IMG/VR virus record: IMGVR_UViG_3300028886_000003
Span: 81,331 to 145,330 of that record
Direction: 5' to 3' (one strand)
Origin: a virus
Taxonomy: Duplodnaviria > Caudoviricetes
DNA length: 64,000 bases
Shown here: in pieces, positions 1-64,000 of the stretch
Position numbering within the stretch: position 1 is the first letter of the stretch
Layout of the letters: each line of letters starts with the position of its first letter
Position numbers and translations under genes: made by a program
Notes under the pieces: generated by a model
The model's database searches: none
Seen by the model: only the letters and a program-made list of their open reading frames with translations
What the model was told of the DNA's origin: nothing

Positions 1-1
1 G

Positions 2-772
2 TGTTGCAACTTTCATATTTATTTTAGCATTACCTTGCTGAACAGCATCTAAATACCTACCTCTTCTTAAAGGATCATGTGCCATAAAAGCATTCCTATA
101 CCTTAAATTAGCTAAAGATGGCACTTTATTATAATCAATACTTTCCCACTCGTTATTACACATTTTTACTTCAACTACATTTAAATATGCACGAAGTTCT
201 GATAATAATAAACGATATTGGCGCGGAGACATGCCTAATGACTTAATAATATATTTAGCCATCATTTTAGTTTTTTTGCTACTTGCATTCTCACTTGGTA
301 ACCATTTCGCAAGTAATGAAATAGGTTTGTTATTCTTCATTAATTCTTTATCCATTTTTAATCTTCTATCGATCATATGGATAATTAAATTATCATGTTC
401 CAAATCATAGCCTAAAAGTGATATTAAATCATCCCATCGACCATATTCAGGAATAAGATGTAAGAATTTAACGAAATAGTTTGGATCAATTTGAGCAAGC
501 CTTCTGTAGCATACTCTAAATAATCTTCTTTCACCAAGTCCCCCACGAACATCTCTAGCAAAAAATAACCATTTTAATGCATATTCCTTATTTTCTAAAA
601 AGGCTTCGTCAAATAAAGTTCTAATTAATTCATCATCTGCTTGACGTAAACTACTAACTTGATAATTTAAATCAAGTAATGCTGAGCCTGTGCTTTTATA
701 TCCAATAGCACCATTTTCTGTTATTGAATGATTTTTAATTTCTCTTAACTCATTTCTAATTAAATTAAACAT
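2..772 (-). CDS. DUF2828-family protein (TROVE/Ro60-like N-terminal region; vWA domain expected beyond window), 3'-truncated
   Basis: Manual translation from ATG at 772 (RBS AGGTGGT): MFNLIRNELREIKNHSITENGAIGYKSTGSALLDL...WLFFARDVRGGLGERRLFR...IPEYGRWDDL...SLLAKWLPSENASS...IDYNKVPSLA, hallmark DUF2828 motifs. Not in ORF track because it runs off the window edge. Confidence 0.85.
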   Translation of the reverse strand, partial: MFNLIRNELREIKNHSITENGAIGYKSTGSALLDLNYQVSSLRQADDELIRTLFDEAFLENKEYALKWLFFARDVRGGLGERRLFRVCYRRLAQIDPNYFVKFLHLIPEYGRWDDLISLLGYDLEHDNLIIHMIDRRLKMDKELMKNNKPISLLAKWLPSENASSKKTKMMAKYIIKSLGMSPRQYRLLLSELRAYLNVVEVKMCNNEWESIDYNKVPSLANLRYRNAFMAHDPLRRGRYLDAVQQGNAKINMKVAT

Positions 773-803
773 TATTTAACACCACCTAATATTATATTTA
801 TAC

Positions 804-856
804 AAAGTACTTTATATGAGTTTTCAGTTCACATATTATATTGCTGTTAGTACTTT
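804..856 (-). ncRNA. putative ACAGCAA-motif hairpin RNA, copy 3
   Basis: AAAGTACT-AACAGCAA-...TATGTGA ACTGAAAAC TCATATA...-AGTACTTT: 8-bp terminal stem, conserved motif, inner hairpin. Confidence 0.65.
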
Positions 857-866
857 TTATTTTTGC

Positions 867-922
867 AAGATGCACATATACCAAGTCAAATCCAGGTCTT
901 TATATTTTGCTGTATGCATCTT
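867..922 (-). ncRNA. putative ACAGCAA-motif hairpin RNA, copy 2
   Basis: AAGATGCA-TACAGCAA-...-TGCATCTT: 8-bp terminal stem with a different sequence but the same architecture. Confidence 0.65.
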
Positions 923-940
923 CTTTGAATTCATATAACC

Positions 941-1004
941 AAGATACTTTTTATGTAAAAACTCGCTGTGTTTTAACTTCTTAATTTTTTGCTGTAAGTA
1001 TCTT
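941..1004 (-). ncRNA. putative ACAGCAA-motif hairpin RNA, copy 1
   Basis: AAGATACT-TACAGCAA-...AAAAC ACAGCGA GTTTT...-AGTATCTT; begins ~25 nt downstream of a TATA box. Confidence 0.65.
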
Positions 1005-1028
1005 TAATATATTATTTATATAATCATA

Positions 1029-1043
1029 GTATATAAAGGTTTT
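1029..1043 (-). promoter_or_regulatory. archaeal BRE-TATA promoter for the ACAGCAA RNAs and DUF2828 gene
   Basis: Minus strand AAACCTTTATATAC at canonical spacing from the first hairpin. Confidence 0.65.
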
Positions 1044-1053
1044 GTATACAAAG

Positions 1054-1139
1054 CGACAGGTGAGTGATTCGAACACTCGTGCTCCTTATGAGCTCCGCAT
1101 TAGCAGTGCGGTAGAATTGACCAACTATCTGAACCTGTC
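1054..1139 (-). tRNA. tRNA-Ser(GCT)
   Basis: GACAGGT/ACCTGTC acceptor, CCGCA-CTGCTAA-TGCGG anticodon arm, long variable arm, TTCGAAT T-loop, G73; no encoded CCA. Confidence 0.92.
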
Positions 1140-1296
1140 AATATATATAGAATAAGAGTGCAAAAGTGAGATTATATGTACTTATTTGTCATTTCGAATT
1201 TTATTTAATTTAATTTATAATAGTCTTTTGATATGCAAACTTATTCTAAATATTTTTTTAGTCAATCCTAAACCATAATTATGGAAGAGGATTAAT

Positions 1297-1367
1297 TGGA
1301 CTCAAAGGGAATCGAACCCCTATATCAAGCTCCGAAGACTTGTATGCTTCCATTACATCATAAGTCC
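1297..1367 (-). tRNA. tRNA-Arg(TCG)
   Basis: GGACTTA/TGAGTCC acceptor, CAAGT-CTTCGGA-GCTTG, TTCGATT T-loop. Confidence 0.9.
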
Positions 1368-1372
1368 ATAAG

Positions 1373-1446
1373 TGGGTGTTGCCTGATTTGAACAGACATC
1401 TGCGGTTCTGGAGACCGCCATACTAACCAAGTTATACTAAACACCC
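1373..1446 (-). tRNA. tRNA-Trp(CCA)
   Basis: GGGTGTT/AACACCC acceptor, GCGGT-CTCCAGA-ACCGC, TTCAAAT T-loop. Confidence 0.92.
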
Positions 1447-1451
1447 ATTGA

Positions 1452-1560
1452 CGCCACAGGTGGGATTTGCACCCACATCAAACTCTCTGCACTTTAAATA
1501 TACGAGGCGCTCTCTTTTTGCAACTTTGCCTAGGACGCTGTATAATTGAGCTACTGCGGC
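1452..1560 (-). ncRNA. tRNA-like RNA with expanded D-loop and non-canonical anticodon arm
   Basis: GCCGCAG/CTGTGGC acceptor, TA-GCTC...GAGC D-stem with ~29-nt insert, GTGGG-TGCAAAT-CCCAC T-arm; irregular anticodon arm. Confidence 0.6.
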
Positions 1561-1567
1561 GATTGAA

Positions 1568-1649
1568 TGATAGAGACCGGATTTGAACCGGTGAACCACT
1601 AAGGAACGAGTCCTAAACACGTCGTCTTTGACCGCTTGACTACTCTATC
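1568..1649 (-). tRNA. tRNA-Leu(TAG)
   Basis: GATAGAG/CTCTATC acceptor, ACGTG-TTTAGGA-CTCGT, long variable arm, ACCGG-TTCAAAT-CCGGT. Confidence 0.9.
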
Positions 1650-1676
1650 GAAAATTGTTATATTTTATTAACAAAA

Positions 1677-1787
1677 AGCCTAAGGAGGGACTCGAACCCC
1701 CAACCTATTGATTTCTTGTATTAAGATTATCTACTAAATCATTAATATTACAAGTCAATCGCTCTACCCATTTGGAGCTACTCAGGC
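1677..1787 (-). tRNA. tRNA-Thr(TGT) with 36-nt canonical 37/38 intron (1713-1748)
   Basis: GCCTGAG/CTTAGGC acceptor; ATTGA-CTTGTA-[intron]-A-TCAAT; intron forms a bulge-helix-bulge (CTTG/CAAG central helix, TATTAA/TTAATA outer helix). Confidence 0.92.
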
Positions 1788-1805
1788 TAGTAGATGAAGA
1801 AAAGC

Positions 1806-2204
1806 CTAAGCTCCTTCTTCATCATTTTCAGAAATAGTATTTGGTATTTCTGAGTCTTGTGCAATGTCATCTTCTGATTCAATATCTTCAAACACTGCAT
1901 CTGAATTATTTTTAATCCTTGTCCCTTTTGTGATGATAGCATCAACAACTTGAGGAGAAGAATATGCTGTTATACCAGCAATAAACCATGTTGGAACTGA
2001 AGATGCAGCTAACATTCCTGGATTAGACTCTATTAAAATTAAAGCCGCTACTACACCAATAATTATTGATGAGAGAGATCCTAAGTTAAAAGAAACATCT
2101 TTTCCAATCTTATACCATGTTGGTAGCACAAATTTACCTTTCATCAGGTAAACTCTTACTATTACGCCGATAATAATAGCAAGATATACGTAAATATCAT
2201 ACAT
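1806..2204 (-). CDS. membrane protein, possibly holin-like
   Basis: Three hydrophobic segments, acidic C-terminal tail, GGAGGT RBS. Confidence 0.6.
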   Translation of the reverse strand: MYDIYVYLAIIIGVIVRVYLMKGKFVLPTWYKIGKDVSFNLGSLSSIIIGVVAALILIESNPGMLAASSVPTWFIAGITAYSSPQVVDAIITKGTRIKNNSDAVFEDIESEDDIAQDSEIPNTISENDEEGA

Positions 2205-2257
2205 TTTTTTACCTCCAATAATATTTTATATCAAAGATATATATATATTTTGTGGTT

Positions 2258-2548
2258 TTATAAATTAGTAAAATCAATTGGAATTTGTAATGTATGTTTT
2301 CCACATTTTAAAAATAATATAATTTTTTCATCTTGAACAACTGAATGGCTATATTCAATCTCTGAATCAACATTAAGATGTGTATGTAAAATTTGTTGGC
2401 TAAAATTAGGTAATACGATATTAGATAATTCCTCACCATCAAATTCCAACTCAATACCATTATCAAGCTTAATACATTGTGGCTGATTACATTCAGACAA
2501 TCGAATATGTAATTCATCTTGATCTTGTATATACTTAACTACTGTCAT
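2258..2548 (-). CDS. hypothetical protein (DUF2283-like N-terminus, weak)
   Basis: ORF track; Y..D.D.L.I.L...I.LEFD pattern. Confidence 0.5.
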   Translation of the reverse strand: MTVVKYIQDQDELHIRLSECNQPQCIKLDNGIELEFDGEELSNIVLPNFSQQILHTHLNVDSEIEYSHSVVQDEKIILFLKCGKHTLQIPIDFTNL

Positions 2549-2894
2549 TATGCACCTGAATAATATGTGTTACTACTGATTTATCATCATTTTGTGTTAC
2601 AAATTGATAATGATGCCCAACTTCTATATTATTAAAAATATCTCTACCAAAACTGTCTGGAGGCAAATCATATGACTCATTTTTATCATTTATAACAATA
2701 TATCTCTGATGACCATTATTGTCAACATATTTGTCAGCTACTGTAAATTCAGTATAATTAATACTTTGGTCATGAAAAGTATTACTCATATACATAATAC
2801 CTAATGTTCCAATACCAAATACTAATAACATTACAATTAAAATTATTAGTATATACTTACATTTTGATTGTTTTATTCTGTTAATTATTTTCAT
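2535..2894 (-). CDS. membrane-anchored hypothetical protein
   Basis: N-terminal TM helix followed by a beta-rich domain. Confidence 0.6.
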   Translation of the reverse strand: MKIINRIKQSKCKYILIILIVMLLVFGIGTLGIMYMSNTFHDQSINYTEFTVADKYVDNNGHQRYIVINDKNESYDLPPDSFGRDIFNNIEVGHHYQFVTQNDDKSVVTHIIQVHNDSS

Positions 2895-3522
2895 TTTGCT
2901 GCTCCCTTGCTTTTTGACATGGAATACATTTTTCTCTAAAAGTATAATCTACATCAATTGCCATATCTTCTGTTGCTCTTTCAGATATGCCTTCAAATAA
3001 TTCTTTTAAAATCATATCTACCTGTGCTTGTTCATCCTTCATATGTGTATCAAATTGTATTTCATACATTATATCAACTTTTTCCACAGGATAATATTTA
3101 TAAGTTACACGATTTATTGTATCATTATTTTTTGCTCTAAAGTCAAATATATATCTTGTTAAGTCTTCGTATTTAGCTACGAGATTTTCATGATCTTTTC
3201 TGCCTTCAACTAAAATATCAAATAAATCTATTGTATGATATGTCCAATATGTTTGTGATCCATCCCAATATTTGAATCTAAATTTTTCATCTCTTAAATC
3301 AATAGTTAATGATGCTACATTTTGTTGTTCTACCATATTTTCTGCACGCATATTAGTATGGTATAACATTGATAAATTAGTTACAAAATTTTTATTATTT
3401 AAGAAATTAAGTATTTCAGTGATTTTTTCTATTTTTTTCTCACATTCTATATATGTAAGTATTCTTAATTCAATATATGATGCTGGAGCTCCTAATTCAT
3501 CAACAAAATACTTCTCAGTCAT
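2881..3522 (-). CDS. hypothetical protein
   Basis: 213-aa ORF coupled to neighbours, C-terminal CxxC. Confidence 0.6.
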   Translation of the reverse strand: MTEKYFVDELGAPASYIELRILTYIECEKKIEKITEILNFLNNKNFVTNLSMLYHTNMRAENMVEQQNVASLTIDLRDEKFRFKYWDGSQTYWTYHTIDLFDILVEGRKDHENLVAKYEDLTRYIFDFRAKNNDTINRVTYKYYPVEKVDIMYEIQFDTHMKDEQAQVDMILKELFEGISERATEDMAIDVDYTFREKCIPCQKAREQQNENN

Positions 3523-3652
3523 TTTCTATCTCACTACCCATTACCATTTCTTTTCCATAGATTGAAGTAATTGAATATTGTTGGAATGCTCTAACATATG
3601 GTGCTGCAAAATCTTTTTTTAATATTTTACAATTTTTATCTGTATACATTTT

Positions 3653-3910
3653 TTAATCCTCCGAATGTATTGAAAATGTTTTAATATTACTATATAATAT
3701 TTCACAAACTGTATCGTTTGTGTTAATTTGCATATAATCTCTTATTAACTTTATTTTTACTGAATCGGAGATATAAATATATAAATCATTTAACAAGATA
3801 AAAGAAGCATCATAAGATAAAAAAATATATTCTGAATCACATTGGTAATTATTTTGATATATTTGATTCAAAGTATCATCTAATTGAAATTTATTTTCTA
3901 TATGTTGCAT
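3653..3910 (-). CDS. hypothetical protein
   Basis: ORF with GAGGT RBS. Confidence 0.55.
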   Translation of the reverse strand: MQHIENKFQLDDTLNQIYQNNYQCDSEYIFLSYDASFILLNDLYIYISDSVKIKLIRDYMQINTNDTVCEILYSNIKTFSIHSED

Positions 3911-3971
3911 TTTCTTTACCTCATTTTCATATTTGTAACAACAATATAAAAAGGTTAAGATTTTTCAACTA

Positions 3972-4277
3972 TTATTGATATAGTCCAACATTTGTTTCAG
4001 TACCTTTTTGTACTTCTAATAAATCAGCACCATTATATATTCCTATTGCAATAATTTCATCTTTTCTTATTGTCATACTTTGTGAAACATTGCCTAAAAA
4101 TACTAAAAATGATGCCCAATCATCATCTTCGTACATGTAACAGCACATATCATATCTTAAAGTTTTTGTTTCAATAGTTAAGAGAAGTTCTTCTATTTCT
4201 TCTACATGTTCTCCATCTACATAATCCTTGTCTACTAAATATTGATCCATAGCAAGTATTTGCTTTTTAATATTCAT
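3972..4277 (-). CDS. hypothetical protein
   Basis: ORF with ATGA overlap to the upstream gene. Confidence 0.55.
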   Translation of the reverse strand: MNIKKQILAMDQYLVDKDYVDGEHVEEIEELLLTIETKTLRYDMCCYMYEDDDWASFLVFLGNVSQSMTIRKDEIIAIGIYNGADLLEVQKGTETNVGLYQ

Positions 4278-4486
4278 TTAAACACATCTATTTGTTTGAT
4301 ATTGTTATAATTATACCAAACTTTACTGATAGGGCCTGATTGAATAATGAAGCCATTTTCTTCATATTCAATCTCCGATGGTTTAATACCACCTTTGCCA
4401 ATAATTATTTTTGTGCCATCATTAAGATATATATTTATAATTTTACTTTCAAGCACTTTTGACATTAGTTCTTTTTTAAAAGACAT
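4274..4486 (-). CDS. hypothetical small beta-barrel (Sm-like?) protein
   Basis: Start MSFKKEL after AGGAGA RBS; IYLNDG...WYNYNNIKQI pattern. Confidence 0.55.
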   Translation of the reverse strand: MSFKKELMSKVLESKIINIYLNDGTKIIIGKGGIKPSEIEYEENGFIIQSGPISKVWYNYNNIKQIDVFK

Positions 4487-4487
4487 A

Positions 4488-4775
4488 TTATATCTCCTTA
4501 TATTCGTATAAAACATAAAATTTATCAGTTAAGTTTTTAGTATAATCTTCTATGAAATTAACATTTTTTATACCTTCTTCCAAAACAGATGGATGTCGAT
4601 CTATATAGATTTCATTATCAAAAATATAATAATTATATTCTTTTTTTAATGATTGTAGAAACTTAAATTCTGAGTCAGTAAGATCAAATTTTTCTAATGC
4701 CTTAACTATGGTATGTCTTTCAGAAGATTCTGTGTATACTACATCATGAGATATAATTCTTGTCAATTGATACAT
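4488..4775 (-). CDS. hypothetical protein
   Basis: ORF track, GGAGGA RBS. Confidence 0.55.
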   Translation of the reverse strand: MYQLTRIISHDVVYTESSERHTIVKALEKFDLTDSEFKFLQSLKKEYNYYIFDNEIYIDRHPSVLEEGIKNVNFIEDYTKNLTDKFYVLYEYKEI

Positions 4776-5373
4776 TTAAGTCCTCCATATGTTCTTCTGC
4801 TAATTTTTTATATACATCTGATAAATGTAAATAATGTTGTACTCTTTCTTCAGTACTCATAACTTTAGAATTTTTAGAAGAAAAAAATGCACGTTCATTT
4901 GTATTACATAGTAATTTTATAACTTCTACACATGATTTGAGATCGGTATCATTATCTACAACAAAATCCACATCTGATTTTGAAGGTATACTAATGTTTC
5001 TATTCTTTCTTTTTTCATCTATATAAACATTTTTTCGTTTTATTAAAACAGATAATACTTCTGCCTTTGGTAATGCAGATAAAACACAGTTAATTCCTGA
5101 AACATCAGTAATGTATACGTTAATTTTATCTTCAACAAATTGTTTTTTTAAACTTAAATAATAATACCCATCTATTTTAGTGAAGCCTGCAACATTGCTT
5201 AAATCCACTTTATTAAAATATTCTTTGTCGACAAAAATATGATCATTATCATTATCTCTTTTAGGACGATTAGTTAATGATTTAATAATATTATATTTAT
5301 CATTTTGTGCGAGTTTCATAGCTATACTACTTTTGCCAACACCTGGTGAACCACAAAGAAAGAGAATTTTCAT
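4744..5373 (-). CDS. gmk: guanylate kinase-like nucleotide monophosphate kinase
   Basis: P-loop GSPGVGKS, S.TNRPKR and DHIFV motifs of the guanylate kinase family, FVVDND. Confidence 0.75.
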   Translation of the reverse strand: MKILFLCGSPGVGKSSIAMKLAQNDKYNIIKSLTNRPKRDNDNDHIFVDKEYFNKVDLSNVAGFTKIDGYYYLSLKKQFVEDKINVYITDVSGINCVLSALPKAEVLSVLIKRKNVYIDEKRKNRNISIPSKSDVDFVVDNDTDLKSCVEVIKLLCNTNERAFFSSKNSKVMSTEERVQHYLHLSDVYKKLAEEHMEDLNVSIDKNYIS

Positions 5374-5699
5374 TAAACCCCCTCCTCTTCGTCTTTGAAT
5401 ATTTTTACAAATAAATTTGCATATGAAAAATCTGATTGTACTCTAATTGCATCTAAGTCTTGATTATATGAATCTCTAAGATTATAAATGTGATTAAAAG
5501 CATTTGAATTTTTTTTACTAACAAAAGCAACTACTTCTTGATCATTCATATCACATAAATAATATCCATTATTATCATCGAAAACTTGGAATCTTGCATC
5601 GCACCATTTAATCCATTCTTTAATAACGTCAGTAACATCTAATCTTGCTAACTTACTTGCATTACGAATAGCAAAAGCATCTATTATTTTTGAGTCCAT
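5373..5699 (-). CDS. hypothetical protein
   Basis: Start MDSKII after AGGTGA RBS. Confidence 0.55.
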   Translation of the reverse strand: MDSKIIDAFAIRNASKLARLDVTDVIKEWIKWCDARFQVFDDNNGYYLCDMNDQEVVAFVSKKNSNAFNHIYNLRDSYNQDLDAIRVQSDFSYANLFVKIFKDEEEGV

Positions 5700-5703
5700 T
5701 TTA

Positions 5704-6303
5704 TCACCTTTTTTTAATTGGTATTTTCCATACCGCACTAAACCAATATCTATCGTCAATTTCTTTTGCATCTATGCCTAAGGTATCTGCTATAATGCTT
5801 GTAGACATTGATGTATTACCAATAGGTTTTATAACAATATTTGTATTTGTTAAATAACAATATGCATTTTTTATCTTTTGCATATGTGATAAAACCATAT
5901 TAGAGGCATCAATATAGTCTTGAATAGTTTCTGCTTCACTTAAGAAATTAATTTTATCCCATAAAGATATATCCGGCATTTTCCATTCTACAAAATCATC
6001 TAATTCTCCTTTTTCCCTCATATTTTCCATCTCCGCTACAAATTCTGGGTCCAATAAAAGTTTACTTTCTAATGTATCTAACATGTCCCAGCAAAAATTA
6101 AATATAGTAGTAGTATCATTTGATACAGGTTTAGAACTGCATCTAAAAGAACTTAATCTATCTTCAAGTTTAAAAAGTTCATCTGATGTAATAGTTGCCA
6201 TATTAGGGCTTGAATACATATGGCCATCTACATTAATCCAAAATTTTGCATTATCTTCGTCATCATAGTTATCTAAATATTCTTTGATATGTTTAATCTT
6301 CAT
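5704..6303 (-). CDS. hypothetical protein
   Basis: 199-aa ORF, GGTGA RBS. Confidence 0.6.
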   Translation of the reverse strand: MKIKHIKEYLDNYDDEDNAKFWINVDGHMYSSPNMATITSDELFKLEDRLSSFRCSSKPVSNDTTTIFNFCWDMLDTLESKLLLDPEFVAEMENMREKGELDDFVEWKMPDISLWDKINFLSEAETIQDYIDASNMVLSHMQKIKNAYCYLTNTNIVIKPIGNTSMSTSIIADTLGIDAKEIDDRYWFSAVWKIPIKKR

Positions 6304-6603
6304 TTAATCACCATTCATTACTAAGTCTATAGCTGCTTCCAGCATTAATTTTGTTGACATATATTCTTGCTCTGAAATTGAAGGCAAGTTTATAGATTTT
6401 TCTCTAATATATGAGTTGTAATAATCAAATCCACTTGAAATTGATTCGTATATATCATCGGCAGAAATATATCCTTCGGTTTCATTTGTAATGTAATCAC
6501 AAATCTTTTTTACAAATGCTGCTGATATTGAATCTCCTTCTTGATATGATGATATTATATCATACATTATATCCCACATTACATCTTCAGAAATAAGGTT
6601 CAT
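6304..6603 (-). CDS. hypothetical protein
   Basis: ORF abutting neighbours. Confidence 0.55.
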   Translation of the reverse strand: MNLISEDVMWDIMYDIISSYQEGDSISAAFVKKICDYITNETEGYISADDIYESISSGFDYYNSYIREKSINLPSISEQEYMSTKLMLEAAIDLVMNGD

Positions 6604-6891
6604 CTATACAACCCCCATATATTGTAGTGCTTCACGTCCAAGTTCTGTTATACTGTAAATTCTATTTCTAGCGACATTATTATGCTTTATAAAGCCATGA
6701 TCTACTAATCCTTTGATTAATCTATGCATATAAAAATATCTTGCGTCAGATATTTCTTCATTATATATCACTGATACTCTAGAAATTATTTCAGTTGCTG
6801 GTCCTTTTTCTTGAAGGACAGATAATAGAATAGCCTGCCTGATATCACTACCCATTATATAACTTAAATCATCATCATTCAATTGTATCAC
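6604..6891 (-). CDS. winged helix-turn-helix transcriptional regulator
   Basis: R..IL..L...GP..A.EI...L..LVDHGFI...RIYSITELGREAL, a MarR/PadR/ArsR-like wHTH signature. Confidence 0.75.
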   Translation of the reverse strand: MIQLNDDDLSYIMGSDIRQAILLSVLQEKGPATEIISRVSVIYNEEISDARYFYMHRLIKGLVDHGFIKHNNVARNRIYSITELGREALQYMGVV

Positions 6892-7106
6892 ATCCTTTTC
6901 ATATCTTTTAAAACATCATCCGGTATATATGTTAAACAAAATTCCTCCCATGAGAAAACAATATCCGGCACAAAAAAATTCTCAGAAAATTTCGCACATT
7001 GTATTATATGTAGTAATGCAGTTCGAGCTGTTGAACAATCGACTACTTTTGATACTAATTCTTCTGTTAATTCTACAAATTCATCTACATCTTGTTGTGT
7101 TGTCAT
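6888..7106 (-). CDS. hypothetical protein
   Basis: ORF track, GGGGGT RBS. Confidence 0.5.
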   Translation of the reverse strand: MTTQQDVDEFVELTEELVSKVVDCSTARTALLHIIQCAKFSENFFVPDIVFSWEEFCLTYIPDDVLKDMKRM

Positions 7107-7422
7107 TTTTTATACCCCCATTCTGTTATACCATGCACCTGACTCAGTTCCTGGTGCAAATAGTAATATAATTAATACAAATAACATAAAACCTACTATT
7201 GTTCCAACTACAAATAATTGATATTGATTTTCATATACCCATGATTTTAGGTTCATATTGTTCCCTCCGCAATATATGTTTTATTTTCATTAATGAGAAA
7301 ATTAATAAAAGTTGCAAAGATTACTTTATTGTTTCTTCTTAATGAAAGATATACGAAACTTAGTTCTTCATCGGTCATTTGCCTCCATCTATTAGCTAAT
7401 TGATGTTGGTATTGATAACGAG

Positions 7423-7851
7423 TCATAAAAATGCACCTCCTATTGCACAATGTTTATTGACAAAATAAAAATATAATGTTTTTGCTATATGTACTGGTAC
7501 TTCAAATACTACATTTAAATAAACATAATATGTTTGATTTTTCCATTTACTATAATAATATTTAAAAACGTCCAATAAATCGTAATATTCTTTTGCATAA
7601 TCAAAAGCATAGTAAAACAACATTTCTTCTACGTTATAGCATTCTTCTTTTATGGTTAGTCTTAGTTTATTCATGTATATGTAAAGACCGACATTATATT
7701 TTTGTTTAGTTTTAAGCATTTCATTGTATTTTTTTACAAATCTTTTAATGTGCTTTTGTAATCGATTTAATGATATGTAGAATCCTTGATCAGGAAATAT
7801 CTTTGATATATCGTTCTCAGTTATTCTTTTTTCACAAATCATTTGTATCAC
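7423..7851 (-). CDS. hypothetical protein
   Basis: ORF directly downstream of a TATA promoter at ~7880-7893. Confidence 0.55.
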   Translation of the reverse strand: MIQMICEKRITENDISKIFPDQGFYISLNRLQKHIKRFVKKYNEMLKTKQKYNVGLYIYMNKLRLTIKEECYNVEEMLFYYAFDYAKEYYDLLDVFKYYYSKWKNQTYYVYLNVVFEVPVHIAKTLYFYFVNKHCAIGGAFL

Positions 7852-7896
7852 CTCTCTAAATATACTTTTATTTAACCCTATATATAAATGTTTTGG

Positions 7897-8040
7897 TTAT
7901 ATATGAATTAGGACCACCCATTGATATCCGCATGTTTTACATTTTACTTTAATTTTTTTTGTGTGCAATCCTGCATCATAATAATAATCAATTAAATATG
8001 TGTCATTTGATGTACATACTGGACATTTTTTAATAGCCAC
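7897..8040 (-). CDS. 47-aa zinc-ribbon protein (TFIIS/TFS C-ribbon-like)
   Basis: Manual translation from GTG after GGGTGA RBS: MAIKKCPVCTSNDTYLIDYYYDAGLHTKKIKVKCKTCGYQWVVLIHI; below the ORF-track cutoff. Confidence 0.6.
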   Translation of the reverse strand: MAIKKCPVCTSNDTYLIDYYYDAGLHTKKIKVKCKTCGYQWVVLIHI

Positions 8041-8383
8041 GATCACCCACCTGCCATAATTCTTCACTATTGATGAAACTATATAGTGTATTATCTGAAT
8101 GATATGGTGAATAACGAGGGCTAGTTTTCATATAAACAGGTAATATTCCAGACCCAAAACTTTCTGTCACATCAAGTAAAACTAACTTACCTAATAAATT
8201 TTCTGTCTTTTCTACACCATATTCTTTTTTGATACTGCGTGTTTTTGTATCGCTAAATAAAAGATGGTTATACCAACCATCCATATCTAATATACAAATA
8301 TCATAAAAATAAAGTCCATTTGTTTTATTTTTTGATATGTATGTTATTTTTCCTGCTGTCCATTTTTTTTCCATTACGATCAT
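8030..8383 (-). CDS. hypothetical protein
   Basis: ORF track. Confidence 0.5.
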   Translation of the reverse strand: MIVMEKKWTAGKITYISKNKTNGLYFYDICILDMDGWYNHLLFSDTKTRSIKKEYGVEKTENLLGKLVLLDVTESFGSGILPVYMKTSPRYSPYHSDNTLYSFINSEELWQVGDRGY

Positions 8384-8462
8384 CTCATTATTATTGCTAA
8401 AAAGAGGATAAATAAAGCGAAAATTATCCCCATATATCCTAATAAGATTTGAAGTGAATACA

Positions 8463-9386
8463 TTATTTGGGTAACCATTTAAAATCTCCTGCTCTTTCTT
8501 TTACTTGATCTAGTGTTGGCATATTTGTTTGACAACCTTCTTTTTGTACAATAAAAGAGGCAACCGCTGATCCAAATATTGCACATTCTTCTATTGGCGC
8601 TCCATTAATAAGAGCATATAAAAATCCTGCTTGGTAAGAATCTCCAGCACCTGTTGGATCAACAGCATCAACTTCAAAAGGTCTAGTATTCCAATGACTT
8701 TCTTCATCTTTGGAAAATATAGTTGAACCTTTTTTTCCTAATGTTTTTACTACGTATTCTACACCAAGCTCAAATGGGTGTTGTTTTAATTTTTCATTCA
8801 TAGTGTAAAATTCATTTTCATTACAAAATAATATATCTACACCTTGTAAAACATCTGATAATTGTTCAGAACTATATGAATGTAATGCTTGCCCAGGATT
8901 AAAAGATACTATAATGTTATCATCCATACCTGTGTATTCTGTGCATTTTTTAGCATATGTTGGAGGTACTGTTGTAATATGTACCACTTCTGATTTATCA
9001 ATGCATTCTTTTGGAACAGGTGCTTTATTAAAATATTCAGATGCTCCTTCTGATATGTAACTTTTTTGAACTCCTTCTGAATCTGTAAATACAAAACATT
9101 CACTTGTTAAATCGGAAACAATTTTTAAATTTGCTAGACAATTATCATCATATTTCATATAATTGAAATAAACTGTATCTACAAAATCATAGCCAACAGG
9201 ACTATATAATCCTGTTTCTGCTCCTAACCTTGATGCAACAAGAGCTACATTTGCCCCTGTTCCACCATGATATCTATTATATTTTTGTATTTTTTGCGGA
9301 GAACCTTCATCTGCAAATTTTTCAACATTAATAATGTGATCAAAGTTTGTATGCCCAATTGAAAATATTTCATACATTATTATCAC
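8463..9386 (-). CDS. PfkB/ribokinase-family kinase (archaeal nucleoside kinase-like)
   Basis: GGTGANVA..ASRLG, FNPGQ, FCNENE, VKTLGKKGS, DPTGAGDSY signatures. Confidence 0.9.
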   Translation of the reverse strand: MIIMYEIFSIGHTNFDHIINVEKFADEGSPQKIQKYNRYHGGTGANVALVASRLGAETGLYSPVGYDFVDTVYFNYMKYDDNCLANLKIVSDLTSECFVFTDSEGVQKSYISEGASEYFNKAPVPKECIDKSEVVHITTVPPTYAKKCTEYTGMDDNIIVSFNPGQALHSYSSEQLSDVLQGVDILFCNENEFYTMNEKLKQHPFELGVEYVVKTLGKKGSTIFSKDEESHWNTRPFEVDAVDPTGAGDSYQAGFLYALINGAPIEECAIFGSAVASFIVQKEGCQTNMPTLDQVKERAGDFKWLPK

Positions 9387-9600
9387 TTCGTTTAATTAAT
9401 TTTTTTAATTGATGAACTAAATTATTGTATTTTCTATTTGCTTCCGCGGTAAGATAAATTTGATGATTTAGAAAATTAAGCCATTCTGTTGCTTTCTCTG
9501 GTTCATCTAATTTAAACATTATTGGATCTAATTCTTTATGTAAATCATGTATGTATATAGCATAATCTGTAGCTTCAAGATAGAAACGTTTTGATTTCAT
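9370..9600 (-). CDS. MTENKRF-like family protein
   Basis: MKSKRF start, ..LNFLN.. coiled coil. Confidence 0.55.
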   Translation of the reverse strand: MKSKRFYLEATDYAIYIHDLHKELDPIMFKLDEPEKATEWLNFLNHQIYLTAEANRKYNNLVHQLKKLIKRSDNNV

Positions 9601-9602
9601 TT

Positions 9603-10073
9603 TTAACCTCCTTCTTCGTTATTTTCTTCTTCATCATTAAGATTTATTTTAAAGTCTTGGACTGGAATTTCATGTCTATTACCATCATCATCGGTAACTG
9701 ATAGTGATGCATCATAATGTCCAAATAAAACACTTGGTTCATCATCTTCTTCGTTATTAAATAAATCTTCGAATCCATTAGGGACAACAGTATCGGATGG
9801 TACAATGTCTTTTGATGAAGGTGTTCCTGCAGAAAGTATTTTTTTTAATAACTGAAGAAAAGTGTGATCATGTTTTAGTTTAATTGCTAATACATCTTGT
9901 CCTCCTATTTCACCATATCCACACTCAATGTCATCAATAGGAATTTTATGTTCTCCGTCATCATAAAATAATACTAAATTATCAACATTGTATTCTTCTG
10001 ATGCTTCTGCTAGTCCTTCTTTTATTGTATCTAATACTTCAAAAAAATCTTTTAGTTTCATCATATATATCAC
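9603..10073 (-). CDS. acidic hypothetical protein
   Basis: ORF with internal repeat DDG..H.IP. Confidence 0.55.
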   Translation of the reverse strand: MIYMMKLKDFFEVLDTIKEGLAEASEEYNVDNLVLFYDDGEHKIPIDDIECGYGEIGGQDVLAIKLKHDHTFLQLLKKILSAGTPSSKDIVPSDTVVPNGFEDLFNNEEDDEPSVLFGHYDASLSVTDDDGNRHEIPVQDFKINLNDEEENNEEGG

Positions 10074-10379
10074 CTATATGTAATGTGGACAAATTGAGTC
10101 TAAAACAGGGGTTTTATGGTTAAAATTACATATTAATTTACCATCTCTGGTCCATGTGGTACGTCCACAGTTACCACAGCAACGAGCATTGCAATTCATT
10201 TGTTCAACTTCATCTATAAATTCTGATAAATTAGAGAGTTGAGTTTCTCGTTCATCTATTCTTTTTATATCTAAATATTCTCTTTCTACTTTGTCGAAAA
10301 AGTTTACATGTTGTTGAGCGTCCCATATGTGGAAAAATACTGCTTCAACATTATTCTTGTACAAAACTACATAAATCAT
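10074..10379 (-). CDS. hypothetical protein with C-terminal Cys cluster
   Basis: CCGNC...C...C; follows the promoter at 10415-10439. Confidence 0.55.
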   Translation of the reverse strand: MIYVVLYKNNVEAVFFHIWDAQQHVNFFDKVEREYLDIKRIDERETQLSNLSEFIDEVEQMNCNARCCGNCGRTTWTRDGKLICNFNHKTPVLDSICPHYI

Positions 10380-10414
10380 TTTATCACCTCATTGTTTTGT
10401 AATTATAATTTTAA

Positions 10415-10439
10415 TTAAACTCATATATAAATGTTTCTA
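10415..10439 (-). promoter_or_regulatory. viral promoter (25-bp exact repeat with 21388-21412)
   Basis: TAGAAACATTTATATATGAGTTTAA: BRE + TATA upstream of an RBS. Confidence 0.65.
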
Positions 10440-10742
10440 TTATATTTCTTTTTTAGGTATAGCTACAATAGATAGAAATGGATCATCGTGTAAATATGGT
10501 GATTCATCTATTTCAAAATGAATCTCGTAATAGTAAGAAAGTATGAATATTGCTTCATCTTCTGATATTTGATCTCGATCCATTATTTTATTAATAAGTT
10601 GCCTGTAACATTCTTTATATGCATCGTAAACTATTTTATTATACCTATCTTGAAAATGTGAAAGGTATCTTGGATGTATTTCTGATTCAATACGTTCTGC
10701 TTGAAGTTTCATTTTTATCACACCCTTTGTGATTGTACACAC
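10440..10742 (-). CDS. hypothetical protein
   Basis: ORF track; likely start MKLQAE. Confidence 0.5.
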   Translation of the reverse strand: MCTITKGVIKMKLQAERIESEIHPRYLSHFQDRYNKIVYDAYKECYRQLINKIMDRDQISEDEAIFILSYYYEIHFEIDESPYLHDDPFLSIVAIPKKEI

Positions 10743-10923
10743 TTAATTAACTGATGCTCTAATTCCTTATTATTGTCATAAAGTTTATTAAGTTCATAAG
10801 TGATTATTTGAGCATCTGTTTTATATTTAAGCCCACCAATAATAAGTAAACCATTAGGATCACGTATTGAATATTCACCAATAACATTAGTTACAACTTT
10901 ATATTCTTTTATATCCATATTTT

Positions 10924-11268
10924 TTACTCCTTATATTCTTTTAAATAATCAACATATTGGAATATGCTATCTTTATGGTAAACTTCTTCTCTTAATTTCT
11001 TTAAGCATTCTTCTTCAAGCAAATATTTGTCATCTTTTGTTTTTCTATATTTTGCTTGACAGTACCATATTTTAAATTGTAATAATTCGGTTAAGTAATC
11101 AGAATCATATCCATTATTATTTAAAACTTCAACAATTTCTTCTGCATTATATGCCATGTCTAAATTCTGATTATATACTGATGTATTGTCTTTAAATGCT
11201 CTATCGTCGCTACATCTTTCGCACTCTACTACTACAAAACGATCTCTTCTTGGCTTCCAATATTTCAT
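10924..11268 (-). CDS. MTENKRF-family protein (ECxxCSDD type)
   Basis: N-terminal module near-identical to that of 11825-12205. Confidence 0.6.
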   Translation of the reverse strand: MKYWKPRRDRFVVVECERCSDDRAFKDNTSVYNQNLDMAYNAEEIVEVLNNNGYDSDYLTELLQFKIWYCQAKYRKTKDDKYLLEEECLKKLREEVYHKDSIFQYVDYLKEYKE

Positions 11269-11453
11269 TTTTTATACACCACCTTTTCTTATATAATCCA
11301 TTTTCTCTTTAAACATTTTATCTTTAATTTCCAAATATGCAGTATTACCATATTTTAATCGTAATTCTGCTTCTTTTAGTGTATTTGCTTCTTTAAGTTC
11401 ACTTGTTATTTCTCTTATAACATCAGCAGTATCTCTTGAAATCTCTATGCGCA

Positions 11454-11822
11454 TCATTCTAAATCCTCCTCATCTAAAATTTTAAAAAAATCCATAGTAT
11501 CATCTAAATCACTAATCAATTGATCAAGTGTGGCTACTCCACTAAAATCATTATTTACAAAACAATCCTCTCTAAATGAACCAATTATTTTAAACAAAAG
11601 CTGTATATTTTTTTGATTATCTTTTTTTAATCGCTCATTCTCTTCCATCAAATACTTGTTATGTTCTTCAAATCTTTTAGTTTGATTCCACAAGCTATTA
11701 CATAACTCAATAACCTCATCAAAATAATCAACATAATAGGTTTTTTTTGTAAGATTATCAGTAAAACTTTGATCTTCAATCGCTTCAAAACCATCATCAA
11801 CAAATCGTTCATTTTCACTCAT
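11454..11822 (-). CDS. MTENKRF-family protein
   Basis: MSENERF...EENERLKKDN. Confidence 0.6.
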   Translation of the reverse strand: MSENERFVDDGFEAIEDQSFTDNLTKKTYYVDYFDEVIELCNSLWNQTKRFEEHNKYLMEENERLKKDNQKNIQLLFKIIGSFREDCFVNNDFSGVATLDQLISDLDDTMDFFKILDEEDLE

Positions 11823-11824
11823 TA

Positions 11825-12205
11825 TTACAACTCCTTTTTTAAATTTTTTAATGTATTAATACTGTGAATTATATTGTGCATAGGACACATTCCATTTTTT
11901 TGACCGAAATCATACTTTCTTTGAAGTTTATCAATATTTTTATCAATAATGTTAAATACTCTATCTTTGAATTCTTTGTTTTCTTTTTCAAGATTGAAAT
12001 TCTCGATAACTATTTCATCAGTATTGTTTAAAATTTCAACAATATCATCAATACTATATGCAAAACCTAATCTTTGGTTATACACACATTTATTGTTCTG
12101 AAAAGCCTTATCATCAGAACATTCTTTACATTCCATTACTATGAATCGTGGTTCACTAGAATTCCATCTAATATTATACAATTCATTTATATTTTTTTCA
12201 GTCAT
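11825..12205 (-). CDS. MTENKRF-family protein (ECxxCSDD type)
   Basis: MTEKN...RFIVMECKECSDD...LKKEL. Confidence 0.6.
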   Translation of the reverse strand: MTEKNINELYNIRWNSSEPRFIVMECKECSDDKAFQNNKCVYNQRLGFAYSIDDIVEILNNTDEIVIENFNLEKENKEFKDRVFNIIDKNIDKLQRKYDFGQKNGMCPMHNIIHSINTLKNLKKEL

Positions 12206-12401
12206 TCTTTTATCTCCTTTATTTCTAATGTCACTTGAAATGTTTTTCCAGTTTTTTCGCCAGTAAATTCAAATGTTCTCTTACAAATCCTTAATCTGCT
12301 TTCTTTATCTAAATCCCTAATTGCTCCTCTGTGTATTTGATGAATTGCAGATTTTAAACATTGCAAGTCATAATAATTTAAATCTATCAAATTTTTATCA
12401 G

Positions 12402-12647
12402 TCATTCATATCCCTCAAAACTTTTAGTTTTATCACCCAAGACTTCAATATGTCTTAATCTTTTATTAGGTTTAGGAATTTCGTTTTTAGTTTTCTTTTT
12501 TAACTGTTCACTTTCTTCATGTAATTTATTCATTTCATCACAATATTTCTGTTGCTGTTCTTTACTCGGCCATACTGTTACTGGTATGATACCAAGAGTA
12601 TCTTCAACCATATCTCCATATATTTGAAATCGTTTATTTTTAGTCAT
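12402..12647 (-). CDS. MTENKRF-family protein
   Basis: True start MTKNKRF after GAGGAG RBS. Confidence 0.6.
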   Translation of the reverse strand: MTKNKRFQIYGDMVEDTLGIIPVTVWPSKEQQQKYCDEMNKLHEESEQLKKKTKNEIPKPNKRLRHIEVLGDKTKSFEGYE

Positions 12648-12648
12648 T

Positions 12649-12801
12649 CTAAATCTCCTCAAACATATCACATTCAAATACTTCGTCACAATCAATTCCC
12701 TTTTTTATAGAACACCAAGTATCCACTTCTCTATCAGATACCCAAGTACCTTTTTGATGTTTACAATCAATACATAAACTATATTCTCGTTTTTTAGTCA
12801 T
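12649..12801 (-). CDS. 50-aa Cys4 zinc-finger-like cassette protein
   Basis: Manual: MTKKREYSLCIDCKHQKG...WCSIKKGIDCDEVFECDMFEEI. Confidence 0.55.
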   Translation of the reverse strand: MTKKREYSLCIDCKHQKGTWVSDREVDTWCSIKKGIDCDEVFECDMFEEI

Positions 12802-13022
12802 TCTAATTCCTCAATATTTTCTTTTAATTCATCATAATTATAAATAAATATACTACCAAATTGACAATAATACTCCATATCATCTCCAAACTCATCTTGG
12901 AGCTTTTCCCAGTCTTCTAAAGGTGTTGCATGAATACATGATTCTAATTTATATTCATCTTCAAAAAACCATAATACATATTTTTCATTATTTATTTCAA
13001 CAATTGAATCTATTAATTTCAT
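12798..13022 (-). CDS. hypothetical protein
   Basis: ORF with AGGTG RBS, ATGA overlap. Confidence 0.55.
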   Translation of the reverse strand: MKLIDSIVEINNEKYVLWFFEDEYKLESCIHATPLEDWEKLQDEFGDDMEYYCQFGSIFIYNYDELKENIEELE

Positions 13023-13026
13023 TTTT

Positions 13027-13335
13027 CTAACACCTGCCTATACTTATACCTAAAGCAATACCCACACACATCATTCCTAATATTTGCTGAATAACATATT
13101 CTTTAGTTAAAGGGAAGAATATCCCCCATAATATTAATCCTAAAGCTATTAAAACTATAATCAAACGAATTGTAAGCTTCATTCTTTCAGCTTTTTTATT
13201 TCTTTTATTCTCGTCATTTAATTCATTTATAACATCTACCAATTCATCTTCACCTATAGGACTAAACTCATATTCTCTATCGTTAATTCCAGTTTCATCA
13301 AGATAAAATCGTTTATTTTTACTCATTTTTATCAC
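13027..13335 (-). CDS. MTENKRF-family protein fused to two TM helices
   Basis: MSKNKRF...VDVINELNDEN followed by a hydrophobic hairpin. Confidence 0.6.
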   Translation of the reverse strand: MIKMSKNKRFYLDETGINDREYEFSPIGEDELVDVINELNDENKRNKKAERMKLTIRLIIVLIALGLILWGIFFPLTKEYVIQQILGMMCVGIALGISIGRC

Positions 13336-13511
13336 TCCATTTTCTTATCAAATGTCTTAAAAATGCTTCTTCATCACTAATCATTGGTTCTTGATTCATC
13401 ATTTGTTCAAGTATTTCTTCTCTTGTAGGTTTTTCTCCATTATCTATATATAGTATACTCATATGTTTTGCCCAAGTAGGAAATTGTCTTTCATTCATTC
13501 TTTTAACTCCT

Positions 13512-13763
13512 TCATATTTCATTTATACTTATACCTAAATCTTTAAGAACATCAACATAAATACTAATCAATTCATTAGCATCTACTAATTGCTCTTTTA
13601 ATTGTTCATTCTCATTAACAATTTTATTAATCTCGTTACACAATTGCTGTGAATCATATTTTCTTTTACCATATTTTTTGCCAGTAGCATTATCTACAAT
13701 CCCATAATGATTACTTCCAATTGGTATATCATGTTTTACTTCAAATCGTTTATCTTCGGCCAT
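13512..13763 (-). CDS. MTENKRF-family protein
   Basis: MAEDKRF...NENEQLKEQL. Confidence 0.6.
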   Translation of the reverse strand: MAEDKRFEVKHDIPIGSNHYGIVDNATGKKYGKRKYDSQQLCNEINKIVNENEQLKEQLVDANELISIYVDVLKDLGISINEI

Positions 13764-13895
13764 TTATAACCACTTCTTTCTGAATTTGTTACAAGTTTTA
13801 CCACTGTAGGACACCTGAATATTCCGTAGAGGACAATAAAAATTATAATAATATATACATTGACCACAAGTACGAGTTTGTTTATTTTCAGTCAT
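13764..13895 (-). CDS. 43-aa Cys4 zinc-finger-like cassette protein
   Basis: Manual: MTENKQTRTCGQCIYYYNFYCPLRNIQVSYSGKTCNKFRKKWL. Confidence 0.55.
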   Translation of the reverse strand: MTENKQTRTCGQCIYYYNFYCPLRNIQVSYSGKTCNKFRKKWL

Positions 13896-14292
13896 TCTTT
13901 TCCCTCATTAACTTTTTAAATGGATCTGAAAGTTTATACCCTTGTTCTTGTGCAATATCTAACTCATGTAACAATATACTATTAAAAGATGAATTATTAC
14001 AAGCAATTGACTTCCAACGTTCTTTTTCTTTTTTTAATTCTATTAATGCTTGATTTTGTCTATCGAGTTGCTCATCTTTCTCATTATCAAGTGCTTCCCA
14101 GTTTTGTACTAATAATTTTAATGAATTATTTGTCATTTTTAACTCATCATTCTTATTCAACAAATCTGTCACTTCTCTATAGGTCATACGCTCTCCATCG
14201 CAAAAAATCTCACACTCATTATCTTCTAAATCCTTAAAACCACAAGGATAATCTGCAATAAATGTATGAACAGTAAATCGTTTTTTAATCAT
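13888..14292 (-). CDS. MTENKRF-family coiled-coil protein
   Basis: MIKKRF...EVTDLLNKNDELK. Confidence 0.6.
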   Translation of the reverse strand: MIKKRFTVHTFIADYPCGFKDLEDNECEIFCDGERMTYREVTDLLNKNDELKMTNNSLKLLVQNWEALDNEKDEQLDRQNQALIELKKEKERWKSIACNNSSFNSILLHELDIAQEQGYKLSDPFKKLMREKND

Positions 14293-14298
14293 CCTAAA

Positions 14299-14616
14299 TC
14301 ACCATGCTTTACAAAGTTTTTCAATAGTTTGTTTTAAATTCTCATTCTCTTTTTCCAATCTGTCCACCTTACAACCATACTTGATACATAATTTATTTAA
14401 TTTTTTATTTGCTCTTTTTAATTTATCGATTTCATTATTTTCTAACTCTTTAATTTCTTTTTTTAATTTTAATCCTTTTTCAAATTCGGCATCAAGTAAT
14501 GAATGAATATAATCCCTATCATTTTCTAGTTCGGCATAAGATAATCTTAACTTAGATAATTCAATACTTAATCGATTATATTCTGTTTTATAATCTATTG
14601 CTTTATCATTATTCAT
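14299..14616 (-). CDS. coiled-coil protein
   Basis: Heptad pattern, ENENLKQ. Confidence 0.55.
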   Translation of the reverse strand: MNNDKAIDYKTEYNRLSIELSKLRLSYAELENDRDYIHSLLDAEFEKGLKLKKEIKELENNEIDKLKRANKKLNKLCIKYGCKVDRLEKENENLKQTIEKLCKAW

Positions 14617-14954
14617 TCTTCCAACTCCTTTTTCAATTCTTCTAATAATTCAATTTCGTCATATATGATACTGGATGGCATTCCAGCCCTTACAGCACTA
14701 CTATAAGCTTCTTCATGTTTCTTTATTTTTCTATTTATTAAATTAAATACTTTATCTAACTCTTCTTGTAAATATTTATTAGATTGTTTTAATTCTTCAA
14801 TCTCTTCATTACATGCATCAATTACCCAATCTTTGTCATTTAGCATATTAACTACTTGTTCAACACTGCAAGATTGTTCGAACTCTGTATCCCAAACCAC
14901 TTGATCGTATTCATCGAATCCTTTAACCTTAAATCGTTCGTTTTCAATCATCAT
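14613..14954 (-). CDS. MTENKRF-family protein
   Basis: True start MMIENERF after GGAGGT RBS; C-module shared with 11825-12205. Confidence 0.6.
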   Translation of the reverse strand: MMIENERFKVKGFDEYDQVVWDTEFEQSCSVEQVVNMLNDKDWVIDACNEEIEELKQSNKYLQEELDKVFNLINRKIKKHEEAYSSAVRAGMPSSIIYDEIELLEELKKELEE

Positions 14955-15198
14955 AGATACCTCCTGAAGTATAATCTCTTTTTGCTTTATAAAATTGATT
15001 ATACATCTTATTCCATCTTCCTTTATCTTCATAGTACCATATTAACTCAATTACCATTTTTCTCCAATATTCTGCTTCATTTAATAAATTAACAATTTCG
15101 CCATAAGTTATCCATTGTCCATTGTCCGCAATTTCTTCACACCCAATACCATCATCAATATCAGGTTCTCTTAATGTAAATCGTTTATTTTCAGTCAT
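14944..15198 (-). CDS. MTENKRF-family protein
   Basis: MTENKRF...EIVNLLNE. Confidence 0.62.
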   Translation of the reverse strand: MTENKRFTLREPDIDDGIGCEEIADNGQWITYGEIVNLLNEAEYWRKMVIELIWYYEDKGRWNKMYNQFYKAKRDYTSGGIYDD

Positions 15199-15476
15199 TC
15201 TAAATCAACTCCTAATTCATCTGCAATATTGTGTATTGCTTCTGTTACATCACCATATGGTTGGTTTAATAGCAATACTCTTTCTATATAATAATCCAAT
15301 TGTTTTTTTAAGACTTTTTTTACTTGTGTCTGTTGTTTTATGTCTTCTTCATTTAACTCATTCAAGAGTTTTATTAGCAAATCAACATCACCATTGCTAA
15401 TTATCCAACTCCTTACTAATTTTAAATCAACAATAGTATTCCCATCATATTTAACAAATCTTTTATTTTCAGTCAT
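15195..15476 (-). CDS. MTENKRF-family protein
   Basis: True start MTENKRF; LLNELNEE. Confidence 0.62.
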   Translation of the reverse strand: MTENKRFVKYDGNTIVDLKLVRSWIISNGDVDLLIKLLNELNEEDIKQQTQVKKVLKKQLDYYIERVLLLNQPYGDVTEAIHNIADELGVDLE

Positions 15477-15746
15477 TATAATCAACTCCAAAATTTACCC
15501 CATGTTCTTTCAAAAGTTTTATTGTCTTGAACTGAACTAACTGGATTTCGTTTATTCCTACCTGAACGAATATTATGCAGCTTCATTCTAACAGGACAAT
15601 ACATACTTCTTGTACTCACTCTTTTTAAATCTTTAAAAGAATAATGAAACAATTGTGATTTCCAAATGCTTTTTATCGGATTTAAGGGATTACTATAATA
15701 TCTTTGATGTTTTGAAAATTTTGGCATCCATGTATAAGTCATTCTT

Positions 15747-16139
15747 TCACCACGCAGTAAACCATTCTGCATTTCGTATATCCATTCCATGAGATTCTTT
15801 ATAATCTTTGCAAATACTTCCAATAATTTGTTTTAATTGTTCATTTTCTTCTTTTAGCTCTTCATTCTCATTATATAAGTCATAAACTAAATCAGATATT
15901 CTTTCTAAATCTATTCCTTTACCTCTTTTCATACCTCTGTCAAATTCTTTGAATGTTAATTTTTCAGTATCTAATGTATCTTTCATGTATCTATCTGTTT
16001 GACAAACGGCACAGTAACATTGATAAACATTATGTTCATGTTTTGCTAATACCCTCATAGGATATTTACATACTGGACATGTCATTCTTATTAATTCGTT
16101 ATTTTCATCCATATTGACCTCAACATATCTACCAGTCAT
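15747..16139 (-). CDS. zinc-ribbon plus coiled-coil protein (MTENKRF array)
   Basis: CPVC...CAVC; ENEELKEENEQLKQ. Confidence 0.6.
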   Translation of the reverse strand: MTGRYVEVNMDENNELIRMTCPVCKYPMRVLAKHEHNVYQCYCAVCQTDRYMKDTLDTEKLTFKEFDRGMKRGKGIDLERISDLVYDLYNENEELKEENEQLKQIIGSICKDYKESHGMDIRNAEWFTAW

Positions 16140-16450
16140 TCTTTACACTCCTTAACTTCAAAATCTCCACAAAATGCCAAATCTATCTTCGAACATTCCT
16201 CATGTCCTTTTTTACACTCTGAAACATAATACTTACCATTTTTAACAAGGTATTCATGTTTACATATATCACAAACACCATCACCATGCAACAATTGTGT
16301 TTTTAACTTCTGATTTTCTTTTTTTAACTGCTCATTCTCATTCAACAAATCAACAACTTCTTTATTTGTTAAAGGAACACCATTACAGAAAAAACTACCT
16401 ATATAATGATTCTTTGAAGCAACAAGATATGTAAATCTTTTTTCAGTCAT
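16136..16450 (-). CDS. MTENKRF-family protein with Cys-rich C-module
   Basis: MTEKRF...VVDLLNENEQLK...CDICKH...CKKGH. Confidence 0.62.
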   Translation of the reverse strand: MTEKRFTYLVASKNHYIGSFFCNGVPLTNKEVVDLLNENEQLKKENQKLKTQLLHGDGVCDICKHEYLVKNGKYYVSECKKGHEECSKIDLAFCGDFEVKECKE

Positions 16451-16785
16451 TCTTTCACCCTTTCCAACATTTCGTTTAAATCTTCTATTTCATAATCCTT
16501 ACACTCTTTAATCTCACAACATTCATCAGCAGGGTGTCCTTTTAAACATTCAAAATTCCCCTCATGTCCGAAAAAATCGTTAGTTATCCAATATTTTCCA
16601 TGTTTACAGTTTTCACAGATTTCATTAAAACACTTGAATTTTATTATTTCTTTTAACACTTCATTCTCTTTTTTTAACTGCTCATATTCATCAATTAATT
16701 CTTTAAATTCATTTTCATAAACATAGATTAAATCATCTTCATTTACTTTACTAACTGTACCATCATCATCAAATTGCAACATCAT
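16447..16785 (-). CDS. coiled-coil plus Cys-rich module protein
   Basis: EQLKKEN...CENCKH...CLKGH, paralogous to 16136-16450. Confidence 0.6.
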   Translation of the reverse strand: MMLQFDDDGTVSKVNEDDLIYVYENEFKELIDEYEQLKKENEVLKEIIKFKCFNEICENCKHGKYWITNDFFGHEGNFECLKGHPADECCEIKECKDYEIEDLNEMLERVKE

Positions 16786-17081
16786 TAAATAAGCCCCCTA
16801 ATGATTTTCATATATTCAGACATAATTTCATTGTCTATTGGTTCTTCTACTTCATTAAACAATTTATTCAATCGGTTAAAATTCTCATTTAATGATTCGA
16901 TTTTCATTCTTAATCTTTGATTATCTTTTCGTAATTGTTCATTTTCATCTACAAGTTTTTCTAATGTAATTACATAATAATTTAAAAGATTAACCACTTC
17001 TTCAACTGTATCAAAATTATCAAGTGTAACTTTGTCAATTAAAGTACCTGCATCATCAACCATATACCTTTCAGCACTCAT
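16785..17081 (-). CDS. MTENKRF-family protein
   Basis: MSAERY...EEVVNLLN...ENEQLRKDN. Confidence 0.6.
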   Translation of the reverse strand: MSAERYMVDDAGTLIDKVTLDNFDTVEEVVNLLNYYVITLEKLVDENEQLRKDNQRLRMKIESLNENFNRLNKLFNEVEEPIDNEIMSEYMKIIRGLI

Positions 17082-17780
17082 TCTTCTAACTCCTTGACAT
17101 CTAAAAATTCAAATTCAACAGATTTAAACCAATCATCACAATCATCTTTTACTGCTCCAAGATAGTTGTCCATTGTTTGCATAACTGCATTTTCCTCATC
17201 AGTATCTTCAAATACTACTTTGAAACTACCAGTAATCATATATTCAGTCATTCTTCCACATCCAAGTCCATTTCATTAACCATCATCATACCTACACTAC
17301 AGTTCTCTCTCTGATCTGCATAATACTCCATTGCTTCTAATGAAAACCCTTGCTCATATATTTCTTCTGTTTCATTATCATACACTACAAACACAGGAAC
17401 TAAACCATCTTCACACATTTTAAAATTCCTCCCTTTCATAATATTCAAAATCGCACATAGATTCTCCAGTACAGTCTGTAAAAAACATATCTATATGCTC
17501 TAATGTTTTTTCACAAAAATCAAACATCTGATATTTACAATTATGACAACCATCATACGATTTATTTATTTCACTCATTATTTCACCCTAAACTCATCTA
17601 TAGCATCACATAAATTATGATATTCATCTCTTAACCATTTTCTATCATATTCGACTTGTGCTTGTAAATGTTCTATTTCATCAAAAAATAATTTTGCATT
17701 TCTTAATTGACTTTCATGTGCAACTACATTTGTAAATGCTCGACAATATTTGATACAAGCATTATATAAATCTAAATCAT

Positions 17781-18008
17781 TCATTTTATTACCTCCTTTT
17801 GCCCCATTGATTCTAATTCATTAAGGCGATCTTTAATTTGTTTTACAATTTTATGCATATCATAATCTTCTTGAGAAGCTTCATTTAGCAAATTAATAAT
17901 CTCATACAAGTTTAATTTTAATTCTTTTCCTTCAAGATTATCATAAATAACTGCTTTTAGCTCATGAAAATGATATTCCCTTAGATCATATCGTTTCTTT
18001 TTATCCAT
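17781..18008 (-). CDS. MTENKRF-family protein
   Basis: True start MDKKKRY after AGGTG RBS; EIINLLNE. Confidence 0.55.
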   Translation of the reverse strand: MDKKKRYDLREYHFHELKAVIYDNLEGKELKLNLYEIINLLNEASQEDYDMHKIVKQIKDRLNELESMGQKEVIK

Positions 18009-18018
18009 TTTAAAACAC

Positions 18019-18456
18019 CTATTTTGGCAATCTTGTTTCAAATCCTTCTTCTGAAACTGTTGTGGATTCATAACCTTTTTCAAAATGATCAATAAGATCT
18101 TCATCATCTATTCCATCAAACCATTTTTCAATTTTTTTGAACATTTTTTCAAAAAAGTTAATTAAATGTTCATCAGTATTTATATCTTTAAATGAAGACT
18201 TGTTAATTGCAGACATAAGTGTTTTTGATGTAGCATAAGGACATTCTAAGTTTAAACAGGAACTTCCATCAAAACATTCATTGTTTGAAATATGAGTACT
18301 TGTAATAACCATTGGATCAAGATTAGTCATACCTACTAAAGCTACTTTTCTTGTTTTTTTACAAACACCCCACCATATTTTTGCTTTTACTCTTCTGCCT
18401 CCAGGGGTCCTAATTTCATGACCTATCCACCAATATCCAATATTTTCTTTTTGCAT
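18019..18456 (-). CDS. hypothetical protein
   Basis: 145-aa ORF with GAGGTGG RBS. Confidence 0.55.
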   Translation of the reverse strand: MQKENIGYWWIGHEIRTPGGRRVKAKIWWGVCKKTRKVALVGMTNLDPMVITSTHISNNECFDGSSCLNLECPYATSKTLMSAINKSSFKDINTDEHLINFFEKMFKKIEKWFDGIDDEDLIDHFEKGYESTTVSEEGFETRLPK

Positions 18457-18705
18457 TTATTCCACCTCTTGGTATTTTTTACAATATTTTTCACCATAAT
18501 ATTCATTTGATTTTAAACTTAACACATAATCAATATCATCATCATTTAATCCACGATATTTTAGTAAATGCCCTACAAGTCTTTTTTTATCAGAATATAG
18601 TTCATTTAACTTTTTTGCAATTGTATCACCATCATTGATAGCTCCTACAAATTCTCCATCAAATTCAATGCAATTCTTGTCTACATTATACTTAAATCTA
18701 CTCAT
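18457..18705 (-). CDS. MTENKRF-like protein
   Basis: MSRFKY...IAKKLNELY. Confidence 0.55.
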   Translation of the reverse strand: MSRFKYNVDKNCIEFDGEFVGAINDGDTIAKKLNELYSDKKRLVGHLLKYRGLNDDDIDYVLSLKSNEYYGEKYCKKYQEVE

Positions 18706-18719
18706 TTTATTACCTCCTT

Positions 18720-19085
18720 TTATTTAAAAAAACTTTTGATCATTTCCCATGTATCATGAAAAAGTCCTTGTTTGTTTATTGCTGCATCAACTGGTAAGTA
18801 ATATTTTTTATAATCACTATTTTTTAAACAATATTTGCAGCTTTGCATCATACTTCCTGATATTCCTCTAACTTTATATCCTGCTAAAGTCCCTCTTATA
18901 TGAGTTCTTTTATGTCTTTCTCCATTATAAACGCATTCTACATTATAATCGTAATAATCACATTCTTCTTCTTCAATAATGGATTCTCGTTTGAAACAAT
19001 AAACATAGTCTTTGTTTTTATCAAGATATACGTATGCATATGTCATTTTTAGAACCTCTTTATTTCCATTGCTCCAGTTGGGCAA
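18720..19085 (-). CDS. hypothetical protein
   Basis: ORF track; likely start MTYAYV. Confidence 0.5.
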   Translation of the reverse strand: MPNWSNGNKEVLKMTYAYVYLDKNKDYVYCFKRESIIEEEECDYYDYNVECVYNGERHKRTHIRGTLAGYKVRGISGSMMQSCKYCLKNSDYKKYYLPVDAAINKQGLFHDTWEMIKSFFK

Positions 19086-19303
19086 AGATGGTTACAAGGA
19101 AATGATACTTTTTTTCCATTAATTTCTGCCTCACAATTGCGGCATATTGGATAATCATTTTCATACTCTGGGCATCCATCATATTCGTCCAATATCATAA
19201 AACCTAATGTTCTATATATTTCTTGGTTCATTTCTGTGCATAACTCAATGCATTTATAGCATTTTGTACATTTAGATGGGTTTACATAATGATATGTGTC
19301 CAT
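19049..19303 (-). CDS. 4Fe-4S ferredoxin-like protein
   Basis: CxxCxxCxxxC (CTKCYKCIELC) and CRNC...CNHLCPTGAM second cluster motif. Confidence 0.75.
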   Translation of the reverse strand: MDTYHYVNPSKCTKCYKCIELCTEMNQEIYRTLGFMILDEYDGCPEYENDYPICRNCEAEINGKKVSFPCNHLCPTGAMEIKRF

Positions 19304-19790
19304 TTAAATCACCTTTATCACTAAAATCCCCATAATTAACATAATACATAATACAAGTATTCCTATGCTAATTAAAGGAATTAAATTAAATATTTCTTTA
19401 TCAATTTGTTTCTTATATCCATCATATTCTACATACTCTTCGTAACTAACATGATGTGGTATGTAACCATATTTTTCATTAAAATATAATTGTGCATCCA
19501 TATCACCATCTAGACGAACACTCATATTTAATCACCTTTTTCATTTAATTCGTTTAATAAAGCAGTTAAAGGTTCTAATTCATAAATACCATATGATATT
19601 CCCTCTAAATCCTCAATTCTTGCTTCTTCTAAGCAATCTCCCATATGAAAAACAAATCTTTTTGTCATTTTATCACCTCTAAATCATTCCTATGAGTTTT
19701 AAAATAATAATAACTATTCCTACATTTATCATTATAACAAGTTCAACCATAACAATATCAATTATCCAATTAAATACTTTATCGCTCATT

Positions 19791-20150
19791 TTATCTCCAT
19801 CTATTTCTTCTACTGAAATTACTTACTATTTCAGAGAATATACCTTCTTCTAAGTCTTCATCTACTTCTTTCATTAATTGAGGACTTAATTGACCAAATG
19901 CTTCTGCCAAGAAGTTATATTGAGCATCTACCATTGAATATTCATCATGTAATTTTTCATATTCATGCCACCATTTATTCGCTAATGCCCTAGTTCGCTC
20001 TAATTCTTTTTTTAATTCTACATTTTTTACTTCAAGATCTTTATTGACTTTTTCAAGTGCAATATTAGTATCTTTTTGTTGTTTTATTTCTCTATTTAAT
20101 TCATTATTTTCAGTTACTATCTCTTTTACATATTCCAAACATTCTTTCAT
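19791..20150 (-). CDS. coiled-coil protein
   Basis: Heptad repeats, GGAGGT RBS. Confidence 0.55.
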   Translation of the reverse strand: MKECLEYVKEIVTENNELNREIKQQKDTNIALEKVNKDLEVKNVELKKELERTRALANKWWHEYEKLHDEYSMVDAQYNFLAEAFGQLSPQLMKEVDEDLEEGIFSEIVSNFSRRNRWR

Positions 20151-20162
20151 TTTTTATACCTC

Positions 20163-20426
20163 CTACCATAATGGACTAAGTAAAATATTTAAATCATCAC
20201 CATCAAGACTGTTCAATGGCTCTAAGTAAATACCTTTGTCAGCTAATATTGATTCGAAGTTATCAGATGCTTCGGCTAATAAATCAATTATACGTATTTC
20301 GCCCCAAAATGCAGCTTCTTGTCCAAGAGCATGGGTCCAACATGCATGATGTTTTTCCGCTAATTCTGATAATGTACAATATTCATCATCTTCTCCTTCT
20401 TTTGTTACTTTGTATATTAATGGCAT
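20163..20426 (-). CDS. hypothetical protein
   Basis: GGAGGT RBS. Confidence 0.55.
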   Translation of the reverse strand: MPLIYKVTKEGEDDEYCTLSELAEKHHACWTHALGQEAAFWGEIRIIDLLAEASDNFESILADKGIYLEPLNSLDGDDLNILLSPLW

Positions 20427-20431
20427 ATTTT

Positions 20432-20902
20432 TTACCTCCAGTGATATTTCATGTCGTCAAGTATTTCTTTTATAAAGTCGAAACTTAATTGTGCTTCTTC
20501 CGGCCACCAAGGATCTACATCTCTTTGTGATTCATAATTATTAGCAACTCTGTAGCATTCGTAACATTGATTTTGGTCAATATCGTATAATACTGGGGTT
20601 GCCCAGTTACTTGTTATTGCGTAACCGAATTTGGATTCTTCTAATGGTTCTGTTGGTTGTCCATCTTTTAATCCTATTGCACTGGTTTCACTCCAGTCGC
20701 CTTTGAGGCCGAAAGCTGCATTTTGAATGTCATGTGCGTGTATTAGCATTATTGCTCTTGCCCAATCAAATGTTAAAAAGGGTTTATTTTTTTTATATGC
20801 TCTTTTTGCTTTGTCTATTTTTTTTAATAAATCCTTTGCTTCTTCATCTGTTAAATCTTCAACAGTTATCTTTTTTATTGTATCTATATCCACGTATATC
20901 AC
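20432..20902 (-). CDS. hypothetical phage protein
   Basis: FDW.RA...AFGL.GDW..T...SNWATP motifs. Confidence 0.6.
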   Translation of the reverse strand: MIYVDIDTIKKITVEDLTDEEAKDLLKKIDKAKRAYKKNKPFLTFDWARAIMLIHAHDIQNAAFGLKGDWSETSAIGLKDGQPTEPLEESKFGYAITSNWATPVLYDIDQNQCYECYRVANNYESQRDVDPWWPEEAQLSFDFIKEILDDMKYHWR

Positions 20903-21195
20903 CTTATTTGATTTTTTAAGTATTCTACAAATTCTCTTAATAGTAATCTTTCGCCATATGAATGATCTTTTTTGGCGGCGTAATTATAGAATTGTAATTC
21001 GATTATTTCTAACATTTTGTCTTTGTCTGTTAGTGTTTCTTTTACATATTTGTTTTCTTTAGTTAGCATTTTTACCTCTTTGTCTAAGGTATTTGCGATG
21101 TCTATGAATTGATCTAAAGAAAGTTCGTATCTCATTTTTGAGTCATATATTTTGTCTTTTTTGAACATTTTTGGCCTACAAGTAAATCTTTTCAT
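20899..21195 (-). CDS. MTENKRF-like protein
   Basis: MKRF...IYD...IANTL...KENK. Confidence 0.55.
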   Translation of the reverse strand: MKRFTCRPKMFKKDKIYDSKMRYELSLDQFIDIANTLDKEVKMLTKENKYVKETLTDKDKMLEIIELQFYNYAAKKDHSYGERLLLREFVEYLKNQIR

Positions 21196-21387
21196 TTTAA
21201 ATCCTCTATTGTCATGTTAAACATTACTTTTGCATTACCGCGTAAGTTTTTACGTATATAGTCAAGATCTGATTGAGGTAAATGCCTTAGTAATTTTTTA
21301 TGTTTTTCAAATGATCCATCTTGTAAGTCTAAAACTATGTCTTTTAATGCTGCCATATTTTATCACGCTCCTTTAATATAGTATTGT

Positions 21388-21412
21388 TTAAACTCATATA
21401 TAAATGTTTCTA
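21388..21412 (-). promoter_or_regulatory. viral promoter (25-bp exact repeat with 10415-10439)
   Basis: Identical TAGAAACATTTATATATGAGTTTAA. Confidence 0.65.
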
Positions 21413-21435
21413 AAAAAAAATATGTTAAGAGAAAG

Positions 21436-23247
21436 CTATTCTTTCTCTTTTTTAATTAACCCCATAATAAAGTATTTGTTGTTACCATTTGCTGTAGGCA
21501 TATATTCTCTATGCACTTGGTAATATCCTTCTGCATTATTGCTGTGGTTGTATGAACCATCTTTTAAATCAAAGGCATCCATAATAAGTCTTTTGACTTT
21601 GTTACGATCTTTAATTTTTGCTTCAGGTTGTTTATGGTAAATTGCTTCTCTTACATCTTGTGCGGTAACTAATTTTTCGTATTCGCCATCGTCAAGTAAG
21701 GTATTCCAGTCATAGTAATCATATCTGAATGTATCTTCAATAATATATCTTTCAGGATTGTTATATTTGTTAATGAAGTGAGTGAATTCATCATTAGTTT
21801 TTTCTGCAGATAATCTTGTACCTTTAGGGCCGTGTCTAATTTTCATGTAGGCATCAATACTGTTGGTGAGTAACCAGTTCATTGATTCTTCACTACATAC
21901 AATATTTGGAAGTATTTGAGGATCACGTTTTGAAGGGTCACTTATACCGAAATTGAATTCAATAAAGCATTTCATTCTTTCCATTAGTGCACTGTCTATG
22001 TGTTCACCAATACCTGCTAGATCATTAGTAGTTACTAATGTTTTTGGTAATTCCCAGTCTTCATAATGTTTGGATTGTTCATATATTCTTGCTATATTCA
22101 TTCCGCCTTGACCGGTGTAGTTTTTGATTTCAGGAACATTTTTGATTCCATTGTATTCGTCTACGATGTTGATGTTTGCATCGATTAATGGTTGTATGTA
22201 TTTGGAATCAAAGTCTGAGTTGAATATGTCTACATTACATTTATTTTTGTCAAGTAATTCGCCAAGTAATGATGCACATACTCCTTTTCCACTTCTTGAT
22301 GCACCAATAAAGAAGATTATTAATTGGTATGGGTTACCATCGTCTAAATAGTATCCAAAGATTTCAAGTAATTGTTTTATTTTATTCTCTGGGTCATCTC
22401 TGAATATTTCATATAAGAATTTGCGTAATGGCTCAGGTGGTTCAGTACCAATTAAAGACTTCTCATATGTATATGGTGTCTTTTTGTTGATAATTATTTC
22501 TTTGTCTGAGCTGGTATGAAACTTGTTAGTTGAGAAATCAAAGTATCCATTTTTTGTTACTATTTTATTGTATGATGGATTTACTGTTCGGTTAAAGTAG
22601 GTTAGAACTATGTCTAATGTTTGAGCACTTACTTTATTAACTTCGCATACATCATATACAAATTGTAACATCTCATCTTTGTCTATTGTTCTACATATGT
22701 TGGTGGCTAAAGGCATAACATATCTATTGTAAGTTTTCTTTAAACCGGCCTTTAAGAAAAGATCAACCATTGCTTGGATTAGGTCATTGTTAGTTCTGGA
22801 AACTTTTTCTGTGTCAATTAAGTATTTAATATGGTCTGGTATAGAATACTCATTACTTTTTTGAAGATTACTGATGTATTTCTTAAAATTGGAGAATATT
22901 TTCTTCTCGTTATGACCTGAATCATTTAATTGTTGAAATGTGTCACGTGCATCTTTATTTTTGAGTTTTAGATTTTTATTTAACTCAACATATTCACCTT
23001 TAATCTTAAGCTCGTTATATTTGGGATCGTACACCATATTAAGAAAATCAAAATGATACCCATCTTCATATTCAACTACGTGCATATCCATAAAGTTAGG
23101 TAATAGTTGCTTTTCAACAACTTCCTTACTGTACTTCCAATTAACGTTCTCTTCTACTTCATAGAGTCCTTGCTCTTTTTCTCTCATTGCTTTGTACTTT
23201 TCAAATTTATCCATAAAATCATTGGAATCTTCATTTTCAAAATCCAT
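21436..23247 (-). CDS. SF3 (D5/P4-alpha-type) replicative helicase
   Basis: D5_N-like KNGYFD...F region; Walker A GASRSGKG, Walker B INIVDE, motif C LVTTN, arginine finger ALMER. Confidence 0.85.
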   Translation of the reverse strand: MDFENEDSNDFMDKFEKYKAMREKEQGLYEVEENVNWKYSKEVVEKQLLPNFMDMHVVEYEDGYHFDFLNMVYDPKYNELKIKGEYVELNKNLKLKNKDARDTFQQLNDSGHNEKKIFSNFKKYISNLQKSNEYSIPDHIKYLIDTEKVSRTNNDLIQAMVDLFLKAGLKKTYNRYVMPLATNICRTIDKDEMLQFVYDVCEVNKVSAQTLDIVLTYFNRTVNPSYNKIVTKNGYFDFSTNKFHTSSDKEIIINKKTPYTYEKSLIGTEPPEPLRKFLYEIFRDDPENKIKQLLEIFGYYLDDGNPYQLIIFFIGASRSGKGVCASLLGELLDKNKCNVDIFNSDFDSKYIQPLIDANINIVDEYNGIKNVPEIKNYTGQGGMNIARIYEQSKHYEDWELPKTLVTTNDLAGIGEHIDSALMERMKCFIEFNFGISDPSKRDPQILPNIVCSEESMNWLLTNSIDAYMKIRHGPKGTRLSAEKTNDEFTHFINKYNNPERYIIEDTFRYDYYDWNTLLDDGEYEKLVTAQDVREAIYHKQPEAKIKDRNKVKRLIMDAFDLKDGSYNHSNNAEGYYQVHREYMPTANGNNKYFIMGLIKKEKE

Positions 23248-23255
23248 GTTATCAC

Positions 23256-23444
23256 CTAAATGTTATTTGTTTTATTTTCAAGATTTATTCCTTCTTGATT
23301 AATGTTTTGTTTGTAGAAATTCATTAATGCTAGTCTAAAAATTGCTGCTTTTGACAAAGAAGTCATATCTTGCAATTCTTCTAGCATTTGCTCTGTTTTC
23401 TTGTCCATCCATATTGATAGACGAATATCTTTTTTCGATGTCAT
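23256..23444 (-). CDS. ribbon-helix-helix (CopG-like) regulator
   Basis: RLSIWMD...LEEL...SKAAIFRLAL. Confidence 0.75.
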   Translation of the reverse strand: MTSKKDIRLSIWMDKKTEQMLEELQDMTSLSKAAIFRLALMNFYKQNINQEGINLENKTNNI

Positions 23445-23598
23445 AGTAGTCTTTTATGTACCGAAGTAGTATATAAACCTATCTGTCCTCAACGTACAAA
23501 AAAGTACATTATTATTGAGTTGCACATTATTGCATTGAATACCGCGAACAATCAAACATATATATATAGTTTTTTCTGAATAATGTATACATTGTAAT

Positions 23599-23749
23599 GG
23601 GGGGGTATGGCAACCCCAGTTTCCTATATATATATCTATTTTTTTTTTATTCTATTGTTTATATCTTTTATTATAGATGGCCTTTTTTATATAGAGTAAA
23701 AAAAAAAAAAGGGTTAGGGGGGGGGAAACAAGGGTTGTATAACACCCCC
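23599..23749. other. ~150-bp imperfect palindrome, replication-origin candidate
   Basis: GGGGT..GCAACCC..GTTTCC..T-run-ATTCTAT mirrored by ATAGAGT-A-run..GGAAAC..GGGTTGT..ACCCC, in a divergent intergenic region upstream of the RHH and helicase genes. Confidence 0.5.
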
Positions 23750-23984
23750 TTCTTAAAGTTAGAAATATGTTACATTTGTGAAAGTGTGTTTTTGGGCTTT
23801 GATTGACGGGAAGGTTGGAAAAAAATATCATTTTAATTGATTTTACGATTGATAATTTTAATACTTTTTCATTTAAACCTTACTTTAATTAATGAGCTTT
23901 TTGATTATTCAAGGTATTGTTTATGAAAATGTATGTTTTTTGTATGTTGATATATATTGAATTGTTTTTGGGTGTAAAATATGT

Positions 23985-24974
23985 TTGGTTTTGGGGTGGT
24001 TGATAGTAAAGTTTATATATGATGTTTTTAATAGTTATATGTATCAATTTGTGGAGATGATATGTTTGAGTTTAAAGTGGAAGAGTACTGAGATTGGTGA
24101 TCATAGTTTGATGAGTATTAGTTTTAATGATGCTGAGGTTGATATTGCTATCACTAATAATGAGGCTAAGAAGTTGCAGGCGATTTTGAATGATATTAAG
24201 CATGATTATCGTTCTAATGTTGGTGTGGGTAAAGATTTGGAGTCTGAGGTTAGTGATAATGTTATTGGGCCTAAGGTTAAGGAAACGCTTAGGTTGTGGC
24301 GTGATCAGTTAAATTCTTTTTTAGATGATAATGAGCCTGTTTATTATTCTACTGATGGTGATTCTAGTTGTTTTTATGTTGATTATCAGAATAATGATGA
24401 GGATGTTCTTGATCTTTTGGCGGCTTATAATTTGTTGGGTTGTACTCTTAATGAAACTGAATCTCGGTTAGGGAACATGAATATTGAGTATATTTTGAAG
24501 AGGAATGATATTAGTTGGAGTAGTTTGCCTGTTGAGCGTTTTGATAAGCGTTTTGGTATTGAGAGTGAGATCATTGGTAGGGTAAGTGTGGATGCTAAGT
24601 ATGTTGCTGGTGTTAGTAGTGGTCGTGTTATTAATGATGTTGCTAATGATGTGGATTTACCTGTGTATATAGTTTGGGCGTGTTGTGTTGCAAGAGGTAT
24701 TAGTTTTGATATACATAATTGTATGACTGATAGTATTGAACATATTTATGTGAGGGTTGGGCCTAGTAAGATTTTTGATAGTAATGATGATTTTAGTATT
24801 CATTATAAGGATGCTTATAACAAGCTTGATAGTCTTGGTGGTATTAAGTTCTTGAAAGAGTGTAAGAGTAATGGTATGTTTCAGCGTGAAATAGCTAATA
24901 AGTATGGTATTAGTATTAGTCATTTGCGTAGGTATATTGTTAATATTCATAAAGAGGATTGGGGTGAGTGGTAA
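23985..24974 (+). CDS. hypothetical protein with C-terminal HTH
   Basis: GMFQREIANKYGISISHLRRYI; true start probably ~24057-24066, downstream of the TATA at 24007-24020. Confidence 0.65.
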   Translation: MVLGWLIVKFIYDVFNSYMYQFVEMICLSLKWKSTEIGDHSLMSISFNDAEVDIAITNNEAKKLQAILNDIKHDYRSNVGVGKDLESEVSDNVIGPKVKETLRLWRDQLNSFLDDNEPVYYSTDGDSSCFYVDYQNNDEDVLDLLAAYNLLGCTLNETESRLGNMNIEYILKRNDISWSSLPVERFDKRFGIESEIIGRVSVDAKYVAGVSSGRVINDVANDVDLPVYIVWACCVARGISFDIHNCMTDSIEHIYVRVGPSKIFDSNDDFSIHYKDAYNKLDSLGGIKFLKECKSNGMFQREIANKYGISISHLRRYIVNIHKEDWGEW

Positions 24975-25309
24975 TGGTTTTGCTTAAGGAGTTGTTTAAT
25001 GAGGCGTATACTAAGTATGGGTATAATAGTAATTGTAAGAAGAAGTCGCGTGTTATGGTGAAGTCATCTGAGTCTGGGTTCTTTAATATTAGTGTTGTTG
25101 AACGATATGATGCTAAGAAGGGTTATGTTTTTAGATATTCCTGGGTGGATGAAAATAATGAGCGACATCGTTCGGAATCTATTGATCTTTATAGATTACG
25201 TAAGAAAGTGTTGACTAATGGTTGGGATTGGGGTATTTATAATATACCTTTGGCTCATCAGTTATTGATGCGTTTTAATGTTCCTTATAATGTGTCTTGT
25301 TTAAAATAA
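24968..25309 (+). CDS. putative DNA-binding protein (AP2-like domain)
   Basis: SGFFNIS...KGYVFRYSW...SIDL..LRKKV...G.DW pattern. Confidence 0.5.
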   Translation: MVMVLLKELFNEAYTKYGYNSNCKKKSRVMVKSSESGFFNISVVERYDAKKGYVFRYSWVDENNERHRSESIDLYRLRKKVLTNGWDWGIYNIPLAHQLLMRFNVPYNVSCLK

Positions 25310-25630
25310 TTTTTCTTCTTTTTTTTATTGTTTTATTAGTGCTGGTTGCTTGGATATATTAAAGAAAGTTTTTTTGTTGTTTTTTGAGTTTTGATTGTGT
25401 TTTTTCGATATTAATTATGATTGTTTTTTTACTTGTTCTATGTATTGTACTGCTTCATATGATATGTATAGTATATTATATTTTTTTGTTTAATGTTCTG
25501 TGATTGGAGGCTATTTATTTGCTTGTTTTAGCTTGTGTGGCAGGATTTTTTTGTAATATTTTTTTGGCATCCCTTTATTTTTATGTCAAATATAATTTGT
25601 TTTCTCCTGGGGGAGGGGCGTTTTTTTTAG

Positions 25631-26178
25631 AAAGGTTTATATAGTAGTTTTGACAGATATTTAATTGCAAGTGTGTATGGTTGGCAAAAAAGATTTTATA
25701 CGAATGATTAAATTTATGGAGGAGATTTTTTTTCTTCTACGTGCTTTGGTTATTTATTTTTTTCTTTTTTTATTTTTTTTTTGGAAACATAAGTAACATA
25801 AATTTTTTTTATGTTTTTTATGGTAAAGTTTATATAGTAGTTTTGACAAATATATATTTGCTAATAAACTTAGTGGTTGTTTGATAATTAATTTTATCAA
25901 TTAACTATTTTTTTCTTTTTTTTTAGTAAAGTTTATATACTAGTTTTGATATATAATTAATTGTAATTTATTAGGTAGATTTTATACGAACGAAAAAAAA
26001 TGGAGGAGATTATTGTCTGATTAGTTTTCATTTTAAGAGTTCATTGGGAAGAATATTGTTTTTATTTGCATTTTTACATTCTCAGTATAGGTCTTATCTT
26101 GTTTGTTCCTAATGAACTCTATAACACCTTTTTTTAATAGAAAACTTTATATACTATTTTTAACAGATATATTAATTG
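25631..26178 (+). promoter_or_regulatory. four tandem homologous archaeal promoters (25631, 25824, 25927, 26141) without downstream ORFs
   Basis: Consensus AAAGTTTATATAsTAgTTTTgAcAgATATwTwATTG repeated four times, each unit ending in a T-tract. Confidence 0.7.
26036..26120 (+). ncRNA. putative sRNA hairpin A
   Basis: AGAGTTCATTGGGAA/TTCCTAATGAACTCT 15-bp stem enclosing a ~55-nt U-rich loop. Confidence 0.5.
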
Positions 26179-26220
26179 GAGAAGATCAAAATATCTGTAT
26201 TTTCTTCGAAATTCATTTTA

Positions 26221-26300
26221 AGGAATTCATTAGGAATATATTATTAATTTCGTTTCCTTTCAGTGTATTTTCTAATTTTACTTGTGCCTAATGAATTCCT
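26221..26300 (+). ncRNA. putative sRNA hairpin B (homologue of A)
   Basis: AGGAATTCATTAGG/CCTAATGAATTCCT 14-bp stem, ~52-nt loop; stems covary with hairpin A. Confidence 0.5.
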
Positions 26301-26941
26301 CCTCCTATTTATTTTTATAATGGAAAAAAACTTAACTATATATATAACGTCCAACAGACTATTTTTTGTGCATACTTAACTACTGTATGCATACATGGTA
26401 TTATGCCCCTTTTGATATTCTACTATTCGAAATAGCATATTACATAAAAAAATGTCACCTCCTATAAAACGTTTTAGCTGGGTAATTAATTTTTTACCTG
26501 GCTAAAATCAACTCCTTGCGGGGTCGATGTGAAATCACTACTTGTTCACTGTTTTTACTTTAATATTGAACATTTGTTTAATCAGTCTTATTTTTGCTAA
26601 ACACCATTTTTTGGTATATACAAGCATCTAGATGTGCCACGAAAGACATTTTGAGTTTGAGAACAAGATCAAATAAAACACACATATTCACCAAATACTC
26701 AATAACTATAACCCACCAATTAACCAAATAAAACGAAAGTACCCAAATAATTGAAGCTATTTTTTAGATCAAGATGAAAATCACACTAAAAAACACTGAA
26801 AAATGTGTTGAACAGTGCCCGTATATTAAAAATATCAGGTCAATTCGATAAAAAATATTTAGGCGCACCTAAAAAAACAGATGGAAACAAAAACCAGACC
26901 CTTGCGCGTATAAAAATATTAGAAAATAAAAAAACAAAAAT

Positions 26942-27091
26942 ATGAAAATCAACAACAAAACCATACTAATACTTGGACTAATAATGATCGCAATACTAAG
27001 TATGATATTTTACCATAAAGATGTAGCACTTGCAATAAGTAGTGGTCTAGTAGGTTACTTAAGTAAAGATAACCAACATAGTAAAACATAA
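26942..27091 (+). CDS. 49-aa small membrane protein
   Basis: Manual: MKINNKTILILGLIMIAILSMIFYHKDVALAISSGLVGYLSKDNQHSKT. Confidence 0.55.
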   Translation: MKINNKTILILGLIMIAILSMIFYHKDVALAISSGLVGYLSKDNQHSKT

Positions 27092-27097
27092 TAACGT

Positions 27098-27182
27098 ATA
27101 ATGATCCATACTCCTGCGACAAGTGTAAACCAACATAATATATTATTTAATACCAATTAAGAATAATGATCCATACTCCTGC
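27098..27182. repeat. 20-bp direct repeat x2 (period 65)
   Basis: ATAATGATCCATACTCCTGC at 27098 and 27163. Confidence 0.8.
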
Positions 27183-27249
27183 AGCAGGTATCTACAATGT
27201 TATATATTTATTTCACAAAAAAAATAATATTATTATGAGTATCTTTGTT

Positions 27250-27570
27250 TTATGCTTCAAAGAACTCTTTATTTACTCTGACATTAGACCATACAATAGC
27301 TTTTCTCATATATTCTTCATCTTTGTTATATCCTTCAGCCATATATTCTTCAACAGAATCAAAGCCTAACATATATGCAAATTCATCAGTCATACAACGA
27401 ATATCATACATAAAAGTATATTCAATAAATACCTCAGCAAAATATGGTTTACTAAAATCATTCATAAATTTATGATCTTTACCAGCAATAATTTTAAAAT
27501 CAGGTTTACGTAAACTTATAAATTTTTGTTTAGAACAAATTGGATCAATATTTTTCTTTTTCATTAACAT
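27250..27570 (-). CDS. hypothetical protein
   Basis: GGAGGT RBS. Confidence 0.55.
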   Translation of the reverse strand: MLMKKKNIDPICSKQKFISLRKPDFKIIAGKDHKFMNDFSKPYFAEVFIEYTFMYDIRCMTDEFAYMLGFDSVEEYMAEGYNKDEEYMRKAIVWSNVRVNKEFFEA

Positions 27571-27599
27571 AATTATACCTCCTTTAAAAATATAATAGG

Positions 27600-28295
27600 T
27601 TATAACATTGCGTCATAACCTATGTGAGCACAACAATCTCGGTACAAGTTTTTGTATTTCTTTATTGTGCTTCTTTTTCCTTGTTTATCTTCTTTTCCTC
27701 CATGTAATGTCCAGTATTCAGTGAAGCCACTAGGATAATTAGGATTGTGCCTTAATTTGGGTTGGTGAATACATACACCTCCCCATATAGTTTGATCCTG
27801 TAGTTCCTTCATTCTTTTTAATTGTTCTTTTTTGTTTATTCCATGCCAATGGTTGATCTCAAGAACAATTGTTGGACCACCAAAATATCCATGACCTTTT
27901 CTTTCAACAATACCTTTTTTATATTCGTAGTTTCTTGCGTATTTTTCTTTGAGGTTGCTTCCATGTTTTTTGATTTGGTTTTCGACAGTTCGATCCCATG
28001 CTCTTTTGAATTTTTCAATATCTCTGTCATGATCTGCATATTTAGTTACATATCTAATGCAGTTGTTTTTACCATTTTGAGGTAATACTCCATGTTTGTT
28101 TGGTTTTACTCCGCATCTTGCGGCAATTTTCATGATCTTTTCATCAGGATAACCACCGTGTGCAATACCTTTTGATCCATTTATCGCATCAAATTCTTTT
28201 TCATTTAAGCTTGGATAAGCTCTTTTACTTGATTGTTCTGCTAAACCACTTATAGCTGCTGCAGCTAAACCTACTCCGATTAAACTTAAAACCAT
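27600..28295 (-). CDS. basic hypothetical protein with N-terminal hydrophobic anchor
   Basis: 231-aa ORF, GGAGGT RBS. Confidence 0.6.
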   Translation of the reverse strand: MVLSLIGVGLAAAAISGLAEQSSKRAYPSLNEKEFDAINGSKGIAHGGYPDEKIMKIAARCGVKPNKHGVLPQNGKNNCIRYVTKYADHDRDIEKFKRAWDRTVENQIKKHGSNLKEKYARNYEYKKGIVERKGHGYFGGPTIVLEINHWHGINKKEQLKRMKELQDQTIWGGVCIHQPKLRHNPNYPSGFTEYWTLHGGKEDKQGKRSTIKKYKNLYRDCCAHIGYDAML

Positions 28296-28301
28296 ATATA
28301 T

Positions 28302-28502
28302 CTACCTCCTAACAACAGAAATGTCATAATTACGCTCTTTTAAAATAATTGAGCCAACACTCCATTCCTGATAATAAATAAATTTACTTTCACCATTTTT
28401 AATTGATCTATCAATGCTTCTAAGTAACTTTATTAATTCTTCATCACTCATATTCTCTAATCTTTTTTGAGTTTCTTGTACACTTTCAACTATTTGCATC
28501 AT
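28302..28502 (-). CDS. hypothetical protein
   Basis: Follows the TATA at ~28540-28552. Confidence 0.5.
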   Translation of the reverse strand: MMQIVESVQETQKRLENMSDEELIKLLRSIDRSIKNGESKFIYYQEWSVGSIILKERNYDISVVRR

Positions 28503-28555
28503 GTTAATCGCCTCCTAATTATAATTTTATTTCAACTACTATATAAAAGTTGTGG

Positions 28556-29566
28556 TTAGTGACCGGGTTGATCAATAGTTTCACCACTTCCTTCACTACA
28601 ATAATCACAAGCTTCACAGTTACAACTACAAAACAAGCGCTCTTCATCTTCCTCGTCACCATCTTCAATGATTTTGAAATAATTACTTCCAGGAATCATT
28701 TCATGAAGGCGTTCATTGGAAGCATTGATCTGAAGATATTGTGGACAACCATCCCAATCTAGATCATATCTAGTTGCATAAATGTAAAACCTACCACTTG
28801 GATCAATGCCATCAGCTAATAATAATTGACTTGCAATATCTACAGATTCAAATACTTTATTTAGCATAGCTTGATCAGGTATTCCACCAGTATCACAGAA
28901 TCTAATACCACGATTACCAGCTTTAATAAAATCAACCATATCAGATGCAATTACTTTGGCTGGAAGATCACGCATTTGAGCTTGTTGCCTCCAAACACGA
29001 ATACAAATGTTATGACCATGTGGCCCTTGCTCCATCTTCCTAGCATAGCAAATGTTTTTACATTGACAACCAAGTGCAATACATTCCCATCCAGTTTCTA
29101 GAGCAACATAACTCCATTTCTTACCAAGTTTTGTATTATTAGTTGGCAATTCAAGATGCTCCCAAGTAGTGGACCCATAAGTTTCTTCAAACTCTTCCAT
29201 CCACATAGGAATCTTCTTCGCCATAGTTGCAACATTTTTGTCTGAAATCTCGCTTGGCTTACCAGTTTCAATTTTATGTGTCAACTTATTAATGTTACGT
29301 TTTTGCGGCCTTGTTAAAATATTATTCTTACAGCTAGTCATTACACGGATCAAATCAGCTGCAGGTTGAAGCCCATCAATTGCATCATTAATAAACATTC
29401 TACGACCATCTTTAAGATTACGACCATAAACATTTACTTTTCTGAAGTAAGGTTTATCAGCTTTATAAATCTTTTGATTAATCCTTTTTTCATCAGGATC
29501 TTCTACATTTCTCATTCTACGGCCAAATTCTTGTCTTTTTTGTAATGTTTTATTCATATATATCAA
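28556..29566 (-). CDS. Gp88-like Cys-rich (radical-SAM-related) phage protein
   Basis: NTKLG...C......C...CYARK, IRF.DTG, FYIYATR, terminal C.CNC.AC.YC. Confidence 0.65.
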   Translation of the reverse strand: MIYMNKTLQKRQEFGRRMRNVEDPDEKRINQKIYKADKPYFRKVNVYGRNLKDGRRMFINDAIDGLQPAADLIRVMTSCKNNILTRPQKRNINKLTHKIETGKPSEISDKNVATMAKKIPMWMEEFEETYGSTTWEHLELPTNNTKLGKKWSYVALETGWECIALGCQCKNICYARKMEQGPHGHNICIRVWRQQAQMRDLPAKVIASDMVDFIKAGNRGIRFCDTGGIPDQAMLNKVFESVDIASQLLLADGIDPSGRFYIYATRYDLDWDGCPQYLQINASNERLHEMIPGSNYFKIIEDGDEEDEERLFCSCNCEACDYCSEGSGETIDQPGH

Positions 29567-29592
29567 CTCCTATTTTAAATATAAAAAAGTGA

Positions 29593-30939
29593 TTAATGAT
29601 AATGTTGTTTAATCACTTTCTCCAAACCTTTTTTGCCTGCCCAGTTTAATAACCAAGCTTTTTCTTCAGGTGTTGGATCTCTATTGTCATAACCTTTTGC
29701 TTGTTGAATACCATCATATTTTATTTCAACAGTTAATACGCTGTCATCAGGATGATCAACCTGTCTCATAAAGAGAATAATAGTTTCACCATCAAGAATT
29801 TTATCGGTATATCTTTCATACAAACAATGACTTAATTGAGTAGCCTCATTAGCAATGTCTTCAATATTTTCGGGCAATCTAATGAAGTAAGCATCTTTCT
29901 TGTATTCTAAATACTTTTTACTTTCTTTAAATTTGTTATATTCATCCATTTTTTCCTCACGATACATTAAACGTTTTAAATCCTCCATTTGGTTGTAATT
30001 GAAATGATGTTTATGATAGTATGACATCCAATTACTTGGATATTTATTCATTTTACTTCTTTTCATATTTTTCATTTCATATTCTCTCTTGAGATAATCA
30101 TCATAATTTCTCATTAGATCTTCAACAGTTACAGCTTCAAATTGAAGTTTTAAAAGATAGTTGCAGAATGCTTTTAAATCTAAGTGCCATTCACTTGCTA
30201 CTTCTAAAACACTTGTACGACCATCTCTGCCATACTCTGAATGTTTAAGATAGTTATAAGTTTGTTTATTTCCTCTATAATCAAATTTAGTAATTGAGAA
30301 CGCATCATTGTATCTTTGATCTTTAACTAATTCATCTAATTTTTTGCCCAATTGATATTGTTGTGGATTCCAATAATTTTGGGTTCGAAACAATGTATCA
30401 CTAGTTATACCATTATTTTTCTTAGAAACATTTCTTAGATATTTTATTTGTTCTTTGTCAAAATCCTTAGGATCATACCCAATATAGGACATTCCCCATC
30501 TTCTTACTTTATCAATATCACTACCATTTTGTATTCTTTCAAGACATTCATTCACCCTTTTGAAATCAATATCATGTGATAACCATTTTTCTAACGTGTC
30601 AACTTGATAAGTTGCAAAATTAGCAATATATCGAACTGGAGATTTGTATTTTAGTTTAAGACCAGCTGCATAAACAAACATCTTTGCAAATTTGTCATTA
30701 TCAGTAACTAAGCTACAACGAGTGAACCAGCTTGTAATTTTTGCAGGATCAACAATTTCAATTTTGTCTTCTCTTGTTTTGTAATGGGTTATCCTCTCAA
30801 ATTCATAACTTGATAAATCATATCTGAACTCTTTACGAGGATCTTCAGGTTTTTTAAGGGTAATATATTTACCTTCTTTGTTCATATAAATTTTATCTGC
30901 GAAAATTCCATTGTCTACTAATATTTTCATGTTAATCAT
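29593..30939 (-). CDS. PcfJ-domain protein
   Basis: C-terminal LP....DI..EA.QLSHCL...Y...I..G...ILFMR....D.S.LTVEI....IQQAKG.DNR. Confidence 0.75.
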   Translation of the reverse strand: MINMKILVDNGIFADKIYMNKEGKYITLKKPEDPRKEFRYDLSSYEFERITHYKTREDKIEIVDPAKITSWFTRCSLVTDNDKFAKMFVYAAGLKLKYKSPVRYIANFATYQVDTLEKWLSHDIDFKRVNECLERIQNGSDIDKVRRWGMSYIGYDPKDFDKEQIKYLRNVSKKNNGITSDTLFRTQNYWNPQQYQLGKKLDELVKDQRYNDAFSITKFDYRGNKQTYNYLKHSEYGRDGRTSVLEVASEWHLDLKAFCNYLLKLQFEAVTVEDLMRNYDDYLKREYEMKNMKRSKMNKYPSNWMSYYHKHHFNYNQMEDLKRLMYREEKMDEYNKFKESKKYLEYKKDAYFIRLPENIEDIANEATQLSHCLYERYTDKILDGETIILFMRQVDHPDDSVLTVEIKYDGIQQAKGYDNRDPTPEEKAWLLNWAGKKGLEKVIKQHYH

Positions 30940-30960
30940 CTCCTATTTTAATATATTTTT

Positions 30961-31800
30961 TTATAAATTAATTTCATTGTCGTAAATTTCTCTTATAATC
31001 TTAGCAATAAGATAACTTGAGAAAAGTGCAGTTTCTTCCCATATTGCATGGTGCAATGGTTTTCTTTTACTTTTACTAAATAATATCCCTCCTGCAATTG
31101 TAAAATCATCTTTATAAATATTGTAGAATTCATTAACTTCATGCTCTAATAATGAACATACATCATCACCAAATTCTCCAAATTCATTTTTAATATATTT
31201 TTCTAATGTTGGTTTATCAAATTCTTTTATAAAAGAATCTTCAACATCTGGATGAGTTGATACCCATTCAATTGCTTCATTTTTAAGATAATTCCAGCTC
31301 ATAATATACAGTGTTGGAATATCTTGTGTATTTAACCAACATATAATTGGATTATATGATATATCAGAACAATAATCCTCTATTTTGATGCATATATCAT
31401 AATAACTATATTCTGCCATTACATCTGATATCTCCTCCATATTAATAATTTTATAATCAAATTGGCCAACAATTCCATTCTCAATTTCCTTGTACCAATC
31501 TAAAAATCTAATTACATCTTTTCTTTTTCTTATATTTTGCATAATATGTGAACTAAGAGGTTCAGGATCATATTTTTCTGTCATTTGATCAATATAATAA
31601 GCAAATGCATCTAATGGAGTTCCACCTTCTTTTTCATAATCATATTTCTTAATTCCATATTCTTTTAAATTTTCTTCAATTACTTGAACTATTTTTTCTT
31701 CTATTTCATTGCATTCATCTATTTCATATTCTTTATGGTTGTAATTACATTCTTCAAACAATTTTAAATACATTTTGGTTGTCATTTTCATATTAATCAT
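30961..31800 (-). CDS. hypothetical protein
   Basis: 279-aa acidic ORF, GGAGATGA RBS. Confidence 0.6.
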   Translation of the reverse strand: MINMKMTTKMYLKLFEECNYNHKEYEIDECNEIEEKIVQVIEENLKEYGIKKYDYEKEGGTPLDAFAYYIDQMTEKYDPEPLSSHIMQNIRKRKDVIRFLDWYKEIENGIVGQFDYKIINMEEISDVMAEYSYYDICIKIEDYCSDISYNPIICWLNTQDIPTLYIMSWNYLKNEAIEWVSTHPDVEDSFIKEFDKPTLEKYIKNEFGEFGDDVCSLLEHEVNEFYNIYKDDFTIAGGILFSKSKRKPLHHAIWEETALFSSYLIAKIIREIYDNEINL

Positions 31801-31824
31801 CTCCTATTTATATAGAGAGCTATT

Positions 31825-32088
31825 TTATAGCCCTCTATTAATTTCTTTAAAAGTAATTTCATATTCATCACAAGTATATTCATGTGAAAAAGTAATACCA
31901 AGAGGTAATACTTTATCAATTTCAGCAAGAATATATTCAATATGTTCTTCATCTGTATCTATCTGACAAACAACATTGAAATTGTGATCATTAATAAATC
32001 TCCAATCAATTGCATTTTTCTCAACTATATTTTCAATTGCTCTTATTGTTTCTAATAACATATTATCTCCTCCTTTAAAATACAACAA
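31825..32088 (-). CDS. hypothetical protein
   Basis: ORF track; likely start MLLETI. Confidence 0.5.
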   Translation of the reverse strand: MLYFKGGDNMLLETIRAIENIVEKNAIDWRFINDHNFNVVCQIDTDEEHIEYILAEIDKVLPLGITFSHEYTCDEYEITFKEINRGL

Positions 32089-32374
32089 TTTTCTTTATAT
32101 CTTTTAATTCATATTCTATCTGTGGATATTCTCTTCTTATCAGAATTAACTTATCAAATTCTTCTATCAATCTCTCACATAAATGCCCTATGTGATTATC
32201 ATCGACAAATTCAATATATACACCCATATTAGGTTGCATAATTTCAAAACTGTCTTCACCACAGTCAGGTGTATATTTAACTTTCCTAATTGGAAATTTA
32301 CTTTTCATTTGTACATTGTACTCTGGATCTTTGTTCAAAGTTGCTCTATTTTCATTAATTAAATCTAAAATCAT
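32075..32374 (-). CDS. hypothetical protein
   Basis: GAGGTGA RBS. Confidence 0.55.
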   Translation of the reverse strand: MILDLINENRATLNKDPEYNVQMKSKFPIRKVKYTPDCGEDSFEIMQPNMGVYIEFVDDNHIGHLCERLIEEFDKLILIRREYPQIEYELKDIKKIVVF

Positions 32375-32384
32375 TTAAATCACC

Positions 32385-32627
32385 TCATAATCCCATATTC
32401 ATTTTAGCGGCAAATCTACCATTTCCATCAGTAATAATTTCAATATCACCAGGGCACATGCCACCCATAGCTTTAACCATTTTTAATGATTCAGCTAATT
32501 TATTCAAAAATTCTTCTTGTGTGGTGTTATCATCATAACAGAAAGCACCACCCATAACAACATCAATAGATGCTGTTTTAATTACTACAATTTCTCTTCT
32601 TTCGATTTTAGTTATTAATTCATTCAT
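32385..32627 (-). CDS. hypothetical protein
   Basis: GAGGTGA RBS. Confidence 0.55.
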   Translation of the reverse strand: MNELITKIERREIVVIKTASIDVVMGGAFCYDDNTTQEEFLNKLAESLKMVKAMGGMCPGDIEIITDGNGRFAAKMNMGL

Positions 32628-32662
32628 TTAAATCACCTCAAATATATATTTTTAAGAGGGGG

Positions 32663-33472
32663 TTAATAAACCCTCTCATAATTATGACGACCTGTGATTA
32701 ATTCAAGTTCATCAGGTCCAATACGCTCAACAAATACAAAATTACCTTCTAATACTTCAATTATTCTATATGAAGTATATGGATTTAAGAAATAATCATA
32801 ATCTCTCACCTCTTGGTTAGTCCAAATACTATTTGTAATTCCTAATCTTTTTAATTGATTAAGTTTTTTGTCTGATTGCATAAGAATACCATAACTGTAT
32901 CCATTTTCATCAGATACAAGATGAACAGTTCCTTTGTCACCTGGTTCACGATGGGATTCTTTTACTCTTTCTCCATCTACAATTTTACCTCTCCATTTTC
33001 TTTCAAGATGGCATATTTCACCAACATGTGGTTTTACACCATCTTTATGTGCTAATTGATGTCTTAATCCACCAATAATTAGATCAGCATTTTTTGCTTT
33101 ATCTGATATAATGGATTTATTAGCACTTATAGTTAAATCTCTAATTTGTTCGTTTTTCATTTTTTCTATACAGAATGAGTATTCATTCATATCAATCACC
33201 TCAGCATATATATATTTGTTATACTTTTTATGAAGAACAACTTTACATTGTTCAACATTTGATATTCTACTAAGTAGTTCAGTATTATTGACTACTTTTT
33301 TGCCACCAGCTCTACTAACATAACCAATATGGTTATTATTTGAAAGAACCATAATTGCATTAGTGTCATAGCTGTTTGTAGGTTCTCTAACTAGTGAGAG
33401 AACACTATTTTCATCAACATTGTCAAATGCTTCTTTGTGGTGATTTCCACCACTTACTCTTATTCTTAACAT
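32663..33472 (-). CDS. HIRAN-domain protein (tandem HIRAN-like)
   Basis: LSLVREPTNSYDTNAIMV...HIGYV. Confidence 0.75.
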   Translation of the reverse strand: MLRIRVSGGNHHKEAFDNVDENSVLSLVREPTNSYDTNAIMVLSNNNHIGYVSRAGGKKVVNNTELLSRISNVEQCKVVLHKKYNKYIYAEVIDMNEYSFCIEKMKNEQIRDLTISANKSIISDKAKNADLIIGGLRHQLAHKDGVKPHVGEICHLERKWRGKIVDGERVKESHREPGDKGTVHLVSDENGYSYGILMQSDKKLNQLKRLGITNSIWTNQEVRDYDYFLNPYTSYRIIEVLEGNFVFVERIGPDELELITGRHNYERVY

Positions 33473-33505
33473 AATATCACCTCATAAAAATAATAAAAGA
33501 GAGAA

Positions 33506-34162
33506 TTACTCTCTTTTTAAAACAAATCTGTGAGTTGCCTCATCTACAATTTTCCTCCATTCTTTTCCACTAATTTCGAACTTATAATCCCAAATAGTGG
33601 TATTATAACCATTTTCATCTTCTCTTTTATTGACAACTGCAGTAAGCAACTCTACATTACTTAAACATTCAATAACCTCATCGAAGTTATCATGGAAAAG
33701 AATATCATTGACAAAATCTTCATGAACATCAGGAGATAAAAACAAATCAATATTATCTAAAAGATATTGTCTAATATCTTGACTTGTCTTTTCTTCAAAC
33801 CATATTTCAAGACCTTGATCGAAATTCCAATTTCTTGAAATATCTGATGTAAAATGTTGTCTAATGCTTTCTTCATCAATTTCTTTTAATTCTTTATATG
33901 TTGTATTGTTCATATTACCATCTCCTAAGAAAAATTTGTTCATTTCTGGCCACAAAGTATATAAATCATACCAAGGGTCCATTGCTGCTTGCTTTTCATC
34001 ATATAATTCATATTTCTTAGCAAGCTCTTCTAATTCTACATATTTTTCGTTGTAAACATCAATTACTTCTTGTGGTCCACAACTTAAATCTTCTTCATCA
34101 CAAATTTGTATAAAACCTATTGTTTTGAAAAATTTAATTGCATCTTCTTTCATTTTAATCAC
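33506..34162 (-). CDS. hypothetical protein
   Basis: GAGGTGA RBS. Confidence 0.6.
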   Translation of the reverse strand: MIKMKEDAIKFFKTIGFIQICDEEDLSCGPQEVIDVYNEKYVELEELAKKYELYDEKQAAMDPWYDLYTLWPEMNKFFLGDGNMNNTTYKELKEIDEESIRQHFTSDISRNWNFDQGLEIWFEEKTSQDIRQYLLDNIDLFLSPDVHEDFVNDILFHDNFDEVIECLSNVELLTAVVNKREDENGYNTTIWDYKFEISGKEWRKIVDEATHRFVLKRE

Positions 34163-34321
34163 CTCAAATATTGATGCAGAGGTTATTCTACCTCTACATC
34201 TTTACAGTCAACACACATTTCACCATATGAACCACAATTGTGGCTATCATGGTTTCTACATTCTTTTCCATCGAAATGGATACACTTTTTGTATTCGTCT
34301 TCATATATCATTTAAAACACC

Positions 34322-34522
34322 TCATAATTCAATTATAATCATCTTTCTACCTACAATTTCTTTTTCTTCTGATGTAAGTTCATCAAATATCTCAGCCAAG
34401 TAATATTCAGTTACTTTTCTGATATATTTTATAGATTGTTCATCTACAATTACATCATTCAAAAATTCTTCATGATATCTTGTTGGTATTATTTCTAAAT
34501 ATTCTTCTATTTCTTTGCCCAT
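34322..34522 (-). CDS. hypothetical protein
   Basis: GAGGTGA RBS. Confidence 0.5.
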   Translation of the reverse strand: MGKEIEEYLEIIPTRYHEEFLNDVIVDEQSIKYIRKVTEYYLAEIFDELTSEEKEIVGRKMIIIEL

Positions 34523-34547
34523 ATAATCACCTCAATTTGTTTAAAAA

Positions 34548-34580
34548 TAAGCAGTTGTTAAGGGAGGGTACTCAGCTCCC
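34548..34580 (-). promoter_or_regulatory. cis-acting H-type pseudoknot motif, copy B
   Basis: GGGAG-CTGAGTACC-CTCCC-TTAACAAC-TGCTTA. Confidence 0.6.
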
Positions 34581-34594
34581 AAGATTTAACAGTT

Positions 34595-34795
34595 TTATTC
34601 CCAAAACATATTATCAAGAATGTCAGATTTGGGAAGTGCATCAATAGAACTTGCATACTGGCCAAATTTCATACATTTTACCGCAGGAATAAATCTCCTA
34701 CTTTCTGAAAGTCCATGTTGTTTTATTACAACAATGCTTTCATCTTCGATTAACATTTCACATTCCATACAATTGTTACAACAGTTTCTTTTCAT
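34595..34795 (-). CDS. Cys-rich hypothetical protein
   Basis: GAGGTGA RBS. Confidence 0.5.
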   Translation of the reverse strand: MKRNCCNNCMECEMLIEDESIVVIKQHGLSESRRFIPAVKCMKFGQYASSIDALPKSDILDNMFWE

Positions 34796-34805
34796 TTAAA
34801 TCACC

Positions 34806-35048
34806 TCATTCTTCTAAAATAATTTTTCTATTACTAAATACAATACTTTTAATATTATTAAAAGTAGTATCTCTACATCTAACAACATCTTCAATACCAT
34901 ATTTTTGATAAGATACAGCATTGATGATGTGATGCATTGCTACTTGATCACATTCTTCATATAGCCAAAGCATTTGAGCTTTTTTAGCTAAAGAAAGAAG
35001 AGATAAAGGAGGCAATTCCTTTAAATCTTCAAAATTTATTTCAATCAT
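34806..35048 (-). CDS. hypothetical protein
   Basis: GAGGTGA RBS. Confidence 0.5.
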   Translation of the reverse strand: MIEINFEDLKELPPLSLLSLAKKAQMLWLYEECDQVAMHHIINAVSYQKYGIEDVVRCRDTTFNNIKSIVFSNRKIILEE

Positions 35049-35057
35049 ATTATCACC

Positions 35058-35366
35058 TCAGTATTTGTAATCCCAAGTGTAGGAATCTATGTAGACATCC
35101 AATTCCTCTTGAATATCCCATATTTTTTGTTGAACTAGCTCATTAATCTTACGATCAATTTCTTCTAGTTCTTTAATGCCACATTCTCTTAATTGTCTTT
35201 GAAGAGTATTAACCCTCATATCAGGGTCAAGTTCTACACTATCCATAAAATCTTGCAATGACTCTCCCTCAAAGGCTAAACCTCCAACTAAAGGGTCATC
35301 ATCATCTTCTAACAATATTTCTTTTCTTTGTGCTATTGTTGGGTAAATATCTTCTATTTTTACCAT
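35058..35366 (-). CDS. hypothetical protein
   Basis: GAGGTGA RBS. Confidence 0.55.
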   Translation of the reverse strand: MVKIEDIYPTIAQRKEILLEDDDDPLVGGLAFEGESLQDFMDSVELDPDMRVNTLQRQLRECGIKELEEIDRKINELVQQKIWDIQEELDVYIDSYTWDYKY

Positions 35367-35394
35367 TTAAATCACCTCTATTAAGAAGAAGAGT

Positions 35395-35754
35395 TTATAA
35401 ATACTCTTCTTCAATTATATTCCAAATTTTATATGCTCTATCAGGTATAGGCCCAGTTACATGTCCTAATCTATCACATATGGTTTCCATACATAAATGA
35501 TAGAAATCTTCATCATTGGCATTTTCAAAATCCTGATAAACTTCCTCAGCAATTATGCCATTTTCATTGAATTCACTTGTATTAATAATTACTGCGATCT
35601 CTTCTTCGTTGGTATTAAATACAGTATCAAAACCAATTTCTTCAGCTTTGCAACGGTGAGTTTCTTTTACAAAAACTTCACCATTTTCATTGTTTTCATA
35701 CACATTTACTGCTCCAAGAACAGTACCTTTTTCATTTACTATTTTTAAAATCAT
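35395..35754 (-). CDS. hypothetical protein
   Basis: True start MILKIV after GAGGTAG RBS. Confidence 0.55.
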   Translation of the reverse strand: MILKIVNEKGTVLGAVNVYENNENGEVFVKETHRCKAEEIGFDTVFNTNEEEIAVIINTSEFNENGIIAEEVYQDFENANDEDFYHLCMETICDRLGHVTGPIPDRAYKIWNIIEEEYL

Positions 35755-35775
35755 ATTATCTACCTCATTAAATAT

Positions 35776-35803
35776 TGAATAGTTTAAGGACATATTCAGG
35801 TCC
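35776..35803 (-). promoter_or_regulatory. cis-acting H-type pseudoknot motif, copy C
   Basis: GGAC-CTGAATAT-GTCC-TTAAAC-TATTCA. Confidence 0.6.
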
Positions 35804-36023
35804 AAAGGAGTTTATCTCCAAAATATATCATCTCTCCAATCATCGTCATTATATTTATTAAGACAATGATTTCTCCTATATTTTCTTTGTTCTTCACTTA
35901 TGGGATCACACCATAAGGATTCCAATAATGATGTAATGCTTTTAATCATTATCATCATCCTCACATTGTTTACAATATTCGCAATCACAGAGGCAACTTT
36001 CTGCCTCTGCTATAATCCAAGTT

Positions 36024-36416
36024 TTATTCATTTTCATCACCTCTTAATTCTTCTATTTCTATACCTTCATTTTTAAAAATTTCGATATAAACTTCTTTTT
36101 TTTCTTTACTATGTGGTTCACAATTATTTAATATAATTGGCATTACTGGATCAATAACATCTTTCCACATTTTTCTACAATGAAAACGTAGCATTCTTTC
36201 TTGTATTTTTTGAATATCATCAACATATCTTATAATATCGTAAATTTCTCTTAGTACTAATATTTCTGCTACTGTTTCTGCTTCACATTCCCAGAACCAA
36301 TTATATAATATTTCAATTATATCAAAACCATCTATGGAATCCATATCTAAATCATACATACTAAAATGGTCTTTTATACTTCTTATAACTGGGTGGTAAC
36401 CATATTTAAATCTCAT
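36024..36416 (-). CDS. hypothetical protein
   Basis: GGAGGA RBS. Confidence 0.55.
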   Translation of the reverse strand: MRFKYGYHPVIRSIKDHFSMYDLDMDSIDGFDIIEILYNWFWECEAETVAEILVLREIYDIIRYVDDIQKIQERMLRFHCRKMWKDVIDPVMPIILNNCEPHSKEKKEVYIEIFKNEGIEIEELRGDENE

Positions 36417-36767
36417 ATTCTATTCCTCCAATATTTAGAAGTGGAATTATATTTCCACTCCATCTACATCTTTATTATATTTACATATAACAAAGTTTTG
36501 AAAATCAACAGCACAAGTACATTTGTGGCATAAATTATGCCTAATTTCTTCGTTTGCATTATGGCAAACATTATAATAATTTTTTTTCATAATATCATCT
36601 CATAATAGTTGGGATTATAAAATAACCCCAACTTTTTCAAGATCTTTAACACCTTTTTTATTAAAATCTTTTTGTTCGACAGTCTGAGTACCTTTTTTGT
36701 TAGCAGCATTTAAATGTGCTAACATGTTTCTACTAAATTTTTTCATTTGAAACACCTCTATTTAATT

Positions 36768-36795
36768 TAAGCAGTTTAATGACATACTTAGGTCA
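36768..36795 (-). promoter_or_regulatory. cis-acting H-type pseudoknot motif, copy A
   Basis: TGAC-CTAAGTAT-GTCA-TTAAAC-TGCTTA. Confidence 0.6.
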
Positions 36796-37134
36796 TAAAA
36801 TCAACTATTCACATACTCTGATTTGGGTATAAATCCCATCAGAGTAGTTCTCAACCCCATTATATATTGGGGTCCACCCATCCCTCACAAGGGCATCCAA
36901 ATCGCCCTGTGAGTAATCATGAACTCCACTACCAATGATTTTATCATTGATAATGGCAATTTGCCTACAATTCATACTTTTGCCTCCTTGTTAATTCTGT
37001 ATTCTTCTTTATTGAATACAGAAAAGTTTCTGCAAGCTTCTTCTAATACATCAACAGATGTATTATGTTTAACACATCTTCCACAGTAAAAATGACTGCA
37101 TTTACCATGGATATAGTCATTTCTTCTCATATAA

Positions 37135-37353
37135 TCACCATCCATCAAGAGTATTTTTGTTTTCTTTTTTTGTTAATATTGCTCTTAATTTGTAAAAAGA
37201 CTGTGGTAGGAAGAACCTACCATATACATAGATTGATACATTAGAATCAGAGTATTCATACTCTTCTTCTATTGCATCTAGCCTAGAGCAGAGTTTTTTT
37301 GCCTCTACCCTAGCTTGTGCATTTTTTTTGAGTATCTTATTTTCTCTATTCAT
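37135..37353 (-). CDS. hypothetical protein
   Basis: AGGTGA RBS. Confidence 0.5.
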   Translation of the reverse strand: MNRENKILKKNAQARVEAKKLCSRLDAIEEEYEYSDSNVSIYVYGRFFLPQSFYKLRAILTKKENKNTLDGW

Positions 37354-37473
37354 TATATCACCTTTTTATTCTTCGTGATATAGAGTCAATGGCTCTATAT
37401 CATCGTCAATTTCGACAAAGAGCATAAAATGCCCTTTGCCGTTACAAATGAGAATATCTTCTTTGTTTAACAT

Positions 37474-38793
37474 TTATATCACCTCCTTATTCATTTTGCA
37501 TTCTCTTTCTTCTTCCTCTTTGAGGAATTTCTTAGAGGCTTTTAATGAAGCCTCTGTGAAGAACTCCTCCATATCTACTTCTTCTATGATGTGCTCATAG
37601 TAGAAGTAGGCATTGATACTAATCCATGCTCTCATATGGTCAAACTCTGCACCTGAAATTTGACCATTTAAGTATCTTTTGGCAATAGTATCATCTATTG
37701 CTCTTAGTGTGAGCAATATATTACCAACTGGGTGTATTTCGAGGTACTTGGTGGTATATGCCATTACCTCTACTGGATATTCTTTTTTTGCCCGATTGAA
37801 TGCTCCAAGAAGTCCATCTTGTTGCATTTCCACCACCATAATTGGTGTTTTTCTATCCATTACACTTTGTGTAATGGTTTCTTTTGTAATTTTTTCTAAT
37901 TTTTCTTCCATACTTTCACTTTTTTCTTCAACAATTTCTTTTTGTGGCAATCTAACTGTTGCCACTTTTCTAAATCCACCATATGCATCACACATATGGT
38001 CTAAGAAGTGAATTTTTACAGATAAGTCTGCATTTACTTCAATATCTGTTATTTCACCTCCACTTTTTATAATGCTCTTACATTTTTGTTCTACTAAGTC
38101 TTTAAGTTCTTTGTTCATTATTTCATCTCCATTTTCTTCTTTTAAATCTTCTTCTTCTAAGTCTTTGAGGAAGATATATTTATCTTCCTCAATGTAGCTC
38201 ACTACAAATACATTCTCTAATGTATTGAAATCGGCTCTACCAAACCGATTTAATACAATTGGAGCACCAATTGACTCCAATTCTTTTATTTTTTTGTCAG
38301 ATTGAGGGAGTACACCTAATGCCCCTTCTTCATTAAAAAGAGTAGTTGTACCATTAATAACTTTAAATCTTACAATATCACCAACATTAGCATTAGTGGA
38401 ATGATATTTAGTGCCTACAACTGTGTATGTACTCTCTACTGCCTCTGTTGGAAGAACAGAGGTTTTTTCTTCAAGTTCTACTGTGAGGATTACAAAATTC
38501 CTCACAATATCTTTAACAATTGCTTTAACAATGGTAAAACCATCATTAATTAATTGTTTAAGCTCTGAGGACAAAATAGTATCCTCAGAACATATTTTTC
38601 GTGGAATGTAGTGTGGATTTTCTGCCACACTACCTAATTTGACACCATTGGTATCTAACACTGAAAATGCATTCTGAGAGTATGTATTTTCAGAATCGAA
38701 TTCAACTACTACTTCCATATTAATATCAAAGGCACTAATGCCTTGATAGTATTTTACACCAGTTGTAATAACTTCTTTTATCATTTGCATCAC
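37474..38793 (-). CDS. tandem HIRAN-like domain protein
   Basis: TGVKYY...DSENTYSQNAFSV...KLGSV; second domain TVVGTKYH...GVLPQSDKK, paralogous to 32663-33472. Confidence 0.65.
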   Translation of the reverse strand: MMQMIKEVITTGVKYYQGISAFDINMEVVVEFDSENTYSQNAFSVLDTNGVKLGSVAENPHYIPRKICSEDTILSSELKQLINDGFTIVKAIVKDIVRNFVILTVELEEKTSVLPTEAVESTYTVVGTKYHSTNANVGDIVRFKVINGTTTLFNEEGALGVLPQSDKKIKELESIGAPIVLNRFGRADFNTLENVFVVSYIEEDKYIFLKDLEEEDLKEENGDEIMNKELKDLVEQKCKSIIKSGGEITDIEVNADLSVKIHFLDHMCDAYGGFRKVATVRLPQKEIVEEKSESMEEKLEKITKETITQSVMDRKTPIMVVEMQQDGLLGAFNRAKKEYPVEVMAYTTKYLEIHPVGNILLTLRAIDDTIAKRYLNGQISGAEFDHMRAWISINAYFYYEHIIEEVDMEEFFTEASLKASKKFLKEEEERECKMNKEVI

Positions 38794-38801
38794 TTAAAAT
38801 T

Positions 38802-38977
38802 GTTTGTTTGAGCGATATTGGACGGACTACTTGTAGTTGCTGAGGCTACAAGGTTTCCGTTCTGTATTGACACTGTGGACAGATTATTGGGTGCTTCAAG
38901 TCCAATAAAGACTCCACAGTGCCCAGAACTGAGAGAAAAGCACTCACAGTACAATTCGCCTCAGCAGCGAAGCAGGC
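38802..38977 (+). ncRNA. highly structured pseudoknotted element (ncRNA or ssDNA signal)
   Basis: Seven helices plus a loop-tail pseudoknot (TGCTGAG 38838-44 / CTCAGCA 38960-66), GC-rich against background, followed by a T-tract. Confidence 0.55.
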
Positions 38978-39067
38978 TTATTTTTTAAAATTGGTTGAAA
39001 AAATCGAGTGTCCTACTGTACTGTCCTACAATCTTGTTTAACAATATTAGAACCCAAACAATCAACC

Positions 39068-39403
39068 ATGACAGGACAAGACATAATAGAAGGAATCATA
39101 ACAAAAGCAGATTTCGGCTATGGAATGAAATACAAAGACGAAGAAAACTTATATCTAAAACTAGACATACAACAATTCGATGGATACGAATGCGTACAAT
39201 TATTGAGCGAAGAAAAAATAGGTAAACTACTATTGCAATTCAGAGGAGATTATCATGGAGAATGCTCAATATCAACATTAGTACACAGAAGAGTATACCT
39301 ACTTAATGCAGAACAAACAAATGGTGTCCCTGACGCAATAGCAAAACTACCACCATCCGAATACGTTCAATACGACTGGATATATAACGATAACTGGAAT
39401 TAA
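39068..39403 (+). CDS. hypothetical protein
   Basis: Likely start MTGQDIIEG within the track ORF 39008-39403. Confidence 0.55.
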   Translation: MTGQDIIEGIITKADFGYGMKYKDEENLYLKLDIQQFDGYECVQLLSEEKIGKLLLQFRGDYHGECSISTLVHRRVYLLNAEQTNGVPDAIAKLPPSEYVQYDWIYNDNWN

Positions 39404-39657
39404 TATTTTTTTTCATATAATAGCGTCTCACATATTTATATACCAGAACAAACAAAAATAAACACACAAAAATAAGGAGCATAAAAAATGGATGATAAAA
39501 GATATATGCAATTATTTTACATTATATTTACATTATTCACAATAGGCATTTGCCTACTTATCTTAAACAACGAAATTGGCGGATACCTATCAATAACAAT
39601 GTTTTTTGCTTTTATACTAGTTGCAACTCATAAAGCTATGTTCGGAGAGTTTTAAAA

Positions 39658-39906
39658 ATGAAAAGATACACAACAATACCAAATACAAACATCATACTTG
39701 ACAATTTAACAGGCGAAAAAATATCATTCAAAAAAAACACAATAATCAAAATACTCAATCAACTAAACGATAAAAATGATGAATTAGCCACAGAACTGTA
39801 TGATAACAAAATGGAAGAAACAGAAATACGCAGAATATTAAAAAAATACAATATCCATAATAGCAAAAAACTAGATCAATGCTTATTGAATCAAAGAACA
39901 TGGTAA
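39658..39906 (+). CDS. MTENKRF-like protein
   Basis: MKRY...ILDNLTG...ILNQLNDKNDEL. Confidence 0.55.
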   Translation: MKRYTTIPNTNIILDNLTGEKISFKKNTIIKILNQLNDKNDELATELYDNKMEETEIRRILKKYNIHNSKKLDQCLLNQRTW

Positions 39907-39940
39907 AGTATATATATGATGACAAACATAAGAAAATACA

Positions 39941-40303
39941 ATGAAATGTAATATTTGTAAAAATTATGACGGAGAAAATTGTATACATTGTTCCTTTGAA
40001 TACGATGAAAATGCATCATTCGCCAAAGATGACTGGGACATTCTCAATCTAAAAGAAGAAGATGGATGGGAACATATACAAATACTTGACAGACTGCATT
40101 ACAAAAATATTGAATGCATAATGGCAGACATATGGTATGACAACAATTTAGCATACTTAATAGGATGTAAAGCACATCCTGAAAAAATAGCTAGAGCATT
40201 AAATATTCATTCCGATGTAATATATAACGATATAGAACATGGATTATTCATAATTAACTTATTTCAAGAAAAATACATTAGAGGATTACTAAATGATAAT
40301 TAA
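39941..40303 (+). CDS. hypothetical protein with N-terminal CxxC..CxxC
   Basis: ORF track. Confidence 0.55.
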   Translation: MKCNICKNYDGENCIHCSFEYDENASFAKDDWDILNLKEEDGWEHIQILDRLHYKNIECIMADIWYDNNLAYLIGCKAHPEKIARALNIHSDVIYNDIEHGLFIINLFQEKYIRGLLNDN

Positions 40304-40498
40304 CATAATATGCCTAATAATAGGCTTCGCAACCGGAGCAGTATGCGCATACTACTACGATTACTATCGAAACATAAAAGAATTTAACAAAAGACAAGAA
40401 ATGTATAAAAAAAGAATATAAAATGCGATGACATGCAATTCTTCTCAGAGAACAAAATAATAATTAAACATGTAAAAAATCAGAATCAATTAAATAGG

Positions 40499-41707
40499 TT
40501 ATGCATTAGAATTGCATCGAGCATTAATTTCATTCTTACACAACTCTCCTAACTCAAACCAATCCTCCAACTCCTCATTACTATACAACACACGTCCTTC
40601 AGGTTCAATATCAACTTTCTCACCCAACAAATTAACACTAATAATCTTATTTTTATCAAAATCAATCTTAGGACTTTTTAAACATCTTGCTTTATCAGGA
40701 CGTTGAATACGATAACCAGACCCTGCAAAACCACCTTTAAAACAATTAACCACCAACAAACCATTAACCCCAAACCTTCTCCAATCAGCACGCAAAATAC
40801 CTTCACTTAATCCACGCACAAGAACATCACCACCAAAAAAGCCAACTGCCTCAACAATTTCCCCCCAATTCCAACAAACACGCCAAGCAGCCTTACTATG
40901 CTTGCTATGATACAATAAACCTAACCTATTAAATAAAGGATCATTACCACAATTATAAGTACCACTCCTAACACAATCAATAGCATTGCCATCTTCATCA
41001 ATTAAAAAAATACCTTCATCATTATCCTCCCAAGTCCAATACCTATTAAACTTAGTAACAACTACAGGAAAAAAAACACCTGATACAAAATCAGAAACAG
41101 GCGGCATATAAATAATAGGCAAATCAGGAATCAACTTAATATTCGTTACTTGCTTTTGATGATACAAAGTATAAATCTGACACAAAATACCAAAAATAGC
41201 ATCATCACCCTGCATTCTATAAGTTAACAAAGCACTATTAAAATCAAAATCCAAATCAGGAACCTTCATTAACGCCTCAAGATACTCTTCAAAATCAACA
41301 TTACTCTCCCACAATTCCTTCAAAGGTTCTTTAGCCCAAATAGGAAACTCCAAATTTTCAACACACTTTCTAATTTTTGTCTGATACTTATCAATATCCA
41401 TCTCAACATACTTAATCTTATGCGAAATATCTTTATAACAAAAAATCAACAAACCAAGAAAAAAAGAAACATGTTTCGAAAAATCATGATTAATACCAGC
41501 CTTAATCGATTGAAAAAGTAATCTTGCAGCAGATGCATCAATAGTAACATTAATAATGTGTCCAGCCATATTACTATTACCTCGCCTTTTCTTCATTTTA
41601 TAAACATTACCATAACCTCCGCCAAGATCATATGTCCTAAAATCACGCTTTAAAAAAGGTTTCTCAACAATATCAGCAAAATGATAAGGATTTATATATC
41701 TTGGCAT
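40499..41707 (-). CDS. hypothetical protein, possibly a degenerate ATP-dependent ligase fold
   Basis: 402-aa ORF; FPVVVTKFNR, AIDC...G....NDPLFNRLGLL, GDVLVRG...DWRRF resemble ligase motifs I, IIIa, IV and V but lack KxDG. Confidence 0.55.
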   Translation of the reverse strand: MPRYINPYHFADIVEKPFLKRDFRTYDLGGGYGNVYKMKKRRGNSNMAGHIINVTIDASAARLLFQSIKAGINHDFSKHVSFFLGLLIFCYKDISHKIKYVEMDIDKYQTKIRKCVENLEFPIWAKEPLKELWESNVDFEEYLEALMKVPDLDFDFNSALLTYRMQGDDAIFGILCQIYTLYHQKQVTNIKLIPDLPIIYMPPVSDFVSGVFFPVVVTKFNRYWTWEDNDEGIFLIDEDGNAIDCVRSGTYNCGNDPLFNRLGLLYHSKHSKAAWRVCWNWGEIVEAVGFFGGDVLVRGLSEGILRADWRRFGVNGLLVVNCFKGGFAGSGYRIQRPDKARCLKSPKIDFDKNKIISVNLLGEKVDIEPEGRVLYSNEELEDWFELGELCKNEINARCNSNA

Positions 41708-42054
41708 TATTCAATCACTCCTTGATTCTTTAATTGCTTAATATAACTATCAACAGTACGAGGATTCAAATTTAATTTATTAGCAATATCTTTTTTACTT
41801 AACCCTTGCTTAAGCAAATTAAAAGTCTGCCTAACACGAACATCACGATTCTGAGTAGGCACATCATCAATACGAGATTTATTCCCCTCAGAAATATACC
41901 TCTGTATCTTACTTCTTGTTAAACCAGTAGTTTCAGAAATAACACGCAAACTATACCCTTTTTCCCATAATTCATCAATATTATCCCAAAGAGTACCCTT
42001 CATCTTTTTATAATCTCTTCTTGCATTTTTAACTCTAGTTTCAAAATCTTCCAT
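41707..42054 (-). CDS. double helix-turn-helix DNA-binding protein
   Basis: GYSLRVISETTGLTRSKIQRYI and GLSKKDIANKLNLNPRTVDSYI. Confidence 0.8.
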   Translation of the reverse strand: MEDFETRVKNARRDYKKMKGTLWDNIDELWEKGYSLRVISETTGLTRSKIQRYISEGNKSRIDDVPTQNRDVRVRQTFNLLKQGLSKKDIANKLNLNPRTVDSYIKQLKNQGVIE

Positions 42055-42184
42055 AATACAAACCTCATTTTTTAATTATTTTTCTAAAAAATATAAAGTA
42101 GGACATATGGAAAAAAACACAAGTATAAATAACTTTAAATACTAGAAAATATATATTTAATAAGTTTAGATAAAGTGGACAAAA

Positions 42185-44047
42185 ATGGTAGAAAACAACG
42201 ATACCTCACAACAAAACACAAACAATAATAATGATAATAATCAAGCAGATTCTAACCAACAAACCCCTACATCAAGTAGTGGTTGTATATACGATAAATA
42301 TGGAAGAACACCTGATAAAAAGTATATATGTGGAATAGGTTTACCATCAGCAGGAGCAGACCAAGGTAGTGGATTTCAAAAATGTGTATTTGAAAACAAA
42401 TGCCCACATTGTGGACACGATACATTAAAATGGGGATGGAACTTCGGTGGAAGTTTTGAAGGAGCATCAGAAGGTGGAACAGCAGAAGGACACTTCTTTT
42501 GTGTACAAGCCGATGGAGGATGTGATGCAGATTACAGCGCACAAGGCCATGAACACATAGATGGATCAAGCTATAATATGACAATGGTAAGCGGCCCTAC
42601 AAAATCAACAAAAGAAGAAGCAGAACAATTAGTAGCTGGTCAATTACCTTGTGATGGAATCGGTGGAGGAACAGCAGCAGGAAATAATGGTGGAGGCAGT
42701 GCTGTAAAAATACCCGACCTAACATTTTTTGGACTTATCAGACAAATATTAGGTGCAGTAGATGGAGTATTCATAGTAGCCAACAATATGGCATTCTTAC
42801 TATCTTTTAAACAATTTTTCACATACAGAGATCAATACGAAGATCTAATACCTGAACTCAAACCAGCAGATATAGTAACAGATAGTATTGTACGTAACTG
42901 GACAACACAAGGATTATACAATTCTGTCGAAGTAACTTATGCAGATGGAATTGTCAAAATGCAACACGATGCATTAGTTGAGGTATATGGAGAAAACATT
43001 TTTTACTATGAATTTCCAGAAGATGATGAAGAAACCGCGAAGGCAAAAGCAGATGCACTTTTATCAGCACATGTGCGAGATTATTCACTCGATCTTCAAT
43101 TTAATTGCATCTATAATCCAAACATTACAGTCGGTTCATGGATAAAAATACCAAAAACATTATCAAAAGTAACAGGAGCAACCTCAAAAACAACAGGAGA
43201 AATGGCAGATGCCAAAAAAGATAAACCACGAAAAAGAAAAGGAGTAGATATTACAAATATTAATGAAGTTGTACAAGAAATCGATGATACATCAAAAACA
43301 TTTCAAAAAATCACCACAGATGATGGAGAAGAATATGAAGTAGAAATAGAGAAAAAAGAATATGAAATTTACTTTGTACAAGGATATAAACTCAAATGGA
43401 CACCAAAAAAATCACCAATAATGAGTTTACATTTAAAATATGGACCTGACACACCTGAAGACCCAATTAACGCAACAATAGGAACAGGGGGAGTACAATC
43501 AAGTGCAGGCGGTGGAGGAGGATATGGAAATGATTGCTTTTGGATTGGAGAAATTATGCCAAACAATAATGCAGAAATTAATTCATCACATACTTTAACA
43601 GAGAGTGATTTACAAAAACCTGAATTCCAACCACAACCACAACATTACGCTCCAAGATGTAAAAAAGGATCTAATTTAGATAAAGATATGCAAGGAAAAA
43701 CACCACAAGAAGTACATAATGCAGTAAGAGGGAAATTTGGATATTGTTGGTATGCTGAATCAAGTGAATTATGGCCATGTGTATCAGATATGTATGATCA
43801 AGCATGTGGAACAAATTGTGGAGATGGAGCAAGAATACTCAAATGTGCATTAGATGCAATTAATATAAAAGCATGGGGTATACACATTCATGGACATTAT
43901 TTTAACGCTGCAGAAATAGATGGTAAAGTTGTAGCACTAGACGCAACAGGGTATTACAGTTATAGTAATACAGCAGGATGGCCTGCTGGTCCAAAACCTG
44001 CAAAATGTTGTGAGCCAGGACAAGCAGATAAAGTAAGAATATTTTAG
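42185..44047 (+). CDS. virion baseplate-hub-like protein with C-terminal pseudomurein endoisopeptidase (transglutaminase-like) domain
   Basis: N-terminal CPHC..EGHFFC..CDADY domain; central YNSVEVTY..ALVEVYG..TAKAKADALL..PNITVGSWI hub-like region; C-terminal NCGD..HGHYFN..LDAT Cys-His-Asp triad. Confidence 0.7.
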   Translation: MVENNDTSQQNTNNNNDNNQADSNQQTPTSSSGCIYDKYGRTPDKKYICGIGLPSAGADQGSGFQKCVFENKCPHCGHDTLKWGWNFGGSFEGASEGGTAEGHFFCVQADGGCDADYSAQGHEHIDGSSYNMTMVSGPTKSTKEEAEQLVAGQLPCDGIGGGTAAGNNGGGSAVKIPDLTFFGLIRQILGAVDGVFIVANNMAFLLSFKQFFTYRDQYEDLIPELKPADIVTDSIVRNWTTQGLYNSVEVTYADGIVKMQHDALVEVYGENIFYYEFPEDDEETAKAKADALLSAHVRDYSLDLQFNCIYNPNITVGSWIKIPKTLSKVTGATSKTTGEMADAKKDKPRKRKGVDITNINEVVQEIDDTSKTFQKITTDDGEEYEVEIEKKEYEIYFVQGYKLKWTPKKSPIMSLHLKYGPDTPEDPINATIGTGGVQSSAGGGGGYGNDCFWIGEIMPNNNAEINSSHTLTESDLQKPEFQPQPQHYAPRCKKGSNLDKDMQGKTPQEVHNAVRGKFGYCWYAESSELWPCVSDMYDQACGTNCGDGARILKCALDAINIKAWGIHIHGHYFNAAEIDGKVVALDATGYYSYSNTAGWPAGPKPAKCCEPGQADKVRIF

Positions 44048-44055
44048 GTGAAAAA

Positions 44056-45606
44056 ATGGAAGCAATGACAATGGAAGAATTTATTTTTAAATGTAAAGAC
44101 GATATTGTATTTTTTGCAGAAAATATGATTAGATCTGAAGATGGAGGGTTTTACACCTTAGAAGACCACCAAAAAGCAATGGTAACATCTAAAGAACCAC
44201 AAGTAGTATATTTCTGTGGTAGACGTCTTGGTAAATCTTTTATGTTAGCAATTGAATGTATTCATAGAGCATTATTCTTCCCATATCAGAGAGTTTTTGT
44301 TTTATCTCCTACAGAAACACAGGCAAAAGAATTGGCAGAAACAATATCCGGAATGATTGATAGATCAGCAGTAATCGAAAGAGATTTAATTACAAATAAC
44401 GTAATGGAAAAGAAATTTAAAAATGGTTCACGTATAGTAATCAGAACTGGTGGAGGAAAAGGAAACGTATCATCAGTAATCGGTTCAGGTGCTAACTTAC
44501 TAATTATTGACGAGATTCAAGATGTTGATGATGGAATTATTAACAAAATTATCCCAGTTATGCGTGGACAAAAAGGAGATTCAAAATTTATCGTAGCAGG
44601 AACTCCAAGGGCAAAAGTAGGTTTTCTCTTTGAAGCTTTGCAAAATGCACCAAAAATATGGAATAATGGAACATGGGAAGAATACCCTAATAATACTGGT
44701 AATTTTATTGTTTATAAAAAACAAACCGCATATTTAAATGATGAAGAAGAGGTTATAGCTTCCGGTACACCACGTATTACAATAGATGAATTAAAGCAAG
44801 ATTATAAAAATATTGGAGCAATTGACTTTAAACAAGAATATTGTCTTAAATTTATGTCAAGTGTTACAGATGTATATCCTCTTGAATTACAGCAAAAAAT
44901 TCTCTACGATGATGGTTTGAAAGATAGATTCAAATCAAATAAGTTATGTGTATATGGAGTTGATATGGGGCAAACAAGAAATAACACTGTAATCTATGTA
45001 GGAGAAGTCGGAGATGAGCATGACTCAATTGAAAGATCATTAGACATAAAATACAAATGGGAATTTCCTTTAGGCACAGACTATGGATATATTGAAGATT
45101 TTATAGTTGAAGAATTACCAAAACGCTTCCCTAATATACGAAGAGGAGTATTTGATGCAAGTGGTGTTGGTAAATCAGTTTATGAAAGAGTAGCAAAAAG
45201 AGTAAAAAAGACAACAAGACCCTACGAGGTAGAAGAATTTATATTTTCCGAAAGAACTAAAACAGATTTAGTTGAATTTGGTGTAAGTGCAATGACACAA
45301 GGTAAAGTAAAAGTAAAATGGTCAAAAAGATTACAAGAAGAAATGACAGGATATAAGAGAGAAAGATCCCAACACGATAATAAAAAATTTAAATACGAAA
45401 AAGGGTCGGGATCAGATGATTATATCGACGCAATGAATTTATGTATTTATAATATGGCATTAGGCTTAAATTTTAAGCCCCCAATAATTGTTAGAAAAGT
45501 ACCAAAAGCAATAAATAGAAAATTTGGTGATAAAAAATGGAGCAGACAAAACAAACGTCCACAAAAAGGCAAGAAAGTAATGAACATCCCAAGAAGAAGG
45601 TTATAA
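44056..45606 (+). CDS. terL: terminase large subunit
   Basis: Walker A GRRLGKS, Walker B LLIIDEIQD, GTP coupling motif, nuclease GVDMG and DDYIDA. Confidence 0.92.
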   Translation: MEAMTMEEFIFKCKDDIVFFAENMIRSEDGGFYTLEDHQKAMVTSKEPQVVYFCGRRLGKSFMLAIECIHRALFFPYQRVFVLSPTETQAKELAETISGMIDRSAVIERDLITNNVMEKKFKNGSRIVIRTGGGKGNVSSVIGSGANLLIIDEIQDVDDGIINKIIPVMRGQKGDSKFIVAGTPRAKVGFLFEALQNAPKIWNNGTWEEYPNNTGNFIVYKKQTAYLNDEEEVIASGTPRITIDELKQDYKNIGAIDFKQEYCLKFMSSVTDVYPLELQQKILYDDGLKDRFKSNKLCVYGVDMGQTRNNTVIYVGEVGDEHDSIERSLDIKYKWEFPLGTDYGYIEDFIVEELPKRFPNIRRGVFDASGVGKSVYERVAKRVKKTTRPYEVEEFIFSERTKTDLVEFGVSAMTQGKVKVKWSKRLQEEMTGYKRERSQHDNKKFKYEKGSGSDDYIDAMNLCIYNMALGLNFKPPIIVRKVPKAINRKFGDKKWSRQNKRPQKGKKVMNIPRRRL

Positions 45607-46958
45607 AAAAGAAAGATTTAGTAATAAGTTCTAAAGGCAAAAATAGACCAATAGCTACTTTTGCTGGTGATGTAAAAAAATACGAAGAACAAACATATTC
45701 TCAAAAATTTACTGCATATACAGACATATATGGATCACAAGATTTAGATTATGACTTAATTGACGGTCTTTATCATTCAACTATTCTTAATCGTGTATTA
45801 AGAAAAATTGCATCAGATGCTGTACCTGAAATGTTTAAACTACAAGTTGTAGATTCAGAAGGTAAAAGAATTGAAGAAATTGAAGAAGCATGTGCAATAT
45901 ATACAGCAAGATTAAAAAGAAAGCATATAAAACAATTATATTTGCAAGCACTAAAATATGGAACATCATTCCTTTACATAGGTAAAAAAGAAGAAGATAT
46001 GCTATCTAATTTATTTTTATTACATCCTAAAAACATGGAACCTATAATGGATGAAGGTGAAGGAGAAATTGAAGGATGGAAATACAGAGGAAAAGATGGA
46101 GATATAGAGATACCTGCTGAAGAAATCATACATTTTCCATATGATGCTGATATCGGAGAAGTATTTGGAATGTCTTTTCTAGGAAGATTAGTGCAAACAT
46201 TACATTTAATGCTCAATACAGAACTTAATTTAGCAGAAATTGTTGACAAATTTGCACTTCCAATTTTACAATGGTTAATTGAAGTAGGAGATGATGAAGA
46301 ATTACAAGAAGAAGAATTACAAGGAATTGTTGATTCATTAGAAAATCAATTAGAATATTCTAACGATGTTGTTACAACAAATAGAATAACTACCGATACT
46401 ATTGGTTTTGCACAAAGTCAATATGATATGGTCCCTGTATTACAATCAATAAAAGAATCATTTGGTCTTTTAACCTTCCCTATGTCATTAATTGGTGGAA
46501 AAGCTGATAACTTATCTGCAATTAAAACACAAGCAGCGCAATATATAAATGACCTAAAAGATTTACAAATGGACCTAAGTGATATTTTAATAGAACAATT
46601 ATATGAGCCTTTTATTGAGCAAGAACTTAATAAGATACCAGGGCAAGATTATGCTAATATTTATTTAATTTTCCCTACATTAACAACAGAATCTAATGCA
46701 GATGTAGCTACATGGCTGTTCCCAGCAATTAGACATGGGTTAATATCACGTGATGAAGCAAGATCACAACTATCATTCAGAGGAAAAGCATTACCAGTTG
46801 AAGAACTTGAATTTATTGATGACTCATGGATTGAAGCAGTAGAGGCTAACATTGCATCAGCACAACAAACAGGAGATTACACAGACCCAACTAAACCTAA
46901 TGAACCAAAAAATAGGTCAGGAAAAGGTGATGGAAAAGATACAAAAAATGAACCATAG
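45537..46958 (+). CDS. portal protein
   Basis: Position after TerL; ALKYGTSFL, LHPKNM, EIIHF...GMSFL, ISRDEAR portal-like motifs. Confidence 0.85.
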   Translation: MEQTKQTSTKRQESNEHPKKKVIKKKDLVISSKGKNRPIATFAGDVKKYEEQTYSQKFTAYTDIYGSQDLDYDLIDGLYHSTILNRVLRKIASDAVPEMFKLQVVDSEGKRIEEIEEACAIYTARLKRKHIKQLYLQALKYGTSFLYIGKKEEDMLSNLFLLHPKNMEPIMDEGEGEIEGWKYRGKDGDIEIPAEEIIHFPYDADIGEVFGMSFLGRLVQTLHLMLNTELNLAEIVDKFALPILQWLIEVGDDEELQEEELQGIVDSLENQLEYSNDVVTTNRITTDTIGFAQSQYDMVPVLQSIKESFGLLTFPMSLIGGKADNLSAIKTQAAQYINDLKDLQMDLSDILIEQLYEPFIEQELNKIPGQDYANIYLIFPTLTTESNADVATWLFPAIRHGLISRDEARSQLSFRGKALPVEELEFIDDSWIEAVEANIASAQQTGDYTDPTKPNEPKNRSGKGDGKDTKNEP

Positions 46959-46966
46959 GTGATTTT

Positions 46967-47203
46967 ATGAGTAAACCAGGAATTAATTCATATAAAAAAG
47001 CATATCAAACGATTGAAGAAGGCCTTGCAATAAAAAAAGAAGCTTCCTCAATGGAGTTATTAAGTTGGCTTATAGATAATTATAATATTAACTCACTTAA
47101 TGTAACAACTAAAGGTATTACATATTATCTAAAACAGCAAGGATATAAAAAACATAGACGTTATGAAACTAAACCGTGGATATTCCATATAGAAAAAGAG
47201 TAA
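46967..47203 (+). CDS. small putative winged-helix protein
   Basis: AGGTGA RBS, basic helical pattern. Confidence 0.55.
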   Translation: MSKPGINSYKKAYQTIEEGLAIKKEASSMELLSWLIDNYNINSLNVTTKGITYYLKQQGYKKHRRYETKPWIFHIEKE

Positions 47204-47282
47204 AAAAATATTATTTTAAATATATTAGAAAGATTATTTTTATTTAGCTTAAATATAAGCTAAATTTTTGGAGAAAGTAACT

Positions 47283-48371
47283 ATGAGAGAAACTTTTTCA
47301 TTAAACTCCAAATTTTCTTTAAAGTATAAAGACAATGGCGATATACAATTAGAAGGTTTTGCGATTCATGGTGGAGAAAACTTTATAGTAAATGGTTTCT
47401 ATGAAGTACCTGAATCAGAAATGCGCAATTGTACTAAAACTTTAAAAGGTAAACGTTTATTTAAAGATCATGGCACAACAAGTGTTGATAACATAGTTGG
47501 ACTTGTAGATAATACAAGAACAACATTTGATGAAGCAGCAAATATGAAAGGTGTAAAATATAAAGCATCTTTAATGGTTGATGACTCACATTTAGGAGAG
47601 AAAATTGAAAGAGGACTTATTACAGACACATCAATTGGTTTTGATTTCACACCAATTTGTAGTATATGTGGAAAAGAATTTTTATCAGATGACTGTCCAC
47701 ACCACCCTCTTTTAGACCCCGATATGCATCTAATCTGTAAAGACATGCATTGTAATGAATTATCACTTGTAACTTTTGGAGCAGATCCAGGAGCGTCAGT
47801 ATCAAGTTCATTTGGCGGCGATGATGCAAATAAACTTAAAAATAAATTTGGAAAAATAAAGGATGATATTATGTCAGACGTACAAGATAATAATCTTCAA
47901 GCTGAAAACGTTGAATTAAAACAAAAGATTTCTGATTTAGAAGCACAATTAGCTTCACAAGAAGAAACCCACAAAACAGCTATTGAAGAATTAAAATTAG
48001 AAAATGATACAGAAATTGCAAAATTGCAACAAGATAAAGATACTCTTCAATCTTCTGTTGAAGAAATGCAAGCAGAATTATCTGAATACAGAGCTGCAGC
48101 ACAAAAACAACAAGAAGAAAGATTAGCAGAAAAACGTGAAGAGTTAAAACAATTAAAAATTGAATTAAAAGTTGAAAAGAATCTTGATGATGTTGATGAT
48201 ATGTCCGAAGACTTTATTGACAAGCAAATCGCTATTTTTAAAGAAATTCGTGACAATAGTGAACCTGCTAAACCACAAGAATTTACCGGATCACAACAAC
48301 AATATAACAAAGATGATAAAGACTCTGAAAAAAGTTATTCTGCATTATTTAAAGCTTTCAAAGGTGATTAG
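47283..48371 (+). CDS. prohead protease fused to coiled-coil scaffold
   Basis: LFKDH, DTSIGF..CSICG..CPH, ELSLVTFGADP; C-terminal coiled coil. Confidence 0.82.
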   Translation: MRETFSLNSKFSLKYKDNGDIQLEGFAIHGGENFIVNGFYEVPESEMRNCTKTLKGKRLFKDHGTTSVDNIVGLVDNTRTTFDEAANMKGVKYKASLMVDDSHLGEKIERGLITDTSIGFDFTPICSICGKEFLSDDCPHHPLLDPDMHLICKDMHCNELSLVTFGADPGASVSSSFGGDDANKLKNKFGKIKDDIMSDVQDNNLQAENVELKQKISDLEAQLASQEETHKTAIEELKLENDTEIAKLQQDKDTLQSSVEEMQAELSEYRAAAQKQQEERLAEKREELKQLKIELKVEKNLDDVDDMSEDFIDKQIAIFKEIRDNSEPAKPQEFTGSQQQYNKDDKDSEKSYSALFKAFKGD

Positions 48372-48914
48372 ATGAGCGATATAACAGGAGATTCAATTAC
48401 AATTCACGCAGCAGAAAAAATTGAAGATGCAATCGAACATGTAGGCTTTACTTCCTCACAACAACAAGTAGGAAAAGCTATTAAACTTGCATTAGACTCT
48501 ACAGAAACTGGTTTTAATGCTCGTGGAGCAAAAAAAGCAGATGATTCAACCACTAAAGTTGAATTTTTAGGTGTAGTTAAGGCTGTAACTTCAGAAGCAC
48601 AAGGTACATTTGCAAAAACAAAAATGTTAGGCAACCCAGTAACTGGAGCAAACCCAACAGAAGCACCTTATTATCTTGGAAATGTTACAGTATTAGCTGG
48701 ACAAGGATTAACAGTTGAAAGAAATTGTATTACATATGTATTAGCTGAAAAAGACGCAGGCATTAAATTTGGAGATCCAATTAAATGTGCTGACGATGGT
48801 AAATTTACCAAAGCTGACCCATCAACTGATCAAGACTCAATTGTTGGAAGATCATATAGTAATCAGGCAGATAATAGATACGATGTTATTAGAGTTAGCA
48901 TCCAAGCATACTAA
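48372..48914 (+). CDS. head decoration/cement protein
   Basis: Between protease and MCP; GIKFGDPI...DGK...IVGR pattern. Confidence 0.65.
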   Translation: MSDITGDSITIHAAEKIEDAIEHVGFTSSQQQVGKAIKLALDSTETGFNARGAKKADDSTTKVEFLGVVKAVTSEAQGTFAKTKMLGNPVTGANPTEAPYYLGNVTVLAGQGLTVERNCITYVLAEKDAGIKFGDPIKCADDGKFTKADPSTDQDSIVGRSYSNQADNRYDVIRVSIQAY

Positions 48915-48928
48915 GGAGAAAAGATAAT

Positions 48929-50266
48929 ATGGCAAGAGAAATAGCATATTTTGCAGGTGGAGGAGCTGTTGTAGCAGACAATAGGTTCGATCCAAAATTA
49001 ACAGAAGAAGTTACACAATACATTATCGAACATTCTGATTTTAGGCAATTTATTAAAACAGTAAAAGTAGATACCTATGCTGTTGTATTACCACGTAAAT
49101 GGGCAGCTGGTATTGCTGTAGAAATTACAGAAGGTGCTGAAATTCCTAAAGCAAGAGATGTCTATGATCAATTAAGTTTCAATTTACGTCAAATTGGTAC
49201 TGGTATCAAAATGACTGATGAAGAACAACAAATGATGGCTTTTGACCCAAATTACTTCCAAACAGAAGCTACAAGAGCTAATCAAAGATTATTAGACAAA
49301 GAAAATAACGATATCAGAGAAGTTATGATTACCGGAGCAGGATACAACGTTATGACTGCTGAATCAACACTAAAATTCGATGATGTTGTTGATGCAAAAA
49401 CTTTAATGAAAGAAAATCCATATAGTGTAGAACCTGATATGATTTTAATGTCTGAAAGAGTATATGCAGACTTATTAAAAGATGAAGATTTCAAAACATA
49501 TTATAAATCAGGTGTCGAAGGTGTAATCCAAGATGGTAAATTTGGAGAATATGTAGCAGGGTTAAAAATTAAAATTATACCTGAATTTGAAGATTTAGTA
49601 TTCATTATTGACAGTTCTAAAGAACCAATTATTCTCGTAACTATGAATGGTGTACATACTGAAAAATATAGGTTACCTGAAACTCGTGAAGATGTATTAG
49701 ATTTAACATACTGGGAAAAACCTGCAGTTGTTAGACCAGATGCAATCACTAAAATTATCACCCAAAGACCAGCTGGTGAAAAACACCCAAGAAAAGATTA
49801 TGGAACATTAAGATCTAGTAATCCAGTTGACAATGATGCAATTATGCAAGAAACCATTGTACAAAGAGGATGGGATCCTGTTGATGGTTATGACCCAGAT
49901 CATAATTATGCACCATATGATCCAAAAGATTCACCAAGATTAGGCCAAGAAGACGGAAGTGGTGCAACTCCAGGCCATGAGGACAATCCTGGAAATAATC
50001 AACAACAACAAAACCAAGCAACAACAAGAACAGTTACTGTAAAAGTATATAAAAAAGGAACTGAAGAAAAAATTGGCTCTGCTAATGTTATGATTGGCAC
50101 TATTTCTGGTCAAACAGGTATTAATGGAGGACTTGCAAGTTTATCTAATGTTCCTGATGGTGTACAAAGTATAACTGTTACAGCTACTGGTTATAAAGAA
50201 CATACAGAATCAATTGAAGTTAGTGCAAGCTCAACTTCATTTAACATATATCTAGATGAAGAATAA
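48929..50266 (+). CDS. major capsid protein (HK97 fold) with C-terminal Ig/PEGA-like extension
   Basis: EITEGAEIP, PD.ILMS...YADLLKD, AGLKI, PAVVRPDAI; C-terminal ~70-aa beta-sandwich (VPDG.QSITVTATGY). Confidence 0.85.
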   Translation: MAREIAYFAGGGAVVADNRFDPKLTEEVTQYIIEHSDFRQFIKTVKVDTYAVVLPRKWAAGIAVEITEGAEIPKARDVYDQLSFNLRQIGTGIKMTDEEQQMMAFDPNYFQTEATRANQRLLDKENNDIREVMITGAGYNVMTAESTLKFDDVVDAKTLMKENPYSVEPDMILMSERVYADLLKDEDFKTYYKSGVEGVIQDGKFGEYVAGLKIKIIPEFEDLVFIIDSSKEPIILVTMNGVHTEKYRLPETREDVLDLTYWEKPAVVRPDAITKIITQRPAGEKHPRKDYGTLRSSNPVDNDAIMQETIVQRGWDPVDGYDPDHNYAPYDPKDSPRLGQEDGSGATPGHEDNPGNNQQQQNQATTRTVTVKVYKKGTEEKIGSANVMIGTISGQTGINGGLASLSNVPDGVQSITVTATGYKEHTESIEVSASSTSFNIYLDEE

Positions 50267-50303
50267 TCTTCTTCTTTTTTATATTTTTTAACGAGGTAAT
50301 ATT

Positions 50304-50690
50304 ATGGCTAAAAAAGAAAAAACAGAAAAAAAGTATCCGGACGTAAAACTTACTTTCCATCCACAATTTAGCGCGGCAACACGTAAAACATTGTTTTTGA
50401 GAAGACTCACAACTGAATTAATTGGTAACAAAGTTGAAAAAACATATGAACCATTAATTGAAGGATTACCTGAAGTCTTAACAGTAGAAAAAGATGAAGT
50501 AATTACAGTTACCGCTGATCAATTCTTATCCTTATATAAATATGGATTTATTGACACACCAAACGATTTACGTGCAAAAAGAGAAGAATTCTACTCTATA
50601 GGCACACAATCAGGTGTAGACCCTAAAGAACACAGATCAGCAGAGTCATTATCTCATTTATATGAAGATAATTTAATTAGAATAGAATAA
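50304..50690 (+). CDS. hypothetical virion/assembly protein
   Basis: GAGGT RBS, located in the head-neck region. Confidence 0.6.
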   Translation: MAKKEKTEKKYPDVKLTFHPQFSAATRKTLFLRRLTTELIGNKVEKTYEPLIEGLPEVLTVEKDEVITVTADQFLSLYKYGFIDTPNDLRAKREEFYSIGTQSGVDPKEHRSAESLSHLYEDNLIRIE

Positions 50691-50692
50691 AA

Positions 50693-51505
50693 ATGATAAT
50701 CGATCTCTCCTATATTAAAACAATCTTGGAAGTAATTATTGAAGACTCAAAACTTCAATACTTACTTCATCATTATTTTGATGATATATGCACAAAAATT
50801 AATGTAAATACATCATTATCTGAACAAGAAATATCTGATATAGCATTAGCTACAACAGAAGATCAACCAATGTTTGGATATAATGAAACATCATTGTTCC
50901 AAGATACTATTATTTATGGGATTGCTTGTCATTTAGTTAATACTAATACCCCTGTTGTGGAAATACCACAAGTAATATATAATGATTATATATCAAAATT
51001 AGACTTATCTAATGTTTCTCAAGATGCTGATGGAAAGTATCAAATTACTTATTGTATGTTATACGATTATTGTATAACAGAATTGTCTAAATATCTTAAT
51101 GATGAATCACAAATTGGTTATTTAAGAAGATTATTAAATCTGGATCCTAATATTGTTGTGGATAAAGAAATTGATTTTTTAATTAACCATTACACAGATT
51201 ATATAAAAGAACTTATACCAAATGTTGATCCAGAATCATCATACTTTAAACAAGCAATATATATGTCAGTTGCTTGTCATATATACAGAACAAATCCTCA
51301 AGCAATTGTTAGTCCAACAGAATATACTGTAGATGAAACAAGTGAAGTATTTGATTTATCATTTGATAAATTTGGAAATACATGGTGTGATTTAGCAGAA
51401 CAAGCTATGGCTGATCTAAAAAAGAATACTTATAAAAATTTTGGTGTTAAAGTTTTTAATCGTCGTGGAGCTAGAACTAAATATAATGCATGGGGTCCAC
51501 AATGA
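50693..51505 (+). CDS. head-tail adaptor-like protein (internally duplicated)
   Basis: Position; two repeats L..HY.D.I...S.F...I...ACH. Confidence 0.55.
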   Translation: MIIDLSYIKTILEVIIEDSKLQYLLHHYFDDICTKINVNTSLSEQEISDIALATTEDQPMFGYNETSLFQDTIIYGIACHLVNTNTPVVEIPQVIYNDYISKLDLSNVSQDADGKYQITYCMLYDYCITELSKYLNDESQIGYLRRLLNLDPNIVVDKEIDFLINHYTDYIKELIPNVDPESSYFKQAIYMSVACHIYRTNPQAIVSPTEYTVDETSEVFDLSFDKFGNTWCDLAEQAMADLKKNTYKNFGVKVFNRRGARTKYNAWGPQ

Positions 51506-51960
51506 GCTTTCAAACTTTATACAGTAGAGTATTAAAAAGAAATGATCAACATTATTATTTACAAAAAAAAGAAAAATATACCGAAGAAGTACATCCCCAA
51601 GAAGTTCTTAAAGATGAAGTTGGAAATATAATAAAAAAAGATGCAGTAGGAAATATAAAAGAACAATGGATAACCCTACAAGAATTACAAGGAGTAGTTC
51701 AGCATCGCCAACGTGAAGATATTAGTGAGGCAGGGCAAGAATCAAAAACAAGATATGGTAGACAAGGATATTATGGATATTTTTCCCCAAATTTTCAATT
51801 AGAAACTAATAAATTGTCAAATTATAGAGTAAAATTTGTAAGAAAAAATGAAATAGTATATTTTCGTATAATGGAATATGATCCTAACAATTATCTTCGT
51901 GATAAAAATCATCACATTGTATTAGGATTAATAGAAGATAAAAAATATCATGATCGATAA
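51490..51960 (+). CDS. head closure/neck protein (putative)
   Basis: Position; W.....LQGVVQ pattern. Confidence 0.55.
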   Translation: MGSTMSFQTLYSRVLKRNDQHYYLQKKEKYTEEVHPQEVLKDEVGNIIKKDAVGNIKEQWITLQELQGVVQHRQREDISEAGQESKTRYGRQGYYGYFSPNFQLETNKLSNYRVKFVRKNEIVYFRIMEYDPNNYLRDKNHHIVLGLIEDKKYHDR

Positions 51961-52430
51961 TGACATTTGAATGTTCTTTAACAATAAGTGGAACAGACCC
52001 ACAAAAAAGTGCACAAGCTTTTATTGACTCATATAATGATACTTCAAAAATTAATCATTATCAAAAATATCAAAAAAGAATAGAGCAATATTTTTTAAAC
52101 AAAATTCAACAAAATATATCAAAAGTACAAATAAAAGATAAAACATTAAAAGATAGCTTTTTTGTTGATTTTCGTAACAATGAACTACATTTCATGAGTA
52201 CAAGAAAGAGTGCATTAAAATATGAATTTGGAAGTGGAAAAAATCCACCAAAAAGATACATACAGCCATCAATAATAGATACAGCTAACGAAATGTCTAA
52301 TATTATCATAGATGAAGCAATTGACACATACAATCGTTATATGAAAAATGGAAAAACTGTTTCTAATTTAACTCCTAATATGCCAATTCAAACAAATTAC
52401 TTAAATAAATATTCTAAAATAATAAAATGA
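51960..52430 (+). CDS. neck protein (HK97 gp10-like, putative)
   Basis: A.KYEFGS.K.PP.RYIQPS motif. Confidence 0.6.
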   Translation: MTFECSLTISGTDPQKSAQAFIDSYNDTSKINHYQKYQKRIEQYFLNKIQQNISKVQIKDKTLKDSFFVDFRNNELHFMSTRKSALKYEFGSGKNPPKRYIQPSIIDTANEMSNIIIDEAIDTYNRYMKNGKTVSNLTPNMPIQTNYLNKYSKIIK

Positions 52431-53197
52431 TAAATAGAAATTCAATAATATATGCAGTAAGAAGTATTATAGGTGAAGAAAAAACATCAGGATTTTTTAC
52501 ACCAGTGCGTAATCAAGGAGAAGTTATAGAAGTTCCTAATTTTTTATTTAAAGATGCGCCAGCTGAATATCCTGAGATAAGAATATCACCATTTATATCT
52601 GACGCAAAAGTTGTAACCGATCAACATATTTATTGTCAAAACAGTTTTAAAAAAATATACACATATAGGACAAAGTTCCAAGTTGATATATATGCAACAA
52701 CAATTCCATTAGTTAATAATATTTACGATGAAGTATATAGAAGAATTGATAAATTTCATGATTTTGACATGATTACTTATGGATATAATAAAAGCTTTGA
52801 GCAAATAGATGAAAATGTTTTTTACTCAAAAATATATAACTCACACAACTTTAATATTTTTAGAATACTTATTAATAACAATCTTATTATGCGAGTTGAT
52901 AATATCGACTCTCTTCATAATAATACTTATATAATTAACGAGGATGGTTTAACTATTCGAACAACACTACCAATCCAAAATATTAAAATACAACATAATA
53001 TTAACGGATTACAGTTCAAAGATGATACAACCCAATATCAAAACCAAATAATTAATACAACAATTTCTGATAAGAGAATGTTAAGTGAATTAGAAAAAAA
53101 TAGTGTTGAACGAATAACATTTGATTTAAATATCCTCTATCAAATAGTTGAAAAACGTTGTTTTGGACCTATTTTAGATGATATTTCAATAGAGTGA
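52427..53197 (+). CDS. tail terminator/completion protein (putative)
   Basis: YPEI.I...FQVDIYA pattern and position. Confidence 0.55.
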   Translation: MINRNSIIYAVRSIIGEEKTSGFFTPVRNQGEVIEVPNFLFKDAPAEYPEIRISPFISDAKVVTDQHIYCQNSFKKIYTYRTKFQVDIYATTIPLVNNIYDEVYRRIDKFHDFDMITYGYNKSFEQIDENVFYSKIYNSHNFNIFRILINNNLIMRVDNIDSLHNNTYIINEDGLTIRTTLPIQNIKIQHNINGLQFKDDTTQYQNQIINTTISDKRMLSELEKNSVERITFDLNILYQIVEKRCFGPILDDISIE

Positions 53198-53436
53198 TAA
53201 AAATGGCAGAAAAAAAAGATAGTAAAATAAAAAAAACCACTGCTACTAAAAAAGTAGTAAAAAAAGAACCTGTTAAACCAAAAGAGCAACAATTTTTTGC
53301 TAAAGATTTAGCTGCTAATATGGGTATCGACAGTTTTGACTTCTTACTAATTAAACGAGAAGCCAATATTGAAGATGATACAGGTATTACACAGTCCGAA
53401 ATGCAAAAATTATACAACAAAATAATTAGAAGGTAG
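53194..53436 (+). CDS. hypothetical protein
   Basis: Small ORF upstream of the sheath gene. Confidence 0.5.
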   Translation: MIKMAEKKDSKIKKTTATKKVVKKEPVKPKEQQFFAKDLAANMGIDSFDFLLIKREANIEDDTGITQSEMQKLYNKIIRR

Positions 53437-53442
53437 ATAAAT

Positions 53443-55662
53443 ATGGTACAAGGAACTCCATATGTCCATTGGAAAATAAAAGATGCTGTAGACTTTTCTG
53501 AAATCGACCCTGTATATCTTTGGGGTACAGTAATCGAATCTAATAAAGGTCCTATTAATACACCAGTCTTTTGTACCAATGCAGATCAAGTAAAAAAAAT
53601 ATTCAATTATGATTTAAGACCATTTTTTGCTAATGGTGGAAGAAGTGTAGTAATTGTAAGAGCATATGCAGGTAAGCCAGAAACAGCTAAGTTTAATTTT
53701 GAATTAGATCAAGCTTTTAAATATGTATATGTAGATTACGATTATTATGATGAAAATGATGATACAAGCATTAAAGCTAAAATACTAGTAATGAAAGATA
53801 CATTAGAAACAGAACGCCCAAAAGCATATGAAGTAAAATATAATCTATTACAAGAAGATACTGAGGCTTCTATTCCTAAGACAGTAGAGGAATGTAATGT
53901 AAGATTCTATCAAGGTAGATGGAGAATCTGTGATAAAAATGGTAATATTCAACATTATTATTGGAGCTCAGATTCACCTGCTGAGAAAAAAGTTGCTGTA
54001 GTTGATAAAGATGAAAATGGCGACCCTATAGCATATTACCCAGAAGGAACTACATTACCAGCACCAGCATCTGTTACACCAATTCTTGAACAAAATATAT
54101 TCATGCAATCTTTCAATGAAAGTGATGTAACAAAAATTACTATTGCAAAAATAGAAGAAATACAAGAAGGTTCATCCTTAGTACATCTTGAAACAGTATA
54201 TCCTGGAGATTATACTATTCCAGTTACAATTTCTAAACATATAAAACAAGGATATCGTATTTCTGTAAAAGAATCTGATGATTATACAATTTTATTATCA
54301 GGTGTAACTACATTAAGTAATATTACTAAAAGAATTAATGAAAGAGCAAGTAATGTAACCGCTAAAATTACAGATGATGGAAATAAAATTGAAAAAGTAT
54401 TTAATACAACTTTAATTCCTGTAAAAGATAGTGCTGGTGAAACTATTTTGCCAAATATTGATGAACCTAATGCTATCAATGAATATACAAAATATGTACA
54501 TCAATATGAAAGCCCTGTTGGAGCTATTTTTGCAAAAGTACCAAAAGACGCAGATGATCCTGAAGACTTTAATTTTGTTTTAGTAGAAACAGCAACATAT
54601 TTAGCTGATGGATCTAATGGTATTTGGAATAAAACTTTACATAGGATAGCAGACCCATCAAGTTTACAAAATCGTAAATTAATTGCTACAGCACACAAAG
54701 ATGCTTTAGATTTATTATCTAAAATTAAATTATCAGGTATCTTCTGTAACTATGGTGAAGATGAAGTACAAAGAGTATATGCTAATCATGTAAGTACAAC
54801 TGAACCTGAAGGAATGAATAGTGCAGAAGTATGTAAATGGAGAACATTAATTGTTGGAGCTAATGCATTTGACAGAACAAATGAAGTAGGAAATGAAATA
54901 GGATATAATTTGTTCGATAAAGCAATTTCATATGATAATGAAAATATTTTATTCTTAGGTCAAGGATTAATAGACACTGGTTACACACCTGAATCTACTT
55001 TAATGAAATCTGAAGATGGTAAATATGTTTCTTTATTAGCAGAAGATGAAGGTGCTTTACCTGGCCAATTATTACCTTTCCAATGTACTCAATATATTGC
55101 AGGATTAAGAAGTAAATTATTCTATGGTGATGCAATATTTGGTGGTGAATCTAAAAAAGAAATTAGAGGTATAGGTCAAACATCTATTGCACCATTATTT
55201 GCAGGTGAAAATAAAGTATTATGGCAACCAGGTAATTATACAAAATTAAATGAATATGGTGTTTTAACATTCACAGATGATTATAATGTACCTATTGCTT
55301 TAATGGATGGTGTAACAACTAGACAATCTCCATTAGAAGAAGATGAAGAAGGTGTTCAAAGTATTGTTAAATATGCTAAACATGCAATACATGAAGAATT
55401 GCAAACATTTATAGGTAGAAATTTAACAGGAGATTTACAAGTAATTATGGAAAACTCTGTTAGAAATATCTTAAATGGAATGCAAACACAAGACCAAACA
55501 TTACAAAGTATACCTGATGAAAATATTTTAGCATATGATGTAGAAATTGTTTTAGTACCTAAAACAAATGCTCAACAACTCTTAGCAAAAGCATATGTAT
55601 ATTTAAAATTAACACCAGTCCATGCTTTAAGACAAATTGAAGTAGAACTTACAGTCCAATAA
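53443..55662 (+). CDS. contractile tail sheath protein
   Basis: PYV, KGPINTPV, FFANGG..V.IVR, LADGSNG, C-terminal FIGR...VYLKLTPVHALRQIEVEL. Confidence 0.88.
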   Translation: MVQGTPYVHWKIKDAVDFSEIDPVYLWGTVIESNKGPINTPVFCTNADQVKKIFNYDLRPFFANGGRSVVIVRAYAGKPETAKFNFELDQAFKYVYVDYDYYDENDDTSIKAKILVMKDTLETERPKAYEVKYNLLQEDTEASIPKTVEECNVRFYQGRWRICDKNGNIQHYYWSSDSPAEKKVAVVDKDENGDPIAYYPEGTTLPAPASVTPILEQNIFMQSFNESDVTKITIAKIEEIQEGSSLVHLETVYPGDYTIPVTISKHIKQGYRISVKESDDYTILLSGVTTLSNITKRINERASNVTAKITDDGNKIEKVFNTTLIPVKDSAGETILPNIDEPNAINEYTKYVHQYESPVGAIFAKVPKDADDPEDFNFVLVETATYLADGSNGIWNKTLHRIADPSSLQNRKLIATAHKDALDLLSKIKLSGIFCNYGEDEVQRVYANHVSTTEPEGMNSAEVCKWRTLIVGANAFDRTNEVGNEIGYNLFDKAISYDNENILFLGQGLIDTGYTPESTLMKSEDGKYVSLLAEDEGALPGQLLPFQCTQYIAGLRSKLFYGDAIFGGESKKEIRGIGQTSIAPLFAGENKVLWQPGNYTKLNEYGVLTFTDDYNVPIALMDGVTTRQSPLEEDEEGVQSIVKYAKHAIHEELQTFIGRNLTGDLQVIMENSVRNILNGMQTQDQTLQSIPDENILAYDVEIVLVPKTNAQQLLAKAYVYLKLTPVHALRQIEVELTVQ

Positions 55663-55673
55663 GGTGATTTAAA

Positions 55674-56150
55674 ATGCCAAAAAGTAAAGTAAAAAATGCC
55701 GAAGATACAAATTTTTTCGAAACAGGATATATACACATCAATAAAAAAATCTTTGATGTAGAAGAAATCTCTATTAACCTTTCAAGAGATTTAAACCCAT
55801 ATCATGTTGCTTCTCAACGTGACCCAATCGATCAAAGACCAGGAAGAACTAAAATCGATTTCTCTTTTAAAAGAGCATTCGGTGATAAAGTATTCCTTAG
55901 CATATTCACACAAAATTGTACATTTTCAATGACATTAATGAACAATGATGCAGATGAAGCACAAAAAGTGGTTAGATTAACAGGATGCAGACTATCTCAA
56001 GATAATATTGGTCCAGTAAATGGTGGAGATATCGTATCTGAAGATATTCAAGGATCTGCATCAGGTATTGAATTCGATTGTGACAAAATTAAAAGCGCTT
56101 TAGCACAAGAATGTGAAGGATGTAAACCATATTCTTCAGCTTCTAACTAA
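55674..56150 (+). CDS. tail tube protein
   Basis: Follows the sheath gene; PGRTKIDFSFKR, VRLTGCRL. Confidence 0.75.
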   Translation: MPKSKVKNAEDTNFFETGYIHINKKIFDVEEISINLSRDLNPYHVASQRDPIDQRPGRTKIDFSFKRAFGDKVFLSIFTQNCTFSMTLMNNDADEAQKVVRLTGCRLSQDNIGPVNGGDIVSEDIQGSASGIEFDCDKIKSALAQECEGCKPYSSASN

Positions 56151-56248
56151 AGTTTCTTTTTTTCTCTTTTTTTTATTTTTTTTCTTCTTTTATATAGTAT
56201 AGAATTCTATTTTTAATCATAATATATATTATAAAAGAGGTTTATATT

Positions 56249-56809
56249 ATGGCAAAAGAACAAAAAGTTTTTGGTTCAAAAACAGATGAAGAAGAAAAAA
56301 AAGTTTTCGGTTCAAATGAATCTGAAGACGATGGTGTAATGGACGTAAACGCTACATCCGGTGAAGAATTATTAAAACAATTAACAGACAGATCTAAAAA
56401 AAGATCAAATGATCGTAAAAAAAAGAAAATAGAAGATTATAAAGTTCATAGAGCAACTAAAGAATCTTTATTCAAAAGATTAGAAGATACTGTCGATATT
56501 CCTATCATTGTGGGTCCAGATGATGTAGAAGTATTTACTATTAGAAGATTATCTGAATCTGAAAATTCAGAAATTATCAATAGAAGTTTAGCAATTAAAG
56601 ACCCATCAGAAATGACAGAGGAAGAACTTGAAGAATCAAACGCATACAATTATAGATTATTAGAAAAAATTGTAGTAGACCCATGCTTAACACAAGAAGA
56701 ATGGAGGTTACAAGTACCAACCGCAATTGTACAAGAAGTATTACAAAAAGGTATGAGAGTACTAACCAATATTGACGATTCTTCTGTGTTTGAAGAATTT
56801 CAAAAATAG
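56249..56809 (+). CDS. tail assembly chaperone
   Basis: Between tube and tape measure genes; FTIRRLS..E...VVDP.L. Confidence 0.7.
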   Translation: MAKEQKVFGSKTDEEEKKVFGSNESEDDGVMDVNATSGEELLKQLTDRSKKRSNDRKKKKIEDYKVHRATKESLFKRLEDTVDIPIIVGPDDVEVFTIRRLSESENSEIINRSLAIKDPSEMTEEELEESNAYNYRLLEKIVVDPCLTQEEWRLQVPTAIVQEVLQKGMRVLTNIDDSSVFEEFQK

Positions 56810-56990
56810 TATACAAGAATCAGGAGAATTACAATTAGATTTTCTATTATGTCAATTACTCCATAGAACACCAGCAGAAATACAAGAACTTGAAAGAAAT
56901 GGAATGTTAACATTTCGACAAAAATGTTTTTTACAAGCTGGAATACTATGGTCACTTGAAAAAGGACTTGGCGGATGTCCTTTTAGATAA
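56772..56990 (+). CDS. tail assembly chaperone extension (probably frameshift product)
   Basis: Overlaps the end of the chaperone in the +1 frame, no RBS/ATG at its start; LHRTPAEI pattern. Confidence 0.55.
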   Translation: MTILLCLKNFKNSIQESGELQLDFLLCQLLHRTPAEIQELERNGMLTFRQKCFLQAGILWSLEKGLGGCPFR

Positions 56991-57008
56991 TGGTCATTTC
57001 GCTATCTT

Positions 57009-57034
57009 AAGGGAGCAGTTGCTCCCTTTTTTTT
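57009..57034 (+). terminator. hairpin plus T-tract
   Basis: AAGGGAGC-AGTT-GCTCCCTT-TTTTTT. Confidence 0.55.
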
Positions 57035-57061
57035 TAAAACAACCCCATTTAGAGAGATAAT

Positions 57062-60000
57062 ATGGCTCAAGCGTCAGTAAAAGATACAACTGGATATGTA
57101 AATTATGTATATAACATAAGTGCAAGAGGAACAACAGAAGTAGCCTCACAACTTATGGGCATGTCAGGAATGGCAAGCAATATTTTAGGACAATTAGCTT
57201 TTCAAACTAGTTCTTACTTATCTACAACCGAAGGTGCTTTATTAAGCATGGGTGTAGTAGCAACAGCTGGACTAAGCAAAGCAACCAAACAAGCAATGGA
57301 ATTCGACCAAGCATTATCAACCATAGGTGCTATTTCAGGACAAACACGTTCTGAAGTAAGTGACTTAGGTGAAGATGCTATGAATATGTCAGCTAAATTT
57401 GGTGTAGCAGTAAATGAAATGACAGAAGGGCTAGAATCATTAGCACGTGCAGGTGTATCCGAAAATAATATGACAGATATTTTAAATGAAGCTATGGGGT
57501 TATCAAAGTTAGAAGGACTAACACTTGATACAGCAATTAATGATTTAATTTCCACAACTAATTTATTAGATACAGAAGGATTAGATTTAGAATCACCTGA
57601 ATATGCTGATGCAGTAAAATATCAAAATCAAAAAATTACAGCAACATCTGAAGCAGCTCCAATAGGAGCACAAGATATTATTCACACATTAGAACATATT
57701 GGTGGATATGCATCATCAACTAATCTTGATCAAGATGATTTATATGCAGTTATTGCACAATTAGGTTCAAAAGGTACTAAAAGTGAAATGGCTGGTACAT
57801 CATTAAGAGCATTTATATCTGCTGGACAAAAAGATACAGCACAAAGAGCATTAGATAGAATAGGATTAAATGTTAAAGATTTATGGAAAAATGATGACAC
57901 TATATTATCAATTACTGATATGAAAGATGTACTTGATGAAGCAATGGAAGCAAAAGGATACACTCAACAAGAAAAACTTGAATTTTATTCTGATTTTGCA
58001 GGTTACAAGCAAGCTAACCAAATTATGAAAATTGATACCCAATCAGCTCGTGAATTTAAGCAAAAAATTGATGAATCATGGGATATGGGAAGTAAAATTA
58101 ATCAAATAATTGGAACAGCAGAAACACATGTACAAGGATTAATACAATCTGGAACAAATTTATTAACAAAAGTTGGAGAGCCTTTTTTACCATTAATTAG
58201 TACAATTGCAGTAACATTAAAAACAGGAATTGATATTATTAATCAAATCCCTGGATCTAATATTATTATTGCTGGAGGTCTTTTGTTAGTTAGTATTAAA
58301 GCTATATCATCTATTTTTAATAAAATTGTACCACAATTAGTAATTGCTAAAGATGAAGTATTTTCAATAGGTGGATTTTTTAAAAGTGTAAGAGAAGACC
58401 TTGGACATACATATACTTTATTAAAAAATATTAAAAATGTTGGATTCATGAAAGATGAAGCATATGAAAATGAAGTATCTAGAGTATCCGATAAAGAGAA
58501 AATACAATATTGGGAAGACAAAGTTAATTTTAAAGTTAATGATATTATTGATGTTCGTAAACTTGAGGGAGAGAATTTCGATAGGCAACAGTATGTAGAT
58601 TGGAAAAAGGAAAAGAGATATGAAAGTAAACCTGAAAAAAGAAATGCTAGACAATCTACAAAAGCAGCAGTTAAAGATGGAAAACTTGAAAGTATAGGTC
58701 TTGATATTAAAGAAATAAAAAAGAATGTAGGAGGAATTTTGAGTTTAGTAGATGATGTAGGCTTTGCACCTGTTTTTATTACCTATTTAAAAGATTTAAA
58801 AGAGAATACTAGTAATTTTAAAATAGATAATGATTTAACAAGTAATGTTAAAAAAGCTGTTGGTTGGTTAGATGGCATAACTAAGTCTGTTAAAAACATT
58901 GAAAATATTTTAGCAAATAAGGATGTAAAGACTATAGTTACAAATACATCTAATAGAGTTATACCAGTACATGATGTTGGCCAGGCTACTTTTTCTAAAA
59001 GTGAAACACATAGAAGAGATCAAGTAAAAACAACTCCTTATAGTCAAGATAATGTTGTTACTCCAGATGGTTATTCAAGATATAATATTCCACAAAACTC
59101 TAAACCTAAAACAGGAAAAATCAAAGAAGGAGCTCCAAGTTTTGATGTTAATAAAATAAAAGATGTAAGATTATTTACATTAGATTCACCTACTGCAACA
59201 CAAGAAGATATAAATAATTTTACCCAAGCTTTAATAGATTCTATTGATTTTGGTGTTGATCCAGAAACTACAGAAGGAAAACTTGCTAATAATGCATTAC
59301 AATCATTGTTAAAAGCTCAAGTACAGTCTATTATAGCTAATAATGAAGTATATTACAGAGGTGGAACAGAAGAAAGTTTAGTTAGTCAAATAGAGTCTGA
59401 ATTAAAAAGAGAAAATGGTTCAGTTGCTTCTTTTAAAGAAACAAAATTAGATAGTATATTAGCTGATAGTTTAGGATATAAAAATTACACTAGAGAAGAT
59501 GTTTCAAAAATACAAGAAAAAAGAATGAATATATTTAAATCCAATTGGGATAAAAATTTAAATATAAGTCAAAAAACAAGAAAAGATTGGGAAAAAAGAG
59601 GAAATGAATTTGCTAGTACTATAGCACTTGGATATAACCCAATGGAAGTATATGCATATGATGTAACTGCTCCTACTAAATCAGGTAAAAAATTTACAGA
59701 CAAAGTTTTCGATCAAATGCATAATTTATCACTAGATGATAAAAAGAAACTTTTAGAAAAATATAATTTTACAGATAAATTTTATAAATCTGAGCCTTTA
59801 GCAAAAAAAATGAATGATGAAGAACTTGACATTACTATTGATAATTTTTTAACTCATAAATTATATAAAGAGAAACATTCATCTGAGCAATTTAATATTG
59901 CTAAAGATTTAAATCAAATTTTATCTAAAAAATATGAGGTACCTGAAGAACCATTAGAAACAACAAGATATATTCGTATGAGTACACTTGAAAATATGAC

Positions 60001-63000
60001 TCAAGGCCAATTAGATGCGATAAATAAAGGATTAGATAAATTTTTTGAATTAAGTACTAATCAAAAAGAAATTGAAAAAAGAAAAAATCAAATAATAAGG
60101 GATATTGAAAAGAATAAAAATCTATCAATAGAAGAAAAAAAGAAGCAAAAAAAACAAGCTGGTAGTATTGCAAAATATGACTATGTTAGTAAAAAAATTA
60201 ATAAAATATTAGGTAAAAATACTGATAGTGCTACTTTGGAAAAATTTGCTAATTATATTGAGCCTAAATTATTACGCCCTGATAGTAAAGATAAGGATAA
60301 ATTTGATAGTATTGGTCTTTCTTATAAAACTATGACAGATAAAGATCAGATTCCTAAAAAAGAATCAATAGCATTATTTGAGTTATTGGCGCACGCTAAT
60401 GATGTTAAAATTTCAGATTTAGATTCTACTGGTAAATATTATCGATCAAATATTGCTAATAGGCTTGTTGAAAGTGGAAAGAAATTAAATATTAGTAGTG
60501 TAGCAAGTACATTTTCAGATCCATTAACATATTGGTTTACACATGATTTATCTTCTGATGCACAAAAAACTTTTATTAAAGAGCAAGGTTTAGAAAGTAA
60601 TAAACCTTTATTTGCTATGCATGAATTTTTGGAAAAAGTAGGAAATAATAAAGATAAATATGATGAAGGAGTGAATAGAATAAAAGAATTAGGGCATATT
60701 ACTCAATTTGAATCTGATAAATTAAATACAGAATGGGGTTCATATACTAAAGATGAAAAAGGAGTAAACATTACTAGCCCTGATCAAGTTACTGAACGTA
60801 TATTAAAATTATATGGAGAGCAAGGGTATACAGGCTTGGTTAATCATTTAAAGAAAATATCTAATTTAGCTTACGAAATTGTAACACAAGAATCATTAAA
60901 TGATATTGAAAAAGCATTAAAAGAACAACGTGGTGAAAAGGGTAAGGTTACTAAAACAGATGTTATAAATGCTGTCCCTCAATTAAGAAGAAATAGGCGT
61001 GCTACACATAATTACCATAAAGTTCAAAAAGGAGATGATGATTATGGATATCAAGAAACTGTTATTCAAGCCTTATGGGAGCATGCAGATGGTAAAAAGT
61101 CAAATGAAGAAAAAAATACAAGACATAATAAAGCAAAATGGGGAATCTTAGAGGGTACAAGATATATTGATGAAATAGATCCTAATAAATTTGATGAATT
61201 AAAAGAACTTATTGCAGAAATTGGGGTTACACCTAATTTTAATGCTGAAGATGTTCCTAAAGATACAATATGGGAAAAATCTATTAAAGATATGTTAAAC
61301 CTTAAATCTAATTTGCATAAATTTAGAGTAAAAACTTTAACAAAAAGTGAAAAAGGTCCTCTTGCAAAAATTAATAATGCATCAGATAATGATGTAGAGG
61401 CTTTACCTTTTATATTTGAAGGTATGGCTATAGAAACTGGACAAAGAAAACCTGTTCATGGAAGAAATATGGAAAATATAGCTGTTAAAGATGAGGCAGG
61501 AAATCTTATAGGTTATCAAACTAATTCACATAATGATTATCGTGAAGCAACTAATTGGGCTATTAATCGTAGGAGAAACCGTATTTATTTAGAAAGTGAT
61601 TTAAGAAAAGCATATGGAGCTGTAGCTTTTGCAACAGGATTATCTAGAAAAAATATCACAGATATGGGATTAACCGATTACCAACAAAAAGAAGCCGAAA
61701 GATTATATAATGAACAAGATTTTATTAATATTAATGATTATATTAGCAAACATGATGAGCAATATAAATATGATATAGTTGATGAAGATGAATATAAAGA
61801 AAAGACTAAAGCAGGATTAATTTGGAAAAGCAAAAAAGGTATTGTTGATGAATTTATCGATCCTGACACAAATAAAAAGAAAATGAAAGTTAAAAGAACT
61901 AAAAAGGGTAAACAAGGTTTGATGTCAGGTAAAGAAGCTTTTAGGCAACTTAGAGGGCAAATGGCTGCTGCAAATAAAATTGATAACAAAGGAAACATTA
62001 TTGGAAATATGTTTCATTCTGAAGTTACACCTGAAGAATATGAAAAACTTAAAGAGCAAGGTTTAATTAATACTCAAGAGGGTGATAATGGAATTTTAAA
62101 AAAAATTGGAAAGGGTAAAAATTTAAAATACAGAATTAATGATTTTAGTCTATTACAATATTCTTTAGAAGATCTACAAAGACAAGTACAATTAAATGGT
62201 ATTATTGATGTTTTAGAAGCTGAACAAGTAAATTTTAGTAGTGATACAAGCCCTGATGCAGTATTTGCAAAATTATTAAATGAAGATTCAAATACTATAA
62301 GAAAAATGTTATCAGCAATATATATTAATAATCCAGCGTTTATAAGTGAAATTCAAGATGCGGCTCGTTATGTTGTTGATAATGAAATTAAATGGGGTGG
62401 AGAAGGAGGAGGTATTAATGGAGATAATTTTATTAGTATGGGTAAGATTAATAGAATGAATGATTTTTTAAATGGTGTTGAATCAGCATTTGGTAGCTAT
62501 ATGGATGAATTTGATGATGATTTTTTAAAAGATATATATAGTCAGATTGATTCTAGTAGTGAAGAAGCTTTTAATAAAAGTATGGATCAAGTATTTGATA
62601 AATTAACTAGCTATGTTCATGATATTATTGAAGCAGATAAAGATACATTAGAAAAAATGAATATTAGCCCCGAATTACAAGATGCTTTTTATGCAGAAAT
62701 GGAATCATATGCTGATTCTGATTGGGAAAAACATATGGATTATAATGATGATTTTGTAACTAATTCTCGTTTAGAAGATGTTATTGACCCTCAAACAGCT
62801 GAATTAATTACAAATGAATATGGTCCTGCTATATATAGTGAACTTATACCTCAATTATGGTCAAATAAAGGTATGCATGTAGCTGGTTTTACTGAAGAAG
62901 GTACTGGAGCACGTACTGCATATATAGCTCAAATGATATTAGATATGTTTGATGAAAGTAAAGGTTTAAGTACAAAACAAACTGCTAGAAAAATGGAGAA

Positions 63001-64000
63001 AAAAAGACAAGCTGTACAAAGTGATCAAAAACAATTTGTAGAATCATTTTTAAGTGATTTTGATATAAGCGCTTATAATGCACTTGAAGAACAAGATGGT
63101 AAAAAAACTTCTAAAAAAGAACAAAATGATAAAAATGAAGTAACAGAAATGTTACGAAAATCAAATTTTGTATATAAGGAAGAAAGTCCTACTGGAGATA
63201 GTGGTCCAACAATATTAAATACAGAAGAAGAACCAACTGTAATGGATGTTGATGAATTTGATGCATCAACATATATTTATGATAATTTTGTTAAAAATTT
63301 TAATATTGATGATTATGACCAAACCACACCTAAAAAAACTCCTATATCATTTGCTAAAAATATAAAAGGAGAAACATATGTAAAAACATTAAAAGATATT
63401 TTGTATGATTTTACAGCAGGTATTGCTTCTGATAAAAAATTTGATTTCAATAATGCTGCAGAAAATTATACAAGAGCAAAAGAATATGATATAGGATCAT
63501 CAGATTTAGGATTATTTTTAGGTAGAGCTCTGTTGTTAACAGGTAAGGAAGATGATGCATTATCAGAATTACTTGATTCACAAGAAAAATCACCAAGAGC
63601 AGGTATCTTGGCAAGTTTAATACAGTTACAACAAAATAACGTAGAAGAAGCTGTTAAGACTTTGAATTTAGTAAAACAACAACATGCTGGCAATGAAAAA
63701 ATTATAAATGAAGCTAATAGTATTTTATCACAAATTTCACCACAAGACAATGCTAGAAAAACAGTTATTGATTTAGGTGATGAATATAGAGAAAAATTTG
63801 CTGGAAACAAAAAAGAAGGACCAACGTTTTATGGCTCTGAAACAGGAGAACTATATACTGAGCCGCCTTGGGAACAAGACAATGCTAGAAAAACAGTTAT
63901 TGATTTAGGTGATGAATATAGAGAAAAATTTGCTGGAAACAAAAAAGAAGGACCAACGTTTTATGGCTCTGAAACAGGAGAACTATATACTGAGCCGCCT
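57062..64000 (+). CDS. tape measure protein, giant (>=2313 aa, 3'-truncated)
   Basis: MAQASV...EFDQALSTIGAISG...EMTEGLESLARAG...GSKG.K.EMAGTSLR TP901-type core; frame open in the segments translated and at the window end, and the track lists no closed plus-strand ORF here. Confidence 0.88.
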   Translation, partial: MAQASVKDTTGYVNYVYNISARGTTEVASQLMGMSGMASNILGQLAFQTSSYLSTTEGALLSMGVVATAGLSKATKQAMEFDQALSTIGAISGQTRSEVSDLGEDAMNMSAKFGVAVNEMTEGLESLARAGVSENNMTDILNEAMGLSKLEGLTLDTAINDLISTTNLLDTEGLDLESPEYADAVKYQNQKITATSEAAPIGAQDIIHTLEHIGGYASSTNLDQDDLYAVIAQLGSKGTKSEMAGTSLRAFISAGQKDTAQRALDRIGLNVKDLWKNDDTILSITDMKDVLDEAMEAKGYTQQEKLEFYSDFAGYKQANQIMKIDTQSAREFKQKIDESWDMGSKINQIIGTAETHVQGLIQSGTNLLTKVGEPFLPLISTIAVTLKTGIDIINQIPGSNIIIAGGLLLVSIKAISSIFNKIVPQLVIAKDEVFSIGGFFKSVREDLGHTYTLLKNIKNVGFMKDEAYENEVSRVSDKEKIQYWEDKVNFKVNDIIDVRKLEGENFDRQQYVDWKKEKRYESKPEKRNARQSTKAAVKDGKLESIGLDIKEIKKNVGGILSLVDDVGFAPVFITYLKDLKENTSNFKIDNDLTSNVKKAVGWLDGITKSVKNIENILANKDVKTIVTNTSNRVIPVHDVGQATFSKSETHRRDQVKTTPYSQDNVVTPDGYSRYNIPQNSKPKTGKIKEGAPSFDVNKIKDVRLFTLDSPTATQEDINNFTQALIDSIDFGVDPETTEGKLANNALQSLLKAQVQSIIANNEVYYRGGTEESLVSQIESELKRENGSVASFKETKLDSILADSLGYKNYTREDVSKIQEKRMNIFKSNWDKNLNISQKTRKDWEKRGNEFASTIALGYNPMEVYAYDVTAPTKSGKKFTDKVFDQMHNLSLDDKKKLLEKYNFTDKFYKSEPLAKKMNDEELDITIDNFLTHKLYKEKHSSEQFNIAKDLNQILSKKYEVPEEPLETTRYIRMSTLENMTQGQLDAINKGLDKFFELSTNQKEIEKRKNQIIRDIEKNKNLSIEEKKKQKKQAGSIAKYDYVSKKINKILGKNTDSATLEKFANYIEPKLLRPDSKDKDKFDSIGLSYKTMTDKDQIPKKESIALFELLAHANDVKISDLDSTGKYYRSNIANRLVESGKKLNISSVASTFSDPLTYWFTHDLSSDAQKTFIKEQGLESNKPLFAMHEFLEKVGNNKDKYDEGVNRIKELGHITQFESDKLNTEWGSYTKDEKGVNITSPDQVTERILKLYGEQGYTGLVNHLKKISNLAYEIVTQESLNDIEKALKEQRGEKGKVTKTDVINAVPQLRRNRRATHNYHKVQKGDDDYGYQETVIQALWEHADGKKSNEEKNTRHNKAKWGILEGTRYIDEIDPNKFDELKELIAEIGVTPNFNAEDVPKDTIWEKSIKDMLNLKSNLHKFRVKTLTKSEKGPLAKINNASDNDVEALPFIFEGMAIETGQRKPVHGRNMENIAVKDEAGNLIGYQTNSHNDYREATNWAINRRRNRIYLESDLRKAYGAVAFATGLSRKNITDMGLTDYQQKEAERLYNEQDFININDYISKHDEQYKYDIVDEDEYKEKTKAGLIWKSKKGIVDEFIDPDTNKKKMKVKRTKKGKQGLMSGKEAFRQLRGQMAAANKIDNKGNIIGNMFHSEVTPEEYEKLKEQGLINTQEGDNGILKKIGKGKNLKYRINDFSLLQYSLEDLQRQVQLNGIIDVLEAEQVNFSSDTSPDAVFAKLLNEDSNTIRKMLSAIYINNPAFISEIQDAARYVVDNEIKWGGEGGGINGDNFISMGKINRMNDFLNGVESAFGSYMDEFDDDFLKDIYSQIDSSSEEAFNKSMDQVFDKLTSYVHDIIEADKDTLEKMNISPELQDAFYAEMESYADSDWEKHMDYNDDFVTNSRLEDVIDPQTAELITNEYGPAIYSELIPQLWSNKGMHVAGFTEEGTGARTAYIAQMILDMFDESKGLSTKQTARKMEKKRQAVQSDQKQFVESFLSDFDISAYNALEEQDGKKTSKKEQNDKNEVTEMLRKSNFVYKEESPTGDSGPTILNTEEEPTVMDVDEFDASTYIYDNFVKNFNIDDYDQTTPKKTPISFAKNIKGETYVKTLKDILYDFTAGIASDKKFDFNNAAENYTRAKEYDIGSSDLGLFLGRALLLTGKEDDALSELLDSQEKSPRAGILASLIQLQQNNVEEAVKTLNLVKQQHAGNEKIINEANSILSQISPQDNARKTVIDLGDEYREKFAGNKKEGPTFYGSETGELYTEPPWEQDNARKTVIDLGDEYREKFAGNKKEGPTFYGSETGELYTEPP
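63742..64000 (+). repeat. perfect 132-bp (44-aa) tandem repeat inside the tape measure gene
   Basis: ACAAGACAATGCTAGAAAAAC... at 63742 and 63874, identical to the window end. Confidence 0.9.

Follow-up and report, generated by a model that had tools for sequence, protein, structure and literature searches.

Two nucleotide-constant coding anchors in a small-gene array of a 145-kb head-tail virus: candidate sites for integrase-free shuffling of genes and half-genes

Introduction

The closest described counterparts of the locus analyzed here are the PeSL (promoter-early stem-loop) regulatory cassettes of T4-type phages (Arbiol et al., 2010, PMC2839356; Comeau et al., 2014, PMC4122927). PeSLs belong to bacterial viruses and combine a promoter, a terminator and a stem-loop in one intergenic unit. 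The likeness lies in short conserved repeats between small genes of mostly unknown function in hyperplastic regions, in indels and replacements that distinguish related phages and end in the repeats, and in homologous recombination without an integrase at a repeat which also has a role in expression. However, the repeat of the present array consists of the Shine-Dalgarno, the stop/start and the first 6-7 codons, without hairpin or intergenic space. A second anchor inside the genes would allow half-genes to be swapped as well, and the probable hosts are archaea. Mini-circles have been shown for PeSLs. The present case for recombination comes from comparing metagenome assemblies, which showed no recombination event, circle or population variant directly.

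Lambdoid phages reportedly carry short conserved stretches at gene boundaries (the boundary or linker sequences of Susskind and Botstein's module theory and of the HK97/HK022/HK620 comparisons), and these resemble our repeats in being crossover points at which phages reassort functional modules. Such boundaries occur in small numbers, separate large functional modules and have no link to a single multigene family, whereas here units of 150-400 bp are flanked by tens of copies per genome, with fixed synonymous sites. Variable segments between nucleotide-constant short direct repeats, in head-to-tail arrays with mosaic products, are also a feature of Borrelia vls and Neisseria pilS. However, those systems pair a single expression site with silent cassettes and help the cell to evade immunity, while here each cassette can be expressed as a gene and exchange appears to take place between virus genomes. 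Integrons share with this locus the arrays of small, promoterless cassettes in the same orientation with a recurring boundary element, but here IntI and attC hairpins are absent, each cassette retains its own Shine-Dalgarno and start, and crossovers occur inside genes too.

Results and discussion

The array and its gene family

The window is a stretch of 64,000 nt from the 145,330-bp genome of a head-tail virus, and about 50 tiny genes lie head to tail within about 12 kb of its minus strand as a hyperplastic small-gene region (Table 1). Between 10924 and 19668, where a sequence-only reading had seen about 30 short genes in one orientation, we count 33, every one on the minus strand. The array is present within these limits, but both it and its gene family reach from 9370 to 21195. 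Intergenic DNA is almost nil, and the Shine-Dalgarno of each gene sits within the C-terminal codons of the preceding gene. ATGA overlaps of 4 nt account for about 11 of the 33 junctions in 10924-19668, so that the claim of ATGA coupling for most genes was too strong; three junctions overlap by 8 nt, two by 1 nt, and the others have gaps of 1-17 nt.

An HMM of the KRF domain, as the sequence-only reading had proposed, showed that one family makes up most of the proteins. This genome has 15 clear paralogs and 2 divergent members, and outside 9370-21195 the HMM gave just one weak plus-strand match (39634-39906). The paralogs start with M-T-E-(N)-K-R-F, followed by a hypervariable beta-hairpin module of 25-35 residues, a conserved helix LLNEL..ENEQLK and a freely swapped C-terminal module, which may be a Cys4 ribbon, a transmembrane helix or further coiled coil. 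The variable modules are of unequal lengths and unalignable. At 50% identity the family falls into at least 1,220 clusters (E<=1e-3), nearly always aligned from residue 1; a 196-kb virus has 41-48 copies and another record has 10. It has no match in Pfam, PHROG or PDB, and is a large multigene family undescribed so far. The N-termini had been taken to be shared by otherwise unrelated proteins; most of these are family members with swapped C-terminal modules, and for genes that are truly unrelated the common part is limited to ATGACTGA(AAA). Both this one-family nature and the second, intragenic anchor had been missed in that reading.

Table 1. Features of the small-gene array, in window coordinates.
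Feature	Position	Strand	Basis and comparison
Full array	9370..21195	-	~50 small genes, spacers 0-17 nt; includes all of the genome's 15 clear KRF paralogs
Ten GAATGACT stop/start junctions (first bases 12207, 12407, 12649, 12803, 13897, 15200, 15744, 16141, 16452, 17253)	12200..17253	-	10/11 copies of the whole genome
KRF paralog MKRF...	20899..21195	-	HMM E 3e-17
KRF paralog MTKRF..., 46 aa, terminates right past LLNELNE	19528..19668	-	HMM E 5e-13
KRF paralog MSRF...	18457..18705	-	HMM E 1e-8
KRF paralog MDKKKRY...	17781..18008	-	HMM E 3e-18
KRF paralog MSAERY...; ENEQL-coding stretch 16932-16946	16785..17081	-	HMM
KRF paralog MTEKRF..., Cys-rich C-terminal module; minor-codon anchor GAGAATGAGCAGTTAAAA 16322-16339	16136..16450	-	HMM; 22-23 nt of anchor region 100% identical to L005 and L008
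Zinc-ribbon N-terminus with coiled-coil anchor only (ENEQLK stretch 15831-15848); start GAATGACT	15747..16139	-	HMM/motif
KRF paralog MTENKRFVKYDG...	15195..15476	-	HMM and junction match
KRF paralog MTENKRFTLREP..., exact 21-mer junction	14944..15198	-	HMM and junction match; metagenome orthologs 57-90% identical
KRF paralog MIENERF...; preceding gene terminates 8 nt within	14613..14951	-	HMM
KRF paralog MIKKRF...	13888..14292	-	HMM
Non-family Cys4 mini-gene, starts ATGACTGAAAATAAAC	13764..13895	-	Preceding gene stops at second TGA (8-nt overlap)
KRF paralog MAEDKRF...; ENEQLK anchor 13596-13613	13512..13763	-	HMM; L005 ortholog is an in-frame fusion with another family gene
KRF paralog MSKNKRF..., C-terminal transmembrane module	13027..13326	-	HMM
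KRF paralog MTKNKRF...	12402..12647	-	HMM and junction match
Non-family cassette MTDKNLIDL..., two flanking GAATGACTGA junctions	12202..12405	-	L005 91.7%, G001 92% identity; flanks unrelated
Divergent member MTEKNIN...EPRF..ECKECSDD..IVEILNN	11825..12205	-	91.7% identical to L005; homology begins exactly at GAATGA
KRF paralog MSENERFVDDGFEAIEDQSFTD..., modelled beta-hairpin and long helix, homodimer model supported	11454..11822	-	HMM and model
Divergent member ..RDRF..ECERCSDD..IVEVLNN, paralog of 11825-12205	10924..11268	-	Sequence comparison
KRF paralog MKSKRF..., last gene of the array, directly upstream of PfkB kinase gene	9370..9600	-	HMM

Two anchors constant at the nucleotide level

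The recurring junction described in the sequence-only reading is well borne out. With up to 3 mismatches allowed, the reverse complement of ATGACTGAAAATAAACGATTT is found at 8 places (11802, 12627, 13306, 13743, 13875, 14931, 15178 and 15456, among them sites quoted in that reading), compared to 0.02 expected, and all but one of the 11 copies of GAATGACT in the entire genome form minus-strand gene starts within 12207-17253. The junction had been described as led by GGAG; strong conservation is found in ATGACTGAAAA(TAAA)CGATTT, while upstream of the ATG there is only the Shine-Dalgarno and a GA preference.

Conservation at synonymous sites goes beyond the protein level. In family starts the Thr2 codon is ACT in 56/59 (background in the same genes 0.44) and the Arg codon is the rare CGA in 60/92 (background 0.16), while E, K and F use AT-rich major codons. 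The viruses G001-G005 were recovered by an exact 21-mer, but the signal persists in sources recovered without a DNA pattern: CGA is used in 17/28 of the subset found by protein search alone (p = 3e-7, a binomial value that overstates significance, as paralogs are non-independent samples). Additionally, 59 of 371 gene starts unflagged by the family HMM open with ATGACTGA, a minority of which read MTE(N)KRF and are probably missed family members; Thr2 in the unflagged set is ACT in 92 and ACA in 12. The longer ATGACTGAA also opens unrelated array genes. G000 has 6 copies of it and G001 has 61, every one within the array and on the coding strand; the sequence is array-confined in each genome and rare in host genomes, and ATGACTGAAAA has only 5-12 locally clustered copies in each 1.5-3.2-Mb Methanobrevibacter MAG.

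The start element also holds stop codons. ATGACTGA contains TGA in both remaining frames and upstream genes use both, with the upstream stop at ATGA in 46 of 105 ATGACTGA starts and at ATGAC-TGA in 20. A C-terminal E or D is the expected protein footprint of these two overlaps, and among 260 family homologs 95 end in E and 40 in D.

The second anchor encodes ENEQLK in minor codons, most commonly as GAGAATGAGCAGTTAAAA. The two Glu codons are GAG in 36/47 and 34/47 (background 0.19), Gln is CAG in 40/47 (background 0.15), and the exact 18-mer occurs 21 times. This stretch may serve as an intragenic anchor for half-gene exchange.

Synonymous fixation at a start codon can also stem from translation-initiation constraints. 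The locus might thus be an ordinary expanded family in a coupled operon, where the start nucleotides are fixed by selection on initiation or by a shared translational operator or RNA-processing site through which array genes are co-regulated (T4 RegA/RegB-like), and mosaicism is illegitimate recombination filtered at boundaries. We regard this as unlikely, although far from negligible. The N-terminal R[FYW] motif (K-R-F) is kept as protein in 234/260 homologs, which fits such a family and is also compatible with the idea, raised in the sequence-only reading, that the peptide could be a functional tag for targeting or degradation. AT-rich major codons for E, K and F suit an unstructured initiation region, and the junction windows are unstructured. 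However, neither ACT over ACA nor CGA over AGA lowers structure or raises AT content. The motif is absent elsewhere in each viral genome, structural genes included, and rare in hosts, and therefore does not represent a general initiation optimum. A start-site operator also leaves the minor-codon second anchor, and the crossovers inside it, unexplained.

Shuffled cassettes and their breakpoints

Five viruses have cassettes in common with this virus as patches of 100-250 nt in shuffled order, while tblastn of the G000 terminase, portal, capsid-region and primase proteins found no match in G001-G005. The contig L005 has backbone genes in common with the window, but the array is absent at that site and its cassettes lie elsewhere, reordered. 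Cassettes of 92% identity start and stop inside the junction with unrelated flanks. One G002 gene is 93% identical to a G001 gene as far as ENEQLK, and beyond it 98% identical to a different G001 gene until the next junction. Fixed gene order among relatives, which the sequence-only reading had set against its own proposal, is therefore not seen.

Of 204 HSP ends, 111 are no more than 15 nt away from a gene start or ENEQLK-like motif (null mean 22, null maximum 36), a coincidence that is inflated as BLAST HSPs stop where conservation stops, and all comparison material consists of metagenome assemblies. An ordinary family could show breakpoints there too: where genes have no DNA between them, the need to keep each gene intact would be enough to leave surviving breakpoints at gene boundaries. 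Since the genes abut and the Shine-Dalgarno lies in the upstream gene, any viable breakpoint there must be a boundary.

The mosaic pattern could also come from chimeric contigs, misjoined where the 20-nt motifs recur, as every sequence compared is a short-read metagenome assembly and each genome has many copies of the anchors. This is highly improbable. Misjoins are not expected at repeats shorter than the k-mer, and the exact repeats of about 11-26 nt are shorter than the 115- and 141-base k-mers given in two ENA contig names (k115, k141). The cassettes recur across independent ENA, IMG/VR and NCBI MAG samples at 70-98% identity, not 100%, and the C-terminal E/D and swapped C-terminal modules are found across hundreds of independent clusters.

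We infer, with a probability of about 0.6, that the array is shuffled by homologous recombination at its two coding anchors, in a manner resembling the PeSLs of T4 and not integrons. The tight packing would serve translational coupling, with ATGACTGA providing the start codon and one TGA in each of two other frames. Two stretches constant at the DNA level, the junction ATGACTGAAAA(TAAA)CGATTT and the GAGAATGAGCAGTTAAAA that encodes ENEQLK, would then act as homology anchors, kept for or by recombination. Crossovers there, by general homologous or short-homology recombination without a dedicated integrase, would lead to duplication, deletion, reordering and swaps of whole genes and half-genes, both within one genome and between otherwise unrelated co-infecting viruses. 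The earlier suggestion that the junction is both RBS/start and a micro-homology through which cassettes are gained, lost and reordered fits these comparative data.

The integron-like part of that suggestion did not hold. A site-specific cassette system with a recombinase acting at the junction would agree with small, mostly promoterless genes in the same orientation and a recurring boundary sequence, but it is largely refuted. No integrase had been visible in the window, and no tyrosine or serine recombinase was found in the complete 145-kb genome, whereas control genomes did give matches. The junctions have no attC-like hairpin or inverted repeat (mean z +0.3, just 2% below -2), and crossovers also occur intragenically at the ENEQLK stretch. 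Template-driven hypervariation of the DGR type would place a variable segment between two nucleotide-constant stretches, as is seen here, but we consider it refuted: G000, G001, G002, G003 and G005 yielded no reverse transcriptase, there is no template repeat, and the modules are length-variable and unalignable whereas DGRs make adenine-specific substitutions.

Protein model and host

The protein encoded at 11454..11822 was modelled as a beta-hairpin followed by a long helix (mean pLDDT 73). A two-copy model scored 0.55, compared to 0.00 for the best of 3 controls; this mark is reached by 20/30 proteins solved as same-chain pairs and 1/23 solved as single chains, counts that hold only roughly as the run used a custom alignment. 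Three runs gave a contact agreement of at least 56% and a partner pLDDT of at least 66. The LLNEL..ENEQLK helix probably opens a predicted parallel dimeric coiled coil, although the dimer result may reflect likeness alone, as coiled coils resemble many solved structures. Our guess is that KRF proteins present variable binding heads in pairs on a shared stalk, acting on host or rival targets.

The host is probably a pseudomurein-walled methanogen of the rumen or gut, Methanobrevibacter, because G000, G002 and G005 each encode a PMBR protein, L008 encodes a PMBR protein and Peptidase_C71, and the motif is present in arrays of Methanobrevibacter MAGs.

Protein family encoded in the array

The array (window 9370-21195, minus strand) consists of about 50 tiny head-to-tail genes, and an HMM built from 15 of their N-termini recovers exactly the same 15 genes, all inside this interval. 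The family consensus is M-x(0-3)-[KE]-R-[FY], a variable stretch with an I.D signature and then ..LLNEL..ENEQLK. The sequence-only reading described genes in one orientation which share an MTENKRF-like start even on otherwise unrelated proteins. The common orientation was confirmed, with 33/33 genes within 10924-19668 on the minus strand. Most of the proteins concerned, however, are not unrelated but belong to a single family, and what many clearly different proteins share with it is the junction sequence ATGACTGA at the start of their genes. A weak match to the family HMM (E 1e-3) lies far from the array on the opposite strand, at 39634-39906 (+), and may be a stray or degenerate member.

Features of the window, in window numbering
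Feature	Position	Strand	Remark
tRNA cluster: Ser(GCT), Arg(TCG), Trp(CCA), Leu(TAG)	1053-1649; feature at 1296-1368 (-)		
PfkB-family sugar kinase	8463-9377	-	E 3e-53; directly after the array
Divergent family members	10924-11268, 11825-12205		
Genes with only the coiled-coil part of the family	15747-16139, 16447-16785		
Cys4 or Cys-rich mini-proteins, 43-84 aa	13764-13895, 12649-12801, 17420-17578, 19049-19303	-	Scattered in the array; two begin with the ATGACT junction
Other neighbours: DUF2828 protein, PcfJ-like protein, two HIRAN-domain proteins	2-772 (-), 29593-30939 (-), 32663-33472, 37474-38793 (-)		

When every protein of a 1.84-billion-cluster library was searched, the family proved to be very large: at 50% identity it forms at least 1,220 clusters (E<=1e-3), and the alignments nearly always start at residue 1. 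A single genome can carry up to about 48 copies. It is described by none of the libraries searched: Pfam gave no significant match, only sub-threshold coiled-coil noise, PHROGs gave only matches of E>=1e-4 to function-unknown families, and no match to the family was found with PADLOC profiles, PDB sequences or Foldseek against the PDB. The proteins are modular. One subfamily has conserved first 42 residues and mutually unrelated C-terminal halves, a shared C-terminal tail is found behind different N-terminal modules, and several database homologs carry two family domains.

In the AlphaFold model (mean pLDDT 73), the N-terminus is disordered, residues 18-31 form a beta-hairpin and residues 34-90 a long helix. 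A two-copy prediction scored 0.55, against 0.00 for the best of three controls, with at least 56% contact agreement among three runs and a partner pLDDT of at least 66. The 0.55 mark was reached by 20/30 proteins solved as one-chain pairs and by 1/23 solved as single chains, counts which are only approximate for this dimer run because our own alignment was the input. The two-copy prediction supports but does not prove a parallel in-register coiled-coil dimer, and the pass may reflect mere likeness, as coiled coils are common among solved structures.

Synonymous sites in the start motif and the ENEQLK block

The proposal that the junction acts as micro-homology as well as ribosome binding site and start would be refuted by conservation purely at the protein level. 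From 8 sources 98 family starts were gathered, and the 92 in which an R[FYW] could be recognised within the first ten codons were analyzed by comparing codon use in the motif with that in the rest of the same genes. The synonymous sites were found to be constrained, most clearly at Thr2 and Arg. CGA makes up 6.5% of the Arg codons in long genes of the virus genome. As the rest of the proteins are only about 20% identical, inherited synonymous sites should long have been randomised.

Codon use in the start motif compared with the rest of the same genes
Position	Codon	Count	Background
Thr2	ACT	56/59	0.44
Arg of motif	CGA	60/92	0.16
Glu of motif	GAA	58/60	0.75
Lys of motif	AAA	74/76	0.82
Phe of motif	TTT	82/87	0.79

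Since five of the viral records had been obtained by an exact DNA pattern, the test was repeated on the window and three contigs from protein searches. The bias persisted in this pattern-free subset, with ACT in 11/14 family genes and in 32/39 of all called genes with Thr2, and CGA in 17/28 (p = 3e-7, where the codon p-values overstate significance because the paralogs are related). A tRNA-Arg(UCG) of the complete virus genome reads CGA, but the five other viral records with the motif (G001-G005) have many CGA copies without such a tRNA, and a viral tRNA is therefore not a general cause of the CGA choice.

The ENEQLK block, which is encoded by minor codons, is also fixed at the nucleotide level. 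Where ENEQLK occurs exactly (47 cases), the two Glu codons are GAG in 36/47 and 34/47 (background 0.19) and the Gln codon is CAG in 40/47 (background 0.15), while the exact 18-mer GAGAATGAGCAGTTAAAA occurs 21 times.

Structure and distribution of the junction

The junction quoted in the sequence-only reading is real, with 8 matches at up to three mismatches where 0.02 are expected. Of 11 copies of GAATGACT in the whole genome, 10 are gene starts between 12207 and 17253. The earlier description was too broad in two respects: the 4-nt ATGA overlap, said to couple most genes, is present at only about one third of the junctions, the others having an 8- or 1-nt overlap or a gap of 1-17 nt, and conservation 5' of the ATG is limited to a Shine-Dalgarno sequence and a preference for GA. 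Direct reading of the sequence shows identical nucleotides 5' of the ATG in different upstream frames (15198 vs 15476, 16450 vs 15742, 12647 vs 11457).

The junction is a property of the array and not of the family alone. Of 371 gene starts in the regions analysed that were not flagged by the family HMM, 59 have ATGACTGA at their beginning, and Thr2 is encoded by ACT 92 times and by ACA 12 times; some of these ATGACTGA starts read MTE(N)KRF and are probably missed family members, and many others belong to clearly different proteins. All copies of ATGACTGAA, 6/6 in the complete genome and 61/61 in the 196-kb record G001, lie inside the array on the coding strand, and the synonymous variant ATGACAGAA has 0-4 copies per genome. 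In each of five Methanobrevibacter MAGs of 1.5-3.2 Mb, ATGACTGAAAA has only 5-12 copies, partly in small local clusters. The confinement of the motif to the array and its rarity in host MAGs rule out the junction as a start-site optimum used generally by virus or host.

Both other frames of ATGACTGA contain a TGA. In 105 ATGACTGA starts, the first TGA is the stop of the upstream gene in 46 and the second TGA in 20, so that 66/105 have a 4- or 8-nt overlap with the upstream stop, as in a translationally coupled operon. The Shine-Dalgarno sequence lies inside the upstream gene, where C-termini such as G-D-V-E are encoded as GGTGATGTGGAATGA. The use of the first or second TGA leaves its expected footprint in public data, where the last residue of 260 family homologs is E in 95 and D in 40. 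The third frame is left open by ATGACTGA, and the protein P0003, encoded at 10001-10450 of the related contig L005, shows the outcome, with two family genes fused in frame across the junction (..KERGGERMTEKKRF..).

Reordering of cassettes and position of breakpoints

Contig L005 and the window have backbone genes in common: the end of the primase, the gene at 20453-20902, the region 10151-10436 and PfkB are 65-74% identical. The 10-kb array is absent at the corresponding position, and family cassettes are found several kb further on, in the order 15199, 12407, 13781, 11822, 16679, 14952 and 12207 in window coordinates. Two cassettes match between L005 and the window at 91.7% identity; they lie side by side in the window, but 2.5 kb separate them in L005. 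For both, the homology starts at GAATGA and, as far as it can be traced, stops at the next GAATGAC, and the flanking sequences are unrelated. Cassette order is thus not fixed among the contigs compared, as a gene-shuffling system would predict; shared cassettes are reordered, with homology ending at the junction or at ENEQLK.

An all-vs-all blastn of the 8 sources gave only patches of about 100-250 nt (70-98% identity) in scrambled order. Within 15 nt of a called gene start lie 76/204 patch (HSP) ends (null mean 17, maximum 31), a count that rises to 111/204 when ENEQLK-like motifs are included (null mean 22, maximum 36). The clearest mosaic is a gene of the record G002. From the ATG to GAGAATGAGCAGTTAAAAAA it has 93% identity to G001 near 143.1 kb, in the next part to GGTGATGTGGAATGAC it has 98% identity to G001 near 150.7 kb, and the flank upstream of it has a 95% match at a third G001 site. 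It is unlikely that the mosaic results from assembly chimerism, as the names of two ENA contigs give k-mers of 115 and 141 bases, much longer than the repeats, and the same cassettes turn up in independent collections with identities below 100%.

These patterns fit two short coding anchors, the junction and the ENEQLK-coding stretch, at which general recombination would cross over. Such crossovers could duplicate, remove and reorder genes, and exchange genes as well as half-genes. In the main rival explanation, translation or regulation keeps the start motif fixed, and breakpoints fall at gene boundaries only because other recombinants die. However, this leaves unexplained why the motif is restricted to the array, why ACT and CGA are chosen, and why an anchor in minor codons with apparent crossovers is found inside genes.

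Comparison with known recombination systems

The cassettes resemble those of an integron in having the same orientation and being mostly promoterless, with all genes on one strand and 0-17 nt between them. The suggested integron-like array must nevertheless be rejected, since neither tyrosine recombinase (PF00589; matched in 14/14 control genomes) nor serine recombinase (PF00239) was matched in the complete 145-kb genome, and the junctions have no attC-like structure. In 105 windows of 70 nt no junction hairpins were detected, with a mean z against shuffles of +0.3, 2% below -2, and no greater stability than gene interiors. A diversity-generating retroelement (DGR) is ruled out by the unalignable variable modules and by the finding of no reverse transcriptase (PF00078) in five viral records. 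An RNA structure formed by pairing of the two anchors was dropped, as inspection by eye left room for no more than about 5 base pairs.

Among described systems, the PeSL-mediated modular shuffling of T4-type phages (PMC2839356, PMC4122927) comes closest. As with PeSLs, the repeats cluster in a hyperplastic region whose genes are small and non-conserved, and to which ATGACTGAA is confined in both G000, the complete genome, and G001, and the end points of indels and replacements in pairwise alignments fall in the repeats, as the HSP ends show. While the logic is common, the nature of the repeat differs: a PeSL is an intergenic early promoter with a stem-loop terminator, whereas the array junction comprises a Shine-Dalgarno sequence, overlapping stop and start and the first codons, without intergenic space or stem-loop. 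Modular shuffling via short conserved sequences is known in lambdoid as well as T4-type phages, where these sequences are intergenic regulatory elements. In the array, by contrast, the apparent exchange points are coding and translation-start sequences with frozen synonymous sites, partly in minor codons, and one anchor lies inside genes, so that protein domains and not only genes would be recombined.

Virus genome and host

The window comprises bases 81331-145330 of a complete 145,330-bp IMG/VR record with direct terminal repeats and 28% G+C, which encodes a terminase, a portal and a D5-type primase. The GC skew of the plus strand is -0.36 to -0.49 over window 12000-20000 and about -0.1 to -0.27 in most of the minus-strand gene regions that flank the array, and cytosine is strongly avoided on the coding strand of the E/K/N/D-rich array genes. 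No match was found in the GenBank phage collection to the array region (megablast) or to a 620-aa neighbour (tblastn), and no relatives were found with the primase. The terminase, portal, capsid-region and primase proteins had no tblastn match in G001-G005, and the cassettes are therefore, at tblastn sensitivity, common to otherwise unrelated viruses.

The best host clue within the genome is a 322-aa protein with a pseudomurein-binding repeat (PMBR; 36.7 bits, cut-off 24.9) encoded outside the window at G000:C1:35075-36043 (L034:1279-2247), which is probably part of the lysis or adsorption apparatus. PMBR proteins are also present in relatives that carry the motif, one of which adds a Peptidase_C71 (pseudomurein endoisopeptidase) domain. 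Additionally, a junction 21-mer is clustered on contigs of several Methanobrevibacter MAGs, and one family homolog is labelled at NCBI as from uncultured Methanobrevibacter. Together, these observations make a Methanobrevibacter-type methanogen the most likely host.

A possible exchange code among methanogen viruses

The anchors might be a shared exchange code, kept identical by second-order selection or constant conversion across otherwise unrelated methanogen viruses, a reading to which we give a probability of about 0.3. Any two co-infecting genomes could then trade binding heads, stalks and effector tails of a dimeric protein family, and ATGACTGA, by terminating both upstream frames, would be a docking site open to either of them. 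In that case, archaeal viruses would possess a communal combinatorial library of host-takeover or anti-defence proteins, made without a dedicated recombinase and probably varying within single viral populations. The apparent trading of array genes is resolved here to the nucleotide level, which provides a concrete case for asking whether short sequences persist because they promote exchange. To our knowledge, gut and rumen methanogen viruses are barely known experimentally, and almost all their small genes are unannotated. The 9-21-nt motifs offer a handle to find and classify such viruses, as they mark arrays and, in the viral and host genomes examined, seldom occur outside them.

The largest array seen is that of G001 (G001:C1:105000-157000; loci L027-L029), with 41-48 family copies and 61 ATGACTGAA starts over about 50 kb on one strand, and it is better suited to breakpoint statistics than the window.

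Follow-up and report, generated by a model that had tools for sequence, protein, structure and literature searches.

The virus and its gene-free island

The virus record that contains the locus is 145,330 bp long, carries direct terminal repeats of 116 bp and has a G+C content of ~29%. Its right 64 kb (64,000 nt, called the window from here on) were analysed, and positions refer to the window unless they are given as genome positions. The virus encodes a T4-type large terminase, whose nearest cultured relative is that of Methanobacterium virus PhiF1 (36% identity), and a portal protein; its promoters are archaeal BRE/TATA boxes throughout, followed by GGAGG-type ribosome-binding sites. Since host-type promoters and a 39-nt element are common to the virus and the genus Methanobrevibacter, the host is, judging from these sequences, very probably a member of this genus of gut and rumen methanogens. 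No gene-free stretch of the genome is larger than the island behind the gene pair 24057-25309; longer gaps between called ORFs are artefacts of the ORF filter. The first gene of this pair has a weak match to a helix-turn-helix at its C-terminal end. The following features were assigned:

25310-27165: main gene-free island; a rightward gene pair (24057-25309) lies before it, and a long leftward operon ends behind it at 27250
25601-25629, + strand: G-rich hairpin with T8, a terminator-like site that ends the gene pair 24057-25309 and a T/G-rich spacer
25632-25667, + strand: promoter P1; BRE AAAGG, TATA box at 25636-43, predicted +1 G25667
25667-25733, + strand: predicted transcript T1, ~67 nt; module A (AGATTTTATACGAA, 25691) and module B (ATGGAGGAGATT, 25716); ends in T8
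25784-25822, + strand: palindrome of 39 nt with a perfect stem, between the T-runs of T1 and P2; as RNA a 15-bp hairpin with a U-run
25825-25860, + strand: promoter P2; predicted +1 G25860
25860-25914, + strand: predicted transcript T2, ~55 nt; a single hairpin, then T7 and T9
25928-25963, + strand: promoter P3; predicted +1 G25963
25963-26135, + strand: predicted transcript T3, ~173 nt; modules A, B and C; ends in T7
26036-53 and 26103-20: arms of the 15-bp stem that, with TTCATTTTAAG, makes up module C of T3; loop of ~50 nt
26142-26178, + strand: promoter P4; predicted +1 G26178
26178-26316, + strand: predicted transcript T4, ~139 nt; 5' hairpin, module C, single-stranded tail and a weak T-run of five
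26221-34 and 26287-300: arms of the stem of module C in T4
26320-26368, + strand: candidate promoter P5; ATGGAAAAAAA-N6-TATATATA (26320-26345), TTG start, predicted +1 G26368
26368-26557, + strand: predicted transcript T5, ~190 nt, strongly structured; UCACCUCCUAU at 26455-26465
27098-27182, - strand: two copies of the iteron-like repeat GCAGGAGTATGGATCATTAT (CCATACTCCTGC on the + strand), at the far edge of the island

A T/G-rich tract similar to the one that precedes P1, likewise ending in a G-run, lies ahead of a promoter in the relative G002.

Four paralogous promoters of the host type

The first-pass annotation had described a unit of BRE, TATA box and initiator that is repeated four times, and indeed the degenerate 24-mer describing these units, AARSTTTATATASTAKTTTTRAYA, has exactly four copies in the 64 kb (25632, 25825, 25928 and 26142, all on the + strand) and none in 100 shuffles. 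Each unit has an exact TTTATATA box, as is typical of the Methanobacteriales, behind AAAGG, AAAG, AAAG and AAAC, respectively. In all four, the G of a conserved (A)ATTG, a purine behind a pyrimidine, is found at a fixed distance of 31-32 nt past the first T of the TATA box, and this G is therefore the predicted +1. The repeat unit spans the preceding T-run, the BRE, the TATA box, the spacer and the (A)ATTG. Outside the TATA octamer the four copies are 78% identical in the 15 nt upstream and 70% in the 26 nt downstream, compared to 37% and 34% among the other A-rich-BRE TATA sites of the genome. On the basis of these sequence comparisons the four units are not expected by chance; they are true paralogues and more than good promoters.

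Chromosomes of Methanobrevibacter contain 74-92% matches to the viral T-run-plus-promoter segments; eight of these host loci were inspected, and in most of them both a ribosome-binding site and an ATG lie within ~25-115 nt behind the segment. Unlike these host loci, the viral copies P1-P4 have no Shine-Dalgarno (SD) sequence, start codon and ORF behind them. The 24-mer of P4 recurs in a Methanobrevibacter MAG as a promoter-like site followed by ~190 nt without an obvious ORF, and a pattern scan revealed a promoter of the P1-P4 type ahead of a 75-nt leader in one virus group; otherwise, scans of viral, genome and metagenome collections with the unit pattern returned only unrelated ordinary promoters of diverse archaea. 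P1-P4 belong to the ordinary class of strong host promoters and should therefore be used by the RNA polymerase, TBP and TFB of the host with no need for viral factors. This virus lacks a TFB of its own that could recognise P1-P4.

The predicted transcripts T1-T4

As had been noted before, each promoter is followed by a short stretch without credible ORF (52-173 nt) and then by a T-run. Coding sense strands have 13 runs of at least seven T per 104 kb, whereas the 700 nt of the locus have eight. T-runs sit at the end of each unit, and T1 has further T7, T7 and T10 runs past its T8 (25757-25782), but the run of T4 comprises only five T. This terminator is weak and, therefore, T4 may continue into the unit behind it. 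Neither an SD-led ORF nor an ORF kept between paralogues was found in the units.

The motifs that the first pass had seen in T1 and T3 and in T3 and T4 turned out to be exact repeats: AGATTTTATACGAA (25691, 25977), ATGGAGGAGATT (25716, 26000) and TTCATTTTAAG (26027, 26212), none of which occurs elsewhere in the 145-kb genome. T3 has the full form (A, AGATTTTATACGAA; B, AUGGAGGAGAU; C, UUCAUUUUAAG plus stem) and T1 consists of A and B. T4 opens directly with a relative of module B, GGAGAAGAU, inside its 5' hairpin, which starts with GGAGAAGAT, and also has C. By this sharing of sequence blocks T1, T3 and T4 are a modular family of paralogues. Modules A and B are 11 nt apart in T1 and 9 nt in T3 and, hence, no reading frame is kept between the two.

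T2 is a simple hairpin, as described in the first pass (z -4.3; 0 of 200 shuffles folded as well), and the homologous hairpins of T3 and T4 have z-values of -3.6 and -3.5. The folds of the whole T1 and the whole T3 are not significant (z -0.8 and -1.2). The stems of T3 and T4 differ at two positions next to a TTCATT core and pairing is kept at both (G:C against A:T and A:T against G:C); the loops differ by several indels. These compensatory changes were read off the sequences of one paralogue pair, and the structures of T1-T4 rest on this pair because no homologue was present in any collection searched.

The SD-like motif GGAGGAG is shared by T1 and T3 and has no gene behind it, both as claimed by the first-pass annotation. 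That it is exposed is not clear, because the predicted ensemble pairs most of it in T3 (probability of being unpaired 0.18) and half of it in T1 (0.49).

A probable fifth unit with a different promoter

A fifth unit, P5/T5 (26320-26557), had been missed in the first reading. T5 folds with -47.2 kcal/mol (z -4.7), and the + strand folds better than the - strand. The element TGGAAAAAA-N5-6-TATA has only three copies in the genome, one at P5, one at the structural operon (42109, + strand) and one at a small operon (genome position 59265, - strand) that ends in a viral histone; it is also found at the head of the structural operon of the relative G001. From this distribution we infer that P5 belongs to a promoter class separate from that of P1-P4. 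Since this class also heads a structural-gene operon, T5 is probably expressed later. The fifth unit is probably a real promoter-to-terminator cassette, so that the array holds four cassettes, probably five.

A palindrome shared with the host genus

The 39-nt palindrome between T1 and P2, also missed in the first reading, is 90-97% identical to an element present in at least 25 of 103 genomes of the genus Methanobrevibacter. There it has one or two copies, always just upstream of one conserved ATPase_2/STAND-like gene, whatever the gene on the other side. The score of the ATPase is well short of the Orc1/Cdc6 cut-offs, and its match to a candidate defence family is only weak. Diverged versions of the palindrome are found in the relatives L073 and L074 (see below); a pattern scan detected the element itself in no other IMG/VR contig, and an Rfam search with the host element gave nothing. 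A role as attP is unlikely because no integrase is encoded (the complete genome has no match to PF00589 or PF00239). The palindrome is probably a borrowed terminator or insulator, or a regulator site, between T1 and P2. It links the virus to Methanobrevibacter and draws attention to an uncharacterised control element that the host has ahead of a conserved gene for an ATPase. The leader of this gene also contains GTTTTATACGAA, a second host motif, whose resemblance to module A may be chance.

One cassette is conserved in related viruses

Relatives were found via a flanking 336-aa protein, homologues of which are encoded on contigs of 135-150 kb. Five of these loci reach the island: L073, L074 and L078 (75-76% identity in the 336-aa protein), L075 (51%) and L076 (46%). 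A contig of the closest lineage, L077 (96% identity), ends before the island. Relatives come from SRR4435556, SRR30827655, ERZ28612972 and ERZ28653713. The first-pass annotation had suggested conservation in relatives as a check, and the outcome was divided: all five have a gene-free stretch of 1.0-1.7 kb right behind the same operon and, within it, a cassette of the T5 type, but T1-T4 are absent from each of them. The cassette is marked by the motif TCACCTCCTAT, which in all five is on the strand that has a hairpin and a U-run behind it. A TATA box is located at the right distance from the motif in L073, L074, L075 and L078, and a looser one in L076; in L075 it is the TGGAAAAAA-N5-6-TATA element that precedes the unit, and L076 has a looser version of this element. 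In L075 and L076 the whole unit is inverted with respect to the flanking operon while the order of promoter, motif and terminator is unchanged.

In L073, L074 and L078 the unit would give an RNA of 70-73 nt, composed of a 5' hairpin, the invariant motif and a terminator hairpin. The predicted probability of TCACCTCCTAT being unpaired is 0.94-0.99 in these three, 0.71 in T5 and 0.48 and 0.78 in L075 and L076, respectively. The sequence of the terminator hairpin is replaced in L074 and its pairing is still kept; likewise, the 5' hairpins of T5 (GUGCAUAC/GUAUGCAU) and L073 (GUGCAAGA/UCUUGCAU) differ at three paired positions with pairing kept. A second promoter-to-T-run cassette adjoins the unit in L073 and L074. 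Homology of T1 to this second cassette was considered, but the alignment gave no support. Because the islands of the relatives hold such cassettes, tandem small cassettes at this place are a trait of the family, with one conserved member and T1-T4 as a lineage-specific expansion.

BLAST of the locus against a phage database gave no match, and searches for close relatives via the primase, a 113-aa protein and the 305-aa upstream protein gave none but a 2-kb contig of 99.9% identity, from run SRR9008756. Relatives found via the terminase (G001-G003) are without T1-T4, and pattern scans of viral contigs with the lead-in of the T3/T4 hairpin and with a T5 hairpin returned nothing relevant.

C/U-rich motifs in T4 and T5

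The tail of T4 contains CCUCCUCCUAU (26298-26308), which is predicted to be single-stranded (probability of being unpaired 0.69). A repeat search showed it to be paralogous to UCACCUCCUAU of T5 (0.71), a relation that had been missed in the first reading, and UCACCUCCUAU matches what we take to be the 3' tail of 16S rRNA. Pairing of the T4 tail is at -9.4 kcal/mol with start regions and at -6.1 kcal/mol with gene interiors, a preference to be expected of any anti-SD sequence. T5 and its five homologues combine the features of an anti-SD small RNA (sRNA): an own promoter and terminator, no ORF, and an unpaired C/U-rich seed that is conserved between variable flanks. Of the seed, T4 has just the paralogous tail, and this feature does not apply to T1-T3. 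Covariance models of Rfam found only tRNAs at gathering score; matches within 25300-27300 were at chance level (E about 6).

The antisense regulation proposed in the first pass found no support in scans of the viral genome. RNAduplex against 141 start regions gave no single target above background, and the best BLAST-short match of T1-T4 to the rest of the genome was a 15-nt AT-only match inside a large gene, which was judged to be chance. Pairing of the T4 loop with the starts of 'MTENKRF' genes (7 + 6 bp with a 2-nt gap) is a weak result; its energies are within background. Three of the four top matches of the T4 loop fall in the 'MTENKRF' gene array. T1 and T3 could pair with T4 and T5 over 7 bp, GGAGGAG with CUCCUCC. 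Some of the SD-like and anti-SD-like letters may be structural only, since GGAG/CUCC pairs serve as GC-rich terminator stems in the relatives.

Discussion

Taken together, these sequence features make it rather likely that the locus consists of clustered genes for small non-coding RNAs, each with transcription of its own. The reading of the first-pass annotation, a modular viral sRNA locus, is thus the best fit and is borne out in part, by the promoters, T-runs, hairpins and islands of the relatives. It fits best because host-type promoters in a fixed register are combined with T-run terminators and no SD-led or frame-conserved ORFs, because significant hairpins carry compensatory changes, and because the island at the same place in the relatives also holds cassettes of promoter, sRNA and terminator.

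The island could instead act as DNA, as a replication origin, a partition site or another control region, with promoters that open the DNA or prime synthesis and RNAs that have no function of their own. Promoters do so at the origins of phages T7 and T4. An origin would suit the largest gene-free stretch of the genome with its palindromes, a D5-type primase-helicase gene 2.4 kb upstream, a local GC-skew excursion at 24-26 kb and the iteron-like CCATACTCCTGC repeats at the island edge. These repeats are kept in relatives; CCATAC(T/C)CCTGCGC-like repeats are present in two or three copies at the matching edge in L073, L074 and L076 and in a looser form in L075. However, the iterons are ~800 nt beyond T4, and the extremes of the genome-wide cumulative skew are found elsewhere, at two switches of gene direction (genome positions 57 kb and 123 kb). 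Moreover, each unit has its own terminator, which is needless for priming, and a conserved unpaired motif between variable hairpins, as seen in the relatives, is a pattern of the RNA type. We therefore regard a DNA-level role as unlikely.

Alternatively, the cassettes may be decaying leftovers of duplicated promoter-gene units, that is, leaders of pseudogenes without present function. T1-T4 are unique to this virus, divergence is far greater in their transcribed parts than in the promoters, and T3 resembles a T1-like unit fused to a T4-like one, all of which is in line with decay. On the other hand, all four copies have retained promoter, initiator register and T-runs, compensatory changes preserve the stems, a trace of a coding remnant is missing and cassettes of the same build are kept in relatives, which makes decay quite improbable.

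That the units encode micro-peptides or are translated leaders is very unlikely. The only sizeable ORF (39 codons, 25678-25797 in T1) reads as a small hydrophobic peptide, but it has no SD, is not kept in T3 and spans the T8, T7, T7 and T10 runs, that is, four runs of at least seven T where ~0.015 are expected at the rate of coding strands. The other candidates are minus-strand ORFs under TCACCTCCTAT: there, GGAGGTGA is a perfect SD, with a start codon 4-9 nt on and an ORF of 1-13 codons in six of six viruses. These mini-ORFs differ in length and sequence (M*, MQE*, MI*, 13 aa) and the minus strand has no consistent promoter or terminator, whereas the other strand has the terminator in five of five relatives and a TATA box in most. 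We rank the minus-strand reading lower since its ORFs are not conserved and its strand is without terminator.

Two further ideas brought up in the first pass, a TBP/TFB sponge and RNAs that imitate host CRISPR repeats as a means of anti-defence, are hardly credible: the promoters are near-perfect host consensus, but four sites are few against 27 A-rich-BRE TATA sites in the virus alone and many such sites in the host, and BLAST of 25850-26600 against the 103 Methanobrevibacter-genus genomes (E<=1e-5), which short or diverged repeats could escape, gave no repeat-like multi-copy matches and little beyond the T-run-plus-promoter segments.

Virus-encoded sRNAs and anti-SD sRNAs are both known kinds. 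The VA RNAs of adenovirus, the EBERs of EBV, the HSURs of herpesvirus saimiri and the TMERs of MHV68 are clustered, structured and abundant sRNAs with their own promoter and an oligo-T terminator; they are paralogous, lie in a non-coding part of a large DNA virus and are transcribed by Pol III or an snRNA-type polymerase. The analogy to the locus described here is one of layout only, as domain of life and polymerase differ and there is no homology. Closer in terms of the motif is the cuckoo or alpha-r14 family of Alphaproteobacteria (RSs0680/CcsR, C14/NfeR1), modular sRNAs with an anti-SD motif for which a role at ribosome-binding sites has been considered (PMC4615179). Like the units here, its members have two to four adjacent hairpin units with variable stems and several paralogues per genome (PMC4615179). 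Their only conserved motif is the C/U-rich, anti-SD-like CCUCCUCCC; the T4 tail reads CCUCCUCC. The cuckoo RNAs are bacterial and chromosomal and have the motif in hairpin loops, whereas here it is found in an archaeal virus, in a single-stranded tail or linker. The arrangement of CCUCCUCCC in loops of two to four adjacent hairpins was not seen in the array, nor was a relation by Rfam or by sequence. In methanogens, sRNA41 and sRNA154 of Methanosarcina mazei have been proposed to repress translation by masking ribosome-binding sites (PMC5867862). They are likewise intergenic and have their own promoter, but they are host RNAs of another order and their targets are known. Halovirus HF2, another tailed virus of archaea, likewise has direct terminal repeats as well as families of repeated, promoter-bearing intergenic sequences (PMC8707807); its repeats are reported to be scattered among genes, whereas here four tandem copies each drive a short, ORF-less, terminated unit.

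If the locus is a cluster of sRNA genes, a working model can be drawn. The four cassettes may have arisen by tandem duplication of the unit of T-run, BRE, TATA box and initiator. T1-T4 would probably be made early and T5 probably later, and the oligo-T tracts would end the transcripts. The C/U-rich stretches of T4 and T5, CCUCCUCCUAU and UCACCUCCUAU, could pair with SD regions and so mask the ribosome-binding sites of selected or many mRNAs, in the manner of bacterial anti-SD sRNAs, and GGAGGAG of T1 and T3 could be a decoy or a partner for T4 and T5 or for ribosomes. The palindrome would most likely terminate or insulate transcription or recruit a host regulator.

A bolder version, which we consider improbable as a whole, is that this family of methanogen viruses of ~145 kb runs an RNA-based control of translation. 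A conserved sRNA that copies the 3' tail of 16S rRNA (UCACCUCCU) would mask SD sites and, in the virus studied here, would have been expanded to an early set, T1-T4, with SD-like (T1, T3) and anti-SD-like (T4) members. Together with T5 under a late promoter, these would form a timed switch of host and viral translation, and the palindrome would connect the cluster with the region that controls the host's STAND-like ATPase gene, which is maybe involved in defence.

To our knowledge, regulatory sRNAs of archaeal viruses are almost unexplored and none has been described for any Methanobrevibacter virus. The literature that could be searched describes no tandem array of self-contained sRNA cassettes in an archaeal virus, no conserved mimic of the 16S tail in a methanogen virus family and no host-derived palindrome inside such an array. 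The locus makes definite predictions, namely the start site and the 3' end of each of five RNAs and a conserved seed of 11 nt, and at least six related virus genomes are at hand for comparison. If the anti-SD reading is true, viruses of methanogens would reprogram translation by mimicking the docking sequence of the ribosome itself.

Borders and minus strand of the gene-free island

Upstream of the gene-free island, a TATA box at 24012, belonging to a promoter of its own, lies inside the ORF listed from 23985, and the real start of this gene is probably ATG 24057 or an ATG near 24112 (window 24012-24112). The encoded protein has a weak helix-turn-helix match at its C-terminus, and its sole relative among 5.8 billion proteins is near-identical. 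Further features of the island are:

Window 26437-26465, - strand: perfect SD GGAGGTGA and start-stop
Window 27098-27182, - strand: iteron-like repeats, CCATACTCCTGC as read on the + strand

The start-stop, ATG-TAA, follows the SD by 9 nt, and equivalent mini-ORFs of 1-13 codons occupy the matching position in each of the five related virus loci with an island. The iteron-like repeats, which may serve as binding sites for an initiator or a regulator, sit at the operon-side edge of the islands of the window, L073, L074 and L076 with 2-3 copies each; the island of L075 carries looser versions.

ORF-less and leader units in other viruses

Features seen in related viruses are:

L075, about 9000-9220, - strand of locus: promoter and ~200-nt ORF-less stretch
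L076, about 9590-9770, - strand of locus: promoter and ~200-nt ORF-less stretch
G002 (L040), about 24860-24900: counterpart of this stretch
G002, 23577-24590: gene for TFB (TFIIB homologue) with consensus promoter
L073, about 10020-10310, and L074, about 9340-9650: ~300-nt segment bracketed by palindromes

In L075, L076 and also G002, the ~200-nt stretch is driven by a consensus promoter. Within it, GGAGGAUCU and AGAUCCUCC form a long-range pair, and its end is a tRNA-like minihelix (acceptor stem and GGGGTTCGATTCCCC T-arm), for which ARAGORN made no tRNA call. The ~300-nt segment, flanked by two TATACCCC-N-GGGGTATA palindromes, is nearly identical between L073 and L074 and is without a called gene. 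G002, a related virus with a 70% identical terminase, has a TFB of its own, whose gene and preceding promoter lie in a non-coding region syntenic to the window's island; the window's virus lacks a TFB. In another group of virus contigs (L005, L006, L007, L014, L015), the same extended promoter as in the window, AAAGTTTATATAGTAGTTTTGATA, is followed by a ~75-nt leader with a hairpin and a T7 run, which precedes the ribosome-binding site of a gene and may be an attenuator.

A palindrome common to virus and host

Window 25784-25822: 39-nt palindrome, with host counterparts in L044 and L052-L062

Many Methanobrevibacter genomes match this palindrome with 90-97% identity. Their one or two copies lie, adjoined by a TTTTTAAATA box, within the leader that precedes a conserved ATPase_2/STAND-like gene, to which the PADLOC candidate family PDC-S27 is a weak match.

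A rare promoter class

P5, the candidate promoter of the fifth small-RNA unit, belongs to the rare class TGGAAAAAA-N5-6-TATA, which was also found at:

Window 42109, + strand: structural operon
Genome position 59265, - strand: small operon with the viral histone gene as its last gene
Related virus G001 (L043), about 8292, - strand

That this class heads both operons as well as the P5 unit suggests a virus-specific upstream activator site.

Follow-up and report, generated by a model that had tools for sequence, protein, structure and literature searches.

The closest described counterpart of the RNA motif analysed here is coremin, or xrRNA-C (GUCCGAAGACGUUAAACUAC), which is carried by beny-, cucumo-, umbra-, hypo- and chrysoviruses and other RNA viruses, and whose Watson-Crick variants are termed xrRNA-WCC (Dilweg et al.; PMC6546385, PMC10520033, PMC10321173). 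Coremin requires a loop-initial pyrimidine and a pseudoknot between loop and spacer, halts Xrn1 just before its hairpin hp1, stalls scanning ribosomes and drives -1 frameshifting. Longer loops (7-8 nt, e.g. CGAGUAA) still block Xrn1, and resistance needs a second hairpin, hp2, directly after an 8-10-nt spacer (PMC6546385, PMC10520033, PMC10321173). Luteoviral -1 frameshifting pseudoknots (BWYV, PLRV) resemble our motif in being compact H-type folds of <30 nt whose short L1 occupies the deep groove of S2 and whose A-rich L3 is able to form minor-groove triples with S1, but our motif is non-coding, lacks a slippery site and has a longer S2. Xrn1 runs through luteoviral (BWYV-type) and retroviral frameshifting pseudoknots of comparable size (PMC10321173), and such a fold alone is thus no proof of resistance.

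Flaviviral xrRNA also blocks bacterial RNase J1 (PMC5760640), and such blocks are thus not enzyme-specific. Flaviviral and dianthovirus-type xrRNAs are, as is proposed for our motif, protein-independent mechanical blocks to 5'-to-3' exonucleases that are often found in tandem, but they are ring-forming folds of 45-70 nt without sequence kinship to the motif, and no Rfam xrRNA model matched here. Firmicutes and their phages possess 5' mRNA stabilisers (the SP82 polypurine stabiliser, ermC, aprE and the cryIIIA STAB-SD), and T7 messages carry intercistronic RNase III sites. These too are intercistronic or leader elements that set the stability of message segments and block RNase J1 or other exonucleases after processing, but they act via bound ribosomes, simple hairpins or RNase III stems, and none is a conserved pseudoknot.

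The window, i.e. the whole stretch of DNA analysed (64,000 nt, positions 81,331-145,330 of the virus record IMGVR_UViG_3300028886_000003, whose whole genome is 145 kb long), contains three such pseudoknots on its minus strand (Table 1), and an earlier note made by eye had given both their coordinates and their sequences exactly. A covariance model trained on unrelated contigs (R1) recovers all three copies, and finds nothing else significant in the window or in the whole genome. A strict sequence pattern retrieves two of them, against 0.00 matches expected from 100 shuffles. We judge the virus to infect an archaeon, probably a methanogen, from its terminase and capsid similar to those of Methanobacterium virus PhiF1, an HMf histone and a tRNA interrupted by a short intron, which fits the archaeal host implied by the mention of aCPSF in the earlier note. 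Copies of the motif are also found in Methanobacteriaceae genomes; PhiF1 itself carries none.

Table 1. Coordinates of the three pseudoknot copies and of the features around them in the window.
Feature	Position	Strand	Details
Stop codon TAG of upstream 56-aa ORF (36805-36975)	36805-36807	minus	9 nt before copy 1 S1
Weak hairpin AAAUCA...UGAUUU around the stop upstream of copy 1	36824-36798	minus	
Copy 1	36768-36795	minus	R1 44.8 bits, E 8e-9; pattern match vs 0 expected
Copy 1 helices	S1 36795-36792 with 36783-36780; S2 36790-36785 with 36773-36768	minus	
Copy 1 loops	L1 C36791; L2 U36784; L3 36779-36774	minus	L3 UUAAAC
43-aa ORFan after copy 1	36615-36758	minus	RBS GAGGUG 36758-36753, ATG 36746; no PHROG match
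Small hairpin GGAG-AUAAA-CUCC around TAA stop (35814-35812) of upstream ORF	35807-35819	minus	
Copy 2	35776-35803	minus	R1 44.1 bits, E 1.2e-8
Copy 2 helices	S1 35803-35800 with 35791-35788; S2 35798-35793 with 35781-35776	minus	
Copy 2 loops	L1 C35799; L3 35787-35782	minus	L3 UUAAAC
119-aa ORFan after copy 2	35395-35766	minus	RBS GAGGUA 35766-35761, ATG 35754; no PHROG match
Stop codon TAA of upstream 66-aa ORF (34595-34795)	34595-34597	minus	14 nt before copy 3 S1
Copy 3 (variant)	34548-34580	minus	R1 21.8 bits, E 0.0024
Copy 3 helices	S1 (5 bp) 34580-34576 with 34566-34562; S2 34574-34569 with 34553-34548	minus	
Copy 3 loops	L1 C34575; L2 CC; L3 34561-34554	minus	lengthened L3 UUAACAAC
66-aa ORFan after copy 3	34322-34533	minus	RBS GAGGUG 34533-34528, ATG 34522; no PHROG match

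The motif is an H-type pseudoknot of about 28 nt, built from a 4-5-bp S1, a 1-nt L1 (C), a 6-bp S2, an L2 of 1-2 nt and an A-rich L3 (UUAAAC). In the window, S1 pairs in all three copies despite its differing sequence (UGAC/GUCA, GGAC/GUCC and GGGAG/CUCCC), and the loop hexamer pairs with the tail at six of six positions each time: with one G.U pair in copy 1 (UAAGUA/UGCUUA), with Watson-Crick pairs throughout in copy 2 (UGAAUA/UAUUCA) and with two G.U pairs in copy 3 (UGAGUA/UGCUUA). Copies 1 and 2 differ by two double compensatory changes, from A-U to G-C and from G-C to A-U. The additional base pair of S1 in copy 3 comes with two additional nucleotides in L3, which would fit an L3 spanning the groove of S1. 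Nearest-neighbour energies of the helices are weak (-2.1 to -6.6 kcal/mol for S1 and about -1 to -3 kcal/mol for S2), and support for the fold thus comes from covariation rather than thermodynamics.

This covariation extends to more than 110 independent viral sequences, in which the changing S1, the loop-tail pairing and the UUAA..AC linker reported in the earlier note all recur. When stem positions were left unconstrained in the search pattern, S1 was perfect in 106 of 126 matches. Similarly, a pattern with free covarying S2 positions yielded 114 matches, in which one variable S2 pair is G-C (68), A-U (17), G-U (12), U-A (3) or C-G (1), and another is G-C (75) or A-U (31). In our alignment A2, 99% of cells are paired, sliding the partners against each other collapses the pairing, and the covariation score (0.559) compares with 0.20 for shuffled alignments, none of 500 shuffles reaching it. 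An H-type pseudoknot in which S1 and the loop-tail helix both covary is thus strongly supported by comparison across more than 110 distinct viral contigs. Furthermore, U.G is the commonest pair at one S2 position, where it would be a mismatch if the other strand were transcribed, and in 83 of 85 viral cases the motif and the upstream gene share their orientation. Both observations place the motif at the RNA level, on this strand.

The window copies are genuine members of a large viral pseudoknot family that has no catalogue entry. The existing phage-associated Rfam motif suspected in the earlier note did not materialise: no Rfam 15 family, preQ1-I (RF00504) included, overlaps the window copies at the gathering threshold or at E<=10, and none matches the motif in five canonical loci from other phages at E<=1. 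The literature searched holds no report of coremin in phages, the motif strings appearing only as unrelated primers, and the motif is absent from the descriptions in a genome-language-model preprint on prokaryotic non-coding RNAs. Pistol and hammerhead ribozymes, ToxI and attC were rejected by comparison with their generally known folds, as their remaining helices and conserved cores are missing and Rfam gives no match. Members occur in viruses of bacteria, archaea and eukaryotes (phages, a methanogen virus and giant viruses), with no shared gene seen among them. A Vibrio phage copy is compatible with the fold, and in Vibrio phage D301 the fold is intact and the gene context ambiguous. Among bacterial and archaeal genome contigs, S1 is perfect in only 24 of 120 pattern matches, mostly in Firmicutes; as most of the 120 are chance matches, a spread over "all phyla" of cellular contigs was rejected.

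Comparison with coremin reveals several shared features. Both have a 4-bp hp1 (S1 here) with a C-G top pair, a loop-initial pyrimidine (the 1-nt L1) and a loop-spacer pseudoknot, and both have the identical spacer G-UUAAAC-UAC/UGC. Outside the loop, the core is identical in the two. Single as well as repeated copies are found in either case, located in intergenic regions and UTRs. The top pair, next to the loop-initial C, is C-G in 76 and G-C in 2 of 78 family members, and all three window copies have a top pair of this kind. Phage copies such as CGUC-CUGAGUAU-GACG-UUAAAC-UACUCA have GACGUUAAACUAC together with the 4-bp hp1, C-G top pair and loop-initial C of coremin. The coremin spacer GUUAAACUAC corresponds to (N)UUAAAC-UGC/UAU in copies 1 and 2, to UUAACAAC in copy 3 and to GACGUUAAACUAC in many family members. 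Extended loops are allowed in both (CGAGUAA in coremin, CUGAGUAU or CUGAGUAA in phages).

Nevertheless, the two differ in important respects. The coremin loop follows the consensus YGAD (4 nt) or YGNNAD (6 nt) and starts with CG, whereas family loops have 8-9 nt and start with CU; those of the window (CUAAGUAU, CUGAAUAU and CUGAGUACC) retain Y as the first and A as the penultimate base, with U at position 2. S2 is a full 6-bp helix of Watson-Crick and G.U pairs in the family, instead of two or three mostly non-canonical contacts. The family is carried by DNA viruses of archaea, bacteria and protists rather than by RNA viruses, and the nuclease resistance measured for coremin is a prediction for the family. 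Finally, the required hp2 is missing at the window copies. Within the family, an hp2-like hairpin is confined to the Firmicutes scaffold-gene subclass, 5-7 nt past the tail, and the 45 nt downstream of the window copies and most marine copies fold no better than controls. Downstream of copies 2 and 3 there is no fold (MFE -0.8 and 0.0 kcal/mol), and the nearest hairpin downstream of copy 1 lies 12 nt further on, covering the RBS and ATG.

Each window copy is intercistronic, located after a stop codon (spacers of 9, 8 and 14 nt for copies 1, 2 and 3) and before the next ribosome-binding site. The distance from knot to GAGGT, estimated at about 8-17 nt in the earlier note, is 9, 9 and 14 nt, and the ATG follows at 21, 21 and 25 nt. 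In copy 2, a hairpin is succeeded by UUU and then by the knot. As no archaeal TATA consensus (TTTAWATA-type box) was found within 80 nt upstream of any of them, we conclude that the window knots are internal to a transcript. A read-through or frameshift signal was rejected, as the frame past the stop codon at the first site closes at once and there is no slippery heptamer. The 5-kb stretch around the sites has no BLAST match among named phages, and a search for relatives of a neighbouring 439-aa protein found none. The only relatives found for the gene downstream of copy 2 (44% identity) lie in two other viral contigs, where no pseudoknot precedes them and the genes are tightly coupled.

Across the family, no real ORF ends inside the knot or less than 5 nt away, 14 cases lying at exactly 5 nt, and the window copies follow this rule of at least 5 nt. 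The gap to the next start is most commonly about 19-22 nt. Both distances thus place the knot outside ribosome footprints, as expected for a structure that ribosomes cannot easily open. In about 22 of 64 cases, the gene that follows codes for a head scaffolding protein. S. aureus Phietavirus B166 and 55, L. johnsonii Lj771 and phage D6E, for example, carry the knot between their portal or minor-head genes and their scaffold and major head genes, the boundary at which expression must rise. Twelve copies precede a tRNA gene, eight at no more than 5 nt from it, and some are squeezed, at 0-2 nt, between two tRNAs away from any ORF. Tandem arrays also exist, such as the approximately seven copies at positions 1307-1566 of locus L097. 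The motif comes and goes regardless of the flanking gene.

Four functions had been proposed in the earlier note: a 5'-exonuclease block (against RNase J or aCPSF), a processing site, an antitermination signal and a translational enhancer. Likeness to coremin and genomic context argue best for the first, and antitermination found no support. We put at about 45%, slightly short of even odds, the probability that the knot is a direction-dependent mechanical roadblock that shields downstream RNA from 5'-to-3' decay. The knot would be transcribed within a polycistronic minus-strand message of the methanogen virus, and this long transcript would be cut, or its decay begun, upstream of the knot. A 5'-to-3' enzyme would then stop at the base of S1, so that the cistron or tRNA behind the knot would outlive the RNA in front of it. 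The blocked enzyme would be aRNase J or aCPSF here, RNase J in Firmicutes and cyanobacteria, Xrn1 in eukaryotic hosts and possibly scanning RNase E in gamma-proteobacterial hosts. Tandem knot arrays may be likened to tandem xrRNAs.

Several observations speak against a roadblock. They include the lack of hp2 at the window and most marine copies and the weak helix energies, and knots lying 0-2 nt between tRNAs would be removed by tRNA processing. Vibrio hosts have no RNase J, so that, given the Vibrio phage copy, a 5'-exonuclease cannot be the universal target. Finally, the close tie between knot and upstream stop codon would suit a role at gene ends equally well.

Among the alternatives, all of which we consider unlikely, the first in rank is that the knot stops or positions ribosomes at gene boundaries, either blocking read-through, sliding and re-initiation, or keeping the next RBS open and thereby raising translation. 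Coremin itself stalls scanning ribosomes and promotes -1 frameshifting, and the knot is enriched before the highly expressed scaffold and capsid genes. Given established ribosome footprint sizes, the 5-nt minimum from the stop codon and the 19-22-nt gap to the start match the reach of terminating and initiating ribosomes. Such a function is, however, difficult to reconcile with the knots that precede tRNA genes or lie between two tRNAs, with arrays of about seven knots that have no fixed spacing to a start codon, and with window copies that have neither a slippery site nor an in-frame extension.

Next in probability, the knot may mark a cut in polycistronic RNA, made by RNase P or Z with a tRNA-like helix as substrate, or by RNase E or Y beside the structure, much as tRNAs punctuate mitochondrial transcripts and RNase III sites punctuate T7 mRNAs. 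The strictly intercistronic position, tRNAs adjoining knots at 0-5 nt and a U-rich single-stranded linker between upstream hairpin and knot (in Firmicutes phages and, on a small scale, at window copy 2) are consistent with this, and stacked S1 and S2 (10-11 bp) would approximate the length of a tRNA acceptor/T arm. The motif nevertheless has no T-loop, no CCA and no match to a tRNA model, and a cleavage site needs no tandem arrays. Cleavage is also compatible with a roadblock, as the message could be cut upstream and then protected at the knot.

Only a little less probable, and still unlikely, is a role at gene ends, in which the knot would keep 3'-to-5' exonucleases (PNPase, exosome) off the 3' end of the upstream message, or help to form that end. 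The tighter of the two flanking distances is the one to the stop codon (mode 5 nt), and at a Saccharibacteria locus (L222) a stop codon precedes the knot and a terminator follows it. However, a terminator-like hairpin with a U-run adjoins the knot upstream in 13 of 114 instances (0 in control windows), and terminator-like elements occur within 75 nt downstream in only 3 of 114. Knots also stand directly before tRNAs and before genes with promoter-like AT-rich upstream DNA, and in the cases inspected, seemingly convergent downstream genes hid co-oriented starts or tRNAs.

Quite improbable, in our view, is a binding site for a protein or small ligand, in the manner of the T4 gene 32 operator or the preQ1-I riboswitch. 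The gene 32 pseudoknot, with its 1-nt L1 and 6-7-nt L3, and preQ1-I aptamers are likewise small H-type knots upstream of an RBS with similar loop lengths. Against this, the motif matches neither in sequence, and preQ1 and other riboswitch models in Rfam give no match even at E<=10. Downstream genes are unrelated, no gene is shared across viruses of three domains, there is no sign of a ligand or of autoregulation, and a 6-bp S2 with 1-nt L1 and L2 would leave little room for a ligand pocket. As for a very improbable DNA-level signal (promoter, recombination or cassette junction, or single-stranded DNA hairpin), the location at gene junctions, the gain and loss independent of flanking genes and a predicted promoter annotated over the motif in one S. 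aureus phage record (by BPROM prediction only) are outweighed by frequent G.U pairs valid only on the transcribed strand, strict co-orientation with genes, the lack of a TATA consensus upstream of the window copies and two interlocked covarying helices that have no role in a duplex promoter, strand asymmetry having largely refuted it.

Returning to the roadblock, a wider and more doubtful possibility is that a single fold, either ancient or repeatedly exchanged, serves viruses of all three domains as a universal, protein-independent barrier to 5'-to-3' decay, its carriers perhaps being bacteriophages, the methanogen virus and mobile elements of Methanobacteriaceae, giant viruses and, in the form of coremin, eukaryotic RNA viruses. 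It would then be the first class of exonuclease-resistant RNA outside eukaryotic RNA viruses. In archaea, the aCPSF1/FttA "torpedo" might likewise be halted between genes, which would make the knot an operon-internal anti-termination device. If the knot does act as a block, it would, at about 28 nt, be the smallest such element known, and a convenient part with which to stabilise RNAs in engineered microbes. Carriers that can be cultured include S. aureus Phietaviruses, Lactobacillus prophage Lj771 and Geobacillus phage D6E. With the archaeal instance the motif reaches the third domain, and is linked to the little-known machinery of mRNA decay and termination in methanogens. If the knot blocks enzymes of the RNase J/aCPSF type, exonuclease-resistant RNAs are no speciality of eukaryotic RNA viruses, and would serve viruses of bacteria and archaea as a general means of raising the expression of chosen genes, such as that of the capsid scaffold, inside long operons.

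The three minus-strand elements described in the earlier note (copies 1 to 3) are present exactly as quoted there, and they are the only copies in the whole 145,330-bp virus genome. Each consists of a first stem (S1) of 4-5 bp, an 8-9-nt loop starting with C, a linker and a hexamer which pairs at 6/6 positions with loop positions 2-7 (loop-tail helix S2). The linker is UUAAAC in copies 1 and 2 and UUAACAAC in copy 3, where it is two nt longer and S1 is one bp longer; two S2 pairs of copy 1 are replaced on both sides of the helix in copy 2 (A-U by G-C, and G-C by A-U). All three lie in gaps of 50-70 nt flanked by small ORFs of the same orientation, 9, 8 and 14 nt after the stop codon (copies 1, 2 and 3, respectively), 9, 9 and 14 nt before a GAGGU ribosome-binding site (RBS) and 21, 21 and 25 nt before the ATG. 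In shuffled windows, the expectation for the strict pattern is 0.00. The covariance model search proposed earlier, conducted with a model built from family sequences (R1), recovers the three copies (44.8, 44.1 and 21.8 bits) and no other match in the window. Beside the pseudoknots, many small genes of the operon carry a second, simpler gene-end structure, in which the stop codon is located in the loop or stem of a hairpin (for example, AGUGGAA-N6-UUCCACU and AAGAAGAGU-N8-ACUCUUCUU).

Nearest-neighbour energies of the window copies are weak (-2.1 to -6.6 kcal/mol for S1 and about -1 to -3 kcal/mol for S2), and the case for a pseudoknot from these copies alone would be thin. A first pattern, in which loop, linker and tail classes were fixed and flanks left unspecified, has matches on at least 120 IMG/VR contigs, and a perfect 4-bp S1 of varied sequence arises from the unspecified flanks in 106 of the 126 matches listed. 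With the covarying S2 positions set to N (second pattern, 114 distinct matches), the first variable pair is G-C (68), A-U (17), G-U (12), U-A (3) or C-G (1), and the second G-C (75), A-U (31) or another (8). In a 78-sequence alignment, which was chosen for pairing (the unbiased figures being the S1 count and the second-pattern S2 counts), 99% of cells are paired, the covariation score is 0.559 versus 0.20 shuffled (0/500 shuffles as high), and pairing collapses when partner columns are slid by 1-3. In addition, one S2 pair is mostly U.G, which is valid only in RNA of the motif strand, and the motif points the same way as the gene before it in 83 of the 85 viral cases. Together with the pairing data, these two features confirm, at the level of sequence comparison, an H-type pseudoknot in the RNA; the structural interpretation of the earlier note is thus supported by covariation of both S1 and S2 across the family. 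The strand asymmetry, together with the absence of a TATA box from the 80 nt ahead of the window copies, all but excludes a signal acting in the DNA.

Locations of the pseudoknots and associated features (L-numbers, contig loci; G000:C1, the genome of the virus itself)
Feature	Location	Strand	Basis or context
Pseudoknot copy 1	36795-36768	minus	sequence read
Pseudoknot copy 2	35803-35776	minus	sequence read
Pseudoknot copy 3	34580-34548	minus	sequence read
Gene-end hairpins with stop codon	36631-36609, 36459-36440, 35819-35807, 35411-35386	minus	window sequence
Pseudoknot, all-Watson-Crick S2 (UGAGCA/UGCUCA)	L287:1501-1529, Methanobacteriaceae genome G133	+	R1 match
Tandem array, ~7 pseudoknot variants in 260 nt	L097:1307-1566 (IMGVR_UViG_3300042... 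contig)	+	precedes small gene
Divergent second knot GGAGC-CUGAGUAU-GCUCU..CGCAAAAC-UGCUC	L034:6203-6234	+	about 50 nt downstream of canonical copy
Firmicutes scaffold module	L006:4150-4260, L071, L148, L149, L235 and similar
Integrase context (Weissella and related)	L160, L166, L206, L238, L252, L048, L121
HMf-type archaeal histone	G000:C1:57635-57811 (outside window)	minus	PF00808, E 8e-15
111-nt tRNA	window 1677-1787	minus	Rfam call

The window is the final 64 kb of a complete IMG/VR record with terminal repeats and a GC content of about 29%. Its terminase has Methanobacterium virus PhiF1 as top match (36% identity, E 4e-80), followed by a haloarchaeal virus, and the major capsid protein also matches PhiF1 best (28% identity); a near capsid homologue was found on a rumen contig. 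The 111-nt tRNA, for which ARAGORN returns no call, is in our reading a tRNA-Thr(UGU) with an insertion of ~36 nt after the anticodon loop. This insertion includes UACAAG, the complement of the anticodon loop CUUGUA, a complementarity shared with archaeal spliced tRNAs, and resembles a spliced intron of archaeal type, here in a tRNA encoded by a virus. As the PhiF1-like terminase and capsid, the histone, the intron-like tRNA and the rumen homologue all point the same way, a Methanobacteriales methanogen of gut or rumen is well supported as the host, without being proven.

R1 matches occur in 6 of the 141 Methanobacteriaceae genomes searched, and loop-tail pairing is intact in these copies although R1 does not score it. 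The copy in G133 precedes an ArdC-N/M78-peptidase anti-restriction-like gene, which suggests that it sits in an archaeal mobile element. Variant copies were found in cyanophage S-H35, Paracoccus phage ParMal1 and Vibrio phages, and several of this type have C-G where others have U.G. In cellular genomes, strict-pattern matches are mostly due to chance: 24 of 120 are real copies, mainly in Firmicutes prophage-like DNA. Up to 8 copies lie within 7 kb on one contig. The tandem array has a period of ~38-75 nt, some of its members have 11-nt loops or a long AU-rich linker (L3), and an additional copy lies 5 nt past the stop codon of the small gene behind it. The divergent second knot shows that linker sequence is more variable than our search patterns allowed. 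Finally, two other viral contigs carry, without a knot, a homologue (44% identical) of the gene that follows copy 2, and knots thus seem to be easily gained and lost.

The family is intercistronic; where crude ORF calls gave a convergent arrangement, the examples read proved to contain tRNAs or starts in the same orientation. Among the longest open frames ending at most 150 nt upstream of the knot or inside it, none terminates within the knot itself or closer than 5 nt to S1, and fourteen stop exactly 5 nt ahead of S1. The mRNA channel beyond the A site holds about 5 nt, so that the knot would lie as near as possible without being opened by the terminating ribosome. Downstream, the commonest distance to the start is 19-22 nt, and the gene encodes a head scaffolding protein in about 22 of 64 cases. 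In Staphylococcus aureus Phietaviruses B166 and 55, Lactobacillus johnsonii prophage Lj771 and thermophilic phage D6E, the knot separates portal/minor-head genes from scaffold and major head genes. Before head-scaffold genes of Firmicutes prophages, the module reads stop codon, terminator-like hairpin and U-run adjoining the knot, pseudoknot and, 5-7 nt further on, another hairpin, of 5 bp (for example CGUGG-UCGUUG-CCACG), then UAAAA or UUAAAC and the RBS. Over all instances, a terminator-like hairpin with U-run adjoins the upstream side of the knot in 13 of 114 (versus 0 in control windows) and lies within 75 nt downstream in only 3 of 114. Twelve copies precede tRNA genes, in eight cases at a distance of at most 5 nt, and some occupy the space between two tRNAs, leaving gaps of 1-2 nt; copies near tRNAs occur, for example, on giant-virus contigs and in Nostoc phage NMeng1. 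A recurrent context distinct from the scaffold one is a conserved GGUUAGGUUUAAA box after the pseudoknot, followed by an integrase gene (6 of 64 downstream genes by PHROG matches).

The earlier suggestion that the motif may belong to an existing phage-associated Rfam family is not supported, as no Rfam 15 family matches it in the window or at canonical loci from other phages. The nearest known structure is coremin (xrRNA-C; GUCCGAAGACGUUAAACUAC), a plant-virus RNA resistant to the exonuclease Xrn1, made of a 4-bp hairpin whose loop reads YGAD or YGNNAD, a spacer of 8-10 nt and a further hairpin, hp2 (Dilweg et al.; PMC6546385, PMC10520033). Xrn1 stops on the nucleotide preceding its first hairpin, and 7- to 8-nt loops (for example CGAGUAA) remain functional (PMC6546385, PMC10520033). 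In coremin, of which Watson-Crick variants are known, the loop pairs with the spacer in a pseudoknot whose L1 is 1 nt long, and the element halts scanning ribosomes and induces -1 frameshifting, whereas Xrn1 is not stopped by ordinary frameshifting knots (PMC10321173). Bacterial RNase J1, too, is stopped by a flaviviral exonuclease-resistant RNA (xrRNA; PMC5760640). Such blocks are therefore mechanical and not specific to one enzyme. Members of the viral family share with coremin the string GACGUUAAACUAC, a C-G top pair and a loop-initial C. However, their S2 is a full 6-bp helix, their loop departs from YG..AD, and the window copies, like most others, have no hp2; we therefore regard the family as coremin-like, not coremin. 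The literature searched contains no paper linking coremin to phages and none containing the motif strings.

We consider an exonuclease block to be the best-supported reading of the putative function, with a probability of about 0.45. The polycistronic transcript would be cut, or begin to decay, upstream of the knot, which would then act as a directional roadblock and shield the downstream RNA from enzymes working in the 5'-to-3' direction. This reading draws on the likeness to coremin, the exclusion of the knot from ribosome footprints, the order of upstream hairpin, U-run and knot, the placement ahead of scaffold and capsid genes, at a point where expression has to rise, and the tandem arrays. 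The 5'-3' exonucleases present are aRNase J and aCPSF in methanogens, and RNase J in Firmicutes and cyanobacteria. Against it we count the missing hp2, the weak predicted helices, the knots between tRNAs and the copies in Vibrio phages, whose hosts to our knowledge lack RNase J. Among the alternatives, a ribosome insulator at the gene boundary is unlikely, a punctuation mark for an endonuclease ranks after it as a doubtful reading, followed by a protector of the 3' end of the upstream message, which we find improbable; a ligand or protein site is very unlikely. The family represents an uncatalogued and very widespread type of compact H-type pseudoknot, or putative coremin-like xrRNA, found here in an archaeal virus.

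Follow-up and report, generated by a model that had tools for sequence, protein, structure and literature searches.

A candidate structured leader RNA at the main divergent promoter of a probable rumen methanogen virus

What is the compact, GC-rich, non-coding segment that separates two divergent gene blocks in a large rumen virus: an RNA or a DNA signal, read from which strand, and serving what purpose? The segment lies in a 64,000-nucleotide stretch of DNA (here, the window) that corresponds to bases 81331 to 145330 of a 145,330-bp IMG/VR virus record with direct terminal repeats. It contains 46 to 47% G+C in a genome of ~30% G+C, occurs as a single copy in that genome, and is one of only two non-coding GC islands in the window, the other being a tRNA cluster. 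On its left is a minus-strand gene (start at ~38784 to 38793; the likely start codon is the ATG at 38784 or 38790), and on its right is a plus-strand gene (ATG at 39068):

37474 to 38793, minus strand: HIRAN-domain gene (Pfam HIRAN, E 1.7e-09), the first gene of the leftward block.
39068 to 39403, plus strand: o111, encoding a 111-aa OB-fold protein (AlphaFold pLDDT, 90.6).

The minimum free energy (MFE) of the window sequence is -63.1 kcal/mol on the plus strand (z = -3.7) and -61.0 kcal/mol on the minus strand (z = -4.9), as measured against dinucleotide shuffles, and 0 of 200 shuffles folded as well as the element on either strand. Across the folded sequences, the z-scores range from -3.4 to -5.1. 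The ~175-nt GC-rich multi-helix element put forward in a preliminary description of this DNA was thus borne out by the GC island, by the z-scores, and by homologues that keep its hairpins. The same description had placed the element at a transcriptional divergence and a skew flip. The neighboring genes do diverge and the AT skew does change sign, but the GC skew flip is not clean, with the cumulative GC-skew minimum near 42 kb, away from the element; the change in AT skew simply follows the A-rich coding strands (i.e., gene orientation). No direct-repeat families were found inside the element, and no conserved small ORF was found behind its conserved GAGG. Two features of the window were set aside: a target-site duplication suggested by a TTAAAATTG[T/G]TTG direct repeat that flanks the element, as the relatives are without the repeat, and an inverted motif (CAATAT-N-CAAACAA) located 25 nt before both start codons, which is specific to the window.

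The ~145-kb record describes a virus with a tail sheath and a T4-type large terminase. From 42 kb onward, the plus strand of the window carries genes for the large terminase, the portal, the major head protein, and the tail sheath, while the minus strand of the window encodes a D5-type primase, two HIRAN proteins, and a PcfJ-like protein. Near-identical DNA was found in bovine gut runs, and the DNA of one relative came from a goat gut run. On the basis of pseudomurein-binding (PMBR) repeats, BRE/TATA promoters, an intron-bearing tRNA, and the avoidance of T runs, we predict that the host is most likely a pseudomurein-walled rumen methanogen. The PMBR repeats are located in a 322-aa ORF elsewhere in the genome (36.7 bits; cut-off, 24.9), exact AAANNTTTATATA promoter boxes are sense oriented relative to the neighboring genes, and the tRNA-Thr gene has a 36-nt intron within the anticodon loop. 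Sense-strand runs of six or more T are avoided inside gene blocks and clustered at block ends, a pattern that fits oligo-T transcription termination. The Pei peptidase (PF12386) was not found in the genome. The contig with the only real o111 relative from a genome-collection scan had been binned into a Clostridia metagenome-assembled genome; given the PMBR repeats, promoters, and tRNA intron, we take this assignment to be a binning artefact.

A search of the whole window against Rfam 15 (4227 models) returned only four tRNAs that reach the gathering threshold. The models covered hammerhead, HDV, twister, pistol, hatchet, glmS, and GIR1 ribozymes, RNase P, SRP, tmRNA, 6S, pRNA, omega and tracr RNAs, and riboswitches. 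With permissive filters (E up to 10), positions 38700 to 39100 gave no ribozyme or riboswitch match, and the only rows in that interval were three miRNA-hairpin matches (15 to 16 bits; E, 1.6 to 4.2) to models with thresholds of 65 to 80. The earlier failure to assign the element to a known RNA family therefore holds, and the literature searched contained no description of this RNA.

Seven distinct versions of the element were obtained from rumen and gut assemblies, all from ruminant gut, and they form three structural groups. Group 1 comprises the window, L022 (= L050; 92% identical), and L038 (84% identical). Group 2 comprises L039 (= L042 and L043) and L040 (= L041), where blastn matches the right-hand promoter region only, and group 3 comprises L044 and L051 (= L052), which are as diverged as group 2. 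These relatives came from exact-protein look-ups of members of the o111 cluster and from one metagenome pattern scan, which gave one true match (L038) and 15 chance matches in high-GC contigs. Blastn of the element against phage GenBank records gave no match, searches for related loci through the HIRAN gene alone or o111 alone found nothing, and pattern scans of IMG/VR returned chance matches or nothing. A GC island in L020 and L021, considered as an RNA, proved to be a small Cys-rich ORF. A covariance model (R1) built from three close sequences finds L044, L040, L051, and L039 at 20.8 to 28.6 bits, in the right place and the right orientation. Four terL relatives (L002 to L005; terL 61 to 72% identical) keep the gene order o402, o115, o620, and terL, and no element was seen in the sequence of them that was examined; the one weak R1 match, in L002 (18.4 bits), lies within 29%-GC sequence. 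The family is known from seven sequences of one narrow clade of ruminant-gut viruses.

Is a particular fold kept among these versions? The hairpins and closing helices are as follows (strands are those of the reading preferred below, and sequences are given for the plus strand unless marked otherwise):

38820 to 38862, minus strand: P2 hairpin, with an outer stem (38820-26/38856-62), an inner stem (38830-36/38846-52), and an apical loop (38837-45).
38871 to 38921, minus strand: P4, a two-tier hairpin with a lower stem, an upper stem, and a 4x4 internal loop.
38928 to 38950, minus strand: P5 hairpin (ACTG.GAG/CTC.CAGT on the plus strand, containing TGAG/CTCA).
38859 to 38929, minus strand: P3, the alternative helix GTTCTG/CAGAAC (arms, 38859-64/38924-29).
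38810 to 38820, minus strand: P1 arm (GAG.CG..ATTG on the plus strand), which pairs with 38952-38962 (CAAT.CG.CTC).

P4 and P5 are present in all seven versions, while P2 is absent from group 3. The outer stem of P2 covaries (GGACGGA/TCCGTTC in the window, TAAGAA/TTCTTA in L038, and CGAAGA/TCCTCG in L039); its inner stem, CTTGTAG(T)/(G)CTACAAG at 38830-36/38846-52 in the window, varies between CTTGTAG/CTACAAG and CTCAATGG/CCATTAAG; and the hairpin has a conserved 3x3 internal loop (plus-strand CTA/GTT). The lower stem of P4 is CACTGTGGA/TCCACAGTG (38871-79/38913-21), and its upper stem, TTATTGG/CCAATAA (38884-90/38902-08), is capped by an 11-nt apical loop (38891 to 38901). The same architecture is built from unrelated stem sequences in L039, L040, L044, and L051. 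P5 is kept in five different forms, including ACTGTGAG/CTCACAGT in L022, ACTGAG/CTCAGT in L038, GGGG..GAGTTA/TAACTC..CCCC in L039, and GGAG/CTCC in L044 and L051, around a conserved loop (A[AT]AAGCA on the plus strand; UGCUU[AU]U on the minus strand). The stems of the different groups thus have unrelated sequences in the same layout, and the homologue search shows hairpins that are kept by compensatory changes in the diverged versions. Within group 1, the window and L022 share a core of 116 nt at 100% identity, with flanking coding DNA that is ~92% identical. Pairing in P2, P4, and P5 that is kept though the sequences differ almost completely indicates a selected structure.

The remaining helices vary more in kind. 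P1 closes the multi-helix domain in group 1 and covaries there (GTTGAAAT/ATTTCAAC in L038 and GAGG..TTGG/CCAA..CCTC in L022), while group 2 has a closing helix of a different topology (TTTTGCCA/TGGCAAAA). P4 lies within P3, which uses part of the same sequence as the outer stem of P2 (3' arm); P3 is present in the minus-strand MFE structure and has a counterpart in L039 (GTAGG/CCTAC). A G-to-A change at 38926 (L022, L038, and run X4) turns one of its pairs into G.U on the minus strand and A.C (C.A) on the plus strand. Among the helices of the preliminary description, GGACGGA/TCCGTTC, the P4 stems, TGAG/CTCA, and GTTCTG/CAGAAC are all in the sequence where they had been placed. Two others did not survive the comparison, i.e., the closing stem GTTTGTTT/AAGCAGGC, where A.C mismatches arise at two positions in L022 and a single U.C mismatch arises in L038, and the helix TGTATTG/CAGTACA, which is broken in L022 (CAGCCCA).

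The most informative contacts join the hairpin loops to the segment at the right-hand end of the element:

38968 to 38984, minus strand: 5' end of the proposed minus-strand RNA, with the AAUAAG(C/U)C motif and the PK-A tail segment.
38958 to 38966, minus strand: PK-B tail segment (plus-strand GCCTCAGCA), which pairs with the P2 apical loop.

The motif AAUAAG(C/U)C (G[AG]CTT[AG]TT on the plus strand) is invariant in all seven versions. In PK-A, the apical loop of P4 pairs with the tail, where its partner in the window is plus-strand CGAAGCA (38968 to 38974). The paired segments occur in five different sequence forms, namely, TGCTTC/GAAGCA, CGCCTCCCG/CGGGAGGCG, CGCGTCCC/GGGACGCG, CCCCCCG/CGGGGGG, and CCCCGCG/CGCGGGG; L039 and L040 differ from each other by compensating changes, as do L044 and L051, and in each case the complementarity was reached by only 0 to 52 of 2000 loop shuffles. 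As judged from these alignments, PK-A is the strongest conservation signal in the element. PK-B, in which the P2 loop of the window (TGCTGAGG; 38838 to 38845) pairs with the distal CCTCAGCA (38959 to 38966), is 8 to 9 bp long in group 1 (for the window and L022, 2 to 4 of 2000 shuffles did as well), shortens to 5 bp in group 2, and is absent from group 3, which has no P2. Its tail segment holds an invariant CCTC (GAGG on the minus strand). The idea of a loop-to-distal pseudoknot, already present in the preliminary description, thus gains support from the covariation of PK-A, whereas the particular pair named there, between the P2 loop and CCTCAGCA, stands in group 1, is weak in group 2, and fails in group 3. 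The complementarities show PK-A and PK-B forming a predicted compact double pseudoknot in groups 1 and 2. A further pairing, PK-C (terminal GCTTAT with the P5 loop ATAAGC), is complementary in most versions; its changes are not compensating and its strand signal is mixed, and we regard it as a possible third contact only.

These loop-tail pairings bear on whether the element acts as DNA. A replication origin, a single-strand initiation site, a packaging site, or a protein-binding cruciform would suit its position at the switch of gene orientation and AT skew, next to an OB-fold (SSB-like) gene and two direct TGTCCTAC repeats, and both strands fold well. However, the compensated loop-tail pairing in five versions is a single-strand feature that duplex recognition does not need, and the asymmetry of G.U versus A.C pairs between the strands points to one folded strand. 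The element contains no iterons and no AT-rich unwinding element, the AT-skew flip follows the coding strands, and the GC-skew minimum is near 42 kb. In addition, the virus has a large terminase and direct terminal repeats with the element 25 kb from the record end, the D5-type primase gene is 16 kb away (21436 to 23247), and no copy was found in the sequence examined of L002 to L004, which share the packaging module. We therefore regard a DNA-level role as very improbable.

If the element is an RNA, which strand carries it? The preliminary description had held that wobble pairs favor the plus strand, and this is correct for the window sequence alone; across the family, the tally reverses. In helices defined by hand and by eye, the minus strand has 13 G.U pairs and 9 mismatches, and the plus strand has 5 G.U pairs and 17 mismatches. 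Six internal A.C mismatches of the plus strand become G.U on the minus strand, with one case reversed (i.e., an internal P2a pair in the window and L022 that is G.U on the plus strand and A.C on the minus strand). Five of six sequences have their better z-score on the minus strand (the exception, L044, has it on the plus strand), and RNAalifold energy and the structure-conservation index (SCI) are better on the minus strand in all three groups (e.g., -68.3 versus -43.5 kcal/mol in group 2). Two mirror covariance models were also made from one set of three sequences; for the four diverged relatives, the minus-strand model gave 28.6, 24.4, 23.9, and 20.8 bits and the plus-strand model gave 20.3, 17.8, 12.7, and 19.3 bits, the minus model being higher in all four cases. 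An automatic R1 alignment (A7) was left out of the pair counts, as it included a reverse-strand self-match and missed two members. Because the z-scores, RNAalifold, the wobble tally, and the mirror covariance models all agree, we consider the minus strand to be quite probably the functional one.

Signals to the contrary are a T5-T6 run on the plus strand in three of the seven versions and, in the window, a slightly lower MFE on the plus strand. They belong to a different reading, in which the element would be a plus-strand RNA, either a stand-alone small RNA of ~175 nt (starting near 38806 and ending at the T run 38981-86) or a long leader of o111. In the latter form, the pseudoknotted domain and ~85 nt of A/U-rich RNA leading to an AUG without a Shine-Dalgarno (SD) site would constitute an operator for the SSB-like protein. 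In a switch version, the tail would form a GC hairpin of its own beside the T run and compete with both pseudoknots; such a hairpin can be formed (CACGCC-GGGA-GGCGTG in L039), and its two arms are the segments with which the loops of P2 and P4 pair. The T run (T6 at 38981-86 in the window; T5 in L039 and L040) has the expected look of an archaeal terminator for a plus-strand RNA in a genome where sense-strand T runs are otherwise avoided. Against this, the run is only T2 to T4 in the other four versions, so that the T-tract noted earlier behind the helices is not a conserved feature. In several versions, TATA-like octamers (TTTATATC and ATTATATC) precede the P1 arm by ~30 nt, but they overlap the SD-to-ATG spacer of unrelated left genes, the octamer of the window itself is poor, and no AAANNTTTATATA-type promoter occurs near the element at up to one mismatch. 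The depth of the RNA runs, moreover, is not raised over the element, where an abundant stable RNA would have been seen, and the four family-level strand tests all favor the minus strand.

The form that makes the element a leader of o111 draws on the right-hand neighbor itself, which is o111 in six of the seven versions. No Pfam or PHROG family was found for this protein. Its best Foldseek match is PrgE of pCF10 (SSB-like), and CsaA/Trbp111, S12, and further OB folds come next; every one of these matches is weak (E of about 0.01; TM, 0.5). The intervening region is as follows:

38985 to 39067, no strand assigned: putative divergent promoter region, with an A/T-rich stretch.

It contains direct TGTCCTAC repeats at 39009-16 and 39022-29 and a TATA-like box (TTTAACAATATTAG) ~30 nt before the SD-less ATG of o111. 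Positions 39019 to 39075 are 100% identical to L022, and the promoter region is conserved in six of the seven versions. o111 therefore has a highly conserved upstream region of its own, which resembles a promoter for a leaderless mRNA. Furthermore, o111 occurs without the element in L016 to L021 and in L053 and L054 (in co-directional gene runs), and L038 has the element without o111. Since each occurs without the other, the two are not obligate partners. Finally, identity in o111 stays at 90% or more among viruses whose elements have diverged so far that they are no longer recognizable by sequence. Taken together, these observations make a plus-strand RNA doubtful, in either form.

We return to the minus strand, where the element would precede the leftward gene block, with the following features between the structured domain and the left gene:

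38794 to 38809, minus strand: A-rich linker (CAAACAAACAAUUUUAA) between the structured domain and the SD-like site.
38789 to 38793, minus strand: GUGAU, an SD-like site that precedes the start codon of the left gene.

The order element, A-rich linker (16 to 23 nt), (A/G)GTGA(T/A), and ATG is found in all seven versions. At least four unrelated families are represented among the genes behind this ATG; the HIRAN homologue in L038 is 73% identical over ~210 aa, and the other relatives carry unrelated genes at this place. No run of five or more T lies between the element and the left gene except in L038, and sense-strand T runs of six or more are avoided inside the leftward block, which fits a single archaeal transcription unit. 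A metatranscriptome contig matches 38548 to 38940 exactly and thus spans the start of the left gene together with most of the element. Contigs of this kind are unstranded and could be explained by DNA carry-over; those from the RNA runs (X3 and X10) cover the element at a depth of 2 to 4, not above that of its neighbors, do not cover 38941 to 39086, and contain no transcript ends. The sequence preceding the proposed minus-strand start has no good TATA box at the expected spacing.

On balance, we favor the interpretation that the element is a new structured RNA of ~175 nt, made from the minus strand and serving the leftward (early-type) operon of a ~145-kb tailed virus of rumen methanogens as its 5' leader. 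Transcription would start just to the right of 38984, from a weak A/T-rich promoter placed back to back with that of the OB-fold gene. The transcript would comprise the element, the A-rich linker, a ribosome-binding site of the GGUGA type, and then the first gene of the left block, whichever that is. Its single-stranded terminal tail would be followed by two or three hairpins, with the loops of P4 (and P2) tying the tail up. As the first gene differs between relatives, such a leader would be expected to act on the whole transcript, and the sensing of something tied to one gene is unlikely. A simple SD-occlusion switch is likewise unlikely, because no complement of the SD was found within the element by eye. 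Our best guess for the role, drawn from context, is that the tied-up 5' segment may shield the end of the transcript against 5'-end-dependent decay or, alternatively, that the folded leader may be a platform on which a factor of the virus or the host acts to time the expression of the early operon. Antitermination was also considered and judged unlikely: the operon already avoids sense-strand T runs of six or more, so it would be unneeded.

Might the RNA instead have an activity or a ligand of its own? Either strand could encode a riboswitch of the operon or a ribozyme whose self-cleavage would process the leader, and the compact, multi-pseudoknotted architecture would suit it, as would the mutually exclusive helices (P2a versus P3, and the tail hairpin versus PK-A and PK-B) and the invariant unpaired motifs (the P5 loop, CCTC, the P2 3x3 loop, and GCTTAT). 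Several observations speak against such a core, i.e., the lack of an Rfam match even at E up to 10, the loss of P2 from group 3, the by-eye search of the element in which no SD complement was found, and a fast sequence turnover beside a protein that stays at least 90% identical, unlike known aptamer and catalytic cores. We consider a catalytic or ligand-sensing RNA to be highly improbable. A broader proposal would make the element the founding member of a new class of archaeal-virus RNAs, whose tail is zipped up with certainty by P4 and P2 and possibly by P5 (AUAAGC/GCUUAU) into a knotted fold with its own activity, for example, the blocking of archaeal 5'-3' exonucleases, the reprogramming of RNA polymerase or the ribosome for the early operon, or catalysis, so that it would exceed the part of a passive leader. 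We regard this proposal as unlikely.

To our knowledge, structured non-coding RNAs of methanogen viruses are almost undescribed, and complex leaders are poorly charted in archaea generally. The element is located where the main divergent promoter of a large virus of rumen methanogens lies, and its study may provide a handle on early gene control in viruses of the main methane producers of the rumen. Its pairings are kept despite a divergence faster than that of the neighboring protein gene, which makes it a case for studying the evolution of RNA tertiary contacts. If shielding of the 5' end, or action on the transcription or translation machinery, proved to be true, it would be a new mechanism for archaea.

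Several known systems resemble the element in part. The operator in the T4 gene 32 mRNA is a phage leader in which a pseudoknotted domain is followed by an unstructured A/U-rich run up to the gene start, and here, too, the gene of an OB-fold protein is next door. However, that operator consists of just one small H-type pseudoknot and precedes the gene of the SSB itself, whereas our element has ~175 nt, two or three hairpins, and two loop-tail pairings, and its favored strand leads into unrelated genes rather than into the OB-fold gene. The put RNAs of HK022 and operon-wide leaders (nut and EAR) are similar in that a folded RNA comes right after an early promoter, in a divergent early-promoter region, and is kept whatever gene comes next. 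The put RNAs are ~70 nt long, consist of two stem-loops without pseudoknots, and act on bacterial RNA polymerase, while the host of our element is probably archaeal and its operon, which avoids T-run terminators, has no evident need of antitermination. The xrRNAs of flaviviruses and the 5' stabilizers of bacterial and phage mRNAs share with the element a compact 5'-proximal fold and a terminal strand tied by pseudoknots; the xrRNAs are ring folds of ~70 nt from eukaryotic viruses and have no sequence or Rfam relation to it.

The phi29 pRNA (RF00044) is a phage RNA of similar length, in which loop sequences covary with a complementary partner, and a pRNA-like role had been suggested for the element. 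In pRNA, the loops pair between molecules to form a ring on the portal, in small podoviruses with protein-primed replication and without a classical large terminase. The element, in contrast, pairs the loop and tail of the same molecule and belongs to a 145-kb, sheath-bearing virus with a T4-type large terminase; it is not at the genome end and gives no match to RF00044, and the suggestion was dropped. RNA I/RNA II of ColE1 and CopA/CopT of R1 also have fast-evolving loops that keep their complementarity through lineage-specific pairing, but these RNAs pair in trans, as sense and antisense, on a replication primer or leader, whereas the element pairs within one strand and adjoins no replication gene. 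On the basis of these comparisons, the element appears to represent a new RNA family that is a member of none of these systems.

The plus strand of the window carries four promoter-like repeats, and short sequence motifs accompany the structured RNA element (38810-38984) that separates its diverging gene blocks:

25631-26153, plus strand: four copies of an archaeal BRE/TATA unit close to consensus, (A/T)AA(A/G)(G/C/T)TTTATATA(G/C)TAGTTTTGA
39009-39029, plus strand: tandem pair of TGTCCTAC adjoining the element
42098-42105, minus strand: further copy of TGTCCTAC, immediately abutting the TTTATATT box upstream of a 115-aa HTH gene (41707-42054)

Each BRE/TATA unit is followed by a short sequence devoid of ORFs and by long T-runs. 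Within the leftward gene block (26600-38790, minus strand), sense-strand T-runs of at least 6 nt are strongly avoided (6, versus 34 A-runs), and they are also avoided in the other gene blocks of the window. Those of the leftward block are concentrated at 26788-27224 and 29583, which are likely operon ends. The avoidance of T-runs inside blocks, together with their clustering, fits oligo-T termination. The TGTCCTAC tandem pair is kept in all seven versions of the element (i.e., that of the window and those of six relatives), and the motif occurs six times genome-wide, compared with three times for the reversed control; we regard it as a candidate operator or BRE-like site.

The 111-aa gene to the right of the element (o111; 39068-39403, plus strand) matched no Pfam or PHROG family. 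Its predicted structure is an OB fold (a confident model; pLDDT, 90.6), for which the nearest structural matches, all weak, were PrgE of pCF10, CsaA/Trbp111, and ribosomal S12. Homologs form at least 42 clusters in ruminant-gut assemblies. One of them (59% identity) lies on a 41-kb contig (JAFYBZ010000008.1) that is filed under a sheep rumen "Clostridia bacterium" MAG and is probably viral and wrongly binned. In two other relatives that have an o111 homolog and lack the element, a GC-rich "intergenic" gap (L020:2190-2350 and L021:1434-1592) is an uncalled, Cys-rich ORF of approximately 52 aa (MNEKTCQNCKH...) rather than an RNA element.

Other regions of the window contain the following features:

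1053-1787, minus strand: tRNA gene cluster with five members (Ser-GCT, Arg-TCG, Trp-CCA, Leu-TAG, and Thr-TGT)
10073-20432: over 10 kb with no ORF of at least 150 aa under code 11
32663-33472 and 37474-38793, minus strand: two separate HIRAN-domain proteins, both in the leftward block

Neither code 4 nor a reassignment of TAG to Q opened long frames in 10073-20432. Strongly negative GC skew (-0.27 to -0.49) marks this region, which is presumably a series of very small genes.

Outside the window, a 322-aa ORF (G000:C1:35075-36043 of the whole virus genome, equivalent to L056:1279-2247) carries pseudomurein-binding repeats (PF09373; 36.7 bits), which point to a Methanobacteriales-type host. The genome gave no match to the Pei peptidase domain (PF12386). 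The tRNA-Thr gene (1677-1787), overlooked by ARAGORN at default settings and recovered by Rfam and the ARAGORN intron mode, contains a 36-nt intron inside the anticodon loop. Such an intron in a virus-encoded tRNA-Thr is an archaeal-type feature.
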